Positions 1-64,000 of a stretch of 64,000 nucleotides of DNA are shown here, piece by piece. The stretch lies in assembly GCA_963707635.1 (NCBI GenBank), contig OY970173.1:2208001-2272000 (forward strand), written 5' to 3'. Origin of the DNA: Candidatus Latescibacterota bacterium. GTDB taxonomy: Bacteria; Krumholzibacteriota; Krumholzibacteriia; WVZY01; JAKEHA01. A program made the translations under genes and the position numbers. A model generated the notes under the pieces. The model did not search any database and was not told where the DNA came from. It worked only from the letters and a program-made list of their open reading frames with translations. How positions within the stretch are numbered: the first letter of the stretch is position 1; every line of letters starts with the position of its first letter.

Positions 1-1250
1 TCGCCGTCGATTTCCAGCGCCTGCCCGTAGAATCGGCCCGCGTGCGCGCACTCGCCAAAGGCGCCCTCCCCCGGCTCCGCGGCCCGGTCGACGAGCACCC
101 GCAGCGCCCGGTTCTGGAAGCGCGCGCGCGCAGCGAAAGAAACCTCCTCCTGCACGCCCACGAGCTCGGCGGCCCGCTCGCGCGCAAGCCCCGCGTCGAC
201 GGCGTCTTCGAACGACGCCGCGTCCGTACCCGGCTCCGGAGAATACGGGAACACCCCCAGGGAATCAAACGCGAAATCCCGTACGAACGCCTTCAGGTCC
301 TCGAACTCTTCGTCGGTTTCGCCCGGGAAACCGACGATGGCTTCGCTGCGAATCACGACCTCCGGAAACGCCGCGCGAATGTCGGCGATCAGTTTCTCGA
401 CGTGCGCGCGATCGTACGACCGCCGCATCCGCGCGAGCAACCGCGACGAGCTGTGTTGCACCGGCATTTCCAGGTATCGGCACACGGCCGCGTGCGCGAA
501 CAACGGCTCGATGTGGTCGACGCGGAGACCGGCCGGGTGCACGTAGAAGATGCGTACCCAGGGAACACCGGTGCGCGCAATTCGGTCCACCAGCCCCGCG
601 AAGTGCAGCGGGCCGTCCCGGTACGACACGATGTCCTGGGCCAGCAGCGTCACCTCGCGCACGCCCCGCGCGACCAGTTCATCCACCTCGCGCACGATCG
701 AGTCCGCCTGCCGCGACACCTGGCGGCCGCGAATCGCCGGAATCGCGCAGAACGTGCACGTGCGGTTGCACCCCTCCGCCACCTTGACGTACGCGGTGTG
801 GGGCGGGGTCAGGAGGTCGCGGGTTTCGAACTCCGCGAAGCGATCGGCGTCGCCGCGGACGAGCGTACGCGCCGCCGGCGTCTCGCGGCGCCACGACTCC
901 ACCAGCTCCGGGAGACGCGCGTGCGCGCCGGTGGGCAGAAAATGATCGACCCAGGGCAGCGCCGCCTCGAGGTCGAGGCCGCGGTGCACGGGCAGGCACC
1001 CCATCAACACCAGCTTCTTGCGTCCCCCGCGTTTGTAGCGCGCGAGCCGGCGGGTTTCTTCGACCGTCTCGCGCCACGACGAGTCCAGGAACGAGCAGGC
1101 GTTTACCATCAGCACGTCCGCGCGCGCCGGATCCGGCGTGACCTCGCAACCGCTGCGGCGGAGGATGGTCAGCGTGGCTTCGCTGTCCACGAGGTTCTTC
1201 GGACAGCCCAGGGTCACGAGGTGCGCCTTCATACGCGTCGGCCCGCTCAT
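1..1250 (-). CDS. rimO: Ribosomal protein S12 methylthiotransferase RimO (3' end runs off the window)
   Basis: Manual minus-strand translation: MSGPTRMKAHLVTLGCPKNLVDSE, radical-SAM motif YVKVAEGCNRTCTFC, TRAM-region GRFYGQALEIDG. ATGA overlap with the ftsK stop at 1247-1250. Absent from the ORF track because no stop falls in the window. Confidence 0.93.
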   Translation of the reverse strand, partial: MSGPTRMKAHLVTLGCPKNLVDSEATLTILRRSGCEVTPDPARADVLMVNACSFLDSSWRETVEETRRLARYKRGGRKKLVLMGCLPVHRGLDLEAALPWVDHFLPTGAHARLPELVESWRRETPAARTLVRGDADRFAEFETRDLLTPPHTAYVKVAEGCNRTCTFCAIPAIRGRQVSRQADSIVREVDELVARGVREVTLLAQDIVSYRDGPLHFAGLVDRIARTGVPWVRIFYVHPAGLRVDHIEPLFAHAAVCRYLEMPVQHSSSRLLARMRRSYDRAHVEKLIADIRAAFPEVVIRSEAIVGFPGETDEEFEDLKAFVRDFAFDSLGVFPYSPEPGTDAASFEDAVDAGLARERAAELVGVQEEVSFAARARFQNRALRVLVDRAAEPGEGAFGECAHAGRFYGQALEIDG

Positions 1251-3495
1251 TCGGAGGGATGGGTGGTCACGTAGACCTCGCGCGGCTTGGAGCCGTCGGG
1301 CGGGCCCACCACGCCCTGCTGCTCGAGCTGGTCGAGGAGCCTGGCCGCCCGCGAATACCCGACGTGCAGCTTGCGCTGGAGCAGCGACGTCGACCCTTGC
1401 TTGTACTGCACGACCACGCCCTTGGCGTCGTCGAAGAGCGGGTCGAGGTCCCCCGCCAGCTCCGCCGCCCCGGCCCGCGTCTCGGACAGGTCGAGCGAGC
1501 CTTCGTCGAAGCGATACGATTTCCAGTGATGGATGAGCTGCTCGATCTCGATTTCCGACACCCACGCGCCGTGCAGCCGCGCCGGTTGCTGGTGGTGGGA
1601 GTCGAGGTAGAGCATGTCGCCCTTGCCCAGCAGCTTGTCGGCCCCGATGGTGTCGAGGATCGTGCGCGAATCCACCTTGGTGGCGACCCGGAACGCGATG
1701 CGCGTCGGGAAATTCGCCTTCGTCCTCCCGACGATCACGTCCACCGACGGGCGCTGGGTGGCGAGGATCATGTGGATGCCGGCGGCGCGGGCCATCTGGG
1801 CGAGCCGGGTGAGCAGCGACTCGATGTCGACTCCCTTCGCCAGCGCCAGGTCGCCGAGTTCGTCCACCACCAGCACGATGAAGGGCAGGCGCTCCCCCGC
1901 CTCGTCGTGTTTGGCCATCGCCACCTTCGCGTTGTAGCTCTCGATGTTGCGGACTCCGTGGCGCCGGAACAGTTCATTGCGGCGCCCCATCTCCCGCACC
2001 AGGAACTCGAGCACGCGCGCGGCGTCCTTCGGGTCGGTGATCACCGGGTGCAGCAGGTGCGGCACGCCGTTGTACTGCGACATCTCCACCATCTTCGGAT
2101 CCACCAGCAGCATGCGCACGTCCGCGGCCGGTAGTGGAGCAGGATGCTCGCGAGGATGGTATTGAGACACACGCTCTTGCCCGAACCGGTGGTGCCCGCG
2201 ATCAGGAGGTGCGGCGCCTCGCACAGATTCATGAGGAAGGGTTTGCCGACGACGTCGACCCCGAGCCCGATCATGACACCCTTGAGCCGCTGCGACTCGG
2301 TCATCTCGCTTAAGACCTCGTGCAGGTATACCGTGCGCCCCAGCGGGTTGGGCATCTCGATCCCGACCGCGGCGCGCCCCGGGATCGGCGCGAGCATGCG
2401 CAGGCTGCGCGCGCGCATGGCGAGCGCGAGGTCGTCGCTGCGGCTGACGATGTCCTTGATCCGGACCCCCGGCGCCGGCTCGAACTCGAACGTGGTCACC
2501 ACCGGGCCGTGGTGCACCGCGGTCACCTTGCCCTGCACGCCGAACTGGGTGAGTTTTTCCTCGAGCACGCCGCTCCAGTTCTTGAGTTCCTCGCGCGTGA
2601 AGGCGGCGCCGTTCTCGCGCGGCTGCTCGAGGATCGTCAGCGGAGGGAGCGAGGCGTCCGCCAGCGGGATGGTCCGCGCCTCGGCGCCGGGCGCAGGCAC
2701 CGCCCGCCGCACGCGGGCTCTTGTCTCCGCGCGCGGTTTCGCCTCCGCGATGGCGATGTCGGGTTCGCGCCCCCGGCCGGGAAGCGCCTCCGCCGGCTCG
2801 GCCCAGCGCCGGGCCTTCTTCGCGACGCCGGCCGCGGCGGCTTCCGCCGTCGCCGGCGCGTCGGACTCGGCGGGAGCATCCGTCGATTTCGAGCGCTGCA
2901 CGGCGCTGCGCACGTAGTCCCCCGCGATCTCACGCTTGCGACCGAGCGCGGCGCGCAGCGACCCCGCCGCTCCGGCCAGCCCGGTTCCGGCCGAGCGCGC
3001 GAGCGACGCGACCCAGCGCACGCGGTGCGCCTCGCCGATCACGATCAGCAGCACCGCTGCCACCAGCACGATCGCCGAGCCGACGTTGCCGAAGACAGTG
3101 GTCAGCCCGGCGGCGACACCGTCTCCGACCTTGCCGCGCAGCGCCGTCACGCCGTCGGCGATCGGAGACACCGCGAAGAACGCGTTGGTGAGCACGACTC
3201 CCGCTACCACCTTCAGTCCGACGCGAACCAGCGGCGCCTCGGCGTCGCGCGCCAGCGCCACGCCCAGCGCCAGCAGCGTGAGCGGCACCACCCACGCCAG
3301 CACGCGCCCGAAGAGCACCACCAGCGCCCAGGCCAGCATCGACCCGAAGGGGCCGGTGGGGTTGTCGACGTGGCGCAGCGAAACCGTCGAATCGAAGGGC
3401 CAGTCGGTGGGACGCGTCGCGCCCAGGCCGACGACGAGGAACACCCCCAGCGCCAGCAGCATCACGGTAACGAAGAGTCTTGCTCGGTCGGTCAC
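1247..3495 (-). CDS. ftsK: DNA translocase FtsK, split by a one-base frameshift near 2124-2127
   Basis: ORF 2041..3495 has 4 N-terminal TM segments, the alpha domain (GPVVTTFEFEPAPGVR) and Walker A (PHLLIAGTTGSGKS). ORF 1247..2224 continues with LLVDPKMVE, Walker B VVDELGDL, ATQRPS and the gamma domain LLQRKLHVGYSRAARLLDQLE. Confidence 0.93.
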
Positions 3496-3535
3496 GTCAC
3501 TTCCTTGCTCGCCGGTGCGCCCGGCCCCGCGCGCA

Positions 3536-4915
3536 TCACTCCGCCGCGACGGCGTCGGCCAGGGTCAGTGTTTCCCCGTCCCACTGGTAGCCGTCGAGGA
3601 AGCGCGTGCTCAAATCGCCGCGCTGGAAGCTCGCCTCTTCCAGAATCGCGCGCTGGAAGTCGATCGTGCTGTAGATGCCGTCCACCACGCATTCCTCGAG
3701 CGCGCGCAGCATGCGCCTGACCGCCTCGTCGCGGTCGAGTCCGTGGCAGATCACCTTCGCGATCATGGAGTCGTAGTAGGGGGTGATCGTGTATCCCTGA
3801 TACACGTGCGAATCGACGCGCACGCCCATTCCACCCGGCAGGTGGACGAATCCCACCTTCCCGGGGCACGGCATGAAATCGCGCACCGCGTCCTCCGCGT
3901 TGATCCGGCACTCGATCGCGTGGCCGCTGAAACGCACGTCGCGCTGCGAAAATGACAGGGGTTGTCCGGCGGCGACGGCGATCATCTCCTTGATCAGGTC
4001 GCGCCCCGTGACCATCTCGGTCACCGGGTGCTCGACCTGAATGCGGGTGTTCATCTCCATGAAGAAGAACTCGTCGCCCTGCACCAGGAACTCCATGGTC
4101 CCCGCCGAGGTGTAGTTCATGGCACGGGCGCCCCGCACCGCGGTCTCGAGCAGCAGCCCGCGCACCTCGGGGGTGAGTGCGACGCACGGCGACTCTTCGA
4201 TCAGTTTCTGATGCCGGCGCTGGATCGAGCACTCGCGCTCACCCAGGTGGACGACGTTGCCGTGGGAGTCGCCCAGCAGCTGCACCTCCACGTGGCGGGG
4301 GCTCGGCAGGTACTTTTCGAGGTAGACCGCCGCGTTGCCGAACGCGCTCTCCGCTTCCGCGCGCGCGATCAGGAGCGCGTTGGCGAGGTCATCGGGGTTG
4401 CGCGCGACGCGCATGCCCCGCCCACCGCCGCCCGCCGCCGCCTTCACGATCACCGGGTACCCGATTTCCTCCGCGACCCGGAGCGCCTCCCGCTCGTCGG
4501 AGACGGCGCCGTCGGACCCGGGGATCACCGGCACGCCGGCCTGCCGCATCATGTCCTTGGCGATGGACTTGTTACCCATCTTCTGGATGACTTCCTGCGA
4601 CGGGCCGACCCACGCGATCCCGCACGACGTCACCGCCTCGGCGAACTCGGCGTTCTCGGACAGGAATCCGTAGCCAGGATGGATGGCCTCCGCGCTGGTG
4701 ATCTCAGCCGCGGAGATGATCCGGTTTACGTTGAGGTAGCTCTCGCCGGGGGCGTTGGGGCCGATGCAGACGGCCTCGTCGGCGAAACGAACGTGGAGCG
4801 ATTCGGTGTCGGCCTCGCTGTGCACCGCGACGGTCTGAATCCCCATCTCGTGGCACGCGCGCATGACGCGCAACGCGATCTCGCCCCGGTTCGCGACGAG
4901 GATCTTCGTGAACAT
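3536..4915 (-). CDS. accC: Acetyl-CoA carboxylase biotin carboxylase subunit
   Basis: MFTKILVANRGEIALR, HPGYGFLSEN, GGGGRGM, RECSIQRRHQK, EMNTRIQVEHPVTE motifs. Confidence 0.97.
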   Translation of the reverse strand: MFTKILVANRGEIALRVMRACHEMGIQTVAVHSEADTESLHVRFADEAVCIGPNAPGESYLNVNRIISAAEITSAEAIHPGYGFLSENAEFAEAVTSCGIAWVGPSQEVIQKMGNKSIAKDMMRQAGVPVIPGSDGAVSDEREALRVAEEIGYPVIVKAAAGGGGRGMRVARNPDDLANALLIARAEAESAFGNAAVYLEKYLPSPRHVEVQLLGDSHGNVVHLGERECSIQRRHQKLIEESPCVALTPEVRGLLLETAVRGARAMNYTSAGTMEFLVQGDEFFFMEMNTRIQVEHPVTEMVTGRDLIKEMIAVAAGQPLSFSQRDVRFSGHAIECRINAEDAVRDFMPCPGKVGFVHLPGGMGVRVDSHVYQGYTITPYYDSMIAKVICHGLDRDEAVRRMLRALEECVVDGIYSTIDFQRAILEEASFQRGDLSTRFLDGYQWDGETLTLADAVAAE

Positions 4916-4953
4916 GGGGCAAAACGTACCACAGCGTGGGACGTCTTGTTAAC

Positions 4954-6108
4954 CTACAATCTCCCGCTGGAGACGGGCTCTTCCTTGCCGGTGGCGGCCG
5001 GCCCCTCGCCTTCGAAGCTCTTCCACGACTGGTCGCTCGTCGCCTGAATTCCCTTCAAGCGGAGCGTGAGCTCGTGCGGCTTCGAGCTGGCGCGGAGCGC
5101 GTCGTCCAGCGTGATGATGCCGTCCTGGTAGAGCTTCATCAGCGCCTGATCGAAGGTCTGCATCTGGTGCGTGGTGACGCCCTCGCGCATTACCTGGTGG
5201 AGCAGCGGGGTCTTGTCCGGGTTCACGACGCACTCGCGCACGGTCCCGGTCGTCACCAGCACCTCGACCGCCGGGGCACGCCCGGCGCCGTCGGCGCGCC
5301 GTACCAGCCGCTGCGAGATGACCGCCTGCAGCGTGGACGCCAGCAGGTAGCGGATCTCCTGGTGGTGGTGAGGCGGGAAGAAGGAAATGATTCGATTGAT
5401 GGTCTGCGGCGCGTCGATCGTGTGCAGGGTCGACAGCACCAGGTGACCGGTGTCGGCCGCCTTGAGCGCGATTTCCATGGTCTCGGCGTCGCGGATCTCA
5501 CCCACCATGATCACGTTCGGGTCCTGGCGCAGGATATGGCGCAGGGCTTCGTTGAACGACGCCGTGTCGCTGCCGACCTCGCGCTGGTTGACAATGCTCT
5601 TGTCGTCGCGATGCAGGAACTCGATCGGGTCCTCGATGGTGATGATCGACGCGTTCAGATTCTGGTTGATGGTCTGGATCATCGCAGCGAGGGTCGTGGA
5701 TTTTCCGCTGCCGACGGTTCCGGTCACGAGGATGAGGCCGCGCGGGCGCAGGGCCAGCTCGGAAATGACCGGGGGCAGCGACAGCTCCTCCACTTTCTTG
5801 ATGTTCACCGGCACGTGGCGGAAAACCATCACGATCGAGCTGCGCTGGACGTAGAAGTTGGCGCGAAAACGTGCAAGACCGGTGACCCCGAATGCAAAAT
5901 CCACCTCGCGGGTGCCTTCGAACTTCTCGCGCTGCATCGGAGTCAGGATTTTGCGGGCCACCTCTTCCATCTCGCGCGGGGTCGGCGCCGGGAAGCTCAT
6001 GCGTTGCAGTTTGCCATTGACGCGAATCAGCGGGGCAACGCCCGGCTTGATGTGGAGATCCGAGGCGCCCGATTCGATCATCTTTTCGAGCAGCTGCTTG
6101 ATGTTCAT
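4954..6108 (-). CDS. PilT/PilU-family type IV pilus retraction ATPase (second paralog)
   Basis: GASDLHI, GLILVTGTVGSGKSTT, IITIEDPIE, NQREVG, LRQDPNVIMVGEIRD, TGHLVLSTLH, MQTFDQAL. Confidence 0.93.
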   Translation of the reverse strand: MNIKQLLEKMIESGASDLHIKPGVAPLIRVNGKLQRMSFPAPTPREMEEVARKILTPMQREKFEGTREVDFAFGVTGLARFRANFYVQRSSIVMVFRHVPVNIKKVEELSLPPVISELALRPRGLILVTGTVGSGKSTTLAAMIQTINQNLNASIITIEDPIEFLHRDDKSIVNQREVGSDTASFNEALRHILRQDPNVIMVGEIRDAETMEIALKAADTGHLVLSTLHTIDAPQTINRIISFFPPHHHQEIRYLLASTLQAVISQRLVRRADGAGRAPAVEVLVTTGTVRECVVNPDKTPLLHQVMREGVTTHQMQTFDQALMKLYQDGIITLDDALRASSKPHELTLRLKGIQATSDQSWKSFEGEGPAATGKEEPVSSGRL

Positions 6109-6131
6109 CCGTCACCCTCCGCTAACACAAC

Positions 6132-6602
6132 TCATTTTACTTCAATGAGAAACAGTGGCTGGCCGTACTCGACGGGCTGGCCGTTTTCGAGCAGCACCCG
6201 GCGAATGACCCCGCTGAAATCCGACCCGATCTCGTTCATCAGCTTCATCGCCTCGACAATGCAAACCGTCTGCCCGACGGCGACCGGCTGACCAATTTCG
6301 ACGAACGGTTCGGAACCAGGGGCCGGCGCCCGGTAAAACGTGCCGACCATGGGTGACTTGATCTGTTTCAAGTTCGATGCCAGTTTCTCCCCCGCCGCCT
6401 CCGTCTCATCCGCGGCCGAGGAGTCGGCGTCCGCCGAGTGGCCGGCAGCCGGCGGTGCGGGAACGAACGCGGCGGAGGCCGGCGGCGGCGCGGCGCCGTT
6501 CTTCGCGATCCGGATCTTCGTCCGGCCGCGGCATACCTCGAGTTCGCTGATCTTGCTCTCTTCGACCAGACGGATCAGTTCTTCGATCTCGCGCTTGTCC
6601 AT
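6132..6602 (-). CDS. accB: Biotin carboxyl carrier protein of acetyl-CoA carboxylase
   Basis: SPMVGTFY and biotinylation motif EAMKLMNEI. GGGAGG RBS precedes the ATG at 6602. Confidence 0.96.
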   Translation of the reverse strand: MDKREIEELIRLVEESKISELEVCRGRTKIRIAKNGAAPPPASAAFVPAPPAAGHSADADSSAADETEAAGEKLASNLKQIKSPMVGTFYRAPAPGSEPFVEIGQPVAVGQTVCIVEAMKLMNEIGSDFSGVIRRVLLENGQPVEYGQPLFLIEVK

Positions 6603-6623
6603 TGGCACCTCCCGCGGCTCCCG

Positions 6624-7181
6624 TCAGACCCGCGTCACGTACTTGCCGGTACGAGTATCGACGCGAACGACGTCACCTTCGTTGATGAACAACGGCACCT
6701 GCACCACCAGCCCCGACGCCAGGGTCGCGGACTTCGATCCCCCCTGCGCCGTGTCGCCGCGAATGCCGGGCTCCGCGCGCGTGACCGGGAGCTCCACGAA
6801 ATTGGGCAGCTCGATCGTGAGCGGCCGCTCGCCGTCCAGCAGGATGTTGAGATCCATGTTCTCCTTCAGGTAGGGCTTGGCCTCCTCGATGATGCTGCCG
6901 GACAGCTCGATCTGCTCGTAGCTGCTCTTGTCCATCATGTGATAAACACCACCCGCCTCGTACAGGAACTGGAACGCCTGCCGCACCACCCGGACCTCGG
7001 CGATCTTCTCCCCCGAGCGGAAGGTCTGGTCCTTGACCTGCCCGGTCAGCAGGTTCTTGATCTTGGTGCGAATGAACGCACCGCCCTTGCCCGGTTTTAC
7101 GTGGAGGAATTCCTGAATCGCCCAGTACTCCCCGTCCATGTTCATGATCAATCCATTTCGGATATCGCTGGTATCCGCCAT
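6624..7181 (-). CDS. efp: Elongation factor P
   Basis: HVKPGKGGAF loop, PGIRGDTA, VPLFINEGD..VDTRTGKYVTR. AAGGAG RBS. Confidence 0.97.
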   Translation of the reverse strand: MADTSDIRNGLIMNMDGEYWAIQEFLHVKPGKGGAFIRTKIKNLLTGQVKDQTFRSGEKIAEVRVVRQAFQFLYEAGGVYHMMDKSSYEQIELSGSIIEEAKPYLKENMDLNILLDGERPLTIELPNFVELPVTRAEPGIRGDTAQGGSKSATLASGLVVQVPLFINEGDVVRVDTRTGKYVTRV

Positions 7182-7254
7182 CACCTGTATCTCCTTGTTT
7201 TCTCAATTATTAGCAGTATTGAGGGTGCTCCGGCACGGGGCGCACCCGGCGCGG

Positions 7255-7283
7255 ATTGTAGCGGCGCCGCGGGCGTGAATCCA
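7255..7283 (-). promoter_or_regulatory. Putative sigma70 promoter of efp-accB-pilT2-accC
   Basis: TGGATT-N17-TACAAT on the minus strand in the intergenic region upstream of efp. Confidence 0.5.
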
Positions 7284-7361
7284 CAACTATTCTTCGGCGG
7301 CGCAGCCAGCTCCGACGCCGTAACCAAATAGACGAATTATGGTTAGAAGAGCTGTCGGGGG

Positions 7362-8285
7362 TCAGGACATGGCGCGAAGCCAGCGCTTGAACTGCTCGTA
7401 GCTGCGCGACTCGTCGATGGGGCTCCCGTTCGGCGGCGCCGGAAGCGCGGCCCGGCGCGCGGGACCCCGTTCGTCATCGGCGTCCGCAGTCTCGGCGGGT
7501 CTCGCGACGACGTCGGGGATCGGCGGCAACATCGGCTCTTCGGCCGCCGGCGGCGGCGCGTCGGCGGGTGTGGCGCCCTCGAGGGCGTCGATCTTGCGCC
7601 GAAGCTCGTCGTTGTTCGGCTGGCGCCGCAGCACCTCTCGATAGATCCGCAGGGCCTTCACCGGGTGTCCCTGGGCGGCGTAGATGTCGGCGAGGGTCAG
7701 GGTCGCGATTTCGTCCGAGGTCACGGACGCGTCGCGCAGCGTGATGGGCTCGCCCACGAATTCGTCGTCGGCGACCTCGCGCAACTCGTGGACGTTCTCG
7801 TCGGCCGGGACCGGTGCCGTCGCGACGCGGGCCGGCCCCGACGTCGCGGCAACCGCGGGAGCAGCGGGAACAGCGGTCTCGCCCAGCTGCTGGACGCGCC
7901 GGCGAATATCCTTGTCCTCGGGATCCAGCGTGAGGATGTCCTCGAAGAAGCGCCGGGCGCCGGCGGCGTCGCCGAGCTCCGCGCGTATGATGCCGAGATA
8001 TTTCAGGGCGACCAGGTTGCGGTCGTCGAGTTCCAGAACGCGCCGGAACGATGCTTCCGCCTCCGCGGTACGGGCGGCGTCGAAGTAGCACTTGCCATGC
8101 ACGACGTGTCCGCTGGCGTAGCGCGGGTGAGCTTTTATACCCCGCGCGCAGACGAGGAGAGCCTCCTCGACCATCCCGGCCTTGCGGCAGGCATCGGCCA
8201 GGGGCGCAAAGACGGTGCTATCCGGCGCAAGGCGGTACCGGTCGAAGAGTTCGTCGAGTTCGGGAGTGGTATACCGCTGGGTCAT
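7362..8285 (-). CDS. Tetratricopeptide-repeat protein
   Basis: N-terminal TPRs (FAPLADACRKAG..EEAL..C..G...HPRYASGH), Pro/Ala linker, second TPR TLADIYAAQGH..KAL.IY, C-terminal FKRWL helix. Confidence 0.85.
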   Translation of the reverse strand: MTQRYTTPELDELFDRYRLAPDSTVFAPLADACRKAGMVEEALLVCARGIKAHPRYASGHVVHGKCYFDAARTAEAEASFRRVLELDDRNLVALKYLGIIRAELGDAAGARRFFEDILTLDPEDKDIRRRVQQLGETAVPAAPAVAATSGPARVATAPVPADENVHELREVADDEFVGEPITLRDASVTSDEIATLTLADIYAAQGHPVKALRIYREVLRRQPNNDELRRKIDALEGATPADAPPPAAEEPMLPPIPDVVARPAETADADDERGPARRAALPAPPNGSPIDESRSYEQFKRWLRAMS

Positions 8286-8443
8286 GTCGTGTCTCTATCC
8301 GCCGCGCCGGCGGAGTGATTCCGGCCACCGGTCGCCGGCTGGCGTCCGTCCGGACTCCTCAACCAGCCCCGCAATCACTTGTTACATAATGCCTTGCGGG
8401 GGCTAGCCGTGTCGCTGCTACGCACCGGAGACGTATCGGACAA

Positions 8444-8459
8444 AGCACCAACTGTGCCA
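8444..8459 (-). promoter_or_regulatory. Putative sigma54 (-24/-12) promoter upstream of the TPR gene
   Basis: TGGCAC-AGTTG-GTGCT: GG-N10-GC spacing kept, one mismatch to TTGC. Confidence 0.55.
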
Positions 8460-8464
8460 ACGAC

Positions 8465-9475
8465 CTAGCCCTCGTACCGGAAGGTCTCCGCCACGGCCCG
8501 CAGCTCCCTCACCAGGGTCGTTTTCTCACGGCCGGGAGCATACACCAGAAGATCGACCGCCCAAAGTAGTTGCGAGGCCCGATCCCACACGAAGTAGGTC
8601 TCGTAGTAACCCCCGGAGGAGCCGTGCCGGTCGTTGTGCCAGTAGCCGCTCATGCACACCGACGGATACGGACCGAGGCGACCCGCGGCGCACCGAACCC
8701 GATCCCGGTCCATCTCGTCACCGTCGTACCGGCGCCGCACGTACCCGGCTCGAAAATCGAACAACTCGTCGACGTTGCGCGACAGCGGGGCATGGTCACA
8801 TGCCCGCCAGAACACCCCGAGCACCCGGGGCGGTTCGTCGCGGTGCAACTCGACGCCCGCCGGAGTATCCGCCTCGCTGAAGAGCGAGTAGACCGACGGA
8901 ACCTGGAGCCGGAATCCCCAGCGAGTGCGAAGCGCCTCCGCCAGCGCGTCATCCCGCCGTTCGAGCAGGTTATTGCGGAGACGCTCCCGCGCGCTGGCTT
9001 CGACCCGGTCGGGAATCTCCGCGCCGTGTTCGTCCAGCAGTCGACGGAGTCCCGCCTCGTCCCTCGCAGTAATCACGAGCGTCAGCTGCCCCGGGTACGG
9101 TGTGTCCGTCCGGGAGAAGATGCCGGCTCCCCCCCGGCGCACGCGCTCCGCGTCGGCCTTGCCGAGTAGGCCGCGGATCCGCTTCGCGACTCCCGTGGGG
9201 CCGTCCAGTACTCCGCACCACACGACGTTCTTGACCGCAGGGGGCTCGAAGGCGCGATCGGAAGGGGCCAGGGTGACCTGGAAAGGCGCCTCGGTGGACA
9301 CGAAGTAATCGCGCTCCTCGGTCAACAGCACGGCTAGTCGGCGCGCCCACTCGCCCTGCGCACCTCCGTCTGCGAACACAGCGACTTCGGAGTAGGAACC
9401 TGCCGGCGGCAACGATACCCCGCAGCCGCCATTGGCGGCTGCCACGATCAAGAGCGAAATCAAGGCGCGACCCAT
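8465..9475 (-). CDS. DUF4837-like lipoprotein
   Basis: Signal peptide with Cys (AANGGC), EAPF, GFRLQVP, GYW..GGYY..Y and C-terminal YAPGREK..LVREL pattern resembling DUF4837. Confidence 0.65.
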   Translation of the reverse strand: MGRALISLLIVAAANGGCGVSLPPAGSYSEVAVFADGGAQGEWARRLAVLLTEERDYFVSTEAPFQVTLAPSDRAFEPPAVKNVVWCGVLDGPTGVAKRIRGLLGKADAERVRRGGAGIFSRTDTPYPGQLTLVITARDEAGLRRLLDEHGAEIPDRVEASARERLRNNLLERRDDALAEALRTRWGFRLQVPSVYSLFSEADTPAGVELHRDEPPRVLGVFWRACDHAPLSRNVDELFDFRAGYVRRRYDGDEMDRDRVRCAAGRLGPYPSVCMSGYWHNDRHGSSGGYYETYFVWDRASQLLWAVDLLVYAPGREKTTLVRELRAVAETFRYEG

Positions 9476-9517
9476 TCGGTATCGCCCCCACCATAGCGCC
9501 GACCATCGTTGGTGGGC

Positions 9518-9559
9518 AAAAAGAAACGGCCCGCCCCCCGGTGAAGGAGAGGCGGGCCG
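9518..9559 (-). terminator. Intrinsic terminator after the sigma/anti-sigma operon
   Basis: CGGCCCGCC...GGCGGGCCG stem followed by TTTCTTTTT on the minus strand. Confidence 0.75.
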
Positions 9560-9583
9560 ATTGTGCTTCCGGCGCCGCGCGAA

Positions 9584-10273
9584 CTAGGGCCGCGCCGGCG
9601 TCGCCTGCTGGCCTTGCAAGTGAAGTTTCAAACGAATGATCCGCCGCTGAATGTACGCGGACCGTTCTTCCGGCGTCATGCGCATCAGGTCGGCGGAAAC
9701 CAGCGAGTCGATGGTGGCCTCGGTCGTCGACTCGTCGATGGCCCCGTGCGACGCGCCGCCCGGCGCGCTCACACTCCCCGCTCGATACCCGCTCGATACC
9801 ATGAGCTCCTGCCCGTTCCGCCCGGCGCCCAAACTGGGGCGCGGTACGATCGGCGGCGTCGCGTTCAGCGGGCGGTCGCGGGAAATCCCCGTCGCCGCGC
9901 CCGGAGTCACCGCGGGTCCGGCTGCTTCCCGCAGAGCCACCGCACCCACCACCAGCACGAGGCCGAACATCATCCCCGCGCTCAGCGCGTAGCGACGGCT
10001 CCACGCCCGCGCCCATGCGCCGGACGCCTCCGATCGCGAACGCACCTGATTGCGCTCCCGGTGAATTGCCAGCCGGACCTTCCAGTTGAAGTTCTCGTCG
10101 AGCGGCTCCAGCGGGACCCGATGAATCAACGCGAGGCTCCTGGTCAACTCGGCGGCGAAACGCTCGCACTCCACGCACTCGCCGAGATGACGGTCGAGCT
10201 CCGCGCGCAATACCTCGTGACTCATCCCGTCTACGAAGTCAAACAACAGTTGTCGTGCACGACGGCAGTTCAT
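9584..10273 (-). CDS. Zinc-finger (ZAS/zf-HC2) transmembrane anti-sigma factor
   Basis: MNC...HLGECVEC (HxxxCxxC), one TM helix, directly downstream of an ECF sigma gene. GGAGG RBS. Confidence 0.88.
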   Translation of the reverse strand: MNCRRARQLLFDFVDGMSHEVLRAELDRHLGECVECERFAAELTRSLALIHRVPLEPLDENFNWKVRLAIHRERNQVRSRSEASGAWARAWSRRYALSAGMMFGLVLVVGAVALREAAGPAVTPGAATGISRDRPLNATPPIVPRPSLGAGRNGQELMVSSGYRAGSVSAPGGASHGAIDESTTEATIDSLVSADLMRMTPEERSAYIQRRIIRLKLHLQGQQATPARP

Positions 10274-10292
10274 CTCATTCACTCCTCCATGC

Positions 10293-10919
10293 CTAGAAGT
10301 CGACACCCTTCTCGACGACCGGGGCGACCACCTGCCTGAAGTGGTTGCGCGCCCGATTGATCCTGGAGCGGACGGTCCCGAGCTTTAGCCCGGTGACCGC
10401 CGCAATTTCCTCATAGGACAGCTCGTTTATCTCCCGAAGCACGAAGCTCTCCCGATACTTGGCGGGGATCTTCTGGATCGCCCGGCTGATGATCTCCCCC
10501 AGTTCCGCGTCGTTGATCACCTCGTCGGGGGACTTGCGCGTGTCCTCGATGTCGAGGGTCCTCTCTTCGTCCGAATCGGCCGAACGCGTCCACAGCGACA
10601 CGATCTTTGGTGCGCGCGAACGCGAGCGCAGCCGATTGCGGACGAGATTGGTCGCGATGGTGTAGAGCCAGGTCGAAAAGCGCGCGATCGTCTTGTACTT
10701 GTCGGCGTGTATGTACGCCTTGACGAACGCTTCCTGCGCAATCTCCTCGGCTTCGTCACGGCTGCCGGTCAGACGGAACAGGTAATTGAACAGCCTCACC
10801 TTGAACCGCTCGACCAGTACGTCATAGCAGTCCGTGTCCCCACCCTGGACGCGGAGCATCAAGTCCTCGTCCGAGTGATCTTTCCACTTGGCGCGATCGC
10901 GATTCGAATCGGTATGCAC
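10293..10919 (-). CDS. ECF sigma-70 factor (RpoE/SigW-like)
   Basis: AEEIAQEAFVKAY, FSTWLYTIATN, LSYEEIA..TGLKLGTVRSRINRAR. Start placed at GTG 10919 after a GAGGTG RBS. Confidence 0.93.
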   Translation of the reverse strand: MHTDSNRDRAKWKDHSDEDLMLRVQGGDTDCYDVLVERFKVRLFNYLFRLTGSRDEAEEIAQEAFVKAYIHADKYKTIARFSTWLYTIATNLVRNRLRSRSRAPKIVSLWTRSADSDEERTLDIEDTRKSPDEVINDAELGEIISRAIQKIPAKYRESFVLREINELSYEEIAAVTGLKLGTVRSRINRARNHFRQVVAPVVEKGVDF

Positions 10920-10944
10920 CGGGCACCTCGTCGGTCGTGTCAGC

Positions 10945-10973
10945 TTATACTCGCCGCGCCGGCGACGGGTTCC
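10945..10973 (-). promoter_or_regulatory. Putative autoregulatory ECF promoter
   Basis: GGAACC-N16-AGTATAA about 25 nt upstream of the sigma start codon. Confidence 0.6.
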
Positions 10974-11013
10974 CGATTCGAACAAGACTTGTAATACATT
11001 GCCATATAATAAG

Positions 11014-11730
11014 TTACTCCGCTGCCGTCAGGCGAATCCGCCAGCCGCGAACGGGAAGCGTGGCGGAGAGTTCCCGCAATCGCCCGTCGCGCCAGCCGTA
11101 GGTCACCTCGAGCCGGTCGTCGAACGTGCGCGACTCCGCCGGGTCCGGCCAGACCGCGCACATCAGCCGTCCGTCGGCGAGGTCGAGGCGAAACGCTCCA
11201 GTCGTGAGCGTCCCCGCCACCCCACCGTCGACGGGAACGAGCGACACCACGCCGTCGCCGGCCGAGATGCCGGTCGCCCGCGCCACACCCGTCGCCCATC
11301 TGCCCGCCGTCCCCGTCCCCTGCCGAATCAGCTCGTCCACCGCGTCGCCCTCGTACAGGCGCGCGTGTTCGCGGTCGAACACGCGCAACGTGTCCCGCGC
11401 CATCGTCACCACGATGTCCTCGCGCTGTCCTCCGAAGAGCGTGGTTCCGCTGAACTCGAGCACGAGATCCCCCGCCGCATCGACGCGCAGCTGGAAGCGC
11501 CCGCGCACGCGGTATTGCTCGACGTCGAAGGTCGCGCGCCCCGCCAGCGACCACGGGCGCTCCGGCAGGCCGGCCGTGAGCAGCGAGTCGACCACACGGT
11601 CCGGGTTCCCGCCGGGAGCGGCGCGCGGCGCGCCCACGCGTTGCCGGCAACCCGCGCCGAGGCCCGCGGCGAGCACCACCAGCGCGGCGAGGCTAATTGC
11701 CGCGGCGTTGTGCGGACTCGATCTTCTCAC
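11014..11730 (-). CDS. Hypothetical lipoprotein (LolB/DUF4292-like position and pattern)
   Basis: Lipobox LGAGC, beta-rich alternating pattern, follows a large periplasmic TPR gene. Confidence 0.55.
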   Translation of the reverse strand: MRRSSPHNAAAISLAALVVLAAGLGAGCRQRVGAPRAAPGGNPDRVVDSLLTAGLPERPWSLAGRATFDVEQYRVRGRFQLRVDAAGDLVLEFSGTTLFGGQREDIVVTMARDTLRVFDREHARLYEGDAVDELIRQGTGTAGRWATGVARATGISAGDGVVSLVPVDGGVAGTLTTGAFRLDLADGRLMCAVWPDPAESRTFDDRLEVTYGWRDGRLRELSATLPVRGWRIRLTAAE

Positions 11731-13450
11731 GCAGTGATGCGCTGGGTTCCTGCAGCTCGCTCGAGTGGCGATATGCGGCCAACGCCTCCGGGTAGCGCGA
11801 AAGCGCGGCGTACGCGTCGCCGAGGTGTTCCAGAATCACGGGGTCGTCGGCGATGATGCGGACCGCCCGCTCGAGCTCGCTGGCCGCGCGCCCGTACTCG
11901 CCCCGCCGGAAGTAGATCCACCCGAGGCTGTCGAGGTAGTAGCCGTTGGCCGGTTCCTTCGCCAGCGCCTTGCGCACGAGCGCCTCGGCGTGCTCGAGGT
12001 CCTTTCCCATCTCCGCGAGCAGGTACCCGTAGAAGTTGCACACCGCCGCGTCGTCGGGCACCAGCGCGTAGAGTTCGACCAGCAGACGCTCGGCGTCTTC
12101 CCAGCGTCCCTGCTTCTCGTGCACGGATGCGAGGTTGAACATCGCGCCGCGATCCCCCGGCTTGAGCTCGTTCGCGCGCGCGAGGTGGACGCGCGCGCCT
12201 TCCAGGGAATCCACGCTCGAATAGGCCATGCCCACCATGAACTGCGCGTCGAAATCGTCGCGCGGGGCGAGCGTCGACGCTCGCTCGAGCAAGGTTCCGA
12301 CCTCCGCCTTCGAGAGCTCGACGCGGGCCCCTTTCGCGCCGGGCGTATCGCGGGCGAAGAACAGCGCCAGGTAGTTGCGATAATCCTCGGGGCCGGCGGC
12401 AATCGCCCGCTCGAAATACCCTCGCGCTTCGGCCGCGTCCCCGGTTCGCAGACTCAGATCTCCGAGAATCCGAGCCAGCTCGGTGCTTTGCGGCGACTTC
12501 TGGTAGAGGCCCTGGAAGACACCCTTCGCCGATTCGAATTCACCCGCCTCGAAATAGAGACGCCCGAGCAGGAGCTCGGTCTCCTCGCCGGCCGGTCCGT
12601 CCACCCGTTCGGCTTCGAGGATCCGGATGCCGTCGGCGTAGCGGCCGGCCGCCAGGTAGGCCTCCGCCAGTTTCGCGCGCGCCATCGGGGGAGCGTCCCC
12701 GCGCGCGACCAGGCCTTCGAGCACCGGGAGCGCGTCTTCCAGCCGGCCTTCGGACTCGAGCAGTCGCACCAGCTGCTCGATCGCCCGGGGTTCTCCCGCG
12801 TCGAGTTCGAGCGCGGCGCGAAACGCCTCCTCCGCCTCTCGTGGCCGCCCGGCCTCCACCAGCAGTTCCCCCCGCAGGGTGTGGAGCTCCGGAATCGACG
12901 GATCGAGGCGCACACACGCCTCCACCGCGCCGATGGCGCGCTCGAGGTCTCCCTCCTCCAGATACAGGCTCGCCAGCATCCGCTCGGATTCGACGGAAGC
13001 GACCCCCGACTCGCGCGCACGCTCGAGATAGCGGATCGACGCGGCCGGGTCGCGACGGCCGTAGCTGACCCGCGCGCGCAGCAGCAGCATGTCGAGGCGC
13101 GCCGGATCCGCTTTCAGCACCCGCTCCGCGATGCGATCCGCGTGGTCTACGTCGCGGACCGCGTAGTATGCCCGGGCCAGGCACGCTCCCACCGGCGGCG
13201 ATTCCCCGCTCGTCCGCCACGCGGCGAGCAACGGGTCGATGGCCTGGTCGGGATGCCCGCTCTCGAGCAGATACACGCCCGCGGCAAAACTGCCGAGCGT
13301 GGCCGCCCCGTCCACGTCGCGGGTTGCGTCCGCCGGCGCTGCCAGGGAAACGCCTGCGCCCGGCGCGGCCAACGCGCAGCACACGAAGGCGATACGGCAT
13401 GCCCGTGCAAAAGTCGCCCATCTCAAAAACCGAGTTTGCGTGATTCGCAT
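11693..13450 (-). CDS. Exported multi-TPR protein
   Basis: Signal peptide, many TPRs, C-terminal NFYGYLLAE..DL..AE.LVRKAL..EP.NGYYLDSLGWIYF and ILEHLGDAY motifs. Confidence 0.9.
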   Translation of the reverse strand: MRITQTRFLRWATFARACRIAFVCCALAAPGAGVSLAAPADATRDVDGAATLGSFAAGVYLLESGHPDQAIDPLLAAWRTSGESPPVGACLARAYYAVRDVDHADRIAERVLKADPARLDMLLLRARVSYGRRDPAASIRYLERARESGVASVESERMLASLYLEEGDLERAIGAVEACVRLDPSIPELHTLRGELLVEAGRPREAEEAFRAALELDAGEPRAIEQLVRLLESEGRLEDALPVLEGLVARGDAPPMARAKLAEAYLAAGRYADGIRILEAERVDGPAGEETELLLGRLYFEAGEFESAKGVFQGLYQKSPQSTELARILGDLSLRTGDAAEARGYFERAIAAGPEDYRNYLALFFARDTPGAKGARVELSKAEVGTLLERASTLAPRDDFDAQFMVGMAYSSVDSLEGARVHLARANELKPGDRGAMFNLASVHEKQGRWEDAERLLVELYALVPDDAAVCNFYGYLLAEMGKDLEHAEALVRKALAKEPANGYYLDSLGWIYFRRGEYGRAASELERAVRIIADDPVILEHLGDAYAALSRYPEALAAYRHSSELQEPSASLREKIESAQRRGN

Positions 13451-13481
13451 AAGAGCTAGTAACTTAGCTTCAGTGTAACAG

Positions 13482-13802
13482 GTGACCATCGTGCTGACAA
13501 CGACGCGACCTCATGGACGTTCGGTGCTCGTTCGCACTCTCGCCCTGATCGTCGCGGCGGGGTGCATCTCCGGCTGCTACACGATTTTCAGGCACCCGGC
13601 GATCATGGAGATGAGCTTCCGGCGCCCCGCGCCGGACCAGCCCTGCACGGCCTGCCACGCGTCCGGGGAGCGAATCGGTTTTCTCCGCCCCAACGCGCTC
13701 GCCCCCGAACCCTCACCGTGGGGAGATCTCGAGCATCCCTGGTGGATCGATCGAGCCGACTTCCCCGATACCGCGCGAGGTGACGGTGGCACGTCGCACT
13801 GA
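13482..13802 (+). CDS. Small lipoprotein with a single CxxCH motif
   Basis: Lipobox ISGC followed by YTIFRHP, CTACH, and PW..HPWW. Overlaps the downstream barrel gene. Start codon uncertain. Confidence 0.65.
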   Translation: MTIVLTTTRPHGRSVLVRTLALIVAAGCISGCYTIFRHPAIMEMSFRRPAPDQPCTACHASGERIGFLRPNALAPEPSPWGDLEHPWWIDRADFPDTARGDGGTSH

Positions 13803-15093
13803 CCGGTACGCGCGCGCGGCGGCCGCCTGCATCAGCGCTCTGCTCCTCGCGCCGGGCGCGAGCGCGCAGTCCGAGGACGTCGCGGTCCAATTCGAGGACT
13901 TCGGATTCACCGCGCTCCCGGACCCATCGGCGCGGGCGAACGCAATTTCTGCACCGGCCGCCCTGGTCTCCGACGTGACCGCGCTCCTGTACAACCCGGC
14001 CGGCCTCTCGCGGGTCAAGCGGCGCAACGCGAGCATTTCCTACGCCTGGCGCAGTCAGGACTGCGACTACGCGTTCGGCGGCCAGTCGGAAACCTCGACG
14101 GCAGACGCGTCGGGGCTGGGTTTCGCCGGCTTTGCGTTTCCCATCCCCGTGCTGCGCGGGAGCCTCGTGCCGGCGGTGTCGGTCCACCGGGCATTCTCCA
14201 GCGAGCGGGTGCTGAGCTACCACGGCCTCAACCTTCCCGACGGACGCGACGACACGTACTTACTCCAGCAGTCGGGCGCGACCTACGCGTACACGCTCGG
14301 GGTGAGCGTGGACGTATCCGGCACGTTTTCCCTGGGCGGGGCCCTGTCGTTCCTGGACGGGGACATCGACGTGCTCCGCCAGTACGATACCCGGCCCCAC
14401 CTTCCCCAGCCGCAGCCGCAAACGTTCGTGATGGACTCGGCGCAGCTCCAGGTCACCGGAGTCGTCGGCAAGCTGGGCCTCGAGGTCTACGCCCACCGTC
14501 ATCTGCAACTCGCGGTGGTGTTGACCTCGCGGCAACCGCTGGAAGTGAGTGGAACCCGGGTGCAGGAGGTCACCACCCAGGTCGACAACGACGTCGGTTC
14601 GTTCACTCGCGAGACCACGACGCCGTCCACCGAATACGTGCTCCCCTACCGCCTCGACGCGGCGATGGCCGTGCCGTGGAAGACGATCACGCTCGCCGCC
14701 CAGGTGGGGTACGCCGACTGGACCCAGGCCACGATCGATGGCCACCGCATTCGCACCCAGGGCGGCGAGGAGGTGTTGCGCTCGGTGGTCGACCTGCGCG
14801 GGGGCGTGGAATGGTCGGTGCCGGTTCGGGGGCTGCGGGTGCGAGCAGGTATCGCCCGCGCCCGCGGGGCGCTTTCGTTCATGCAGGCCGACCGCATCGA
14901 CGAGGACCGTCTGGAACGGATCGCCGCCGAATCAGGACGTACGCGGGTGTCGCTGGGCGCGGGCCTGCTGGTCGGGACGCGGGTGACACTGGACGCCGCG
15001 TACGAAAACGTCCAGGGGGAGCGTAGCACCGAGACCGTCGGTGAGCGTGTCGACGGGCAGGGAGTGCTCCTGCAAGGGTCGTACTGGTTCTAG
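13780..15093 (+). CDS. OmpP1/FadL-like outer-membrane beta-barrel
   Basis: Signal peptide, ARANA..D.TALLYNPAGL hatch motif, amphipathic strands, C-terminal beta-signal GSYWF. Confidence 0.8.
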   Translation: MTVARRTDRYARAAAACISALLLAPGASAQSEDVAVQFEDFGFTALPDPSARANAISAPAALVSDVTALLYNPAGLSRVKRRNASISYAWRSQDCDYAFGGQSETSTADASGLGFAGFAFPIPVLRGSLVPAVSVHRAFSSERVLSYHGLNLPDGRDDTYLLQQSGATYAYTLGVSVDVSGTFSLGGALSFLDGDIDVLRQYDTRPHLPQPQPQTFVMDSAQLQVTGVVGKLGLEVYAHRHLQLAVVLTSRQPLEVSGTRVQEVTTQVDNDVGSFTRETTTPSTEYVLPYRLDAAMAVPWKTITLAAQVGYADWTQATIDGHRIRTQGGEEVLRSVVDLRGGVEWSVPVRGLRVRAGIARARGALSFMQADRIDEDRLERIAAESGRTRVSLGAGLLVGTRVTLDAAYENVQGERSTETVGERVDGQGVLLQGSYWF

Positions 15094-15097
15094 CCGC

Positions 15098-15586
15098 TTA
15101 GCGCTTGCGCGACGTTCCCCCGAGGAGCGCCAGGTAGGCGTCGTCCAATCGGCCCATCACGTCTTCGCTCAACCCGCCTCCGTCCTGGAGCGCGCGGTTG
15201 TAGACTTCCTCCAGGTAACGGCACAGCGAAACCTGGCGACCCTCGATCTGCTCGTCGACGAGCGCGATCAGCTCCGCGCGCCGGCGCAGGAAATCGGGGT
15301 CGCTTTCCTCGCGACGAGCCACGTTGTGGAAGTAATCGTTGAGGAGATTCAGCCAGTACGCGTCGTGCTCGCCCCCGTTGTCGAACACACAACCGGGGCG
15401 ATCGAGAAAGCAGTAGCCGTAAACGAGATACGTGCACTGCAGCATTCCCTGCAGAAAGAAGCGACGGAAGCAATCCGGGCTCGTCTCGTCGAGGCGACAC
15501 GGGAGCTGGCAGTCGCGGCACAGGCGAACATTGTCGCCCCCGTACACGTACGGGGCGGCGGGAACACGAATCTCGGGTCGGCCCAT
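15098..15586 (-). CDS. Hypothetical Cys-rich protein
   Basis: 162-aa ORF with normal composition filling the gap after rnc; CRDCQLPC plus five further Cys. Confidence 0.7.
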   Translation of the reverse strand: MGRPEIRVPAAPYVYGGDNVRLCRDCQLPCRLDETSPDCFRRFFLQGMLQCTYLVYGYCFLDRPGCVFDNGGEHDAYWLNLLNDYFHNVARREESDPDFLRRRAELIALVDEQIEGRQVSLCRYLEEVYNRALQDGGGLSEDVMGRLDDAYLALLGGTSRKR

Positions 15587-15618
15587 GGTTGCTGGAACCG
15601 GAAGCGTCGCGGCGGCGG

Positions 15619-16392
15619 TCAGCCCTCCGCGCCGGCGTTGATCAGCCGGCGGTACGCTTCCTTCGCGGCCTCCTGTTCCGCGTTCTTCTTGGTCTTCCCC
15701 GTACCCTGGCCCAGGATATTACCTTTCACCACGACTTCGACCACGAACAGTTTGTCGTGGTCGGGCCCGGTGGTCGAATGCACCCGGTAGCGCGGAGGCA
15801 CCTTGTGCAGCGCCTGAATGTATTCCTGCAAGTGGCTCTTATAATTGAAACTATCTTCCCGTGAGGTCTGGTCCTCCAGGTCCTCCGGCAGCACCTTCAG
15901 GATGCACCGCTTGGCCGCCTCGAAACCACCGTCGATGAATACCGCTCCAAAGACCGCCTCGAGCGTATCCGACAGGACGCTATCCATCGTCTGCACGCCC
16001 GCGCGCTGCGCGTTGTCGCTCACCAACACGAACGCGCCCAGGTCGAGCTCCTTGCCCCGATCCGCCAGCGCCTGCTTGCTCACGATGACGGACTTCATCT
16101 TCGTCAACTCGCCCTCCGTCTTGTCGGGATAACGATGGTACAAACAGTCGTTGACCACCAGCGACAACACCGAATCGCCGAGGAATTCCATGCGCTCGTT
16201 CGAGCGCAACGCGACGTTCGACTCCAGCCCCGCGTAATACGAACGGTGCATCAGCGAGGCGATCAGGAGCGAGCGATCGCGGAAGCGATAGCCGATGATG
16301 TCCTCGAGCAGGGCGAGGCGTTCGCGCTCCATCGGCGCGGGAGTGGAGTCTGGGGTGAAGCGCGAAAAGAGTCTTCGAAGCGCGCCCCGCAT
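15619..16392 (-). CDS. rnc: Ribonuclease III
   Basis: NERMEFLGDSVL signature, DTLEAVFGA, dsRBD YKSHLQEY..GPDHDK.F..GKTKKNAEQ. Confidence 0.97.
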   Translation of the reverse strand: MRGALRRLFSRFTPDSTPAPMERERLALLEDIIGYRFRDRSLLIASLMHRSYYAGLESNVALRSNERMEFLGDSVLSLVVNDCLYHRYPDKTEGELTKMKSVIVSKQALADRGKELDLGAFVLVSDNAQRAGVQTMDSVLSDTLEAVFGAVFIDGGFEAAKRCILKVLPEDLEDQTSREDSFNYKSHLQEYIQALHKVPPRYRVHSTTGPDHDKLFVVEVVVKGNILGQGTGKTKKNAEQEAAKEAYRRLINAGAEG

Positions 16393-16401
16393 GTCGGTCT
16401 G

Positions 16402-17655
16402 TCAGGCTCCCGCGTATCGCCGCACGGCGATGGTGACGTTGTGCCCCCCGAAGCCGAAGGAGTTCGAAAGCGCGACGTCGACCACCGCTCGGCGCGCGCG
16501 ATTGGGCACGTAATCGAGGTCGCACTGCGGGTCCGGGTTCTCCTGGTTGATCGTGGGCGGAACGATCCCGTCGCGGATGGCGAGCACGCAGAACACCAGC
16601 TCCACCGCCGCCGCCGCCCCGAGCAGATGGCCGACCATCGACTTGGTCGAGCTCACCATCATCTTGTACGCGTGCTCGCCGAAGACCCGCTTGATGGCCG
16701 CGGTTTCGCTCGCGTCGTTGAGCTCGGTGCTGGTGCCGTGCGCATTGATATACTGCACGTCGCCCGGCGCGATTCCCGCGTCGGTGACCGCCATCTGCAT
16801 CGCTCGCACCGCCCCCTCTCCGTCGGGAGCCGGCGAGGTCATGTGGTACGCGTCCCCCGAGAGGCCGACGCCCACAACCTCCGCCATGATGATCGCCCCT
16901 CGCGCGCGCGCGTGCTCCAGTTCTTCGAGCAGGAGTGTCCCGGCCCCCTCGCCGATCACGAAGCCGTCGCGGTCGCGGTCGAACGGCCGCGAGGCCCGTG
17001 CCGGGTCGTCGTTGCGCCGCGAAAGCGCCCTCACGGAACAGAAGCCGGCGAGCGACATGGGCGTCACCGCCGCCTCGGTGCCGCCCGTCACCACCGCGTC
17101 GGCGTGGCCGGCCTTGATCAGCAGGTAGGCGTCCGCGATGGCGTTGCCCCCCGACGCGCACGCAGAGACCGTCGCGTAGTTGGGCCCTTTGAGCCCGAAG
17201 GCGATCGAGACATAGCCGGACGGCATGTCGGCGATCATCATCGGAATGAAGAACGGGCTGACTTTGTCGGGGCCGCGTTCGCGCAGAATTGTGTGCTGCT
17301 TTTCGAAGGTCGCAATCCCTCCGATGCCCGAGCCGATCACGACGCCGATGCGGTTGCGGTCGAGTGAATCGAAGTCGATACCGGCCAGCGCCTGTCGCGT
17401 GGCCGCCATCGCGAGGTGCACCGTGCGGTCGGTGCGCTTGCTGTCCTTGGCGTCCATGAACTCGAGCGGCTCGAAGTTGCGGACCTCGGCGGCGAAGCGC
17501 GTCGAAAACGCGGATGCGTCGAAACTCGTGATCGGGCCGACGCCGCCGCGCCCCGCCACCAGCGCATTCCAGGTGTCGACGGTGCTGTGGCCGCACGCCG
17601 TCACCAGACCGACGCCGGTGACGACAACGCGCCTTGGGCTTTTCGTCAGAGCCAT
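16402..17655 (-). CDS. fabF: Beta-ketoacyl-ACP synthase II
   Basis: RRVVVTGVG, SACASG, INAHGTST, KSMVGHLLGAA, SNSFGFGGHN. True start ATG 17655; the ORF-track extension overlaps acpP/fabG. Confidence 0.96.
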   Translation of the reverse strand: MALTKSPRRVVVTGVGLVTACGHSTVDTWNALVAGRGGVGPITSFDASAFSTRFAAEVRNFEPLEFMDAKDSKRTDRTVHLAMAATRQALAGIDFDSLDRNRIGVVIGSGIGGIATFEKQHTILRERGPDKVSPFFIPMMIADMPSGYVSIAFGLKGPNYATVSACASGGNAIADAYLLIKAGHADAVVTGGTEAAVTPMSLAGFCSVRALSRRNDDPARASRPFDRDRDGFVIGEGAGTLLLEELEHARARGAIIMAEVVGVGLSGDAYHMTSPAPDGEGAVRAMQMAVTDAGIAPGDVQYINAHGTSTELNDASETAAIKRVFGEHAYKMMVSSTKSMVGHLLGAAAAVELVFCVLAIRDGIVPPTINQENPDPQCDLDYVPNRARRAVVDVALSNSFGFGGHNVTIAVRRYAGA

Positions 17656-17708
17656 ACCTGTCCTGACCGCGCCCCCGGGGGCGCCGTGCGCGGCGAGCGC
17701 GCGCGTCC

Positions 17709-17945
17709 CTAGCCGACCTTCGAGTTGATGTAGTCGATCGCGTTCTGCACGGTCTTGATCTTCTCGGCCTCTTCGTCTGGAATGTCGAGACCGAATTCGT
17801 CTTCCAGCGCCATGACCAGCTCGACGGTATCCAGTGAATCGGCTTTCAGGTCTTCCGCGAACCGGGCGTCGGTCGTTATCTGATCTGCATTCACGGAGAG
17901 TTTTTCCTCGATGATCTTCTTGACCTTGGCTTCGATATCCGACAT
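17709..17945 (-). CDS. acpP: Acyl carrier protein
   Basis: [20 protein letters not shown] phosphopantetheine motif. GGAGG RBS. Confidence 0.97.
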
Positions 17946-17969
17946 GTGAACGGTCACCTCCTGTTGACG

Positions 17970-18716
17970 CTAGCGCGCCATCACCAAACCGCCATCGCAG
18001 TTGATCACCTGGCCCGTCAGATAACTCGCCAGGTCCGACACGAGAAACATGACTACATCGGCGACGTCCCGGGTCTCGCCGAAACGGCCGAGCGGGATCA
18101 TCCCCTTCATTTGCGCCTGGGTCTCCTCCGACAACGCGTCGGTCATCGCCGTGCGGATGAAACCGGGCGCCACCGCGTTCACCCGCACCCCGCGCGGGGC
18201 GAACTCCCGGGCGAGCGACTTCGTCAGGCCGATCAGGCCCGCCTTGCTCGCCGCGTAGTTGGCCTGCCCCGCGTTGCCCATCTGCCCCACCACCGACGCG
18301 ATGCTGACGATGCTGCCGGCGCGCTGCTTGAGCATCACCGGAGCGAACACCTTGGTCACGTTGAACGCGCCGGTCAGATTCACCGCCATGACCTGCCCCC
18401 AATCGTCCGGGGTCATGCGCACGAACAGGCGATCGCGGGCGATCCCCGCGTTGTTCACCAGCACGTCAACCCGGCCGAAGTCTTCGATCACCCGGCGCCC
18501 GATCGCTTCGGAATCGTCGTAAGACGACACGTCGCAGCGGTACCCGCGCGCCACCCCGCCCCGCCCGGCCACCTCGGCGGCCGAACCCACCACCGTCTCC
18601 TCGATCACGTCGAGCATGGCCAGCGACGCCCCCGCGCTGGCCAGCCGGTCGGAAATCTCGCGCCCGATTCCCCGGGCCGCCCCCGTCACGACCGCGACTT
18701 TTCCGGAAAGTTCCAT
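17970..18716 (-). CDS. fabG: 3-oxoacyl-ACP reductase
   Basis: TGAARGIG, NNAGI, YAASKAG, VAPGFI. Confidence 0.96.
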   Translation of the reverse strand: MELSGKVAVVTGAARGIGREISDRLASAGASLAMLDVIEETVVGSAAEVAGRGGVARGYRCDVSSYDDSEAIGRRVIEDFGRVDVLVNNAGIARDRLFVRMTPDDWGQVMAVNLTGAFNVTKVFAPVMLKQRAGSIVSIASVVGQMGNAGQANYAASKAGLIGLTKSLAREFAPRGVRVNAVAPGFIRTAMTDALSEETQAQMKGMIPLGRFGETRDVADVVMFLVSDLASYLTGQVINCDGGLVMAR

Positions 18717-18791
18717 GGTGACCAAACGCCCGGCGGCCGTGCCGCCGCCCACGTTTATATCAGACCGCTCCGACCTGCGAAAACAAAAAGT

Positions 18792-19706
18792 TCAACGGGC
18801 CGGTAGCGCGTCGCAGCGCGAGAGGGACGTCACCTCGACCCCGTCCACGATTCGCTTCATGAGCCCCCCCAGCACCGCCCCGGGCCCGACTTCGAATACC
18901 GGCGTCCGCGCACGCGCCGCGAACACGCGCATTCCCTGGGTCCACCGCACCGGCGACGAAAGTTGCCGTGCGAGCAGCTCTACCACTCGCGACGCGTCGT
19001 CGACCACGTCTCCGGTCACGTTCGTGACCCAGGGCACGCGCAGCGGCGCCACCGGGAACGAGTCCAGAAAACCGCGAAACTCGGCGACCACCGCTTCCAT
19101 CAGCGGTGAATGAAACGCGCCGCTGACCGGCAGCTTCAGCGCGCGCTTGGCGCCGCGAGCCTTGCACACCTCACACGCCCGCTCGACCGCGGCGACGTCG
19201 CCGGAAATTGCGAACTGGGAAGGCGAGTTGTAGTTCGCCACCACGACCGTGCCGCCCGCCTCGCGCAGGCACGCGTTCACCTGCGCCTCGTCGAGACCGA
19301 TGATCGCCGCCATGGTGCCCGGCCGTTCGACGCCGGCGTCGTACATCAGCTCGCCGCGCCGGCGCACGATCTTCAGCGCGTCGAGGGGATCCAGGCACCC
19401 GGCGGCCACCAGCGCCGAAAATTCGCCCAGGCTGTGCCCGGCCACGATCGACGGCTTCACCCCGCGCGCCCCGAGCACGGCCAGGATCGCGATGCTGTGG
19501 AGCAGAATCGCGGGCTGGGCATTGCGCGTCTGCGTGAGCTCGTCCAGGTCACCGGTGAACGACAGCGTGGAAATGTCGAATCCGAGCGCGCCGTTGGCGC
19601 GCCGATACAGCTCGCGCGCCTCCGGGAAGTCGTCGTAGTAGTCCTTCCCCATCCCGACGAACTGCGAGCCCTGGCCCGGGAACAGCATTCCCACTGGTGT
19701 CGACAT
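18792..19706 (-). CDS. fabD: Malonyl-CoA:ACP transacylase
   Basis: FPGQGSQ, GHSLGEF, VSGAFHS, PVRW. Confidence 0.96.
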   Translation of the reverse strand: MSTPVGMLFPGQGSQFVGMGKDYYDDFPEARELYRRANGALGFDISTLSFTGDLDELTQTRNAQPAILLHSIAILAVLGARGVKPSIVAGHSLGEFSALVAAGCLDPLDALKIVRRRGELMYDAGVERPGTMAAIIGLDEAQVNACLREAGGTVVVANYNSPSQFAISGDVAAVERACEVCKARGAKRALKLPVSGAFHSPLMEAVVAEFRGFLDSFPVAPLRVPWVTNVTGDVVDDASRVVELLARQLSSPVRWTQGMRVFAARARTPVFEVGPGAVLGGLMKRIVDGVEVTSLSRCDALPAR

Positions 19707-19725
19707 CGATCCGCTCCGCGCCGTG

Positions 19726-20727
19726 CTAGATCGAGTGCTTGAACAGCACGGATCCCCACGTGAATCCGCCGCCGAACCCGGCAAACACCACCCGGTCGCC
19801 GCGCCGGAGGCGTCCCGCGCGGACCACCTCGTCGTACGCGGTCGGGACGGTCGCCGACGACGTGTTGCCGAACCGATCGAGGTTGACGACGACCTTGTCG
19901 GCCGGGATCTCGAGGCGCTCGACCACCGCGTCGATGATGCGAACGTTGGCCTGGTGCGGTATGAACAGCGCTATGTCGTCGACGGTGCACCCCGCCCCGT
20001 CCATGGCGGCACGCGCCGCGTCGGCCATGGCGCGCACGGCCCACTTGAAAACGCCGTCGCCCTTCATCTTGATGAACTGGGAGTGTTCCATGGCGGTGGC
20101 GGAGTCGAACGGATGCCGGGACCCGCCGGTCGGAATGCACAGGAGGTCGGCCAGCGACCCGTCGCTCCCCATGTGGGTGGCGATGATGCCGTCGCCCACC
20201 GGGCACGCTTCCATCACCGCCGCACCGGCCCCGTCGCCGAAGAGCACGCACGTCGCCCGGTCGCTCCAGTCGACAAACTTGCTCAGCACCTCCGAGCCCA
20301 CGACCAGCACGCGATTCATCTGCCCGGATGCGATCATGCCGTGGGCGAGAATAACGCCGTAGATGAAGCCGCTGCACGCGGCGCTGATGTCGAACGCGGC
20401 CGCGTTCGTCGCCCCCAGCCGATCCTGCAGGATCGTCGCGGTCGCCGGAAACGGCATGTCGCCGGTGACGGTACCGAGAATGATCCCGTCCAGTTGCTTC
20501 GGGTCGGTGCCGGCCATATCCAGCGCGGCCCGCGCCGCCACCAGCGCCAGGTCGGAACACGCCTGGTCGGCGCTGGCGATACGCCGTTCCTTGATTCCGG
20601 TCCGGGTCGTGATCCACTCGTCCGACGTTTCCACCATCTGCTCGAGGTCGTGGTTGGTCATCACGCGCTCGGGGAAGTAGCGACCGGTGCCGATGATGCG
20701 TGAAGATCTAAGTGACGCTGGCAACAT
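19726..20727 (-). CDS. fabH: Beta-ketoacyl-ACP synthase III
   Basis: WITTRTGIKERR, AACSGF, LFGDGAGA, PHQAN, GNTSSA, FGGGFTWG. Confidence 0.96.
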   Translation of the reverse strand: MLPASLRSSRIIGTGRYFPERVMTNHDLEQMVETSDEWITTRTGIKERRIASADQACSDLALVAARAALDMAGTDPKQLDGIILGTVTGDMPFPATATILQDRLGATNAAAFDISAACSGFIYGVILAHGMIASGQMNRVLVVGSEVLSKFVDWSDRATCVLFGDGAGAAVMEACPVGDGIIATHMGSDGSLADLLCIPTGGSRHPFDSATAMEHSQFIKMKGDGVFKWAVRAMADAARAAMDGAGCTVDDIALFIPHQANVRIIDAVVERLEIPADKVVVNLDRFGNTSSATVPTAYDEVVRAGRLRRGDRVVFAGFGGGFTWGSVLFKHSI

Positions 20728-21724
20728 GCTCCACTCCGGCGGCGAATCGCTCCTCGATGTGACGGTTGACGTCGGCATTGACGGACCGGGCCGCCGCCAG
20801 AATGGCGTTCGTGATCGCCCGCTGCGAGCTCTTCCCGTGCGAGATGATGACGACGCCGTTGGCGCCCAGCAGCGGGGCGCCCCCGTATTCCGCGTAGTCC
20901 AGCTGCGAACGAATCGACGCGAACGCGCGCATCATCAAGAGCGCGCCCGCTTTCGCCAGCACCCCGCGACGGATCTCGTCGCGGACGAGATGGGATAGAA
21001 AGGAATAGATGCTCTCGGAGAACTTGAGGATGACGTTGCCGACGAAACCGTCGCACACCACCACATCCGCCGCCCCGTCGAACACGTCGCGCCCTTCGAC
21101 GTTGCCCACGAACTGCACGCGCCGATCCGCCTCCAGCAGGGCGTAGGCGTCTCGCACCAGCTCGTTGCCCTTGCTCCTCTCTTCCCCGATGTTGAGCAGC
21201 CCGACGCGCGGGCGCGCGATGCCGAGGTGATGTTCGGCGTACACCGAGCCCATGATGGCGAACTGGACCAGGTTTTTCGGGGTGCACTCGTGGTTGGCGC
21301 CCACGTCCAGCACCACCGCGCCCCGGCGCTTGTTCGGCCACAGCGTGGAGATCGCCGGGCGCGATACTCCGCGGAGCCTCCCGACTGTGATCAACGCGCT
21401 GGCCACCACCGCGCCGGTGTTGCCCGCGCTCACCATCGCCTGCGCCTTCCCCTCCCGCACCAGGCGCAGCGCCACCGTGATGGACGCGTCCTTCTTGCGC
21501 CGAATCGCCTGCGCGGGGGATTCGTGCATGTCGATCGTCTCGGAGGCGTGGACGATCTCGACCAGCGCCGGGTCGACGCCGCGGACCAGCGGGCGCAGCT
21601 CCTCTTCCCGGCCCACCAGGATCAGCTGGATGCCGCTCGCGCGCGTGCGCGCCGCCTCGATCGCACCGGGCACGACGACCGCGGGGCCCCTGTCGCCACC
21701 CATCGCGTCAACGGCGATCCGCAC
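20708..21724 (-). CDS. plsX: Phosphate acyltransferase PlsX
   Basis: IAVDAMGGD, SAGNTGA, LDVGAN, LLNIGEE..KG, DGFVGN, YGGAPLLG. Confidence 0.96.
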   Translation of the reverse strand: MRIAVDAMGGDRGPAVVVPGAIEAARTRASGIQLILVGREEELRPLVRGVDPALVEIVHASETIDMHESPAQAIRRKKDASITVALRLVREGKAQAMVSAGNTGAVVASALITVGRLRGVSRPAISTLWPNKRRGAVVLDVGANHECTPKNLVQFAIMGSVYAEHHLGIARPRVGLLNIGEERSKGNELVRDAYALLEADRRVQFVGNVEGRDVFDGAADVVVCDGFVGNVILKFSESIYSFLSHLVRDEIRRGVLAKAGALLMMRAFASIRSQLDYAEYGGAPLLGANGVVIISHGKSSQRAITNAILAAARSVNADVNRHIEERFAAGVEHVASVT

Positions 21725-21734
21725 CCATCACCTC

Positions 21735-21920
21735 TTAGAGTTCTTCTTCGATGCGGACGACTTCGCGCCCCGCGTAGAACCCGCAGTTCGGACAAACGCT
21801 GTGCGGGGTCTTCGGCTGACCGCAGTGCGAGCACTTGGTGAGCCCCGGAGCCTCGGCCTTCCAGTTGGTGCGACGCTTGCGCTTGCGCGTCTTCGAATGT
21901 CTTCGTTTTGGCAGTCCCAT
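21735..21920 (-). CDS. rpmF: 50S ribosomal protein L32 (Zn-ribbon form)
   Basis: [41 protein letters not shown]. Confidence 0.96.
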
Positions 21921-21936
21921 GACCTCTCCTTGACAC

Positions 21937-21977
21937 AAAAAAAACAGCCCGCGCGAGGGGCGTCCCCCGCGCGGTGT
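21937..21977 (-). terminator. Terminator-like hairpin with U8 tract between yceD and rpmF
   Basis: CCGCGCGGGGG-ACG-CCCCTCGCGCGG stem, then GCTG and 8 T on the minus strand. Confidence 0.55.
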
Positions 21978-21984
21978 CCATCCG

Positions 21985-22479
21985 CTACTTCAACTTCTTC
22001 AGTGCGTCCCAGCGCTCGTCCGCCGGCGACTCGCACGTACACGCGTCGGTATTGCGGTTGGCCCCGCACACGGGGCACAGGCCGCGGCACTCCTCGCTGC
22101 ACACGATGATCATCGGCGTGTTCACGACGATGGCCTCGTGGACGAACGGGTCGAACTCCACCTCGTACTGCTGGGCCGCGAGGAATACCACGTCGTCCCC
22201 GCCGTCCCCCGGCTCACCGCGCCGCACCATCAGGTCGAACTCCCCGCGCACCGTGTGGCGCACCGGAACCAGGCAGCGTTGACACGCGGTTACGATCGCC
22301 CCCTCGACGGCGGCGTGGAAGAGGAACCCGCCCCCCGATTGACGATAGTCAATCCCGACCGTCCACGGAACGTGTATCGGTCCGGCGACTGGATCATCCA
22401 CCGTGGTGACACCCGCTCCGGCCAGATGGCCGTCCGCTGCAGCGAGCTCACGGATGTCGACGATCACGCCCGTCCCCAC
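21985..22479 (-). CDS. yceD: YceD/DUF177 family protein
   Basis: [32 protein letters not shown]; directly upstream of rpmF. Confidence 0.92.
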
Positions 22480-22529
22480 CCTTCGTAACCCGCTCGGCGA
22501 CCTGCACTTTCGTCCGGGTCGCGTCGACT

Positions 22530-22931
22530 CTAGGCCCCACCGAATGCAATTTCAAGCTCTTTCTCGGCCGACGCGGGCGAGTCGGAACCGTGTACCGCAT
22601 TGTTTTGCAATGACTTGCCATACATGTGCCGGATCGTGCCGGGTCGCGCGTCGGCGGGATTCGTGGCCCCGATCAACTCCCGCACCCGCGCCACCGCGTC
22701 GTCCGCCTCGACCTCGAGGGCGACGACCGGACCGGAGGTAATGTACGACACCAGTTCCCCGAAGAACGGTCGCGCGCGGTGTACGTCGTAGAACCGCTCG
22801 GCGGTCTGTTTCGAGAAGCGCGCCGTGGCGAGGCGCGTGATGCGAAAGCGGCTCCTCTCGACCATCGAGACGATCTCGCCCACGCGACCGTCGGCGACCG
22901 CGTCGGGCTTTATCATGAGCAACGTCTTCAC
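22530..22931 (-). CDS. ndk: Nucleoside-diphosphate kinase
   Basis: [29 protein letters not shown]. Confidence 0.97.
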
Positions 22932-22950
22932 CGCAGACTCCTTTCTCCGC

Positions 22951-23841
22951 TCACGCCCGCCGCAGCGCGGGTGCCGCGGCGGCTACGAGCGAAACTATTT
23001 CCGAAGGCACCTTCGCCACCCGCACACCCGCCGCGGAGAGCGCGGCGATCTTCTCGGCGGCGGTGCCGCTTCCCCCGGTGACGATCGCGCCGGCGTGGCC
23101 CATGCGCTTGCCCGTGGGTGCGGTCTGCCCGGCGATGAACGAAACCACCGGTTTGGACATCTTCTCGCGGATGAATGCGGCGGCTTCTTCCTCGTCGCTC
23201 CCGCCGATTTCGCCGATCATTACCACCGCTTCGGTCTCCGCATCCCCCTCGAACATGCGCAGCACGTCGATGAAGTTGGTGCCGATCACCGGGTCGCCGC
23301 CGATCCCAATGCACGTCGACTGACCGATTCCGGCCCGCGTGAGCTGGAAAACAACCTCGTAGGTCAGCGTGCCGCTGCGCGACACGACGCCCACCGAACC
23401 CGGCAGCACGATCGACGCGGGGAGAATGCCGACCTTGACGCGTGAGCGGGGCGCGATGAGCCCCGGGCAGTTGGGGCCGAGGAGACGCGCGCCGCGCTCC
23501 TTCACGAAGGCCGCCGCGCGCAGCATGTCGCGCACGGCAACCCCCTCGGTGATGCACACGATCACGCGCACGCCCGCGTCGGCCGCCTCGCAGATCGCGT
23601 CGGCGGCGAAGGGGGCCCGCACGTAGATCACGGAGGTGTTGGCGCCGGTCGCGTCGACGGCGCCGTGAACCGATTCGAAAATCGGGACGTCGCCTTCGAA
23701 GCTCGTGCCTCCCTTGCCCGGCGTCACCCCCGCGACGAGATTCGTCCCGTAGGCGCGCATCTGGCTCGCGTGAAACGATCCGTCGCGGCCGGTGATCCCC
23801 TGCACCACCAGGCGCGTGCTCTTGTCGATCATGACGCTCAC
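22951..23841 (-). CDS. sucD: Succinyl-CoA synthetase alpha subunit
   Basis: [40 protein letters not shown] start at 23841. Confidence 0.96.
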
Positions 23842-23864
23842 AGTTTTTTCCTCCGCCTTTTCGG

Positions 23865-24998
23865 CTAACCCGCCAGCTCGATGGCCTTCTTCACCGCTTC
23901 GTCCATGGTCTCGGCGGCGTGGAGGCTCGGGATCTGCCGCAGGATTTCCCGGGCCTCGACTTCGTTGGTGCCGGTCAGACGCACCACCACCGGCTGCTTC
24001 AACTTCATCTGGGCGAACGCGGTGACCAGACCGCGGGCCACGTCGTCGCAGCGGGTGATGCCGCCGAAGATGTTGAACAGAATCGAACGAACGCTCGGGT
24101 CCTCCAGAATGATGGAGAGCGCGCTGACCACCTTTTCCGGGCGTGAACTCCCGCCGATGTCGAGGAAGTTGGCCGGCTGCCCGCCGTAGGTCTTCACCAG
24201 GTCCATGGTGGCCATCGCCAGCCCGGCCCCGTTGACCACGCACCCGACGTTGCCGGAGAGCCGCACGAACGACAGCCCCTCCGCGCGCGCGCGCACCTCA
24301 CCCGCGTCTTCCGCCCCCACGTCGCGCATCGCCTCGATCTCGGGGTGGCGGTAGAGCGCGTTGTCGTCGAAGTTGAGCTTGGCGTCGACCGCGACCACGC
24401 GCCGGTCGGCCGTCACCACCAGCGGGTTGATCTCGGCCAGGCTCGCGTCGAGGTCGTCGTAGAGGCGGTAGAGCTTCTCGATGATGTCGGCCGTGGGGCG
24501 CGCGAGCTCCGCGTCGCCCATCAGTGACATCGCAAGCCGCCGCAGCTGGAACGGGTGCGCGCCGTAGCGCGGGTCCACCCACACCCGCTGGATCGCGCCC
24601 GGGTTGTCGCGAGCGGTCACTTCGATCTCGACCCCGCCCTCGGCCGACGCCATGATCAGCGGCTGGTGCGCGCGGCGATCGAGGATCACGCCGACATAGA
24701 TCTCGCGCGCGATGTCGACCGCCTCGGTGACCAGCACCCGCCGCACCTTCTCGCCCTTGATGTCGAGCCCGAGAATCTGCGCGGCCTTCTCGCGGGCCTC
24801 CTTCGGAGTCTGCGCGATCTTGACGCCACCCGCCTTCCCGCGCCCGCCCACGAGCACCTGCGCCTTGACCACCACCGGCTTGCCGATCTTCGCTGCCTCC
24901 GCCTCCGCGCGTTCGGGCGTGTCGACGACGATTCCCGGTGGCACCGGAATCCCGGCGCGGGCGAACAACTCCTTGGCCTGATACTCGTGGATCTTCAT
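23865..24998 (-). CDS. sucC: Succinyl-CoA synthetase beta subunit
   Basis: [46 protein letters not shown]. Confidence 0.96.
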
Positions 24999-25033
24999 GC
25001 CTTCTCCTTGGTACGTGCGCCGCTCGTCGTCTG

Positions 25034-26374
25034 TCAGGCAGCCGCACGCGGGTGTTTGCCCACGAACTCCTGCACCACGTCGGACAGAGTGGGGTGGCCG
25101 ATTTCCTCCAGCGCGTAGGTCACGCGCAGGCACGGCTTGTCGATGCGGACCAGGCGGGTCAGGTCGATGGGCGTGCCCACCAGCACCACGTCGCAGGGCA
25201 CGGCCGCGATCGTGCGCTCCAAATCCTCGATTTGCGCATCTCCGTACCCCATCGCGGGGAGCAGCGGACCGATGGCCGGGTAGGCGCGAAACGTGTCGGC
25301 GAGCTCGCCCACCGCGTACGGGCGGGGGTCGACCACCGTCGCGGCGCCGTGCTGCCTGGCGGCCACCATCGCGGCGCCGTAACGCATTTCGCCGTGGGTG
25401 ACGGTCGGTCCGTCCTCGACGCAGAGAACCCGACGCCCGGCGATCAACCCGGCGTCACCCTGCACCGTGACCAGCGACCGGGCGCGCACCACTGTCGCGC
25501 GCGGGTTTCGCGACGCGACGTTGCGCAGCACCTCTTCCACACCCGCCGGCGACGCCGAGTCCATCTTGTTCACGACCACCACGTCGGCGCGGTAGAGGTT
25601 CGTCTCCCCCGGGTAATAGCGGATCTCGTGGCCCGGACGGTGCGGGTCCACCACCACGATCCACACCGACGGACGATAGAACGGCAGGTCGTTGTTGCCT
25701 CCGTCCCAGAGGATCACGTCGGCTTCCTTCTCCGCTTCCTTGAGAATCAACGCGTAGTCGACTCCGGCGAACACGACGCTCCCCGCCGCGATGTGGTGCT
25801 CGTACTCCTCCCGCTCTTCGATGGTGCAGTGGGCCCGGGCGAGGTCGTCGTAGGATCCCAGCCGCTGCACCGCCTGCGCCGCCAGGTCTCCGTACGGCAT
25901 GGGGTGGCGCACGACCACCACGCGGTAGCCCTGTGCGCGCAGCAGCTCGGCCATGCGGCGCGTGGTCTGGCTCTTCCCGCTCCCGGTGCGAACCGCACAC
26001 ACCGCGATCACCGGCCGGACGCTCGCCAGCATGGTGCGGTTGGCGCCGAGGAGGACGAAATCGGCGCCAAGCGCGTTGACCAGCGCGGCCCGCTGCATGA
26101 CGTGCTCATACGATGCGTCGCTGTACGAGAATATCGCGGCGTCGACGCGTTCGCGCTCGAACAGCGCCGGAATCTCGGACGCGGGCACGATCGGGATCCC
26201 GGCCGGGTAGGCCTCCCCGGCCAGACCCGGCGGGTACGTCCGCCCCTCGATGTGCGGGATCTGCGTCGCCGTGAACGCGACCACCTCCACCTTCGGGTTG
26301 TGCCGGTAGAGAACATTGAAATTGTGAAAGTCGCGCCCCGCCGCACCCATGATGACGATTCGTTCCCGTGACAT
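25034..26374 (-). CDS. Cyclic 2,3-diphosphoglycerate synthetase-like P-loop protein
   Basis: IMGAAGRDFHNFN, AVRTGSGKSQT, RHPMPYGDL, TIEEREEYE, WDGGNND, EDGPTVTHG. Confidence 0.8.
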   Translation of the reverse strand: MSRERIVIMGAAGRDFHNFNVLYRHNPKVEVVAFTATQIPHIEGRTYPPGLAGEAYPAGIPIVPASEIPALFERERVDAAIFSYSDASYEHVMQRAALVNALGADFVLLGANRTMLASVRPVIAVCAVRTGSGKSQTTRRMAELLRAQGYRVVVVRHPMPYGDLAAQAVQRLGSYDDLARAHCTIEEREEYEHHIAAGSVVFAGVDYALILKEAEKEADVILWDGGNNDLPFYRPSVWIVVVDPHRPGHEIRYYPGETNLYRADVVVVNKMDSASPAGVEEVLRNVASRNPRATVVRARSLVTVQGDAGLIAGRRVLCVEDGPTVTHGEMRYGAAMVAARQHGAATVVDPRPYAVGELADTFRAYPAIGPLLPAMGYGDAQIEDLERTIAAVPCDVVLVGTPIDLTRLVRIDKPCLRVTYALEEIGHPTLSDVVQEFVGKHPRAAA

Positions 26375-26393
26375 GATTACCGCCCGCCGCCGC

Positions 26394-26894
26394 TCACGAG
26401 CGGCCCGGCCTTTCCGTCATTCGTCTGACGATGTCCGACGTCGAGTATCCCGGACGCATCGGGAGGCGAACCACGCGGCCGCCCGCCGCCAACACGACGT
26501 CTTCTCCCACGATCGCGCCGGGTCCGTATTCAGCGCCTTTGACCAGCACGTCCGGCTGCACGCGGCGGATCGGTTCGATGGGCGTGTCGCCCTCGAACAC
26601 CGTGACCGCGTCTACCCACCGCAGCGCGAGCAGGAGCTCCGCGCGTTCGGCGGCCGGATAGATCGGCCGGCCGCGCCCCTTGAGCCTCGCAACCGATGCA
26701 TCGTCGTTGATGGCGACCATCAACACGTCGCCCAGGGCGGCCGCGTCTTCGAGCAGCGCAAGGTGCCCGGGGTGCAGCAGGTCGAAACACCCGTTGGTAA
26801 ACACAATCCGACGTCCCCCGCGGCGCCACTCGTCCGCGACGCGCTCCAGCCCGTCGGCCGAAACCACGCTGTGCCCGGTCCCGCCCATTGTCAT
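26394..26894 (-). CDS. rfaE2: D-glycero-beta-D-manno-heptose 1-phosphate adenylyltransferase (RfaE domain II)
   Basis: FTNGCFDLLHPGH, LKGRGRP, PDVLVKG, STSDIV. ATGA overlap with rfaE1. Confidence 0.92.
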   Translation of the reverse strand: MTMGGTGHSVVSADGLERVADEWRRGGRRIVFTNGCFDLLHPGHLALLEDAAALGDVLMVAINDDASVARLKGRGRPIYPAAERAELLLALRWVDAVTVFEGDTPIEPIRRVQPDVLVKGAEYGPGAIVGEDVVLAAGGRVVRLPMRPGYSTSDIVRRMTERPGRS

Positions 26895-27919
26895 TCGAAG
26901 GCCGCGACCAGGTCCGCGGCGGACAGCGTCGACGTGCCCACTTCCTTGATGACTTCGCCCGCCGCCTGATTGGCCATCACGACGCCGTCGACGATGTCCA
27001 CTCCCGTCGCGAGCGCCGCCGCGAGCACGCTGATCACGGTGTCGCCGGCGCCGGTGACGTCGTACACCTCCTTGGCCACGGTGGGAATGTGGACCTCACG
27101 GTCCCCCCCCGTCGCACCCCGGGCGTCGCCCCGGCAATACAGACTCATGCCGTCCTCGCCGCGCGTCACCAACAGTGCACCCAGTTCCATCCGACGCACG
27201 ACGTCGAACGCGAGCGCGGACGGATCGTTTCCCTTGCGGTAGTCGATCCCGGCGGACTGTTGCGCTTCGCGCGCGTTCGGCGTGATCACGGTCACACCCC
27301 GGTACCAGGGAAAATGCGGGATGTGCGGGTCGACGAGGACGGGCTTCCCCAGACCCCGCCATCGGGCCACCAGCTCGCGAAACTCCGCTTCCACCACCAC
27401 CCCCTTGCCGTAGTCGGACACGACCAGGCCCTGACAGCTCTCGGCGAGCGCACTGGCGCGGTCGTAGAGCGCCCGCCGCGTGGCCGCGTCGAGCGCGTCG
27501 TCGCTCTCGAAATCCGCCCGCACGACCTGCTGGTTGCGGGCGATGATGCGCACCTTCTTGGTGGTGGCGCGCCCGCGACATTCCGCCAGGCCGGCGGTCT
27601 CGATTCCCCGTTTCTCGAGCATGCGCGCGACTTCGCGCCCGTCGCGATCGGCGCCCCGCACCGCCACCACCTCCGCACCCACTCCCAGCGCGCGCAGGTT
27701 GGCGGCCACGTTAGCGGCGCCGCCGAGCCGCCGGCTACGACGCGTGACGCGCACCACCGGCACCGGCGCCTCGGGCGAAATGCGCTCGACGTCACCCCAG
27801 AAGTATCGATCCAGCATCACGTCGCCCAGTACCGCGACGCGCGCGGCCGCGAATCGATCCACGTATCTGCGGACCTGCTCGGCGGGCAGACGCGGACGCG
27901 TGTGAGGCGTGTGACTCAA
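26891..27919 (-). CDS. rfaE1: D-glycero-beta-D-manno-heptose-7-phosphate kinase (RfaE domain I)
   Basis: GDVMLDRY..RISPEAPVPV, GGAANVA, SDYGKG, TPN, DVTGAGDTV. TTG start after a GAGGAG RBS. Confidence 0.93.
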   Translation of the reverse strand: MSHTPHTRPRLPAEQVRRYVDRFAAARVAVLGDVMLDRYFWGDVERISPEAPVPVVRVTRRSRRLGGAANVAANLRALGVGAEVVAVRGADRDGREVARMLEKRGIETAGLAECRGRATTKKVRIIARNQQVVRADFESDDALDAATRRALYDRASALAESCQGLVVSDYGKGVVVEAEFRELVARWRGLGKPVLVDPHIPHFPWYRGVTVITPNAREAQQSAGIDYRKGNDPSALAFDVVRRMELGALLVTRGEDGMSLYCRGDARGATGGDREVHIPTVAKEVYDVTGAGDTVISVLAAALATGVDIVDGVVMANQAAGEVIKEVGTSTLSAADLVAAFE

Positions 27920-28005
27920 GGTGCTCCTCAAAAAAATGGCCCTGACCACGAAGGACCGGGCGGGAAGGTTCCTGACGGGCGGCGTACCGCGTGGAAACGC
28001 GGCTG

Positions 28006-28034
28006 AACGTAGCACGGGGTGGGTCCCCTGTCAA
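28006..28034 (-). promoter_or_regulatory. Putative sigma70 promoter of the rfaE1-rfaE2-cDPGS-sucCD-ndk run
   Basis: TTGACA-N17-TACGTT with extended -10 TG. Confidence 0.65.
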
Positions 28035-28039
28035 GGTGC

Positions 28040-28072
28040 CCGGCGCCGGGTGGAACTCACCACCGGCGTCGG
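28040..28072 (-). terminator. GC-rich hairpin downstream of paralog 1
   Basis: CCGACGCCGGTGG-loop-CCACCCGGCGCCGG; conserved copy at 28899-28932; no clear U tract. Confidence 0.5.
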
Positions 28073-28141
28073 ACGAGGTCGTCGAGGCGCCCCGCGGAGG
28101 GGGGACGCCGATGTGTCACATCCTGTGCAACCGGACGCGGG

Positions 28142-28699
28142 CTACTTGTACAACGCCTTGATCGCGCCCCAGGTGCTCGTCTCCGTGGACACGATCCCTT
28201 CCACGACGAACTCGAGCGAGTAGGACTGAATGATGGCGTTCGTCTGCTGGATGACGAAACAGTAGTCGCCTGGATCGAGCTGAGGCATGTCCAACGCGTA
28301 TGTCGTCACCGATCGATCTACAAAGCGAGGCAGGATATCGCTGCCGAGATCCCCAAACTCGACGTGAATGCCGGCCAGAAAGAAAGCGTTCGTGGACCCG
28401 CTCGGGATATAGCTCGTCGTTCCCGCGTTGAACGCGGCGAAACTGAGGTTGTCCGGCGAATACACGAGCAGGTTCAACCCGCTGAGCACCTGATTCGCGC
28501 CGATGGTGAACCGCAGGTAGTCCCGGTCCCCGGACGTGGTCGTCCCGATGACCGTGTTCCCGCCCAGCGCAAATGCCAGCAGCGTCGGCGCTGCGTTATT
28601 GCTCGAGAGGTCCCCGTTGACCGACTCGTCGTGAACGACGGCAGCACGTGCGGGCGCCGCAAGAGCCGCCAACAGGGCAACAATCGCAAAGGTCTTCAT
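28142..28699 (-). CDS. Secreted protein with C-terminal STWGAIKALYK tail (paralog 1)
   Basis: Sec signal peptide (ARA|A), DES.NGDLS beta-rich domain, 185 aa, AAGGAG RBS. Confidence 0.88.
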   Translation of the reverse strand: MKTFAIVALLAALAAPARAAVVHDESVNGDLSSNNAAPTLLAFALGGNTVIGTTTSGDRDYLRFTIGANQVLSGLNLLVYSPDNLSFAAFNAGTTSYIPSGSTNAFFLAGIHVEFGDLGSDILPRFVDRSVTTYALDMPQLDPGDYCFVIQQTNAIIQSYSLEFVVEGIVSTETSTWGAIKALYK

Positions 28700-28813
28700 C
28701 GTAACGCTCCTTGGTGTGTGGACGGGGGCTAATCGCACGAGAGAAGGTGCACTCCACAATCCCGGTCCGCTGTCCGGGCCATGCCCCGAGCTCGGCCTCG
28801 GGCTGACCGCGAC

Positions 28814-28847
28814 ATCATAGCAGGTTTCTGGTCACTTTTGGAAGTGA
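28814..28847 (-). promoter_or_regulatory. Promoter and palindromic operator of paralog 1
   Basis: TTCCAA-N18-TATGAT with TG extension; inverted repeat TCACTT-N4-AAGTGA at 28832-28847 over the -35. Confidence 0.55.
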
Positions 28848-28898
28848 ACCCTTGTGAATGTGCGGTGCGGGTCGACGAGGACGGGTCTGTCCAGGCGC

Positions 28899-28932
28899 CC
28901 GGCGCCGAGTGGACGTCACCACCCGGCGTCGG
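28899..28932 (-). terminator. GC-rich hairpin downstream of paralog 2
   Basis: CCGACGCCGGGTGG-loop-CCACTCGGCGCCGG, homologous to 28040-28072. Confidence 0.5.
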
Positions 28933-28995
28933 CGAAATCATCGAGGCCCCGGTGGCGGGACACCCACTCGTCGTCCCGTGGGCGCCGGGGGCGCG

Positions 28996-29553
28996 TTACT
29001 TGTACAGCGCCTTGACGGCACCCCAGGTAGAGTTCTCCGTGGGCAGGGTTCCCTCCACGATGAATTCGAGGGAATAGTACTGAATGATGGCGTTCAGTTG
29101 CTGGATGATGAAACAGTAATCACCGGGGCCGAGCTTCGGTTCAGTCAACGCATACGTCGTCACCGACCGGTCCACGAAGCGCGGCAGGATATCGGTTCCT
29201 GCATCCGCACCCTCGACGTGGATACCGGCCAGGAAGAAAGCGTTCGTGGAACCGCTCGGGACGTAGCCCGTCGTGCCCGCGTTGAACGCGGCGAACCCGA
29301 GGTTGTTCGGCGAATATACCGGCAGGTTCAACCCGCTGAGCACCTGGCCCGGGGCGATCGTGAACCGGAGGAAGTCCCGGTCCCCGGACGTGGTCGTCCC
29401 GATGACGGTGTTCCCGCCCAGGGCAAACGCCAGCAGGGTCGGGGTCGCGGCAGTGCTCGAGAGGTCCCCGTTGATCGATTCGTCGTGGATCACGGCAGCG
29501 CTCGCGGGCGCCGCGAAAGCAGCCAGCAAGACAACAAGCGCACAGATTTTCAT
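28996..29553 (-). CDS. Secreted protein with C-terminal STWGAVKALYK tail (paralog 2)
   Basis: 185 aa, ungapped alignment to paralog 1 (about 80% identity by hand count), signal peptide ASA|A. Confidence 0.88.
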   Translation of the reverse strand: MKICALVVLLAAFAAPASAAVIHDESINGDLSSTAATPTLLAFALGGNTVIGTTTSGDRDFLRFTIAPGQVLSGLNLPVYSPNNLGFAAFNAGTTGYVPSGSTNAFFLAGIHVEGADAGTDILPRFVDRSVTTYALTEPKLGPGDYCFIIQQLNAIIQYYSLEFIVEGTLPTENSTWGAVKALYK

Positions 29554-29652
29554 GGCAACGCTCCTTGATGCGTAAGCGAGTTGTGGGGGGTCGGCCGGCG
29601 TGGGAGGAATCCGCGCCACGCGCCCCGCATGCGGCCCTGAGTTCGCCAGACA

Positions 29653-29686
29653 ATTATAGCAGTTTCGGGATCACTCTTGGGACTGG
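29653..29686 (-). promoter_or_regulatory. Promoter and degenerate operator of paralog 2
   Basis: TCCCAA-N18-TATAAT with TG extension; CCAGTC-ccaa-GAGTGA at the same position as the paralog-1 palindrome. Confidence 0.55.
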
Positions 29687-29711
29687 ATGCCGTGAACATG
29701 CCGGATTAGTT

Positions 29712-29740
29712 TTGCGAACGTCCAGCAGCCGTGCTAGATT
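29712..29740 (+). promoter_or_regulatory. Putative sigma70 promoter of the DUF3467 gene
   Basis: TTGCGA-N17-TAGATT with TG extension. Confidence 0.5.
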
Positions 29741-29801
29741 CAGTCCCTGCCTGACGACGGGTGTCTCGAGGAACAAGACCCAACCCGAAGGAGTCCCCGG
29801 T

Positions 29802-30119
29802 ATGAACGCGGAACAGCGGACCGTCAATATCGAGATCGGTGATAAAGAGTGGGAAGGGGTCTATTCGAACTTCGTCATCATCACCCACTCCACCTCGGAG
29901 TTCGTCGTCGATTTTGCGCGCATGCTCCCGGGCGCTCCGAAGGCGAAGGTTTTCTCTCGCATCCTCATGACTCCCCAGAATGCCAAGGCACTCCTCACCA
30001 CGCTCGAGCAGAATATCAAGCGCTTCGAGTCCGAGAACGGAGAGATCAAGCTCAGCCCCGGGGATCTCACCCGGGGACCGATCGGTTTCCAGCCCCAGCC
30101 GCCCTCGAAAAAGGATTAG
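29802..30119 (+). CDS. DUF3467 family protein
   Basis: EGVYSNFVIITHSTSEFVVDF..PG.PKAKV.SRILMTPQNAK..L.QNIKRFE; AAGGAG RBS before ATG 29802. Confidence 0.88.
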   Translation: MNAEQRTVNIEIGDKEWEGVYSNFVIITHSTSEFVVDFARMLPGAPKAKVFSRILMTPQNAKALLTTLEQNIKRFESENGEIKLSPGDLTRGPIGFQPQPPSKKD

Positions 30120-30158
30120 GGTCCGGCCCCTGACCGCTGGTACCGAAGCGGTTCCCGC

Positions 30159-31058
30159 TTATACCGTCGAGGCCGTCTTCCAGCGCCGGTGCGGCCAGAA
30201 GTATTCCGTCGGGTGCCGGCGCACCTGCTCCGTGAGGCGATCCGTGCAGCGCCGGGTGAGGTCCAGCACGGCGGCGTCCTCGTCGAGCGCGGGGTCCGGA
30301 TACAGCGGCGGCTCGACGATCGCCCGGTGGCGGCCCTTCTCCCGAAAGATGAACACCGGCACCACGGGGCAGCCGCGGCGAACGGCAAACAGCGCCGGTC
30401 CGCGAACCGTGGAGGCGGGACGGCCCAGGAACTCGACCATGACACCACCCTTGCGTGCATCCTGATCGAACAGGAGTGCCACGAAGCGCCCTTGTGCCAG
30501 CGATTGCATCACCTTGCGCAGCGCCGCCGTCCGGGTGATGATCTCGGCTCCCTGCCGGCGGCGCAAGTCGTTCATGACGTCGTCGATCCGCTCGTTGGTC
30601 TGCTGGCCCACCAGGAAGTCCACCGGAAAGCCGTGCGCCACCAGCCCCGCCGGCCACAACTCCCAGTGGCCGAAATGCCCGGACGCCAGGATGGCACCCG
30701 TTCCCGCCGCGCGAACGCGCTCGAGGTGCTCCAGCCCTTCATAGTCCACGCTCGCGAGCAGTCTCCGACGATCGAGGTGCCGAAACGCCGCGAACTCCAT
30801 GAACGACCGTCCGAGGTTCGCGTACGAGGCGCGTCCGATCGCGGCCGCGTCCCCGGCTGACACCCCGAGCGCGCGCGTGATGTTATCCACGCTCACCGCG
30901 CGGCGCATGCGCACGACGTCGAACGCGAAGCGCCCCACGCCCGCGCCGATCGCCGAGGCGAGCGTGAGCGGCAGCGCCCCCGCCATCCACATCGCGCCAC
31001 GAACCCCGGCGTACTCCACGAGTTGCCGGAACCGGCGGAGCCGGAGACGCACACTCAT
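30159..31058 (-). CDS. Lipid A/lysophospholipid acyltransferase (LpxL/HtrB family)
   Basis: SGHFGHWE, LLFDQD, EFLGRPA, P.EYFWPHRRWK. Confidence 0.9.
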   Translation of the reverse strand: MSVRLRLRRFRQLVEYAGVRGAMWMAGALPLTLASAIGAGVGRFAFDVVRMRRAVSVDNITRALGVSAGDAAAIGRASYANLGRSFMEFAAFRHLDRRRLLASVDYEGLEHLERVRAAGTGAILASGHFGHWELWPAGLVAHGFPVDFLVGQQTNERIDDVMNDLRRRQGAEIITRTAALRKVMQSLAQGRFVALLFDQDARKGGVMVEFLGRPASTVRGPALFAVRRGCPVVPVFIFREKGRHRAIVEPPLYPDPALDEDAAVLDLTRRCTDRLTEQVRRHPTEYFWPHRRWKTASTV

Positions 31059-32068
31059 AGGCTTCCCCTTGTTCTGCCCTGACGATCCACGCGCGTGAAG
31101 CGATCCAACGGATCGCGGGTCACATGCCCGTCAATCTCCAGCCGCGCGAGGATTCCCTGCGCCCGCTCCACGTCGATCGCCGCCGCCAGGGCGATTTCGT
31201 CGACGCTGGCGGCGTTCGCGGCGACGTCAAACACGCGCGCGGTGTCGACGTCGAACGCCGGCGCGTCGAGACGCTCCGCCCGGGCGGGCGCGGATGCCCG
31301 CGAGCCGGCGAACGCGGCCAGCGCCGCCACGTTCGCGATCACGTCGTCCGCGTCCTCCACCAGGAACGCGCCCTCGCGCAGCAGCCGATTCGGTCCGGCG
31401 CTGCGAAAATCGCCGGGAAATCCCGGGACCGCTCCCACCTCGCGCCCCTGATCGAGCGCCCAGCGTGCCGTGATCAGCGCCCCGCTGCGCACCCCCCCCT
31501 CGACCACCACCACCGCGTCGCACAACCCGCTGATGATGCGATTTCGCTTCGGAAATACGTGCGCGAGCGCCTGCATTCCGCACGCCTGCTCCGACAGGAC
31601 GCACCCGCGCTCCGCGACGCGTTGCATGAGGGCGCCGTTCTCCGGCGGGTAGACCACGTCGATGCCCGTGCCCAGCACGGCGATCGTGCCGCCGTCGACG
31701 TCGAGCGCGCCGCGGTGCGCCGCGGTATCGATGCCGCGCGCCAGCCCGCTCACCACCGTGATGCCGAGCATCGCGAGGCTTCGCGCCAGCCGCGTCGCCA
31801 ACACCGTCCCCGCCGCCGTCGGCTTGCGGGTCCCCACGATCGCCACCGCCGGCAGGTGCGCGATCGCCATGTCTCCACGCACGAACAGGAAGCCGGGTGG
31901 TGTCGGAACCGATCGCAGCCGCGCCGGATAATCGGGGCTCTCGATCGATACGATTCGCGCGGCGCAACGATCCATCGCCTGCTGCTGCCTGTCGACTTCC
32001 ACCGGGTCCGCCGTGGCCGATCCGGCCGCCACAAAACGAGTCAATGTGTCGTGCATCCCACCCATCAC
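31055..32068 (-). CDS. dprA: DNA-processing protein DprA
   Basis: YPARL, AIVGTRK, VVSGLARGIDTAAH, FPKRNRIISGL, SGALITA, GPNRLLREGA, C-terminal wHTH. GTG start after GGGAGG. Confidence 0.93.
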   Translation of the reverse strand: MMGGMHDTLTRFVAAGSATADPVEVDRQQQAMDRCAARIVSIESPDYPARLRSVPTPPGFLFVRGDMAIAHLPAVAIVGTRKPTAAGTVLATRLARSLAMLGITVVSGLARGIDTAAHRGALDVDGGTIAVLGTGIDVVYPPENGALMQRVAERGCVLSEQACGMQALAHVFPKRNRIISGLCDAVVVVEGGVRSGALITARWALDQGREVGAVPGFPGDFRSAGPNRLLREGAFLVEDADDVIANVAALAAFAGSRASAPARAERLDAPAFDVDTARVFDVAANAASVDEIALAAAIDVERAQGILARLEIDGHVTRDPLDRFTRVDRQGRTRGSL

Positions 32069-32106
32069 GCACCTCCCGTGTTCACCCGCGCCGATCGCGT
32101 TCCGGC

Positions 32107-33087
32107 TCACCCCTTGAGAAGCCGCGCGATCGCGTGCACCAGCGCCTCGATCCCCTGCCCGGACACCGCCGAAATCGGAATGGTTCTCTCGTGCAGGCGC
32201 AGGAGTTTCGCCTCCACTCCTTCCGTGCCACCGGGGAGCACGTCGCACTTGGTGAGCGCGAGAATGCTGGGGCGCTCCAGCAGCACCGGGTCGTGGTGCA
32301 TGAGCTCGCCGCGCAGCATGTGGTATGCACCCTCCGGGTCGGGGTGCGCGACGTCGATCATGAACAGCAGCACGCGGCAGCGTTCGACGTGGCGGAGGAA
32401 CTCCTTGCCCATGCCGCGCCCCCGGTGCGCGCCCTCGATCAGGCCGGGGATGTCGACCATCACGAATGACTCGTGCTCGCCGCTCCTCACGATGCCGAGC
32501 ACCGGGGTGGTGGTCGTGAACGGGTAGTCGGCGACCTTGGGGTGGGCGGCGCTGATCGTGCTGATCAGCGTGGACTTGCCCGCGTTGGGTTCCCCTACCA
32601 GCCCCACGTCCGCGATGAGCTTGAGGGTGATCTCCACTCGCCGCGCTTCGCCGTCGCCGCCGTGCGTGTACTGTCGGGGCGTCTGGTTGCTCGGGCTCTT
32701 GAAGTGTTCGTTGCCGAGGCCCGGCTTCCCGCCACGGGCGATCACCATGCGGTCGCCGTCGTGCAGCAGCTCGCCCAGACGCTCCCCCGACTCCGCGTCC
32801 CGGAGCTCGGTGCCCAGCGGAACGACGATCAACGCGTCGGCCCCGTCGGCGCCGGTCTGGAGTTTGCCTCTGCCGTGCTCGCCGCGGCCGCCGCGGTAGT
32901 GCCGCTTATAATGGAGGTCGATCAGGGTGGTGATATCTCGCGACGCCGCGATCACCACGCTCCCGCCCCGCCCGCCGTTGCCCCCGTTGGGGCCGCCGCG
33001 CGGCGCAAACTTCTCGTGTCGAAATGACACGCATCCGTCCCCGCCGTCGCCGGCACGGACTTCCACGATTACATGGTCGATGAACAC
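32107..33087 (-). CDS. obgE: GTPase ObgE
   Basis: MFID..AGDGGDG, GGPNGGNGGRGG, GEPNAGKST, YPFTT, DIPGLIEGA. Confidence 0.96.
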   Translation of the reverse strand: MFIDHVIVEVRAGDGGDGCVSFRHEKFAPRGGPNGGNGGRGGSVVIAASRDITTLIDLHYKRHYRGGRGEHGRGKLQTGADGADALIVVPLGTELRDAESGERLGELLHDGDRMVIARGGKPGLGNEHFKSPSNQTPRQYTHGGDGEARRVEITLKLIADVGLVGEPNAGKSTLISTISAAHPKVADYPFTTTTPVLGIVRSGEHESFVMVDIPGLIEGAHRGRGMGKEFLRHVERCRVLLFMIDVAHPDPEGAYHMLRGELMHHDPVLLERPSILALTKCDVLPGGTEGVEAKLLRLHERTIPISAVSGQGIEALVHAIARLLKG

Positions 33088-33201
33088 GCGCTCACCATCC
33101 CGGACACCACCGGAGGAAAAAGAAACGGGGGAGCCTCACGAAAAACAGCACGAGCGCTGGGAGGTAGGAGGTGAGAGGCTAGCAGACCGGGAGCGCCCGC
33201 G

Positions 33202-33717
33202 TCAACCGCCGCGGCGCGGCTTCCGGCGCCGGGCCCCGGCCCGGGAGTGCTTGGCGCGAAACGCCGCCAGCACCTGCGGGGGCACCAGGTGCGAGATGTC
33301 GCCGCCCAGCGCGAACACCTCGCGCACCAGCGAACTGTGCAGGTAGACGTACTGCTCGCTGGGCATGAGGAACACGGTTTCGAACCGGTCGTTCAACTTG
33401 CGGTTCATGAGGGCCATCATCAGCTCGTACTCGAAGTCGGATATGGCGCGCAGCCCGCGGATCACCACGTCGACCTTCTGGGTACGGAACTCGTCCGCGA
33501 GCAGCCCCTGGAAGCTCGTCACCGACACGTTGTCGACCGCACCGATGGACTGTCGCACCAGGCGCACGCGCTCGGCCAGGCTGAACGCGGCGCCCTTGCG
33601 CTTGGACTCCGCCACCGCGATCACGAGCTCGTCGAAGAGACGGCTCGCCCGGTGGATCAGGTCGACGTGCCCGTTGGTGATGGGGTCGAACGTCCCCGGG
33701 TAGAGAGCTCTTGCCAC
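33202..33717 (-). CDS. coaD: Phosphopantetheine adenylyltransferase
   Basis: YPGTFDPITNGH, RGLRAISDFEYE, SSLVRE. GTG start 33717. Confidence 0.96.
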   Translation of the reverse strand: MARALYPGTFDPITNGHVDLIHRASRLFDELVIAVAESKRKGAAFSLAERVRLVRQSIGAVDNVSVTSFQGLLADEFRTQKVDVVIRGLRAISDFEYELMMALMNRKLNDRFETVFLMPSEQYVYLHSSLVREVFALGGDISHLVPPQVLAAFRAKHSRAGARRRKPRRGG

Positions 33718-33730
33718 GCTGGCCTCCCTT

Positions 33731-34318
33731 TCACTCCCCGTGCGGACGGGGGACGAAGTACGAGAGCGTCGTGTCGCCGAAGCGGCGGTCGCGCTCGAGG
33801 ACCATTCCGTCCGGCGGCGCCACCTCGACGCGCGTGCGGTGCTCGACGACCACCACGTCGAGGCGGGCAAATTCGGCCGCCCGCAGGCGCCGGATCACGT
33901 CGTCCGCGCCGCCGGCGTCGTAGGGCGGGTCGGCGAACACGATGGTCGCGTCCGCGAGCGGACACGGCGCCTGGTCCAGCACCGCGCCGACCGTGGCGCG
34001 ATGGATCCGATAGCGCGCCGGCTCCACCCCGAGGCGCGCGAGGTTGGTCTGCAGGCATTCGATCGCGTCCCGCCCGCTCTCGACGAAGTGGGCAAACCGG
34101 GCACCCCGGCTCAGCGCCTCGATGCCGACCGCGCCCGCGCCCGCATACAGGTCGGCGAATACCGCACCCGCCACCCGTTCTCCCAGGGAATCAAACAACG
34201 ATTCGCGGGTGCGCTGCGCGGTGGGACGAATCGCCGGCCCTGCGGGGTACGCAAGCGCGCGTCCCCTGAACGCCCCGGCCGATACCGTCACCGTGCGCGT
34301 TTGTGTTCGCTTGCCCAC
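33731..34318 (-). CDS. rsmD: 16S rRNA m2G966 methyltransferase RsmD
   Basis: RPTAQRTRESLF, DLYAGAGAVGIEALSRGA, FADPPY; canonical rsmD-coaD pairing. Confidence 0.92.
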   Translation of the reverse strand: MGKRTQTRTVTVSAGAFRGRALAYPAGPAIRPTAQRTRESLFDSLGERVAGAVFADLYAGAGAVGIEALSRGARFAHFVESGRDAIECLQTNLARLGVEPARYRIHRATVGAVLDQAPCPLADATIVFADPPYDAGGADDVIRRLRAAEFARLDVVVVEHRTRVEVAPPDGMVLERDRRFGDTTLSYFVPRPHGE

Positions 34319-34328
34319 ACGTCCGGTG

Positions 34329-34357
34329 ATTCTAACGTCGAGATTCGCCGGGGTCCA
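34329..34357 (-). promoter_or_regulatory. Putative sigma70 promoter of rsmD-coaD (near-leaderless)
   Basis: TGGACC-N17-TAGAAT ending 11 nt before the rsmD start. Confidence 0.45.
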
Positions 34358-34447
34358 ATGCGAAACCAGAAGGGCGGGGGGCGCCGAGGCGAGGCCCCCG
34401 CCGGCGTCGTGCCGGCGGGGTGCGAGACGAAAGGACCGGCGGACAGA

Positions 34448-35374
34448 CTACTCGGAGCTGCTGCTGCGCTGGACGGCGGTGGAGACGTGGAAGCGCTGGA
34501 CGGCCTCGCCGCCGGTCGGGTCCGACACCCGCACCGCGACAGCGTAGTCGTTAGCGCCGTCGCTCGCTTCCGGGACCGTCCATTCGATGAGACCCCTGGC
34601 ATCCATGGTCATGCCGGCGGGCGCGTCGACCAACTCGTACTTGAGCGCTTTCGGATCGGGCGACGACACTGTGACCTGATAGACGAAGCGTCGACCGGGA
34701 TCGAGCGAGGTCGGCGGATTGGACGTAATGTCCGGAGCATTGCTCCCGATCTTGATGGGGTCCGATTTTAGCGGCGTCGACGAGTCGGTTCCGTCGCTGG
34801 CCGCGACCATCGCGAGCACGTTATCGCCCATCTGGAATCGCGACACATCGACGTTCGCGCCGGTTTCACCCGGCATTTCCCGGCCATTGCGGTACCACTG
34901 GTACGTGTAGCTAATGTCGTCCTGGTCGGCATCGACGGCGGAGACGTCGACGCGGATCACCGCGCTGGGCTCGGCCTGGAGGCTCGCCGACGCCGAAACC
35001 AGCCGGGGCCGGGTGTTCTGAATCCGAATCGAGGCCGTTCGCGCCGGCGCGGCGCCTTCGGCCACGACCACCTCGGCTTCGATCTCGTCGCCCTTCTTGA
35101 AGTGCTCGGGTGCGAGCGTCGTGGCGTTGACACCGCCGACTTCCGACCCGTTGACGAACCACCGGCACGACACCGGCGCCGGGTCCATCCGGTTCCGCCC
35201 CACGACCTGCACCAGCAGCGTGCTGTTGGCGTAGGCGCTGGTCGGCGTGATCACGACTTCGCCCGGCTTGGCCGCTTCCACCTGCACCGAAGCCGCGTGC
35301 TTGGACCGTCCGCTCATGGCGTAGATACCGCACGCGACCAGAACCACCGCGAGAATCCACCCGGCTCGTTTCAT
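34448..35374 (-). CDS. Exported protein with tandem Ig-like domains
   Basis: N-terminal hydrophobic segment, repeated (C/Y)xW(F/Y)xNG modules, DADQDDI.Y, N.APDITS.P, P.GMTMD.RGLIEW putative-Ig motifs. Confidence 0.8.
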   Translation of the reverse strand: MKRAGWILAVVLVACGIYAMSGRSKHAASVQVEAAKPGEVVITPTSAYANSTLLVQVVGRNRMDPAPVSCRWFVNGSEVGGVNATTLAPEHFKKGDEIEAEVVVAEGAAPARTASIRIQNTRPRLVSASASLQAEPSAVIRVDVSAVDADQDDISYTYQWYRNGREMPGETGANVDVSRFQMGDNVLAMVAASDGTDSSTPLKSDPIKIGSNAPDITSNPPTSLDPGRRFVYQVTVSSPDPKALKYELVDAPAGMTMDARGLIEWTVPEASDGANDYAVAVRVSDPTGGEAVQRFHVSTAVQRSSSSE

Positions 35375-35399
35375 TTCGCTCCTCCCGATAAATCAATGC

Positions 35400-35427
35400 G
35401 GACGCTCCCCCGCGCGGGGGAGCGTCC
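35400..35427. repeat. Perfect 28-bp palindrome (intergenic hairpin)
   Basis: GGACGCTCCCCCGC|GCGGGGGAGCGTCC. Confidence 0.8.
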
Positions 35428-35465
35428 ACCGTGTGAGAACTCTCGGCAGCCGCCGAACCGCGGCG

Positions 35466-35867
35466 CTAGCGCGCCCGGCTCGGATCCGCCTCGACGTCGG
35501 GCAGCGTCGTCTCGGAATAGTCCTGAGACGACTCGGTCTCGGACACTATCACCGAGGTCGCGAACATCTTGCCCCTGCGCACGACGCCGCTCGCGTACAC
35601 GCCCGCCGACGTCACCACCGCTCCCTCGTCGAGGAAGCCGGTGCCGACCTGGTAGGGGCGTACGCCGTCGGCGATTTCGACCGACTCGGTGCCGAGCAAC
35701 ACGCTGCCGCTGAGCGCCCCGGAGTAGACCCCGGAGACGCTGAACTTGGTTGCCCGCACGGACCGTCCCCGTTCGGAGGGGATGCCCTTCGACGCGTGCG
35801 ACGGCCCGAACACGAGTCCCGCGGCGAGCGCGGCGAGGACGGCGATGCTAGTCTTTCTGTTTTTCAT
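35466..35867 (-). CDS. Hypothetical exported protein
   Basis: Signal peptide, short beta-rich domain, GAGGTG RBS, 18 bp after the pilY1 stop. Confidence 0.7.
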   Translation of the reverse strand: MKNRKTSIAVLAALAAGLVFGPSHASKGIPSERGRSVRATKFSVSGVYSGALSGSVLLGTESVEIADGVRPYQVGTGFLDEGAVVTSAGVYASGVVRRGKMFATSVIVSETESSQDYSETTLPDVEADPSRAR

Positions 35868-35884
35868 GCTGTTTCACCTCGGGT

Positions 35885-38579
35885 CTAGTACTGCTGCCGG
35901 TACGAACGCACGATGAGCGGCTTGATCTCACCCAGCGCGTCGCTGATGTGAATGCGCGTGTCGGCGCCCTGAACCAACACCTTTTCGTTGGCGATGTCGA
36001 TGACCGGGCGGGCGGCCGGGCCGTCCCCGATCTCCGTCGAGCGGGTGCCGACGGTATCGTTGGAATCGTCGTCGTCCCCGTCGTGCACCGCGCCGTTGCG
36101 GAACTTGACCGCGTACAGCCACGAGGTTCCACCGGCCTTGCACGGCTCGTCGTTGGGGGCGAACGAGATGAAGTACACGATCCCCGCCACCAGCGCGACC
36201 GGCTCGGTCACGCGCTCGCCGTCGAAGACGTTGAGATCGAAGTACCACCCGCGCGCGCCCGCCACATTGTTGACGGCGTCCGTCTGGTCGACCAGGTCGC
36301 CCTGGTCGAGCGTCTGGCCGCTGTGGTTGTCGATCACGCAGTAGAAGTTCTGGTCGCTGGTGTCACTCATGTCAGCCGGGTCGAGATACTTGCCCGTTCC
36401 GAAGTAGATGAACACCGAGTTGTCGTAGTCCACCGTGACCACCGGTTGGGCCGAGATGGGCTGCCCCGGTGTCTGGAAGAGCAGGCTCGTGCTCGGATTG
36501 TTTCCGGTCAGATCCACCCGCCACAGGTGACCCACCATGTCGGCCACGTACAGGAGGTCGTCGTAGCCGTCGAACTCGAGATCCACCGCCGTGCACGAGG
36601 TGGCCATGTTGGTGGTGTTGATGTCGCTCAGCGTGGTGGACCACACCGACGACCCGTCCGCCATGTCGAACCCGATCAGGTTGGCCTGTCCGCTGGCGTC
36701 GTAGCCCGAGCCGACGAAGGCCAGAAACCGGCCGTCGGACTTCATGCGCACGACCTCCGGAAGCGACCAGGACTCGATGACCTGGGAGAGGTTGTTCTCC
36801 CAGAGGAACTCCGGATTGAGCGGGTCGGTGACGTCGAGGGCAAAGTAGGCCGCGCCACCCTGCCGTTCCCCACCCAGCAGTACCGTCTTCCACTCTCCAC
36901 CCAGGTAGCAGTCGAACGCCTTGGGCGAGAGGTTGACGCTGTACTCGTGACAGTAACCCGGGTCGGCCAGCTCATCGAGATGATCGAGCTGATCGTGCGG
37001 GATGTACGCCCACAGTTCCTCGCCGGTCTCCGACGAGAAGCAGTGCACCATCCCGTCGTTGGCGCCCACGTAGAGGACGGGTTCTCGGTCCTCGAGCGCG
37101 TCGCGGAACGCCACGTAACTGTTCTGCATATAGAAAGACGACGGAGCGCCCACCGGCACCGGCGACGAATCGATGATGTCGCCGAGCAGCCAGCCCTCGC
37201 GATCGCGATACCCCGCCACCGTCTCGCCGCGCGTCCAGTTGATGACGTTGGTGGCGATGGCATCGCTGGCCACACCCATGGAGGGCCGAAGCGTGCTGGC
37301 GTACGTCGTCGTGAAGTCGACCTTCTGGCCATTCACCGAGGTGAAGATCGTGCGCGTGGACGGGGTCCGGTCGGCAAGGAGCTGCCCCGCCTCCCAGGCC
37401 GGCGCCTCGCCGTCCTGGTACGGAAGCTGGAATGCCTCGAGATAACCCTTCCAATCGCTCGGGGTGAACTTGCTGCGGTAGAGCTGGTCTTCCGCCTCGC
37501 CCTCGGTGGACACGACCGCCACCGCCGAGCCCGCGGAAATGCGGCTGACGATATCGCGGAGCACGCGGTCCAGGCTCTCGGCTATTTCGGCCGCGTTGTT
37601 GGCGCTGAAGTACGCGCCGTCGCCGGCGGCCGCGGTCTGGGCCAGCACGGGAGCGTCGATGTTCATGCCCACGCAGTACGTCACCACGTACTGGTCGCCG
37701 TCCATAACGTTGTCGGCGATCAGGTCGTTATCGTGCATGTAGCGCGCGACGTCGACCATGTAATCCGAACAATTATCCGAGTTCGGATTGGGCGCGCCGA
37801 GCTGCGAGCAGGAGGCGGGAACACCGTCGGTAAGATACGACGAGACATTGATGTCCTGCGTCGGGAAACCGTCGGTGGCCACGACCACGAAGTTCTTCTG
37901 ACACTCGTACTGGATGACGCCGGGCGTCTTGTAGTAGTCGAGGATGTCCTCCATGCTCTCGCCCAGCGGAGTCCACGATTCCGCGTGGATGTTGTTGACC
38001 GCGTTCGTGATGGTCGCGATGCTGGTTCCCAGCGCCGCGAGCCGCGTGCCGCCGTTGTCCCCGTTGAACTTGTACAGCCCGAAGCGGATCTTGGGGCTGG
38101 CGTTCGCCAGGATATGCATTGACGGCCGCCTTCGCCACCTGGATACGGGTGAACCGCGGCACGGCGGCGCGCTGCGCCGTCGTGGCGTTGTAAAAGATCC
38201 AGTTCAGGTAGTTGCCGCTGTAGACCCCGTCCTCGCCCGCGTCGCTGTCGACCAGGTACACGGTCGGCGTGGTCTTGAGGCTGCTCTTGAAGCTGCGCGG
38301 GCTGTACGTCCCGTCGTTGGCCACGGTGTAGTCCGTGGTCCTGGTCAAGTTGCCACTGTAGTTGACCTTCGGGTTGTATGCGTCGTGGTACATCCCCTCG
38401 TTCATGCTGCCCGAGCTGTCGAGCAGAATGATGACGTTGGCGTCCACGGCACCCTGCTGGATGAACAGCGGATACTCGCACTCACCCGCGCGGGCGGGAG
38501 CCAGGCCACAGGCCGCAGCCATGATCCCCACCAGCGCGGAAATGACAAATCCCAGTCCGAACACATTGTGTTTACGCAT
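35885..38579 (-). CDS. pilY1: PilY1/PilC pilus tip adhesin with vWA domain, split by a one-base frameshift near 38115-38121
   Basis: Upstream ORF: signal peptide and MIDAS start IILLDSSGSM. Downstream ORF: RFGL..F, TPLGES, ATDG, then PilC beta-propeller LGDIIDSSP, VGANDGMVH, GEELWAYIP, FALDVTDP, YFGTG, GWYFDL. Confidence 0.9.
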
Positions 38580-38581
38580 GT

Positions 38582-39043
38582 CTAATACCCCTGCTTGAAG
38601 AGTCTGCTCGCTTGGACTTCCAGCATTGCCGAGCTTTCCTTGGCACTCGCCCCTTCGGAGTCGATGGTATAGTCGAAGTCGCGAAACTCCTTGCTATAGC
38701 CGGGGCGAAACCGCACGCGATCGAACGCGATGTCGTACTTGTATTTGTTTTCCTCATAATTTCCAGAGCTATAGAGATCCGAATAGTCGGCCAGCGATTT
38801 CACGTTGTTGTCGGCGTCGATGGTCGCCGGCGCCTTGGCCAGGAGGCGAAGCCAGTTGATGGCCTCTTCCGTTCCTGCGTCCGACGCGTTGAACGAGCGC
38901 GTGTGCGTATACTCGTTGTGCGCGATGCGCTTCTCCGAGGTGGCCACCATCGCGATGACGGCGGCGGCCACGGTGAGCCCGGTGATGAAGAACAGCGCGG
39001 TCACCAGCGCGCTACCCCTGTCGTTTCGAGTCATGAGCGACAT
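38582..39043 (-). CDS. pilX: PilX-like minor pilin
   Basis: Class III signal RG|SALVTAL without E5, SFNASDAG.EEA; directly upstream of pilY1. Confidence 0.78.
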   Translation of the reverse strand: MSLMTRNDRGSALVTALFFITGLTVAAAVIAMVATSEKRIAHNEYTHTRSFNASDAGTEEAINWLRLLAKAPATIDADNNVKSLADYSDLYSSGNYEENKYKYDIAFDRVRFRPGYSKEFRDFDYTIDSEGASAKESSAMLEVQASRLFKQGY

Positions 39044-39067
39044 AAACCTACTCCTTGGCGCTTCTGT

Positions 39068-39670
39068 CTAGTCGTTGCGCAGCGTCACGCGCGTGTCCGC
39101 GGTAACCTCGCCGCCGCGGTCGGTTTGTGTGGTCAGCGTGATGCCGATCGACTTGACGCGGTCCAGGTCGGCGGCGGCGATCGGTGTTGCCAGCGGCTGA
39201 TCGGTCGCGTCGAAATACGTGAACGAAAAACTGGACACGTTTCGGATCATGACCTGCGGACCCGTCCCGGGGTCGCGAATGACCGCCTGCTGGCCGGCGT
39301 CGTAGTAGTAGAGGACGTTTTCCGAAGGCTCTACCGTTTCGATGGCGCGGTCGCCGTCGTAGTCCGCCTGTACGTGCGCGCTGTCCGCCTTCGCTGCGAG
39401 CAGCGGCGCGAAACCCGCAAGTCCGGGGTCACACCCGGCCGTCCGCAGCTCGGTGACCATGACCGAGAGTCCGACGCGCGCGTTCATCTGCTGGCCCGCC
39501 CGCACTGCGGTTGTGCCGTAGAGACGGTTGGAGGAGAAGAACACGCCGTTCAAGACCGCCAGCACAATCCCGAAGATCATTACGGCCATGATGAGCTCGA
39601 CGAGCGTCACGCCCTTTTCGCCCAACCGGGCGAGGCCGCTTCCGTGGCATATGGTTGATTTCTTGTTCAT
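39068..39670 (-). CDS. pilW: PilW-like minor pilin
   Basis: KG|VTLVELIMAV, QQMNAR..L..M.TELRTAG.DP, C-terminal VTLRN. Confidence 0.82.
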   Translation of the reverse strand: MNKKSTICHGSGLARLGEKGVTLVELIMAVMIFGIVLAVLNGVFFSSNRLYGTTAVRAGQQMNARVGLSVMVTELRTAGCDPGLAGFAPLLAAKADSAHVQADYDGDRAIETVEPSENVLYYYDAGQQAVIRDPGTGPQVMIRNVSSFSFTYFDATDQPLATPIAAADLDRVKSIGITLTTQTDRGGEVTADTRVTLRND

Positions 39671-40044
39671 CGCATCGACAACCGGTTGATGACTGCTATG
39701 CTCATGGGCCGGCCACGCTCGGTCCAGTTGACCGTGACGGTGACCTGGTCGAGCCCCAGGGAAACGTTCTGCACGCTTTGTATCCATTGATAGTTGCCGA
39801 CAACTCCCGTGTCGGTAGCCGCAACCCCGAAGCCCAACGTCTTCGCGGTCTCCATCTGGAGCTGGGCCAGCGCGAGAGCCTCGGTCTGGCGCCCCGAATC
39901 GACCACTTCCTGCTGCGCCCGCGTCTGTACGAAGGCGAGCGGCAGCAATCCGATCGCCAGGACGACGAGCACCACCATCAGCTCGACGAGGCTGAAACCG
40001 CGCTCGTCGCCCTGCCGAATCATGCGGGAATGATCAGTACGCAT
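39667..40044 (-). CDS. pilV: PilV-like minor pilin
   Basis: RG|FSLVELMVVLVVLAIGLL, ALALAQ..ME, VTVTVNW. Confidence 0.8.
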   Translation of the reverse strand: MRTDHSRMIRQGDERGFSLVELMVVLVVLAIGLLPLAFVQTRAQQEVVDSGRQTEALALAQLQMETAKTLGFGVAATDTGVVGNYQWIQSVQNVSLGLDQVTVTVNWTERGRPMSIAVINRLSMR

Positions 40045-40471
40045 GTTCGACCGATCCGGTGGGGAGCACGCTGACGCCCTTGGTTCCGGCGTTGCCGGAC
40101 ATGGTGATGTTGGCGGCATCCGAGAGTCCCCACGCGTAGAAGTTCGGATTCACGTCGGCCGCGAAGGCGACCCCGCTGGGCGCCGTAATGGTCCGGACCA
40201 CGCTGCCGTCCGACGTATCCACGATGCTGTACGAGTCCGGCTGGAACTGCATTGAGAAGGTCCGCCGGTTCGAGATGGCCAGCGACCGCGCGTAGTAGAT
40301 GTCGGCGATCATCTGGTTGCGTGCTCCGTCCAGGCGGGTCCGTTTGAGGTAGCCCGAGAACGCCGGAACCGCGATCGCGGTCATGATCCCGATGACGGCG
40401 ACCACCACCATGATCTCGGTGAGCGTGTATCCCGCTCGCCCCAAATTGCCAGACTTCGGACGCATACTCAT
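40034..40471 (-). CDS. fimT: FimT/FimU (GspH-like) minor pilin
   Basis: AG|YTLTEIMVVVAVIGI..AIAVP, DIYYARSLAI. Confidence 0.82.
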   Translation of the reverse strand: MSMRPKSGNLGRAGYTLTEIMVVVAVIGIMTAIAVPAFSGYLKRTRLDGARNQMIADIYYARSLAISNRRTFSMQFQPDSYSIVDTSDGSVVRTITAPSGVAFAADVNPNFYAWGLSDAANITMSGNAGTKGVSVLPTGSVEHAY

Positions 40472-40486
40472 CACGGGCTGGGTCGC

Positions 40487-40502
40487 TGCAAGCGATGTGC
40501 CA
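40487..40502 (-). promoter_or_regulatory. Sigma54 promoter of the minor pilin-pilY1 operon
   Basis: TGGCAC-ATCGC-TTGCA, perfect -24/-12 consensus. Confidence 0.8.
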
Positions 40503-40655
40503 CGTTTCTGGGGGCGCCCGGGGCCCCAACCCACCCCAACCGACAACCCCCGGCCGCACCGGCGCCGGCCCTCCGGAAGCGCGTGCGCCATCTGGCCACG
40601 CATCCTGCCCGCCCGGCTCAGCCAGGCCACTGGCTCACGCCGGCCCGGAAACGCA

Positions 40656-40686
40656 AGGCGGCGGAGCGCTATGCACTCCGCCGCCT
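40656..40686 (-). terminator. Hairpin downstream of pilQ
   Basis: AGGCGGCGGAG...CTCCGCCGCCT stem followed by TGCGTTT on the minus strand. Confidence 0.55.
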
Positions 40687-40727
40687 GGCACGAACCCACC
40701 CACGGGTTTCACTCTCGGAGAACGGGC

Positions 40728-42671
40728 CTACCCCACCAGTTTCGGGGTCACGAAGATGATCAGCTCGCGCTTCTGCTTGGTCTTCGACTCGTAGCGGAAG
40801 AGCGGGCCGAGCAGCGGCACGTCCTTGAGGACCGGCACGCCGGAGCGCAGCGAGCTTTCGACCTCGCTGATCAGGCCGCCGATGACCGCCGTCTCGCCGT
40901 TGCCGACGACGACGCGGGTATCGGCTTCCTGCAGGCTGATGATCACGCCACCCTGAACCGTCGCCTGCGAGGACAGGTCCGACAGCTCCGGATGGAGGTC
41001 CATGGTGATGGTTCCGTCGTCGTTGACGTGCGGAGTCACCATCAGGATGACGCCGATCTTCTTCAACTCGGTGATCGGATTACCCGCCTCGTCACTGACG
41101 ATGAGGGGAATCTCCTTGCCGACCATGATCCGGGCCTGCTGGTTGTCGGCCGTGGTCACGTGCGGGTTGGAGACGATGTTGGCCTTGTTGTCCTTCTCGA
41201 GCGCCTCGAGCACCAGATTCAACTCGCCCCACGACTGCACGGTTCCGGCGCGAAGCGTTCCAAATGGATCCGCCAGGCGCTGGCCGGTCACGATGTCGCC
41301 GGCCCCGTTGTTGCCGAACTGGAGATTCATCGCTTCCCAGTTCACGCCGAGTTCACGGGTGGCCTGGTGGTCGACGTCGACCATCTTGGCCACGATCTCC
41401 ACCTGGCGAAGCTTCTGGTCCATATCCTTGATGATCTGAACCAGCCGGTCGATATTCGCCGGAACCTCGGCGATCACGACGGAGTTTGTTCCCTTCTCCG
41501 CCTCGACCTTGCCGCGCGGCGTGGTGCTCTTGCTCAACGCCTGCTTGACTTCGGTCGCGTTCAGGTAGTTCAGCTTGACCACCTGGGTGCGCAGCGACGC
41601 CATTTCCTCTTTCTTGCGCTCCACGGTGACGGCCTTGACTTCGTCCTCCTGGAGCTGGTCGACAGGGGCGACACGGATGATGCCGTAGTCTTCGCGCCAC
41701 CCGTACCCCTGGCTCTTGAGGATGGTGTCGAGCGCTTCCTTCCACGGCACGTTCTTCAGGTGAATGACCACCGCGCCCTCGACTTCGGGGCCGGCGATAA
41801 TGTTGACGCCCGAGAACTCGGAAACGCTGCGCAGCACCGTCTTGATGTCGGCGCCCTGGACGTCGATGGTCATGGCCTGATTGGACAGCGTGCTGCCGTA
41901 GACCGGAGTGGACATCTCGGCGGCAACGCGGGTCGTGTTCCGTGCCATGGCGATATCGTCCTTGGCGGGCACCGCCTCGTTCTCCGAGGGGGCCGGCCAC
42001 GCGTTCGAGAGCTCGTCATCCGCCGACGACGTCGCGGGCTGCGCCTGCCATTCGTCGGCCGCCGGCTGCGGCGCGGGCTCGACCGGCTTCGCTTCCGCTT
42101 CGGCCGGCTGGGGTGCGGCCTCGGCCGGCTGCGCGGGAGGCGTCGTCACCTCGGCGACCGAGTCGGCCGCCGGGGCGGGAGCCGCCGCGGGCGCCGCGCT
42201 CGCGGGGGCCGGCGCGGGAGCGGCAGTCGGCGCGTCGCCGAAGAGGCTCGCGCCCATGACCTCCGCCGTCTGCGAGAAGCTCACCTCGAGAGCGGTACCC
42301 CTGCGGGTCACCTTATAATGAGTGCCGTCCGCCAGCTCGAAGACGACTCGCGTCACCAGGTCGGGCTCGGACTTGAACTGGCTCGCGCGTATCGCGGTCA
42401 CGAGCTTGCCGTCCGCCGTCAGCGTCTGGGGCTCGACCAGGTTACGCACGCCCACCAGATCAATCACCAGCCGCGAGGGCTCGGTCATCGTGTATTCCTG
42501 GTACTGGACGACGCCCGACGGGTTGATCGTGTAGGTCGTCGACGTCGGCGTCTGCGCGAGCTCGACCTTGTCGAGCTTCGTCACTTCGCCGCCGGCCACC
42601 GACGCCAGCGCGACCAGGCCCGCGACCAGCGTCGCGAGGATAGTCACTTGTATTCCAGACAGTCTTTTCAT
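40728..42671 (-). CDS. pilQ: Type IV pilus secretin PilQ with AMIN domain
   Basis: PSRLVIDL (AMIN), Pro/Ala linker, LKNVPWKEALD.IL, QVEIVAKMV, GETAVIGGL, GVPVLKDVPLLG.LF, ELIIFVTP. Confidence 0.95.
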   Translation of the reverse strand: MKRLSGIQVTILATLVAGLVALASVAGGEVTKLDKVELAQTPTSTTYTINPSGVVQYQEYTMTEPSRLVIDLVGVRNLVEPQTLTADGKLVTAIRASQFKSEPDLVTRVVFELADGTHYKVTRRGTALEVSFSQTAEVMGASLFGDAPTAAPAPAPASAAPAAAPAPAADSVAEVTTPPAQPAEAAPQPAEAEAKPVEPAPQPAADEWQAQPATSSADDELSNAWPAPSENEAVPAKDDIAMARNTTRVAAEMSTPVYGSTLSNQAMTIDVQGADIKTVLRSVSEFSGVNIIAGPEVEGAVVIHLKNVPWKEALDTILKSQGYGWREDYGIIRVAPVDQLQEDEVKAVTVERKKEEMASLRTQVVKLNYLNATEVKQALSKSTTPRGKVEAEKGTNSVVIAEVPANIDRLVQIIKDMDQKLRQVEIVAKMVDVDHQATRELGVNWEAMNLQFGNNGAGDIVTGQRLADPFGTLRAGTVQSWGELNLVLEALEKDNKANIVSNPHVTTADNQQARIMVGKEIPLIVSDEAGNPITELKKIGVILMVTPHVNDDGTITMDLHPELSDLSSQATVQGGVIISLQEADTRVVVGNGETAVIGGLISEVESSLRSGVPVLKDVPLLGPLFRYESKTKQKRELIIFVTPKLVG

Positions 42672-42685
42672 CGTTCCACTCCTTC

Positions 42686-43183
42686 TTATCGACCAATGAG
42701 GCGCAGTCTGACTGTCGTCGTCTGACCGAAGTTGGTGACGCGAGCCACCAGTTCATCTTCGCCGATCGAAACCACGCTGCCGTTGTGCACGCGGTCACCG
42801 ACGCGCAGAATGTAGCTGTACCCCTGCGTGTCCTCGAGCAGGGCAAAGCGATCCACTTCGCCACGCACGACACCGACCAGTTGCACGGCGCTCAAGTTGA
42901 CCAGGTCCATCTTGTCGCTCTGGTTGAAGGCGCCCTCCACCAGCGACCGGAACGGATCCCGATGGTTGAATGCATCGTAGTAGTAGAGGTTTTCACGCAG
43001 GACGACCTTGCCCTCGGCGTTGACCGTGGGCGTCACCGTCGCGGGGCTGCCCGGAGCCGGCACCGCCGTCGAGTCCGCGGGCGCGCTCACCTGCGCGCGC
43101 ACCAGTACCGCGAAGGACGCGGCGCAGAGGAACGCGGCGGCAATGCTAGTCGTTGCTCGCGTGCTGATCATTGACGGTCTCAT
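42686..43183 (-). CDS. pilP: PilP-like protein
   Basis: Y...RDPF.SL, LVGVV, ALLED.QG..Y..RVGD; located between pilO and pilQ. Confidence 0.8.
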   Translation of the reverse strand: MRPSMISTRATTSIAAAFLCAASFAVLVRAQVSAPADSTAVPAPGSPATVTPTVNAEGKVVLRENLYYYDAFNHRDPFRSLVEGAFNQSDKMDLVNLSAVQLVGVVRGEVDRFALLEDTQGYSYILRVGDRVHNGSVVSIGEDELVARVTNFGQTTTVRLRLIGR

Positions 43184-43823
43184 TGGTAACACCTCCGAGC
43201 AGCGTATAGGCGGTGAGGGTGAATTTCGCTTCCACCGTGTTGTTGGAGCGGCTGGCGACGTTCTTGGTCGCGTCGTCCGCCTTCTTCTTGCTGGTGCTGG
43301 TCTTCTTCTTCCCGCCCTTCAACTCCTTGGGCTGGCCCAGAACCATGTCCGACACGTTCACGATGCGATCCATGTTGGCGAGGCGGCCGATGAAGGATCC
43401 CACCTGGTGGTAGTTGCCCCGCACGGTCACCGCGATCGGGTGCTCGGAATGGAATTCCTTGGTGATGACCGCCTTGGGCTCGAACAGCGCGAATTCGACC
43501 CCGGCGCGGCTTCCCGCCATGGTCACCTGCCGCAGCAGTTCGGGCATTTCCTTCTCTTCGGGGAGGAGCTCCTGCGCCGCGAGCCACTGATCGTGGAGGC
43601 GCTCATACTCCGCCTCCAGCCGCGCGAGGTCGCCGACAACCTTGCGCGCTTTCTCTACCTCGGCCGCGAGGCGCTCGTGCTCGACTTCGAGCTGCGCGAT
43701 CTTCGCCTTGCGCGCCGGGTAGCTGAACGGCAGGAACGAGGTACCGAAGTACACGTATCCCGCGGCGATCAACGCGACCACGCCGATTGCGATTTTTTGT
43801 GTCTTTGGATCTTTGAGGCTCAT
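43146..43823 (-). CDS. pilO: Type IV pilus assembly protein PilO
   Basis: TM plus coiled coil, LPEEKEMPELL, GNYHQVGSF...LANMDRIVNV. Confidence 0.92.
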   Translation of the reverse strand: MSLKDPKTQKIAIGVVALIAAGYVYFGTSFLPFSYPARKAKIAQLEVEHERLAAEVEKARKVVGDLARLEAEYERLHDQWLAAQELLPEEKEMPELLRQVTMAGSRAGVEFALFEPKAVITKEFHSEHPIAVTVRGNYHQVGSFIGRLANMDRIVNVSDMVLGQPKELKGGKKKTSTSKKKADDATKNVASRSNNTVEAKFTLTAYTLLGGVTNETVNDQHASND

Positions 43824-43887
43824 GGTTACCCTTCCCTCTATGCCTGGTCGGCGGTCCGACACCGCCGTTCGGTGTCGTGCATCCGGT

Positions 43888-44448
43888 TCAGTCCACCAGT
43901 TTGGCGTTCAGATCGAACTTGACCACCCGGACGCTCTCGATCTCACCTTCCTGGGCGCGAACCAGCGCCACCTCCGCAAATCGGCCCGACCGCTCGAGAC
44001 TCGTCATCAGATCGGCGATGATGAAGTTCGAGAAGGTGACGCCTTCGATCGTCAGCTTCGAGCCGCCGCTTTCGCTAACTTCCGTGATCCAGCAGTTGTC
44101 GGGCAGCGTGCCCGCCAGGTCGTTCATCATGCGCACCCGCTGGTACCGGTCCTTGTCCAGCGCGGCGATGATGGCCAGGCGCTTGTTGACTTCCTCGCGC
44201 TCCGCCTGGAGCTTGCGGATCCGGGCGAGCTGCGGCGCCAGGCGCTCGGACTCTTCTTTGAGGGCCGCGATCTTGGTTTCGTATTCCGTGATCTTGCGGC
44301 TCTGGAGCACCCAGATTCCCGCCACGGCGCCGGCGTACACGAAGATACCGAGCGACACCCACAGGACGGCGCCACCCGATATCGTCGGGAGACTGATCTT
44401 GCGCCGCGACGATCGTTCGTCGCTCGGGAGCAGGTTGATGCGAATCAT
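43888..44448 (-). CDS. pilN: Type IV pilus assembly protein PilN
   Basis: MIRINLLP motif, TM, coiled coil, LPDNCWIT. Confidence 0.93.
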   Translation of the reverse strand: MIRINLLPSDERSSRRKISLPTISGGAVLWVSLGIFVYAGAVAGIWVLQSRKITEYETKIAALKEESERLAPQLARIRKLQAEREEVNKRLAIIAALDKDRYQRVRMMNDLAGTLPDNCWITEVSESGGSKLTIEGVTFSNFIIADLMTSLERSGRFAEVALVRAQEGEIESVRVVKFDLNAKLVD

Positions 44449-45510
44449 CTACTTCGCCTCCCTTCGCAGCGCGAGACCGAGCGCGACCGTGAGCAGGGGT
44501 CCGACCCGCTCCACGTCGTCGCCCGTACCATCGAACAACCCCTCGGCGCGCGCCACCTGGGCGACGGCCGTGTTGGTCTGAAAGTCGATGCCGTGCTTTT
44601 CGGAAAGAATCTCGCGCAGGAACGGCACACACGCGCCGCCGCCCGAGAGCGCGGCGTGGTCGATCCGATCCGCGTCGCCCGCGGTCTTGAGGAAGGCGAT
44701 CGACCGCTCGATTCCCATCGAGATGTCGTTGGCCGCCTCGGCGATGACCTGCCGGAACCGGTTCGGGTCGTCGATTTCAGCGGCACCGGAAAGCATGTTT
44801 TCCGCCTCTTCGAAGGTGACCCCGAGTTCGCGCTGCACGGCTTCGACGAACACGTTGCTGCCGACGCCGAGGTCGCGGGTAAAGTACGGGATGTTGTTTT
44901 GGATGATGTTGATGTTGGTCAGGTCGGAACCGATATTGACCAGGCCGATGACGCGGCCGGCGGTGCTGTGGCCGATCGATTCCACCGCGTTTTGAATCGC
45001 GAACGAGTCCACGTCGATGATCACCGGGGTGAGCCCGGCTTCCTTGACGATGGCCGCGTGCGCGTTGACCATTTCCTTCTTTGCGGCGACCAGCAGGATT
45101 TCCATCTGGTTGGCGCCGACGTCGTCGTTCAACACCTGAAAGTCGAGGCACACGTCGTCGATATCGAACGGAACGTGCTGCTCGGCCTCCCAGAAGATGG
45201 CCTCCTTGGCGTCGTCCGGGTTCATCTTGTCCATCACGACCTTCTTCACGATGACCGCGCGACCCGAGACGGCGGTGACGACGTTGCGGGTCGTGACCCC
45301 GGCCTTCGCCATGCATTCCTGGATGCCCTGGACGACAAGGCTCTGATCCATGATCTCGCCCTCGACGATCGCTTCGGTCGGCAGCTTCACGATTCCGTAC
45401 TTCGTGAGCACCGGCTCGTCGTTGGAGTGATCGATTTCGACGACCTTGATCAGGCTGGAACCGATGTCCAGCCCGACGGACGTCTTGCTCTTGCGCGAGA
45501 ACAACTTCAT
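44449..45510 (-). CDS. pilM: Type IV pilus assembly protein PilM
   Basis: VGLDIGSSLIK, EAEQHVPFDI, LVAAKKE, IDVDSFA, LSGGGA, ALGLALR. Confidence 0.95.
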   Translation of the reverse strand: MKLFSRKSKTSVGLDIGSSLIKVVEIDHSNDEPVLTKYGIVKLPTEAIVEGEIMDQSLVVQGIQECMAKAGVTTRNVVTAVSGRAVIVKKVVMDKMNPDDAKEAIFWEAEQHVPFDIDDVCLDFQVLNDDVGANQMEILLVAAKKEMVNAHAAIVKEAGLTPVIIDVDSFAIQNAVESIGHSTAGRVIGLVNIGSDLTNINIIQNNIPYFTRDLGVGSNVFVEAVQRELGVTFEEAENMLSGAAEIDDPNRFRQVIAEAANDISMGIERSIAFLKTAGDADRIDHAALSGGGACVPFLREILSEKHGIDFQTNTAVAQVARAEGLFDGTGDDVERVGPLLTVALGLALRREAK

Positions 45511-45613
45511 CACGTCACCAGCCTTGAGCTTTGTTCGGACGAACGACTCGCCCAGGTCGCACCGCTAAGTGAAACAGTCATGTGCAAATACAGCTTGCCG
45601 CGGGCGGCGATCT

Positions 45614-45629
45614 CGCAACAAACATGCCA
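45614..45629 (-). promoter_or_regulatory. Sigma54 promoter of pilMNOPQ
   Basis: TGGCAT-GTTTG-TTGCG. Confidence 0.75.
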
Positions 45630-45736
45630 GCGATGGGGCGAGCAACGGTGCATGCGTCCCCGTATTAACTGGCTATACCCGAACAAGTTATTGTCCGGCG
45701 TGCGCGTTTCGGCCCGCTCCGGGCGGGAGTCCGACG

Positions 45737-45747
45737 TGCAATCTGCA
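45737..45747. promoter_or_regulatory. Candidate enhancer-binding-protein site upstream of pilM
   Basis: TGCAATCTGCA, 108 bp upstream of the sigma54 element. Confidence 0.45.
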
Positions 45748-45762
45748 TCCGCGCGACGTGCA

Positions 45763-46548
45763 TTAGTGGGGGAGCCGGACCGCGCCCAGATAGAGGGCCA
45801 GCAGGCGTTCGCCGACGAACCACATGAGGCAGGCCGCCGGCGCGAGAAACGACCCGAACGCGACCGCGGTCTGCCCGTCGCCGCCTGCGCGGCGCATCAG
45901 GTAGACGCCATAGATGCTGCCCGCGGTCGCCGCCACCAGCAGCACCGCGAATACCATTTGCCAGCCGAGAAACGCCCCGATCATCGCCATGAGCTTCACG
46001 TCTCCCCCGCCCATCCCGTCGACCTTCCGCGCCGCCTTGTAGGCGAAAGCGATCAGGAGAATCAGCCCCGCCCCCACCGCCGAACCCACCAGCGAGTCGA
46101 CCACGGTGAGGTCGAGACAGACCAACGCGCCCACCCAGCCGAGCAGGGTGCCCCCGATCGAAAGGGGATCCGGGATGATCTGATGTTCCCAGTCGATGAA
46201 CGTGATCGCGATCATGATCGCGATGAAGGCGAACGCCCACGCACCCTCGAGGGTCCATCCGCCGAACGCCGTCGCGCCCACCGCGCCCACCCCGGTCAGC
46301 AGCTCCACCAGCGGGTAGCGAATCGGTATCTTCCAGCCGCACCGTCGACACCGGCCGCGGAGCAGCGCGTAGCTCGCCAGCGGCACGTTGTCGTACCACG
46401 CAATGGTCGCGCGGCACTGCGGGCACATCGACCGCCCTTTGACGACGGACTCGCCGCGGGGAACGCGATGGATGACCACGTTCAGGAAGCTCCCGATCAA
46501 CGCGCCCGGCAGAAAAGCGAGCAGTGGCCACCCCAGGTCAGCTGTCAT
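45763..46548 (-). CDS. pilD: Prepilin peptidase
   Basis: GSFLNVVIHRVP, CPQC, CRRC, RYPLVE, IDWEHQIIPD, MGGGDVKL, FGSFLA. Confidence 0.96.
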   Translation of the reverse strand: MTADLGWPLLAFLPGALIGSFLNVVIHRVPRGESVVKGRSMCPQCRATIAWYDNVPLASYALLRGRCRRCGWKIPIRYPLVELLTGVGAVGATAFGGWTLEGAWAFAFIAIMIAITFIDWEHQIIPDPLSIGGTLLGWVGALVCLDLTVVDSLVGSAVGAGLILLIAFAYKAARKVDGMGGGDVKLMAMIGAFLGWQMVFAVLLVAATAGSIYGVYLMRRAGGDGQTAVAFGSFLAPAACLMWFVGERLLALYLGAVRLPH

Positions 46549-47242
46549 GGCGCACCTCCGCTTTCGGCCCCCGATGGCCACGCGCGTCCTCGCCGCTGCG
46601 CAACCGCTCGATGTAGCGCTGGGCCAGCTCGCGCATGTACGGCTGGTCCGTCTCCCGGGCCAATTCTTCCCACATCCGGATCGACGTCTCCGTGTGCCCC
46701 GCCTTCGAGTAAACGAACGCGGCAAAACGGCGCGCCTGGTCGCGGCCGCCGGGCATCCGCCCGGCGAGCTCGAAGTAGCGCGCCGCCTGCTCGGCGTCGT
46801 GCGCCACCGTGTAATGCAGGAAACCGATTTCGAACGGAAGCTCCCAGTCCTCCGGGTTGTGCTCCATGCCCCGCTTCAGGACCGCAACGCCACGCTCCAG
46901 GTCGCCCATGTCCTGCGCCATGACCACGGCGCCGAACAGGTATGGAAAGATGAAGTGGGGGTCGAGCTCGGTGACGATCTCGATCAAGCCGTCGAAGTAG
47001 GCGAGGTCGTGCTCGCTCTTCGCGTAGCCGCCGTAGTACTGCACGGCCTGGAACCAGGTCAGGTCGGCCGCGATCTCGCGGTAACCGAGCGAGGTCTGTT
47101 CGACGAGCTTCCCCGACGGGAGGTAGAGATTGCCCTCCAGGTAAGGGCGCACCCGATATTCCTGCACGTGGGCGGTGGCGAGCGCGAACGCCGCCACGAC
47201 CCCCACGCCCAGGGGCACCGAGTTGCCGATCCGCAGGTGCAT
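46538..47242 (-). CDS. Pilus-associated TPR-like accessory protein (Myxococcus PilG / Geobacter Xap-like)
   Basis: ADLTWFQAVQYYG, TELDPHF..PY.FGA, L.RG..NP..W.LP..GF; follows the ABC pair next to pilA. Confidence 0.75.
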   Translation of the reverse strand: MHLRIGNSVPLGVGVVAAFALATAHVQEYRVRPYLEGNLYLPSGKLVEQTSLGYREIAADLTWFQAVQYYGGYAKSEHDLAYFDGLIEIVTELDPHFIFPYLFGAVVMAQDMGDLERGVAVLKRGMEHNPEDWELPFEIGFLHYTVAHDAEQAARYFELAGRMPGGRDQARRFAAFVYSKAGHTETSIRMWEELARETDQPYMRELAQRYIERLRSGEDARGHRGPKAEVRHDS

Positions 47243-48006
47243 TAGCTCACTTCCCGCGCCCGAAACACCAGCGTCGCCAGATAGAGCACGACCGCGGTGT
47301 AGGCCAGTGCGTACAGGGTCACGGAGGTCATGAAGCCGTCTAGCAACGGGAGGTTGTGCACGGCTTCGGTGCGGATGTTCAAGAGCTCGAGGTTCGGGAG
47401 CAGATAGTAGGCGCCGGTGGCAACGATGCGCGGAACCGTTCCACCCATGCGCTCGGCAAACACGAGCAAGTCCGACGCGAAGTGCCCGCTCACGACGCAC
47501 GCGATCGTGAACAGGGACCCCAGCAGTGGCGAGCTGAACGACGCGAAGAACGTGAGCAGCGCGGTCACCAGCGCGACCTCGAGCAGGGTCAGGTACACCG
47601 ATCGCAAAATGTTCGCCGTCACCGCCGCCCCGCTCAGAACGAGCACCAGAAAATGCACCGCGGCCATCATCACCACCACCATCGCGATGGTGACCACCGT
47701 CCCGGCGTACTTGCCGAGCACGAATTCGACGCGCGAAATCGGCTTGGCGAGCAGCGCCCGCTGAATGCCCCGTTCCTTCTCCATGTGGAAGGAGCCGGCG
47801 CCCAGTAGCACGATCAGCACCACCGCGAAGATCGAGACCGCCGCCAGGCCGATGTCGACGACGATCTTCTGCTGCGCCCCGACGGCGAGCGGCGAGAGCA
47901 CGTACGAGGAACCCATCAGCAGGGCCGCGAAAATCATGACCACCAGCAGGATGCGCTCCTGCAGGTAGCTTCGAACCGTGAATCGCGCCAGGGCGAGCAT
48001 GGGCAT
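47242..48006 (-). CDS. ABC transporter permease (Myxococcus PilI-like)
   Basis: Six TM segments, EKERG...LLAKPISR.EFVLGKY.G, YYLLPNL. Confidence 0.88.
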   Translation of the reverse strand: MPMLALARFTVRSYLQERILLVVMIFAALLMGSSYVLSPLAVGAQQKIVVDIGLAAVSIFAVVLIVLLGAGSFHMEKERGIQRALLAKPISRVEFVLGKYAGTVVTIAMVVVMMAAVHFLVLVLSGAAVTANILRSVYLTLLEVALVTALLTFFASFSSPLLGSLFTIACVVSGHFASDLLVFAERMGGTVPRIVATGAYYLLPNLELLNIRTEAVHNLPLLDGFMTSVTLYALAYTAVVLYLATLVFRAREVS

Positions 48007-48008
48007 GG

Positions 48009-48986
48009 TTACCGCCGGGTCAACGCCGGCTCGTGTTCTTCGGGCGCGGCGGCCGGGGTTGCGGTCGTCGCGCCGACGGCGTCGACAAACACGTCCTCCA
48101 GCCGCGTGCGCACGGGCCTCACTTCGACCACGCGTCCGTTGGACGCATACACGTCGGCGACCAGCGCCTTGAGCTTCTGGTCGCCGGCGCAGCGCACGAT
48201 CATCAAGTTGTCGCGCGTGAATACCGACTCGACGCCGTACTCGCGGGTGTGGAGCCGGCGTTCGTCGAGCCCGGCAATCGTGACTTCCATCTGGGTCGTG
48301 TGGTCGGAGTAGACCTCGTTGAGGTCGAGCACGCGGGCGATCCTGCCCCCGCTCAGGATGCCGACGCGGTCGCACACCGCTTCGACATCGGGAACGATGT
48401 GGGACGACATCATGATGGTCTTGCCCTGGGCCTTGAGCGCCACCAGGAGTTCGCGCAGCTGCTTGCGCCCGACCGGGTCGAGGCCGCTGTAGGGCTCGTC
48501 CAATAGCAGCAGAGCCGGGTCGTTCATTAACGCGGTGGCAATTCCGAGGCGCTGCCGCATCCCCTTCGAGTAGTGCTGGATGCGGATGGCGCGCTTTTCG
48601 CCCAGGCCGACCAGCTCGATCAACTCGTCCGCCCGCGCGCGCGACGCGCGCCGGGACATGCGAAACAGATCCCCGACCAGCACGAGCATGTCGGCCGCGT
48701 TGAGCTGTGGGTAGAGCCCGACCTCCTCGCCCAGGTAGCCGATCCGCGCCCGGGTGGCGGAAGTGGCGCCTTCCTTCCCGAAGATCATCACGCGACCCTG
48801 GTCGGGCCGGAGCAGACCGAGAATGACTCTCATGGTGGTCGACTTCCCCGCCCCGTTGTGACCGAGGAAGCCGTAGACCTCTCCCGGCTCGAGGGTCAGG
48901 TCGACGCCGCGCAGAACGGGCGTGCGGACACCCCAGAATCCGGCCCGGAAGGCCTTATGGATGCCGTGAAGTTCGAGAATGGGCAT
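48009..48986 (-). CDS. ABC transporter ATP-binding protein (Myxococcus PilH-like)
   Basis: GHNGAGKST, YSKGMRQR, LLLDEP.SGLDP.GR, SSH. Confidence 0.92.
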   Translation of the reverse strand: MPILELHGIHKAFRAGFWGVRTPVLRGVDLTLEPGEVYGFLGHNGAGKSTTMRVILGLLRPDQGRVMIFGKEGATSATRARIGYLGEEVGLYPQLNAADMLVLVGDLFRMSRRASRARADELIELVGLGEKRAIRIQHYSKGMRQRLGIATALMNDPALLLLDEPYSGLDPVGRKQLRELLVALKAQGKTIMMSSHIVPDVEAVCDRVGILSGGRIARVLDLNEVYSDHTTQMEVTIAGLDERRLHTREYGVESVFTRDNLMIVRCAGDQKLKALVADVYASNGRVVEVRPVRTRLEDVFVDAVGATTATPAAAPEEHEPALTRR

Positions 48987-49053
48987 GGTTGGTTTTCGGG
49001 CAAGGGCCCGCCTAAAGGTGCTAGTAGCAGGGTTCGTACCGATTCGCGCCCGG

Positions 49054-49091
49054 AAAAGACTCGGGGCGGGAGCCTTCCGGCTCCCGCCCCG
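49054..49091 (-). terminator. Intrinsic terminator after pilA
   Basis: CGGGGCGGGAGCC-GGAA-GGCTCCCGCCCCG perfect stem followed by AGTCTTTT on the minus strand. Confidence 0.8.
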
Positions 49092-49115
49092 TGTCGTTAC
49101 GCGTCGACGCCCGGC

Positions 49116-49556
49116 TTACTGGCCGCTCGTCAGCGTGATGATGACCGTCACGCCGTCTTTGCCCAGCGCGTCGATGATGTAACCGTCCCAGGTACCGTCA
49201 CCATCCGGGTCCTGAGGCTGGTAGCCAACCTGGCCAGCGCCTGCAGCCGCACCGTCGACCGGCGAGTCCGCAACGCGCGAGAACGGGTTGACCAGCTGCG
49301 CACCGGCCGGGAGCAGACCCGTGAGGGTCGTGCCACCGGGCGTCACGTCGGCAGCAACGTCGGCCGCGTACACGCCGTCGTTCTGGACCGAGAAGTCCTC
49401 GGCCGCAAGCTGCGTCGTGTGCGCGTTCGACTTCGCCGACGCCTCTTTGGCGCGCGACTGCATGTTGATGAAGTTCGGAATCGCGATGGCCGCGAGAATG
49501 CCGATGATCACAACGACGATCATCAGCTCGATGAGAGTGAAACCTTTGTTACGCAC
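49116..49556 (-). CDS. pilA: Type IVa major pilin
   Basis: MRNKG|FTLIELMIVVVIIGILAAIAIPNF; strong AGGAGG RBS; own sigma54 promoter and terminator; follows pilR. Confidence 0.93.
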   Translation of the reverse strand: MRNKGFTLIELMIVVVIIGILAAIAIPNFINMQSRAKEASAKSNAHTTQLAAEDFSVQNDGVYAADVAADVTPGGTTLTGLLPAGAQLVNPFSRVADSPVDGAAAGAGQVGYQPQDPDGDGTWDGYIIDALGKDGVTVIITLTSGQ

Positions 49557-49633
49557 TGGACAACCTCCTATTTAGCTGTTGCGCGTAGGGTGAGTAACCA
49601 TCCGGATCGTTCATCGATCCTGACCCACCAATG

Positions 49634-49649
49634 GGCAAGTCGCATGCCA
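49634..49649 (-). promoter_or_regulatory. Sigma54 promoter of pilA
   Basis: TGGCAT-GCGAC-TTGCC. Confidence 0.8.
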
Positions 49650-49765
49650 ACTCGATTCCTGCCCGCCCGCCTGTATCTCATGCTTCCTTCCTGTGTTGGC
49701 GACGCACCGCGCGTTCCCCACCGCCATCGCGCCGCCGCGCCGGGCGGAGCCGCCGCGCCCCGCGA

Positions 49766-49782
49766 CGCAAAGTGCAGTTTGC
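49766..49782. promoter_or_regulatory. Candidate PilR binding site upstream of pilA
   Basis: CGCAAAGTGCAGTTTGC (contains GCAAA-N6-TTTGC), 117 bp upstream of the sigma54 element. Confidence 0.5.
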
Positions 49783-49789
49783 CGGGAAG

Positions 49790-51196
49790 CTAGTCGCTCT
49801 CCACCAGCTCCTGCTCGTGTTCGTGCTCCTTGTCCATCTTGTCGAGCCCGTAGCGCTGTATCTTCCGGTAGAGGGTGGAGGCGTTGATCCCGAGGATCTG
49901 GCTTGCGCGCTTCTTCTGCCAGTTGGTGTCGTTGAGCACCTTGATCAGGTACTCCCGCTCGAGCTCGTCCAGGGTGACCTGGGCCCGTTCTGTGATCAGG
50001 TGGTTCGCACCCGACTCGCGCTGGCGGATCTTGTCGGGCAGCGACTCTACCGTGATGTGGGCCGACTCTTCGAGGATCACGGCCCGTTCGACCACGTTTT
50101 CCAGCTCGCGGACGTTGCCCGGCCAGTCGTAGCTCACCAGCACCTCCATGGCGTCCTTCGCGATTCCCTTCTGGCGTTCGCTGGGGAGGTCGTCGTTGTA
50201 CTTGTGCAGGAAGTGCTGCACCAGGAGCGGAATGTCGTCCCGGCGCTTGCGCAGCGGCGGGAGGTGGACCGGGATCACGTTCAGGCGGTAGTACAGGTCG
50301 GCCCGGAAACGCTCGAGCTTGATCGCCTTCTCCAGGTCGGCGTTGGTGGCGGCGACCAGGCGCACGTCCACCTTGATCGGGTTGGTGCCGCCGACCGGGA
50401 TCACCTCGCGCTCCTGGAGGACGCGGAGCAGCTTGACCTGAATCGTCGGGGAGGTTTCGCCGATCTCGTCCAGGAAGAACGTGCCGCCCTGGGCGACCTT
50501 GAACAGTCCTTCCTTGTCCCGAATCGCCCCGGTGAAGGAGCCCTTCACGTGACCGAACAGCTCGCTTTCGAGCAGGCTCTCCGGCAGCGCCCCGCAGTTG
50601 ATGCTAACGAACGGGCCGTTCGCGCGTGACGAGCGGTAGTGGATCGCCCGCGCGATCAGCTCCTTGCCGGTGCCGCTCTCGCCGTAGATCAGAATGGTGG
50701 ATTCGGTGTCGGCGACCTTGTCCACGAGCTGGAAGATCTTGTGCATCTCCTCGCTCTTGCCGATGATGGTCTTGAGGTCCCCGGACTTGCGCAGTTGCTT
50801 CTTGAGGAGCACGTTTTCGGTGCGCACCTTGCGCATGTCCAGCGCGTTTCGCACCACCATCTTGATTTCCTCGTTCTTGGCGTGCTTGATGAGATAGTGG
50901 AACGCGCCCTGGTTGACCGCCTCGATGGCCGTTTTCTGCGACGCGTACGCGGTCATGATCACCACCGGCATGGTCGGGTCGAGGCCCTTGATCTCCTTCA
51001 GCACCTCGATGCCGTCCATGCCGGTCATCTTGATGTCGGTCAGCACGACGTCGTACTTGCTCGCCGCGATTTCCTCAATCGCGCGCTTGCCGGTGTTGAC
51101 GGTGGTGATCTCGTAGCCCTCCTTTCGAAGCATGATCGAAAGGAACTGGCACATGCTCTTCTCGTCGTCGACTACAAGAATGCGCTCTCCGGCCAT
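49790..51196 (-). CDS. pilR: Sigma54-dependent response regulator PilR (NtrC family)
   Basis: REC domain, GESGTGKE, GSFTGA, FFLDEIG, FRADLYYRLNV, WPGNVRELEN, Fis HTH; between pilS and pilA. Confidence 0.93.
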   Translation of the reverse strand: MAGERILVVDDEKSMCQFLSIMLRKEGYEITTVNTGKRAIEEIAASKYDVVLTDIKMTGMDGIEVLKEIKGLDPTMPVVIMTAYASQKTAIEAVNQGAFHYLIKHAKNEEIKMVVRNALDMRKVRTENVLLKKQLRKSGDLKTIIGKSEEMHKIFQLVDKVADTESTILIYGESGTGKELIARAIHYRSSRANGPFVSINCGALPESLLESELFGHVKGSFTGAIRDKEGLFKVAQGGTFFLDEIGETSPTIQVKLLRVLQEREVIPVGGTNPIKVDVRLVAATNADLEKAIKLERFRADLYYRLNVIPVHLPPLRKRRDDIPLLVQHFLHKYNDDLPSERQKGIAKDAMEVLVSYDWPGNVRELENVVERAVILEESAHITVESLPDKIRQRESGANHLITERAQVTLDELEREYLIKVLNDTNWQKKRASQILGINASTLYRKIQRYGLDKMDKEHEHEQELVESD

Positions 51197-51225
51197 GAAG
51201 CACTTCCCTTTCTATGGGACTCGAG

Positions 51226-52938
51226 TTACTTCGCGGCGGCGGCAACCTGCCGACTCGCCGCCGATCTCTTCGTTGCATCCGCCGGCGCACCCACCGGCAG
51301 CACAACCGTAAACTCAGCACCGCCGTTTTCGCGGTTGCGATACTCGATCACGCCCCCGTGGGCGACCACGATCTTGTTGGCGATCGCCAGCCCGAGGCCG
51401 GTGCCGCCCTCCTTGGTGGTGAAGAACGGCTCGAACATGCGCGCCATTTCCAGCGACTCGATTCCGGGCCCGCTGTCGGTGAACGAAACCCGCACCAGCC
51501 CGTGCTCCGACGCAAAGGCGGTGATCTCCAGGGTTCCCCGGTGGTCCATCGCCTCGCAGGCGTTGATCGCAAGATTCAGGAACACCTGCCGCATCTGCTC
51601 GTCGTCCATCCACACTTCCGGCAGCCGCGGGTGGCACTCCAGCCGGGTGCCTATGCCGTCGCTCTTCTCGGCGTTCTTCGACAATAGAGTGAGCGTCTCC
51701 TCGAGCGCCCGTTCCAGCTTCGTCGGGTACTTGCTCGGTGTTCGCAGCTTGGCGAAGTCGAGAAAGTCCGAGATGATGCGGTCCAGGCGGTCGGATTCGC
51801 GCATGATCAGCTCCATCAAACGCGTATTCTCGCCGTCGAGCTTCAGCTCGTTGTACAGCATCTCGATCGAGCCGCTGATCGAGGCCAGCGGGTTGCGCAA
51901 CTCGTGCGCTATCCCGGCCGACAGCTCGCCGATCGCGGCCAGGCGGTCCGCCTTGCGGACGCGCTCCCGCATCTCGTGGACCTCGGTGAGGTCCTGGAAC
52001 ACCGCGATCGCGCCCCGCCGGCGCATGGAATCCTCGGTCAGAAACGAAATACTGATCCCCAGCGGCCGCGAGCCGCCAGCGCGCGTTCGCGCCACGATCT
52101 CCTTGCGGTGGGTGCCGCGCGTCGTCGCCAGCGCCGCGGTCAGTTCCCCCGCCAGGTCCGGTACCCGTTGCCCGAGCGCGTCCACCACGCTGCGCCCGAT
52201 CACCTCGGCACCGCCGATTTCCAGAATGTCGCCAGCGGCGGCGTTCATCGTCACTACCCTTCCGCCTTCGTCGACGACCAGCACGCCGCTGCTCATATTC
52301 TCCAGGATGTAGTTCGTGTCGACCCGCAGCTGCTCGAGCGCGGTCTCGGCGTGCTCGAGCGCGCGGCCCTTGAGTTTGATCCGTTCGGCGAGATGGCCGC
52401 CCAGCGTTCCTACCAGGAAGAACATCGACGCGTGCATGTAGGCGTCGATCACGCCGCTGGTCCGGGACGTCGCGAACACTTCTTTCCCCGGCGGCGTCAC
52501 CCAACCGTGCGCTTCCAGAGCCTGGTAGCCCACGAAGCACAGCGACGACAGCATCGCGGTGGCCAGCCCGCCCGGCATCGCCAGCACGAACGCCGCGGCG
52601 GCGATCGTGAGGCAGAAGACGGTGGTAAACTGCCCGCCCGCGCCGCCGCTGTAGTGGACGATTGCGACTTCCAGCGCGACGTCCGCCATCGTCACCGCCC
52701 ACGCCACGCGCCGGGTCGGCGCTCCGAGTCGCGTCGCGCCGTAGGCGGCCGCGCCCACCAGCACGCTCAGCACCAGCACGGTGTAGAGCGGACGCACCGC
52801 GAAGGTTTCGTCGGTAAAGCCGACGATGGTAACCCCCGCGCCTACCACCAGGCTGGCGACGATCGTGCGCAGGACCAAAAACCTGTCCAGCGCGCGACGA
52901 TCGTTGGGATCGGCCGCGTTCGCCCCCGCCACGTCCAC
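51226..52938 (-). CDS. pilS: Sensor histidine kinase PilS
   Basis: About 6 TM segments, PAS domain, AGIAHELRNPL H-box, NLAINA, DSGPG, FEPFFTTK, GTGLGL. Confidence 0.92.
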   Translation of the reverse strand: MDVAGANAADPNDRRALDRFLVLRTIVASLVVGAGVTIVGFTDETFAVRPLYTVLVLSVLVGAAAYGATRLGAPTRRVAWAVTMADVALEVAIVHYSGGAGGQFTTVFCLTIAAAAFVLAMPGGLATAMLSSLCFVGYQALEAHGWVTPPGKEVFATSRTSGVIDAYMHASMFFLVGTLGGHLAERIKLKGRALEHAETALEQLRVDTNYILENMSSGVLVVDEGGRVVTMNAAAGDILEIGGAEVIGRSVVDALGQRVPDLAGELTAALATTRGTHRKEIVARTRAGGSRPLGISISFLTEDSMRRRGAIAVFQDLTEVHEMRERVRKADRLAAIGELSAGIAHELRNPLASISGSIEMLYNELKLDGENTRLMELIMRESDRLDRIISDFLDFAKLRTPSKYPTKLERALEETLTLLSKNAEKSDGIGTRLECHPRLPEVWMDDEQMRQVFLNLAINACEAMDHRGTLEITAFASEHGLVRVSFTDSGPGIESLEMARMFEPFFTTKEGGTGLGLAIANKIVVAHGGVIEYRNRENGGAEFTVVLPVGAPADATKRSAASRQVAAAAK

Positions 52939-52950
52939 GTCGTTGCCGGC

Positions 52951-54165
52951 CTACCCGTTGCCGACGATGGTCACGAGCTTGAACATCGGGAGGTACATCG
53001 CGATCAGCATGCCGCCGACCACCACGCCCATGATGACGATCATCACGGGCTCGATGACCGCGGTCAGCGCGTCGACGGCCGTGTCGACTTCGCTGTCGTA
53101 GAAGGTCGCGATCTTGTCCAGCATTTCATCGAGCGCGCCGGTCTGCTCGCCTACCGCGATCATCTGCGTCACCATCGGCGGGAACACGCCGCACTGCCGG
53201 AGCGGATCCGAGATCGTGTTGCCCTGGCTGATGCTTTCGCGCGTCGCCAGCACGGCTTGCTCGACCACGCGGTTGCCGGCGGTACGGGCCGTGATCTCCA
53301 ATCCCGAGAGAATCGGAACACCGCTGGAAATGAGGGTCCCGAGTGTGCGCGTGAAGCGCGCGACCGAGCCCTTGCGAATCACCATCCCCAGCACCGGCAT
53401 TTTCAAGAGCATGCGGTCAATATTCAAATGACCGGCGTCCGTCTTGTAGTAGCTCTTGATCGCCACTATGGCGCCAACGATGCCCGCGATGATCGCCCAC
53501 CAGAAGTTGCGAAGGAAATCACTGAGCATGATGACGATCTGCGTCGGAAGCGGCAGCTTGCCGCCGAAGTCGGAAAACATCTTGGCGAAGGTCGGGATGA
53601 TGAAGATGAGCATGAACGCGGTGGCGCCGATGGCCACCACCGCTACCACCGTCGGGTAGGTCAGGGCACTCTTGACCTTACGCTGCAACGCGTCGAGCTT
53701 CTCGAGGAACACGGCCAGCCGGGCCAGGATCACGTCGAGAATACCGCCGGCCTCGCCCGCCTCCACCATGTTGACGAAGAGCTGGTTGAAGATCTTGGGG
53801 TGTTTGGCCATCGCTTCGGCCAGCGTGGAGCCGCCCTCGACGTCGGTCATGACGCGGCCGATCGATTCCTTGAACACTTCCTTGTCGGACTGCTGCGACA
53901 GGATATCCAGGCACTGCACCATCGGCAGGCCGGCGTTGATCATGGTCGCAAACTGCCGCGTGAACACACTGATATCCTTGACGCCGATACGGTCCTTGAG
54001 CGGCAGGCGCATGTTGAGCTTGCTGGTCTTTTCCCGGACCGACGTGATGATGATCTTGCGTTTTCGCAGGTAGCCGACGAGCTCGTCCTTGTTCTCCGTG
54101 GCGTACTCGCCGGAGAGCAACTCACCGCTCGGGCTCCGTCCTTTCCATAGGTATGTCGTCGCCAT
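52951..54165 (-). CDS. pilC: Type IV pilus platform protein PilC (GspF family)
   Basis: FTRQFATMINAG, AGEAGGILD, SALTYP, VGEQTG.LD.ML, IEP, MYLPMF. Confidence 0.96.
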   Translation of the reverse strand: MATTYLWKGRSPSGELLSGEYATENKDELVGYLRKRKIIITSVREKTSKLNMRLPLKDRIGVKDISVFTRQFATMINAGLPMVQCLDILSQQSDKEVFKESIGRVMTDVEGGSTLAEAMAKHPKIFNQLFVNMVEAGEAGGILDVILARLAVFLEKLDALQRKVKSALTYPTVVAVVAIGATAFMLIFIIPTFAKMFSDFGGKLPLPTQIVIMLSDFLRNFWWAIIAGIVGAIVAIKSYYKTDAGHLNIDRMLLKMPVLGMVIRKGSVARFTRTLGTLISSGVPILSGLEITARTAGNRVVEQAVLATRESISQGNTISDPLRQCGVFPPMVTQMIAVGEQTGALDEMLDKIATFYDSEVDTAVDALTAVIEPVMIVIMGVVVGGMLIAMYLPMFKLVTIVGNG

Positions 54166-54202
54166 CGTCTAAACCCCCTCGGGATTTCCCGTGTTCGCCG
54201 TG

Positions 54203-55282
54203 CTACCGAGAACCGACCGGCTGTCCCAACATCGTCGACAGCTCCTGCGGGTCGCTGGTTCTGCGCATTGCCTCGTCGAGATCGATTTCCTTTGACACCA
54301 CCGCGTTGAAGAGCGCCTGATTCATGGTCTGCATGCCGTGCTTTTGCCCGGCCTGCATGAGCCCATATATCTGGTGGATCTTGTCGTCGCGGATGACGGC
54401 GCGGATGGCCGGGGTGCACACCATGACCTCGGTCACCAGCGCCCGCCCGCGCCCGCGCGCCCGCGGCACCAGCTGCTGCGCAAGGACCCCTTCCAGCACG
54501 AAGGCGAGCTGCGCGCGAACCTGGTTCTGCTGCGACGGTGGGAACGAATCCACGATGCGATTGATCGATTCGAAGGTGGAGTTGGTGTGGAGCGTGGCCA
54601 GCGTCAGATGCCCGGTTTCGGCGATGGTCAGCGCCGCCGACATGGTCTCGTGGTCGCGCATCTCACCCACCAGAATGACGTCGGGGTCCTGTCGCAGCAC
54701 GTGCTTGAGGGCGGCCCCGAACGTCTCCGTGTCGGATTTGATCTCGCGCTGATTCACGATGCACTTCTTGTGCTGGTGAATGTATTCGACGGGATCCTCG
54801 ATGGTGATGATGTGGCGCCGGCGCTCGCTGTTGATCTTGTCGATGATGCTGGCGAGCGTGGTCGACTTGCCCGAACCGGTGGGGCCGGTGACCAGCAGTA
54901 ACCCCTGCTGCTTCTTGGAGAGCTGCTCCATGACCGCGGGCAGCCCCAGCTCGCGAAAGGTCCGTATCTCGTAGGGAATCTGCCGGATGGCGAGCCCCAG
55001 GCAGCCGCGTTGCAGGTACGCGTTGCCGCGAAACCGGCTCATCCCCTTCACGCCGAACGAAAAGTCCAGCTCCTTGGTCGCCTCGAAGCGCTTCTGCTGC
55101 TCCTCGTTGAGCACGCTGTAGGCAATCGCCTGCGTCTGCTCGGGTGTGAGCGCGGGGCGGTCGGTGGCGATTACCTCGCCGTCGACGCGCAGCATGGGCG
55201 GAAGCCCGGCCGTGATGTGAAGGTCGGAAGCGCCCTTCTCGATCATTTCCTGCAGGAGGTCGCGAAGATTCACCATGGTCAT
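54203..55282 (-). CDS. pilT: Retraction ATPase PilT
   Basis: GPTGSGKSTT, EDPVE, LRQDPD..LVGEMRD, AETGHL..TLHT, AIRAVIRD, GMQTM; pilB-pilT-pilC order. Confidence 0.95.
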   Translation of the reverse strand: MTMVNLRDLLQEMIEKGASDLHITAGLPPMLRVDGEVIATDRPALTPEQTQAIAYSVLNEEQQKRFEATKELDFSFGVKGMSRFRGNAYLQRGCLGLAIRQIPYEIRTFRELGLPAVMEQLSKKQQGLLLVTGPTGSGKSTTLASIIDKINSERRRHIITIEDPVEYIHQHKKCIVNQREIKSDTETFGAALKHVLRQDPDVILVGEMRDHETMSAALTIAETGHLTLATLHTNSTFESINRIVDSFPPSQQNQVRAQLAFVLEGVLAQQLVPRARGRGRALVTEVMVCTPAIRAVIRDDKIHQIYGLMQAGQKHGMQTMNQALFNAVVSKEIDLDEAMRRTSDPQELSTMLGQPVGSR

Positions 55283-55316
55283 GTACTCTCCTCGAGTCTC
55301 GCTTTGACGGGTTGCA

Positions 55317-56999
55317 CTACTGCTTGGCCGTTTCGCGCAGGACTTCCTCCAGCGATGTCAGCCCATTCTTGAACTTTTCGATGCCGTCCATCCGTAGGGT
55401 CAGCATGCCTTCCTTTACGGCGAGGTTCTTGATTTCGGAATTCGATCCGCGGTCGATGATCATCTCGCGCAGGGTGGGGCTGATTTCCATGACCTCGTAC
55501 ACGCCCACGCGGCCCTTGTAGCCGGTGTCGTTGCACGCCGGGCAGCCCTTGGGCTCGTAGATGCGCAGCTCGTCCGGATTTTCCATGATGCCCAGCTCGC
55601 GGAGCACCTCCGCGTGCACGTTCGCCGGCGTCTTGCACTTGTCGCACAGGCGGCGCACCAGTCGTTGCGCGATGATCAGCAGCACCGAACTCGACACCAG
55701 AAACGGCTCGATACCCATATCGACCAGTCGGTTGATCGAACTGGCGGCGTCGTTGGTGTGGAGCGTGCTCAGCACGAGGTGACCGGTGAGCGCCGCCTTG
55801 GTGGCGATCGACGCGGTGTCGAGGTCTCGAATCTCACCGACCATGATGATATTGGGGTCCTGACGAAGGAAGGCGCGCAGCGCCGCGGCGAACGATAGTC
55901 CAATCGCCTCGTGGACGTTGACCTGGTTGATCCCGGTGATGTTGTACTCGACCGGATCCTCGGCGGTCATGATGTTCGAATGGATCTTGTTGATCTTCTG
56001 CAGCGCGCTGTACAGCGTCGTCGACTTACCGGAACCCGTCGGCCCGGTCGCCAGCACCATGCCGTAAGGGCTCTCGATGGCGTTCACGAAGCGCGCCAGC
56101 GCCGAGGGGTGGAATCCCAGGCGCTGCAGGTCGATCTGCAGGTTGCTCTGGTCGAGAATTCGCATCACGACCTTTTCGCCGAAAATGGTGGGCAGCGTGC
56201 TGACGCGCAGGTCGATCGGCTTGCCGTGCATGCGAATCTTGATGCGGCCGTCCTGCGGCACCCGTTTCTCCGCGATGTCCAGTTCCGCCATGATCTTCAG
56301 GCGCGAGATCATCGCGTTCTTCATCTTGAACGGCGGCGACATCATCTCGTGGAGCATGCCGTCGATGCGGAAACGCACCCGCATCTGCTTCTCGTAGGGT
56401 TCGATGTGAATATCGCTCGCTCCCCGGCCCACCGCGTCGGAGATGAGGCTGTTGACGAGCTTGACGACCGGGGCGTCGGCCGCGGCGGCGACCGCGCCGA
56501 TTTCGGCGTCTTCCTCCTCCTCGACGATCTCGAAGTCCTCCTCGATTTCGCCCATGATGGTGGCGAGCGAATCGGCGGAGTCGTAGAGCCGGTCGATGCA
56601 GCGCTTGATCGCCGTCTCGGTGGCGACTACCGGGCGCACGTCGAAGCCGGTGATGAACTTGATGTCGTCGATCGCGAAGATGTTGTCCGGGTTCGCCATC
56701 GCGACCGTGAGCGTGCGCCCCTCGCGCTTGAGCGGGACCACCTGGAACTTGGTGGCGACGTCGGTGGGGATCAGGTCGACTGCGTTGGGGTCGATGGGCA
56801 CGGCGTCCAGGTCGACGGCCGGGACGTTGTAGACCTGGCCCATGAACTCCGCGAAGGCCATCTCGGAGATGGCGCCTGTCTTCACCAGGTTGTAGCTGAG
56901 CGTGCCGCCGCCCGAGGTCTGCGATTCGAGCGCGCGGGCGAGCTGGTCCTGGCTGATGAGCGACGACTCGAGTAGTTTTTGCGCGATTCGATCTCTCAA
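55317..56999 (-). CDS. pilB: Assembly ATPase PilB
   Basis: ASDIHIEP, EKRVPQDGR, GPTGSGKSTTLY, LRQDP, tetracysteine CDKC/CPAC, GYKGR. TTG start after a GGAGG RBS; the ORF-track extension covers the promoter. Confidence 0.95.
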   Translation of the reverse strand: MRDRIAQKLLESSLISQDQLARALESQTSGGGTLSYNLVKTGAISEMAFAEFMGQVYNVPAVDLDAVPIDPNAVDLIPTDVATKFQVVPLKREGRTLTVAMANPDNIFAIDDIKFITGFDVRPVVATETAIKRCIDRLYDSADSLATIMGEIEEDFEIVEEEEDAEIGAVAAAADAPVVKLVNSLISDAVGRGASDIHIEPYEKQMRVRFRIDGMLHEMMSPPFKMKNAMISRLKIMAELDIAEKRVPQDGRIKIRMHGKPIDLRVSTLPTIFGEKVVMRILDQSNLQIDLQRLGFHPSALARFVNAIESPYGMVLATGPTGSGKSTTLYSALQKINKIHSNIMTAEDPVEYNITGINQVNVHEAIGLSFAAALRAFLRQDPNIIMVGEIRDLDTASIATKAALTGHLVLSTLHTNDAASSINRLVDMGIEPFLVSSSVLLIIAQRLVRRLCDKCKTPANVHAEVLRELGIMENPDELRIYEPKGCPACNDTGYKGRVGVYEVMEISPTLREMIIDRGSNSEIKNLAVKEGMLTLRMDGIEKFKNGLTSLEEVLRETAKQ

Positions 57000-57077
57000 G
57001 GACGTGCCCTCCGGCGCGTGTCGACGGCCGACCGTGATGTGGAACTGGCGAACAATGGTCCGGTTCGCGTGCAATTC

Positions 57078-57093
57078 CGCAATTCCTGTGCCA
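57078..57093 (-). promoter_or_regulatory. Sigma54 promoter of pilB-T-C-S-R
   Basis: TGGCAC-AGGAA-TTGCG. Confidence 0.8.
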
Positions 57094-57219
57094 CGCGTGC
57101 AATGACGCGCGCCGGCCTTCGACCCGGCGCGACCCGCCCACGTCGACCGCCGTGCACCGCGACCGGAAACGACGCGATGCGGCGCCACACGCGCGCGGCG
57201 GCGGCGCGCGGCGGCGGCG

Positions 57220-57236
57220 TGCAAAATGCGTTTTGC
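57220..57236. promoter_or_regulatory. Candidate PilR binding site upstream of pilB
   Basis: TGCAAAATGCGTTTTGC (contains GCAAA-N6-TTTGC), 127 bp upstream of the sigma54 element. Confidence 0.5.
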
Positions 57237-57286
57237 CCGACCCACCCGGCGAGGAACGCGAGAGCCGCCGGGCGCGCAGTCCGCGA

Positions 57287-57742
57287 CTACCGGCGGCTCG
57301 CCAGTGCCTGCAATCGTGCGATGGTTTGCGGCCCGATTCCGCGCACGCCGAGGACGTCGTCCCACGAAGTGAACGAACCTCGTCCACGCCTTGCCTCGAG
57401 GAGGCGCGAGGCAAGGACCGGACCAATGCCGGGCAGGAGCTCGAGCGAGTCTGCCGGCGCGGTGGAAAGGTAAACGAGCGGCTCGCGTTGGAAGGAAAGG
57501 GGAACGGAAGAAGTTGCCGGCCGGCCGTCGAGGCGGCCCGCGGGCGCGCGCCGGGTATCCCGCGAGCGGGAGTCCTCCCGTCGCGCGCCCATCTCCACGC
57601 CGGGTGTCGAGTCGTCCGCCGTCCTCGTTAGAGAGTAATCAGGCAGTGCGTCGCGGCTGTGCAGGAATACGTAGGCGACGTTCGACGCCCCGAGTCCGAT
57701 GACCAGCACACCCGCGCCCACCACCCGCCGCATCCACCCCAC
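57287..57742 (-). CDS. comEA: ComEA-like helix-hairpin-helix DNA-binding protein
   Basis: N-terminal hydrophobic segment; tandem HhH LELLPGIGPVLA..F.S.DD...VRGIGPQT. Confidence 0.8.
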   Translation of the reverse strand: MGWMRRVVGAGVLVIGLGASNVAYVFLHSRDALPDYSLTRTADDSTPGVEMGARREDSRSRDTRRAPAGRLDGRPATSSVPLSFQREPLVYLSTAPADSLELLPGIGPVLASRLLEARRGRGSFTSWDDVLGVRGIGPQTIARLQALASRR

Positions 57743-57752
57743 CCCCCCGGGT

Positions 57753-59582
57753 TCAATCGAACAGCGTCCATTCGATACCGTACACGAACGTGGCGGGCGT
57801 CATCAAGTAGTCGCCCTCGGTGCGATACGCTTCGTCGAGAACGTTGAGATACTTCAGATAGAGACGGACGTCGAGCAGCCGTCCCTCCAGGATCAGGTTG
57901 AGCACGTCGAACGACGGCAGTGGGTCGCCGCCGAAGTCCACGCGGTCGTCGACGTGCACGAATTCGGCGCCCCCGTACAGCGCGCTGGTCTTTTCGAACA
58001 TCTCGCCCCCGATGAGCGCGCTCGCCGTGCCCATCAACTCGGGAACCGATGCAAACGCCTCTTCGCGGTCGCCCGTCGAATAGAGCAACGACGCACCGGC
58101 GCGAACCCGCAAACCGCCCAGCGCGAACTCCGCCCGCGCGCGCTCCTCGACGAAACTCATCGCGCGGCTGTCGCCGGCATTCGCCGCCACCCGCCAGGTC
58201 TCCGACCCGACCGCCCGCGGCCGAAACGCGACCGCGTCCACGCTCCGAATCCACGCCACGCGCACCCGGTTGGTGACCCCGCGTCCCCCGACCTCCCAGT
58301 CCAGGCTCGCCTCCCACGCCGACTCCGGGTCCACACCCGTGTCGCCGGCCAGCGTGCGGCCGTCGCGAACGTGCGGCGGCAGGTAGCGCTCGCCGAGATT
58401 CGGCATTCGAAACGAGCGCCGGGCTGTCACCGTGAATTCGTTCGCCCCGGCGTCGCGTCCGAGCACGGCCGAGGCGCCCCACGCGAACGCGTCGTCGTCT
58501 CCGGCCACCGACGCGTCGGCGGCGAACCAGGTCGCGCGGTCGGCTCGCCAGCGTGCGGCGCCGGTGAGCGTCGCCTGCGTCAACGATGCGTCCACCTCGT
58601 CGCCCACGTCCATGGTGGCGCGCGTGCGCTCGACGCGCGCGACCATCGTCACCCGCGTACCCGGCGTGGCGTCGGCGTCCCAGCCCACGATCCCGCCGAC
58701 GGTCTCGTTGACCGATTGGGAGTCCGGCGCGCTGGCGGTGTACCCGCGGCCGTACGCGGCCACGCGCGCATTCGCGACACGCGTGTCGAGCCACAGCAGG
58801 TGGCCGTCGTGCGTCGCCTGGTTGGTCGCACTCGCGAGATCCCCGGTCGTGTTGCTGCGAAACCGGCGCAGCCCGAACGAATAGCTCGCGTCGTCACCCG
58901 GCGTCCCGCGCAGCACGATCGCCCCGTTGCGCGAGTTGGCCTCCCCGTAGTTCGGCCCATCGGCCACGGTGCCGCTCGCGTCGAACGCGTACCCGTCGTC
59001 CAGCACTTCGTCGTAGGCCAGGTCGAGCCCCACCACGCCCTCCTCGGACGAAAAGCGGACGCGGCGCTGGCGCACGTCGTTGGTGCCCTTCGACAGCTCG
59101 ACGAACGTGTTCGGACGGGATGCCGGCGGCGGCTCCTCCTCCAGCCGGAGGTCTCCCTCCAGCCACGGCGGCGCGGCAAATCGCGCCGCCTCGCCGGCGT
59201 TCAGCCGCCCGAGCCCGCTGGTGGCGGTGTGCGCGAGCGGCGCGAGATCGTTCTGCGGGTCGTTGAGCAGAATCCCGTTCAGGAACAGGCGCGCGCGGCC
59301 GCGGCCGATTCCCCAGCGCGAGTACCACGCGTCGAACCCGATCGGGCCCGGGCGGACGAGGATTCCGCCCGGCTCGGCCTCCAGGAAATTGTCGAGTGAG
59401 AACGCGTGCCGCCGCAGATAGTCGACGCGCGGGATGGTGTCTAGCACGCTGGAGCGGCGGAGCGGGTCGTTCGCACCGGGCGGACCCGCCCCCAGCGACG
59501 CGCGCGTCCACGCCACCGCGGCGAGCACCACCAGGCACGCCACCCGGGCTCGCACCGCCTTGCCACTGACGGGGCGGCTCAT
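57753..59582 (-). CDS. Outer-membrane beta-barrel with TonB-plug-like N-terminus (putative porin/receptor)
   Basis: Signal peptide, plug-like SLDNFLEAEPG...LFLNGILLND, RMPNLGE, C-terminal YGIEWTLFD. ATGA overlap with the upstream gene. Confidence 0.75.
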   Translation of the reverse strand: MSRPVSGKAVRARVACLVVLAAVAWTRASLGAGPPGANDPLRRSSVLDTIPRVDYLRRHAFSLDNFLEAEPGGILVRPGPIGFDAWYSRWGIGRGRARLFLNGILLNDPQNDLAPLAHTATSGLGRLNAGEAARFAAPPWLEGDLRLEEEPPPASRPNTFVELSKGTNDVRQRRVRFSSEEGVVGLDLAYDEVLDDGYAFDASGTVADGPNYGEANSRNGAIVLRGTPGDDASYSFGLRRFRSNTTGDLASATNQATHDGHLLWLDTRVANARVAAYGRGYTASAPDSQSVNETVGGIVGWDADATPGTRVTMVARVERTRATMDVGDEVDASLTQATLTGAARWRADRATWFAADASVAGDDDAFAWGASAVLGRDAGANEFTVTARRSFRMPNLGERYLPPHVRDGRTLAGDTGVDPESAWEASLDWEVGGRGVTNRVRVAWIRSVDAVAFRPRAVGSETWRVAANAGDSRAMSFVEERARAEFALGGLRVRAGASLLYSTGDREEAFASVPELMGTASALIGGEMFEKTSALYGGAEFVHVDDRVDFGGDPLPSFDVLNLILEGRLLDVRLYLKYLNVLDEAYRTEGDYLMTPATFVYGIEWTLFD

Positions 59583-60121
59583 CGGCCCGCGAGCTCGCGA
59601 CGGTGTCGCGCCAGCACGCGCAGCGTGGGCGGGAGCACCGCGCCGAAGAGCACCGCGTTCCACGCCAGCTGCACGGCGGCGAATCCCACTCCACCCCACA
59701 CGTAGGTCCACAGCGGAACCCCGCTCGCGAAGGTCAAGAACGAGACCGTGTTCACGACCAGCTGGTAGACGATCACCGCGCCCGCGCCGGCAACGGCCGA
59801 CAGCGCCGCGGCGGCGGCGCGCGAGCGCAGACCTGCCAGCGCGGGCCCCACAACCGCCCCCGCGCACCCGATGGCCCCGTAGCAGACCATCTGCGCGAGC
59901 CACACGGGTGGCGGCGCGGCGCCCATCAGGTTGAACAGCGAGTGCGCCCCCATGCCGCACGCCCCGACCAGCATCCCCACCCACGGGCCGAGCAGGTAAC
60001 CGGATACAAAGGAGAGAAAGGTGACCGTTTCGACATTGGGGACAGCCGCCAGGGCTTGACCGGTCGCGAAGATCAGCGCGGTCAGCAGGCTGGCAAGTAG
60101 GGTGACGCGGGTGGCTCTCAT
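59579..60121 (-). CDS. ECF transporter S-component-like membrane protein
   Basis: 180 aa, 5-6 TM segments, VPNVETVT...GYLLGP..G motif; C-terminal part of the 984-aa shadow ORF. Confidence 0.72.
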   Translation of the reverse strand: MRATRVTLLASLLTALIFATGQALAAVPNVETVTFLSFVSGYLLGPWVGMLVGACGMGAHSLFNLMGAAPPPVWLAQMVCYGAIGCAGAVVGPALAGLRSRAAAAALSAVAGAGAVIVYQLVVNTVSFLTFASGVPLWTYVWGGVGFAAVQLAWNAVLFGAVLPPTLRVLARHRRELAGR

Positions 60122-60177
60122 CGCGACGGCGCGCGCGAACGCGCGCTTCGGGATGCTATCGACCACCCCGGTGCCGG

Positions 60178-62658
60178 TCAACGAATAACCGAGAAGCGGC
60201 CGCTGACGCGGCTCGCCCCGCTGGACACGCGCACGAAGTAGATGCCGGAGCTGGGAGGCGTGCGCACGACCACCACGTTGGTGCCGCGCGTGAGCCAGGC
60301 GGAGTCCTCGGCCACGCGCCGGCCCGCCACGTCGTAGACCTCGATCGACGCGCGTGTATCCCCGGGTGACTCCACCACCAGCCGGGCAGCGTCGCGCGCG
60401 GGGTTGGGGTAGATGCGATCGAGCCGGAGTGCAACCGCCGGTGTGCTCGCGCGCACCGTCTCTTCCCACAGCACGCGGGCGTTGGTCTCGTCGGTCAGGC
60501 GATACACGGCGGCGGCGACCGGCATGCGGTCGCGCGCTGAAAATCGCCACTCGCCCGCGACGCTGTCCAGCGCGAGGGTCACCGGCGCAACGCCGGCGGC
60601 GTCGATGCGCGAAAGCGAAAGCGTTTCGTGTTCGTAGTTCGCCAGCGCGCCCTGGATCACCACCTCGTCCCCGTCGATCGCCACGCTCGCGTTCGTCACC
60701 CACAGCGGGGTGAGATCGACGTCGAACAGCGCGATGATGTCGCCGATATAAGCGGTCCGCGTGCTGCCGCCGACACCGGTCGACCCCCCGAGGAGCACGG
60801 TGCTCATCACGAGCGCCGACGCGCCGGTCACGTTCGCGGTGGCGCGAACCGTCCCCGTCCCATCCTCGAGCAGCGCGGACGCGCTGCCGGGAATGAGCAC
60901 ACCCACCAGGCTGTCCGGGTTCCCCGGGTCGTAGGAAAAGGCATGATCGCCGGCGAGGCCGACCGTGCTCCACGAGGAGAGATTTCCCGTCGCGGCGCCG
61001 GGCGCGAACTGGACCCCGAACCGGTCCCAGAACGCCTGCTGCACCGGGTCGCCCGCGGCCAGCAGCCCGCCGAGGCGGCTCCCTTCCACGTACACGTCCC
61101 CGCCCGTGTCGATGAATCCCATGAGGGCCTGCAGCACGTCGGTCGACAGCGTGACGCCGGCGTCGTCGAAGCCGCCGACCACGAACACGCCCACGCATCC
61201 GCCGAGGCCCTCCGGAATCGTGTCGCTCACGACCACCGTCGCGCCGTTTTCGCGCAACGCGCCGGCGATCGGAGCTTCTTCGCCGTCGCGCGCCGCGAAC
61301 TCGTCGCCGACCCCGTCGAACGGGGCGCGGCACCCGTCCCGGTCCAGAACCAGCACCCACGCGCCCGGCGGAACCGGCGACCGTTCGAAGTCCGCACCCA
61401 GCGCGAACAGATTCGAGCTCGCCCCCTTGCTCACCTGATACACGACCAGCATCGAGTCGCACTGGCCCCAGTCGGCGATGGTGAGCGTGTCCTCGGGCGA
61501 AAGCGCGGGATACGACGTCGTGGCGGTGGTGCGGGACGCTCCCCGGAAGCGCATCACCGTGACCATCGAGGTCGCGAAGGGGTCGGGCACGACGCGCAAC
61601 CGCATCGCGTCGGTGTGGCCGTCGCCGTCGAAAAAGAAATAGTTCGCCCCCAGTTCGGCGGGGGGTTGACCGGAGAGATGGAGCTGGAACGGGTAACAGT
61701 CGCTGCGCTTCTCGCACGTGACCTCGCGGTAGGTCGCGCCGCGCGCATAGTGCGCGCCGTCGTCGCGTCTCCCCGTGAAGTAGTTGAACGTCCCGAATTC
61801 GACGAACTCCTCCAGGAAGGAGGTGTGGGCGGTCGCGGCCAGTGCCCCGTCGAATGCCTGCTGCGGGTTCGGGCCCGGGACGGCGGCGCCGTGCACCAGC
61901 GCCTCGCGCAGGATGGCGTCCCCGTGGCGCTCGGCCATGAAGATGGCCCACGGCGAGTTGGTGTAGAACTGGCTGAAGAGCCCGCGCCAGGGCCAGCGGA
62001 AGAACAGCTGCAGCGTCGCGATGTTCAGATGATAGTTGTACACCCGATCTTCCACCCAGGTGGACAGCATCTCCAGCATGCTGACACTCTCGTCGCGGTC
62101 GTAGCCCACCTGGATCACGTGATAGAACTCGTGGGCCGCGACGATGCGGCGACGCTCGACCCCCAGCGTGTCGAGGACCTCGACCCACGCCGTGGCGGAA
62201 TTCGCGTATGGAGCGCCGGTGACGGTTTCGATGACCGTGCGCCCGTAGATGCCGGATCCGATCTGTTCGGGCGTGCGCAGGTAGATGTCGGTACGCGCGT
62301 CGCCGCCCTCGGCCCCGTCCGAAGGAGGAACGAGGTGGCCGATGGTGTCGACCAGCACGCGGTATGTCAGTTCCGACGCGTCGCTGATGTCCTGAGCGTA
62401 GGCGGCGAGACCCGGGACGCTGTAGTGGACCAGAAAGTGGGTGGAGGCAATCGTGTTCGGGCCGGGGACCGGACGCACCAGCACCGTCGTGGAGGTCTTG
62501 AGCGCCGCCCCGAGCCCCTGCGCGAACCCGCACTGCGACTCCTGTCCCGGCAACGGAGTCAAAGGCGACTCGCCGTACCCGGCTGCCTGCGCCGGCCGCA
62601 CGAAATCGGTGCCGGGGAACATGGCGGCCAGCATCAGCGCGGTCAGCAGGTGTCGCAT
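60178..62658 (-). CDS. Secreted zinc metallopeptidase with T9SS type-A/FlgD-Ig-like C-terminal domain
   Basis: Signal peptide, HFLVHY, AAHEFYHVIQ (HExxH), E...TWVED; C-terminal YPNPAR..IEVYDVAGRRV..SGIYFVRV. Confidence 0.85.
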   Translation of the reverse strand: MRHLLTALMLAAMFPGTDFVRPAQAAGYGESPLTPLPGQESQCGFAQGLGAALKTSTTVLVRPVPGPNTIASTHFLVHYSVPGLAAYAQDISDASELTYRVLVDTIGHLVPPSDGAEGGDARTDIYLRTPEQIGSGIYGRTVIETVTGAPYANSATAWVEVLDTLGVERRRIVAAHEFYHVIQVGYDRDESVSMLEMLSTWVEDRVYNYHLNIATLQLFFRWPWRGLFSQFYTNSPWAIFMAERHGDAILREALVHGAAVPGPNPQQAFDGALAATAHTSFLEEFVEFGTFNYFTGRRDDGAHYARGATYREVTCEKRSDCYPFQLHLSGQPPAELGANYFFFDGDGHTDAMRLRVVPDPFATSMVTVMRFRGASRTTATTSYPALSPEDTLTIADWGQCDSMLVVYQVSKGASSNLFALGADFERSPVPPGAWVLVLDRDGCRAPFDGVGDEFAARDGEEAPIAGALRENGATVVVSDTIPEGLGGCVGVFVVGGFDDAGVTLSTDVLQALMGFIDTGGDVYVEGSRLGGLLAAGDPVQQAFWDRFGVQFAPGAATGNLSSWSTVGLAGDHAFSYDPGNPDSLVGVLIPGSASALLEDGTGTVRATANVTGASALVMSTVLLGGSTGVGGSTRTAYIGDIIALFDVDLTPLWVTNASVAIDGDEVVIQGALANYEHETLSLSRIDAAGVAPVTLALDSVAGEWRFSARDRMPVAAAVYRLTDETNARVLWEETVRASTPAVALRLDRIYPNPARDAARLVVESPGDTRASIEVYDVAGRRVAEDSAWLTRGTNVVVVRTPPSSGIYFVRVSSGASRVSGRFSVIR

Positions 62659-62769
62659 ACTGGACTACGAGGGGCGGGTGCCGTTTCGGGCACCCGTGGG
62701 GGGCGGCGGGGCCGTCATCGACAATAATACGGGGGTGCGCAGCGCGCCGTAAAGACGAATCTGGGGCGG

Positions 62770-64000
62770 TCAGGAGCCGTTCGAAAGTTTGCGGATCTTG
62801 TCGGCAACCTCACGGAAGGTGACGTCCACCACGTAGACGTCCTCGAAGAACCGGCGCGCGTTGTCGGCGTCCCCCGCCATTTCGTACGCGAGGGCGAGGT
62901 TGTACTTGATGCCGAGCGAATCCTCCGTTTCGGCACCGATCAGCGACAGCCCCTTGCTCAACTGACGAATCGCGAGCTGCGCCTGGTTCTGTTTGACGAA
63001 GCACAGGCCGATCATCTCCAGGCACTTCACCTGGTACTGGGGCGAACGGGACGCCATCTGGTACTCGCGGATCGCTTCGGACAGGAGATCCATTTCGAGA
63101 TACGCCATGCCGAGATCGTAGTGGCTGCGATAGTCCGCTTCCGTGTCGCCGCTCCCTCCGTCGTCGTCGAGCAACGCCGAGATCTGCATCTCTGCGCCAC
63201 CGCCCGACGAGGAGCCGGTGTCGCGCCTGGGTGCCGCCCGCTCGGGGGCCGCAGTCGCACGCGTCTCCGTCGCGACCGTGACTTCGTCGGCGGCGTCGTC
63301 CTCCTCCGCCGCCGGCGCGGCGGGAGGCGCGGTCGCCGGCGCGGGGGGCGCGGCGGTACTCGCGGCTGCCGGCGACGGCGGCTCCGCCTTCGCCGCGGCG
63401 GCCGCCGGACGGGGCTCGGCCGACCCGCGCGCGAGCCGAAGGAGATAGAGGTCGCGTTCCGAGGGGCCGTCGGGGGCCGCACCGGCGGGCTGTGGAGCCG
63501 GTGCGGCCGAGGTCGACGACGGCTGGAAACGCGGCGTGGATTCGATTTCGATGCGCTCGCCCTGCGAGTGCGCCTGGGTCCAGATGTTCGCCTCGGTGAT
63601 GACGGCTCCGTCGCGGCCGTTGTCCTTCCCGCGCGCGGAGAGGATGGCGTCCAGCTGCTGACCGAAGCCGAGACGGTCGATCATCGCGCGGGTGGCCTCG
63701 ATGCCGCCCGCGTCGCGGAGCTTCTCGTTGAGGTGGTAGAGCGTCATCAGGATTTTGCCCGCCTCCTCGTTGAGGCCGTAGCCCACGAGTGCCTGCGCGA
63801 GCCGCTGCAGCACCGCCGGAGAGTCCTTCATCTCCTCGGCGATCGGGACGGCCAGGCGCGCGAATTCTGCCGGATCGAAACTACTCCCGGCCTTGTCGAG
63901 GAACTGGAGATAGTACGACTCCGCTTCTTTCCCCAGCCCCTGGCGGGCGCGGACGTAACCGAGCTTGGTGAACACTTCGACGCGCGCCGGGAGCACGCGC
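62770..64000 (-). CDS. Large TPR protein, 5' end outside the window (SgmX-like C-terminus)
   Basis: Pro/Ala linker followed by HYDLGMAYLEMDL..EAI.EYQ, MIGLCF, KYNLALAYE, D.TFREV TPR block. Confidence 0.8.
   Translation of the reverse strand, partial: RVLPARVEVFTKLGYVRARQGLGKEAESYYLQFLDKAGSSFDPAEFARLAVPIAEEMKDSPAVLQRLAQALVGYGLNEEAGKILMTLYHLNEKLRDAGGIEATRAMIDRLGFGQQLDAILSARGKDNGRDGAVITEANIWTQAHSQGERIEIESTPRFQPSSTSAAPAPQPAGAAPDGPSERDLYLLRLARGSAEPRPAAAAAKAEPPSPAAASTAAPPAPATAPPAAPAAEEDDAADEVTVATETRATAAPERAAPRRDTGSSSGGGAEMQISALLDDDGGSGDTEADYRSHYDLGMAYLEMDLLSEAIREYQMASRSPQYQVKCLEMIGLCFVKQNQAQLAIRQLSKGLSLIGAETEDSLGIKYNLALAYEMAGDADNARRFFEDVYVVDVTFREVADKIRKLSNGS

Follow-up and report, generated by a model that had tools for sequence, protein, structure and literature searches.

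A short C-terminal tail on small exported proteins of Krumholzibacteria: a probable envelope-sorting tag with a second PorU-type protein, PorU-B, as its likely partner

The window analyzed here, a stretch of 64,000 nucleotides from a Candidatus Latescibacterota genome (contig OY970173.1, positions 2,208,001 to 2,272,000), carries a tandem pair of genes for exported proteins that is flanked by housekeeping genes (Table 1). Both open reading frames start with ATG, and their products end in ...YSLEFVVEGIVSTETSTWGAIKALYK and ...YSLEFIVEGTLPTENSTWGAVKALYK, respectively. The preliminary description of the locus had reported two 185-residue paralogs with a signal peptide and a shared C-terminal tail, and coordinates, lengths, signal peptides, and tails were all found to be correct. 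The conventional T9SS-type protein announced for the same window was likewise recovered, and its C-terminal domain (CTD) is of type A. The two paralogs matched no Pfam or NCBIfam model, even at an E-value of 5. Records of close homologs and of tail-bearing proteins are labelled Krumholzibacteria, Latescibacterota, and Eisenbacteria. Positions 38582–56999 of the window hold a gene cluster that, judged from sequence, resembles type IV pilus or type II secretion systems.

Table 1. Features of the window discussed in the text
Feature	Position	Strand	Remarks
Gene 1, exported protein of 185 aa: signal peptide, β-sandwich passenger, tail	28142..28699	−	
Gene 1, predicted Sec signal peptide, residues 1–19	28643..28699	−	From sequence, heuristic; A19 nearly invariant
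Gene 1, passenger domain, residues 20–167	28199..28642	−	Jelly roll, like pre-peptidase C-terminal/collagen-binding domains
Gene 1, tail, residues 168–185 and stop	28142..28198	−	P/V/T/E block in extended form, followed by amphipathic helix 176–184 (predicted)
Gene 2, tandem paralog of gene 1, 185 aa	28996..29553	−	80% identity
Gene 2, tail, residues 168–185 and stop	28996..29052	−	
MXAN_6640-family metalloprotease with conventional T9SS type A CTD (context)	60178..62658	−	TIGR04183, 41.9 bits

In the AlphaFold model of the gene 1 product, residues 20–168 form a confidently predicted β-sandwich (pLDDT >90), and structure comparison related this fold to pre-peptidase C-terminal and collagen-binding domains. 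The tail is loose, with a helix at residues 176–184 and a pLDDT of 52–57, and does not pack on the domain. An integral part of the domain can be ruled out as far as the models go, which leave the tail off the passenger as well as off the cohesin-fold domain described below. The mean hydrophobicity of the tail is about 0, and only nine residues, with a central lysine, extend from the tryptophan to the end; the hydrophobic moment did not separate helix (0.42) from strand (0.44). The 18-residue tail follows the consensus P-[VLT]-[APS]-[TV]-E-x-[ST]-T-W-G-x-[VI]-K-[AS]-L-Y-R. Its initial description as a near-invariant TWGA(I/V)KALYK was right in that the tail is conserved and has to be amended in the last residue, which is usually R (32/43). 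The preceding residues, taken for a variable linker, are in fact conserved and belong to the motif as P-[VL]-[APS]-[TV]-E.

We scanned the complete, single-contig genome for further tails. In six frames, 44 of the 49 matches to W-G-x-[IVLM]-K lay no more than nine residues from a stop. A tail profile gave 46 matches in 45 frames with 17–37 bits, followed by a next score of 10.9. Forty-four of the 46 matches were terminal, a position that is no independent test since the profile was seeded on terminal matches; the two internal ones lie at a frameshift within a tail and between copies of a repeated domain. By body sequence, the tail-bearing proteins of the genome fall into 27 BLAST clusters with domains that include CHRD, lamin-tail, plastocyanin-like, DUF7450, and PepA-like, and the 62 tail proteins collected outside the genome form 41 clusters. 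A signal-peptide heuristic was passed by 36/45 tail frames versus 620/1839 background genes, for which the rule was slightly stricter. Nine tail frames missed it, two with an N-terminus in another frame and two as orphan tail remnants, and at least two of the nine show a signal peptide by eye. The cargo is small, with a median of 209 and a maximum of 395 residues, compared to 558 for CTD cargo. The terminal position and the co-occurrence with signal peptides on unrelated domains were borne out; the tail is neither confined to one family nor generally internal or devoid of signal peptides, nor is it packed on the domain.

Several tail loci show individual features. At least two tail proteins are lipoprotein-like. 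Genome positions 371617–375435 encode three tail proteins whose signal peptides are lipoprotein-like, and here one frame contains an internal tail between two domain copies. At 180907–181659, a homolog with 55% identity to a tail protein stops after the linker (...SVPAQ), with no downstream tail in any frame. Two tail-bearing frames at 781960–793073 follow 3' ends of what we take to be a comM/YifB-like gene, which suggests the insertion of an island that split or duplicated this site. Frameshifts in tail genes and in the gene for PorU-B (see below) at 1186147–1189631, 1046182, and 2728170 are consistent with indel errors of long-read assembly.

The tail is widespread beyond this genome. A DNA pattern derived from it was positive in 31/31 relatives, 173/181 genomes of the phylum, 41/46 of an Eisenbacteria-labelled phylum, and 9/9 of a third phylum, and variant tails are present in several of the pattern-negative genomes. 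The reversed pattern gave a single match, in the Eisenbacteria-labelled phylum, and none in the other three sets. Third codon positions vary freely among the matches, which rules out a DNA repeat. Searches with tail proteins revealed no curated model of the tail in Pfam or NCBIfam, and we found no description of it in the openly available literature searched. An ESM Atlas search with the last 36 residues returned no usable match, and PDB sequence searches with profiles of the tail and of the cohesin-like family nothing significant.

The ends of the passenger domain proved to be exchangeable. Of 85 near homologs of the window proteins, 82 have the tail (79 by regular expression, three variants by eye), one has a T9SS CTD, and two have PEP-CTERM-like ends. 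The best 150 distant representatives, sorted into spot-checked regular-expression classes, end in PEP-CTERM-like segments (75), dockerin-like domains (11), the present tail (9), a short [YF]LP tail (6), CTD-like domains (4), or in other ends and fragments (45). The fusion to PEP-CTERM that the preliminary description had mentioned therefore exists, and the search for alternative tails it had proposed added dockerin, T9SS CTD, and [YF]LP ends. The six [YF]LP homologs end in [YF]-[LM]-P-hydrophobic plus 3–6 residues without a membrane helix, possibly a parallel sorting tag; this type of tail is typical of Chloroflexota. Within the genome, two neighboring copies of one domain (40% identity) differ in their ends, one having the tail and the other a CTD, and a cohesin-like family of tail cargo is also present in a CTD protein. 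Since the tail swaps on one domain with several modules known for surface attachment, it would most simply do the same job. Cluster diversity, terminal position, and module exchange thus support the proposed modular export or anchoring signal, and we consider it very probable that the tail is an envelope-sorting or attachment tag of some kind.

With respect to the machinery, the genome encodes SprA (found by TIGR04189), a PorU adjoining PorV, 102 matches to the CTD model TIGR04183, and seven PorV-family loci above the cut-off; searches of the genome for SprA_N and GldM/PorM families, run without positive controls, remained empty. A second PorU-like protein, designated PorU-B, is encoded at genome positions 2725491–2729585 and is split by a frameshift. 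PorU-B is whole in relatives, and comparison with a related contig showed an indel of one base at the site of the frameshift, which is probably an assembly error. The protein comprises a C25 domain, a propeptide, and its own CTD, and its best PDB match is PorU (6ZA2). It forms a clade of its own in a quick tree (42 rows, SH-aLRT 97), with the His/Cys pair H909 and C954 invariant in 41/41 sequences. In two frames, PorU-B scored 145.8 + 23.7 bits against NF033707 (cut-off 420) and 82.8 and 20.6 bits against NF052324 (PorU2; cut-off 450), where canonical PorU reached 158.9. By these scores, PorU-B falls outside the NCBIfam families PorU and PorU2. It is present in 128/128 genomes of the phylum (127 by one query, the last by profile) and in 42/46 Eisenbacteria-labelled genomes, with contig-end pieces in two more. 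Unlike canonical porU, its genes are not located beside porV. Four additional gingipain-like C25 proteins (1488890–1503448 and 2610723–2615438; three in tandem, three with CTDs) fall outside both PorU clades.

PorU-B belongs to an operon of conserved order, in which a gene for a dockerin-like protein is followed by cohesin-fold tail genes, one to five in number, and then by the PorU-B gene. Tail genes were found upstream of PorU-B in 16/20 order-level loci (three without, one cut), 17/20 loci of the phylum's other families (two without, one cut), 5/9 and 11/20 Eisenbacteria-labelled loci of a first and a second set (in the latter, two more at 16–17 kb, five cut, two without), and in the one locus of the third phylum. 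Nine informative PorU-B loci had no upstream tail genes. As a control, none of 20 canonical porU loci had tail genes upstream, and the background was 12/2586 genes. An operon tail-gene product is predicted to fold as a cohesin, and the neighboring dockerin-like gene is single-copy. In the operon, tail and dockerin genes are partly covered by RNA-library contigs from two near-identical data sets, which indicates presence only. The operon sits between genes that, from their sequences, we take to be MltG-like on one side and MurQ/AnmK/SpoIID-like on the other, and such peptidoglycan-recycling surroundings would fit a periplasmic role. The linkage of tail and PorU-B represents one inherited operon and not a series of independent events. 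What PorU-B is tied to by this linkage could be the cohesin-fold family or the dockerin protein instead of the tail. A Zixibacteria-labelled phylum has almost no tails and one PorU per genome, which we count in support of the pairing. The machinery, originally described as unknown, can be narrowed to a likely partner, and the second PorU-type C25 sortase, PorU-B, is the best candidate for the tail reader.

We give an even chance to the following course of events. Once Sec has exported the protein, its W-G-x-[VI]-K-x-L-Y-R helix would be recognized, and the small cargo would reach the surface through the T9SS, with one of the seven PorV-family barrels as a candidate shuttle. PorU-B, which carries its own CTD and is therefore probably surface-exposed, would bind the extended P-[VT]-[APS]-[TV]-E block and cut there. 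The cargo would then be released or attached to a glycolipid of the surface, in the manner of PorU and its CTD cargo. For the tail proteins, we thus infer cleavage, anchoring, and a location at the surface. The lipoprotein-like tail proteins need no second anchor and count against this course of events.

The cut site of PorU is given as T/E/D/N|G/A/S in one T9SS study (PMC10202324), and another labels the two sides the other way round (PMC5445135). The PorU-like cut motif T-[GAS]-[VIT] occurs in 26/70 CTD linkers versus 3/44 tails, and its small-residue position is Pro in 64/117 tails elsewhere. Pre-CTD linkers, in turn, scored higher on the N-terminal block of the tail than internal (p 2e-13) or shuffled (p 4e-4) controls. 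In a complex prediction, PorU-B (residues 245–1190) and a 33-residue tail reached a score of 0.01, which we count neither for nor against binding. Profile comparison with hhalign gave a probability of 0.2 for tail and T9SS CTD, that is, no homology, and of 0.05 for tail and dockerin, whose EF-hand repeats the tail lacks; the PEP-CTERM profile matched weakly, with a probability of 2.

The Zixibacteria-labelled phylum provides a second view on the role of PorU-B. All 41 genomes had a single PorU match, which was canonical in the eight checked. The tail pattern was positive in 13 of the 41, and ten of these loci were examined: eight contain one and the same small secreted protein and two are internal chance matches. 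The protein has ~140 residues and ends in ...STWGKIKALFK, and in 7/8 loci its gene lies directly behind that of a presumably Rex-like repressor. The tail is present in 66/66 homologs, 58 of which end in VKLSTWGKIKALFK, and it is more conserved than the body, with Asp at a position that in other tails is taken by a small residue or Pro. A single query without positive control did not find the dockerin-like protein in the 41 genomes. Since a conserved tail protein is retained in this phylum in the absence of PorU-B, the tail can matter even where PorU-B is missing.

This last observation also suits a different explanation, in which the tail is an uncut helix that docks non-covalently on a surface or periplasmic scaffold. 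This partner would be either the operon's cohesin/dockerin products or a lipid of the outer membrane, and PorU-B would serve only the scaffold. The poor match of the tails to the PorU cut site points in the same direction, as do the occurrence of the window domain with GC-type dockerins, the predicted cohesin fold of the operon's tail proteins beside a single-copy dockerin-like protein, and a predicted amphipathic core with W1, V4, L7, and Y8 on one face. We nevertheless regard docking as a tentative reading, given that the tail has no profile similarity to dockerin, that its N-terminal block resembles pre-CTD linkers, and that PorU-B has kept its catalytic pair. The near-invariance of W, G, and K points to a protein more than to a lipid as the reader.

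An unlikely reading is that a PorV-family shuttle or SprA recognizes the tail as a minimal signal for T9SS export, with processing by canonical PorU or none at all. Such a signal would account for the Zixibacteria-labelled protein and the lipoproteins, and it would fit the small cargo and the number of PorV-family loci. There are also precedents in two reports: the final 22 residues of the CTD are enough for secretion, with the lysines of motif E being important (PMC10202324), and specialized shuttles exist (PMC12618676). However, the tail has no profile similarity to the CTD end and is a predicted helix, whereas CTD signals are folded β-sandwiches (PMC11611037). Moreover, tail genes lie beside PorU-B, and none was seen at the seven PorV-family loci of the genome. 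A shortened PEP-CTERM signal processed by exosortase is very improbable: the genome does encode an exosortase, E-P-S-T-W resembles PEP-CTERM starts, and PEP-CTERM is frequent on the same passenger, but the tail has no transmembrane helix, the exosortase has its own PEP-CTERM target, and exosortase/archaeosortase occurs in 37/71 genomes of the phylum and in 0/26 of family f9, where 78/78 genomes have tails, so that exosortase is ruled out as the general tail reader. The exosortase gene (2034734–2035579) is part of an exopolysaccharide locus near a PorV-family gene, and its target (3019684–3020307) is the only one in the genome.

Among known systems, the T9SS type A CTD (TIGR04183, PF18962) with PorU (NF033707) and PorV is one of the closest to our preferred reading, sorting by the tail with PorU-B. 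Both combine a signal peptide and a C-terminal tag without transmembrane helix on unrelated cargo, are exchangeable on the same domains, have a similar Pro/Thr/Val linker in front, and use, in the case of the tail likely, a C25 His/Cys processor. The type A CTD is, however, a seven-stranded β-sandwich of ~70–80 residues, while the tail is short and predicted to be helical, its proteins do not match TIGR04183 or PF18962, its cargo is much smaller, and its likely partner belongs to a separate PorU clade. NF052324, the "putative T9SS sortase PorU2", is like PorU-B a second PorU relative, but PorU-B scores there below canonical PorU. Tripartite signals (PEP-CTERM/exosortase, LPXTG, GlyGly-CTERM, MYXO-CTERM, and WGxxGxxG-CTERM, NF038039) are similarly short and strictly terminal, with a Pro-rich start, a basic end, and common passenger families. 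The tail differs in lacking the hydrophobic membrane segment, the Arg cluster, exosortase co-occurrence, and any NCBIfam match, and in its invariant middle Lys. Cohesin–dockerin pairs, including the GC-type dockerin (NF041540), are portable C-terminal attachment modules as well, and the tail operon encodes cohesin-fold and dockerin-like proteins; here, however, the cohesin-fold proteins are themselves tail cargo.

The T9SS signals known are folded domains of types A–C (PMC10202324), and the short sorting signals described so far have a tripartite build that includes a membrane helix (Haft preprint, 10.1101/2023.06.07.544157). The tail is neither; it would work like a CTD-type tag without being a member of that class. 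As a tentative proposal, Krumholzibacteria, Eisenbacteria, and the third candidate phylum may possess a second branch of type IX secretion that is addressed by a peptide. A helix tag of 18 residues, which would be the shortest signal for surface sorting in bacteria that lacks a membrane helix, would direct small proteins to a sortase of their own, and this sortase would build a cohesin–dockerin surface scaffold. If true, this would be a third architecture for C-terminal sorting signals in prokaryotes and a named enzyme–substrate pair testable in vitro, and a peptide-sized tag with its sortase would be useful for protein ligation or display. In at least three uncultured phyla, tens of proteins per genome that now lack annotation would also gain a likely location at the surface.
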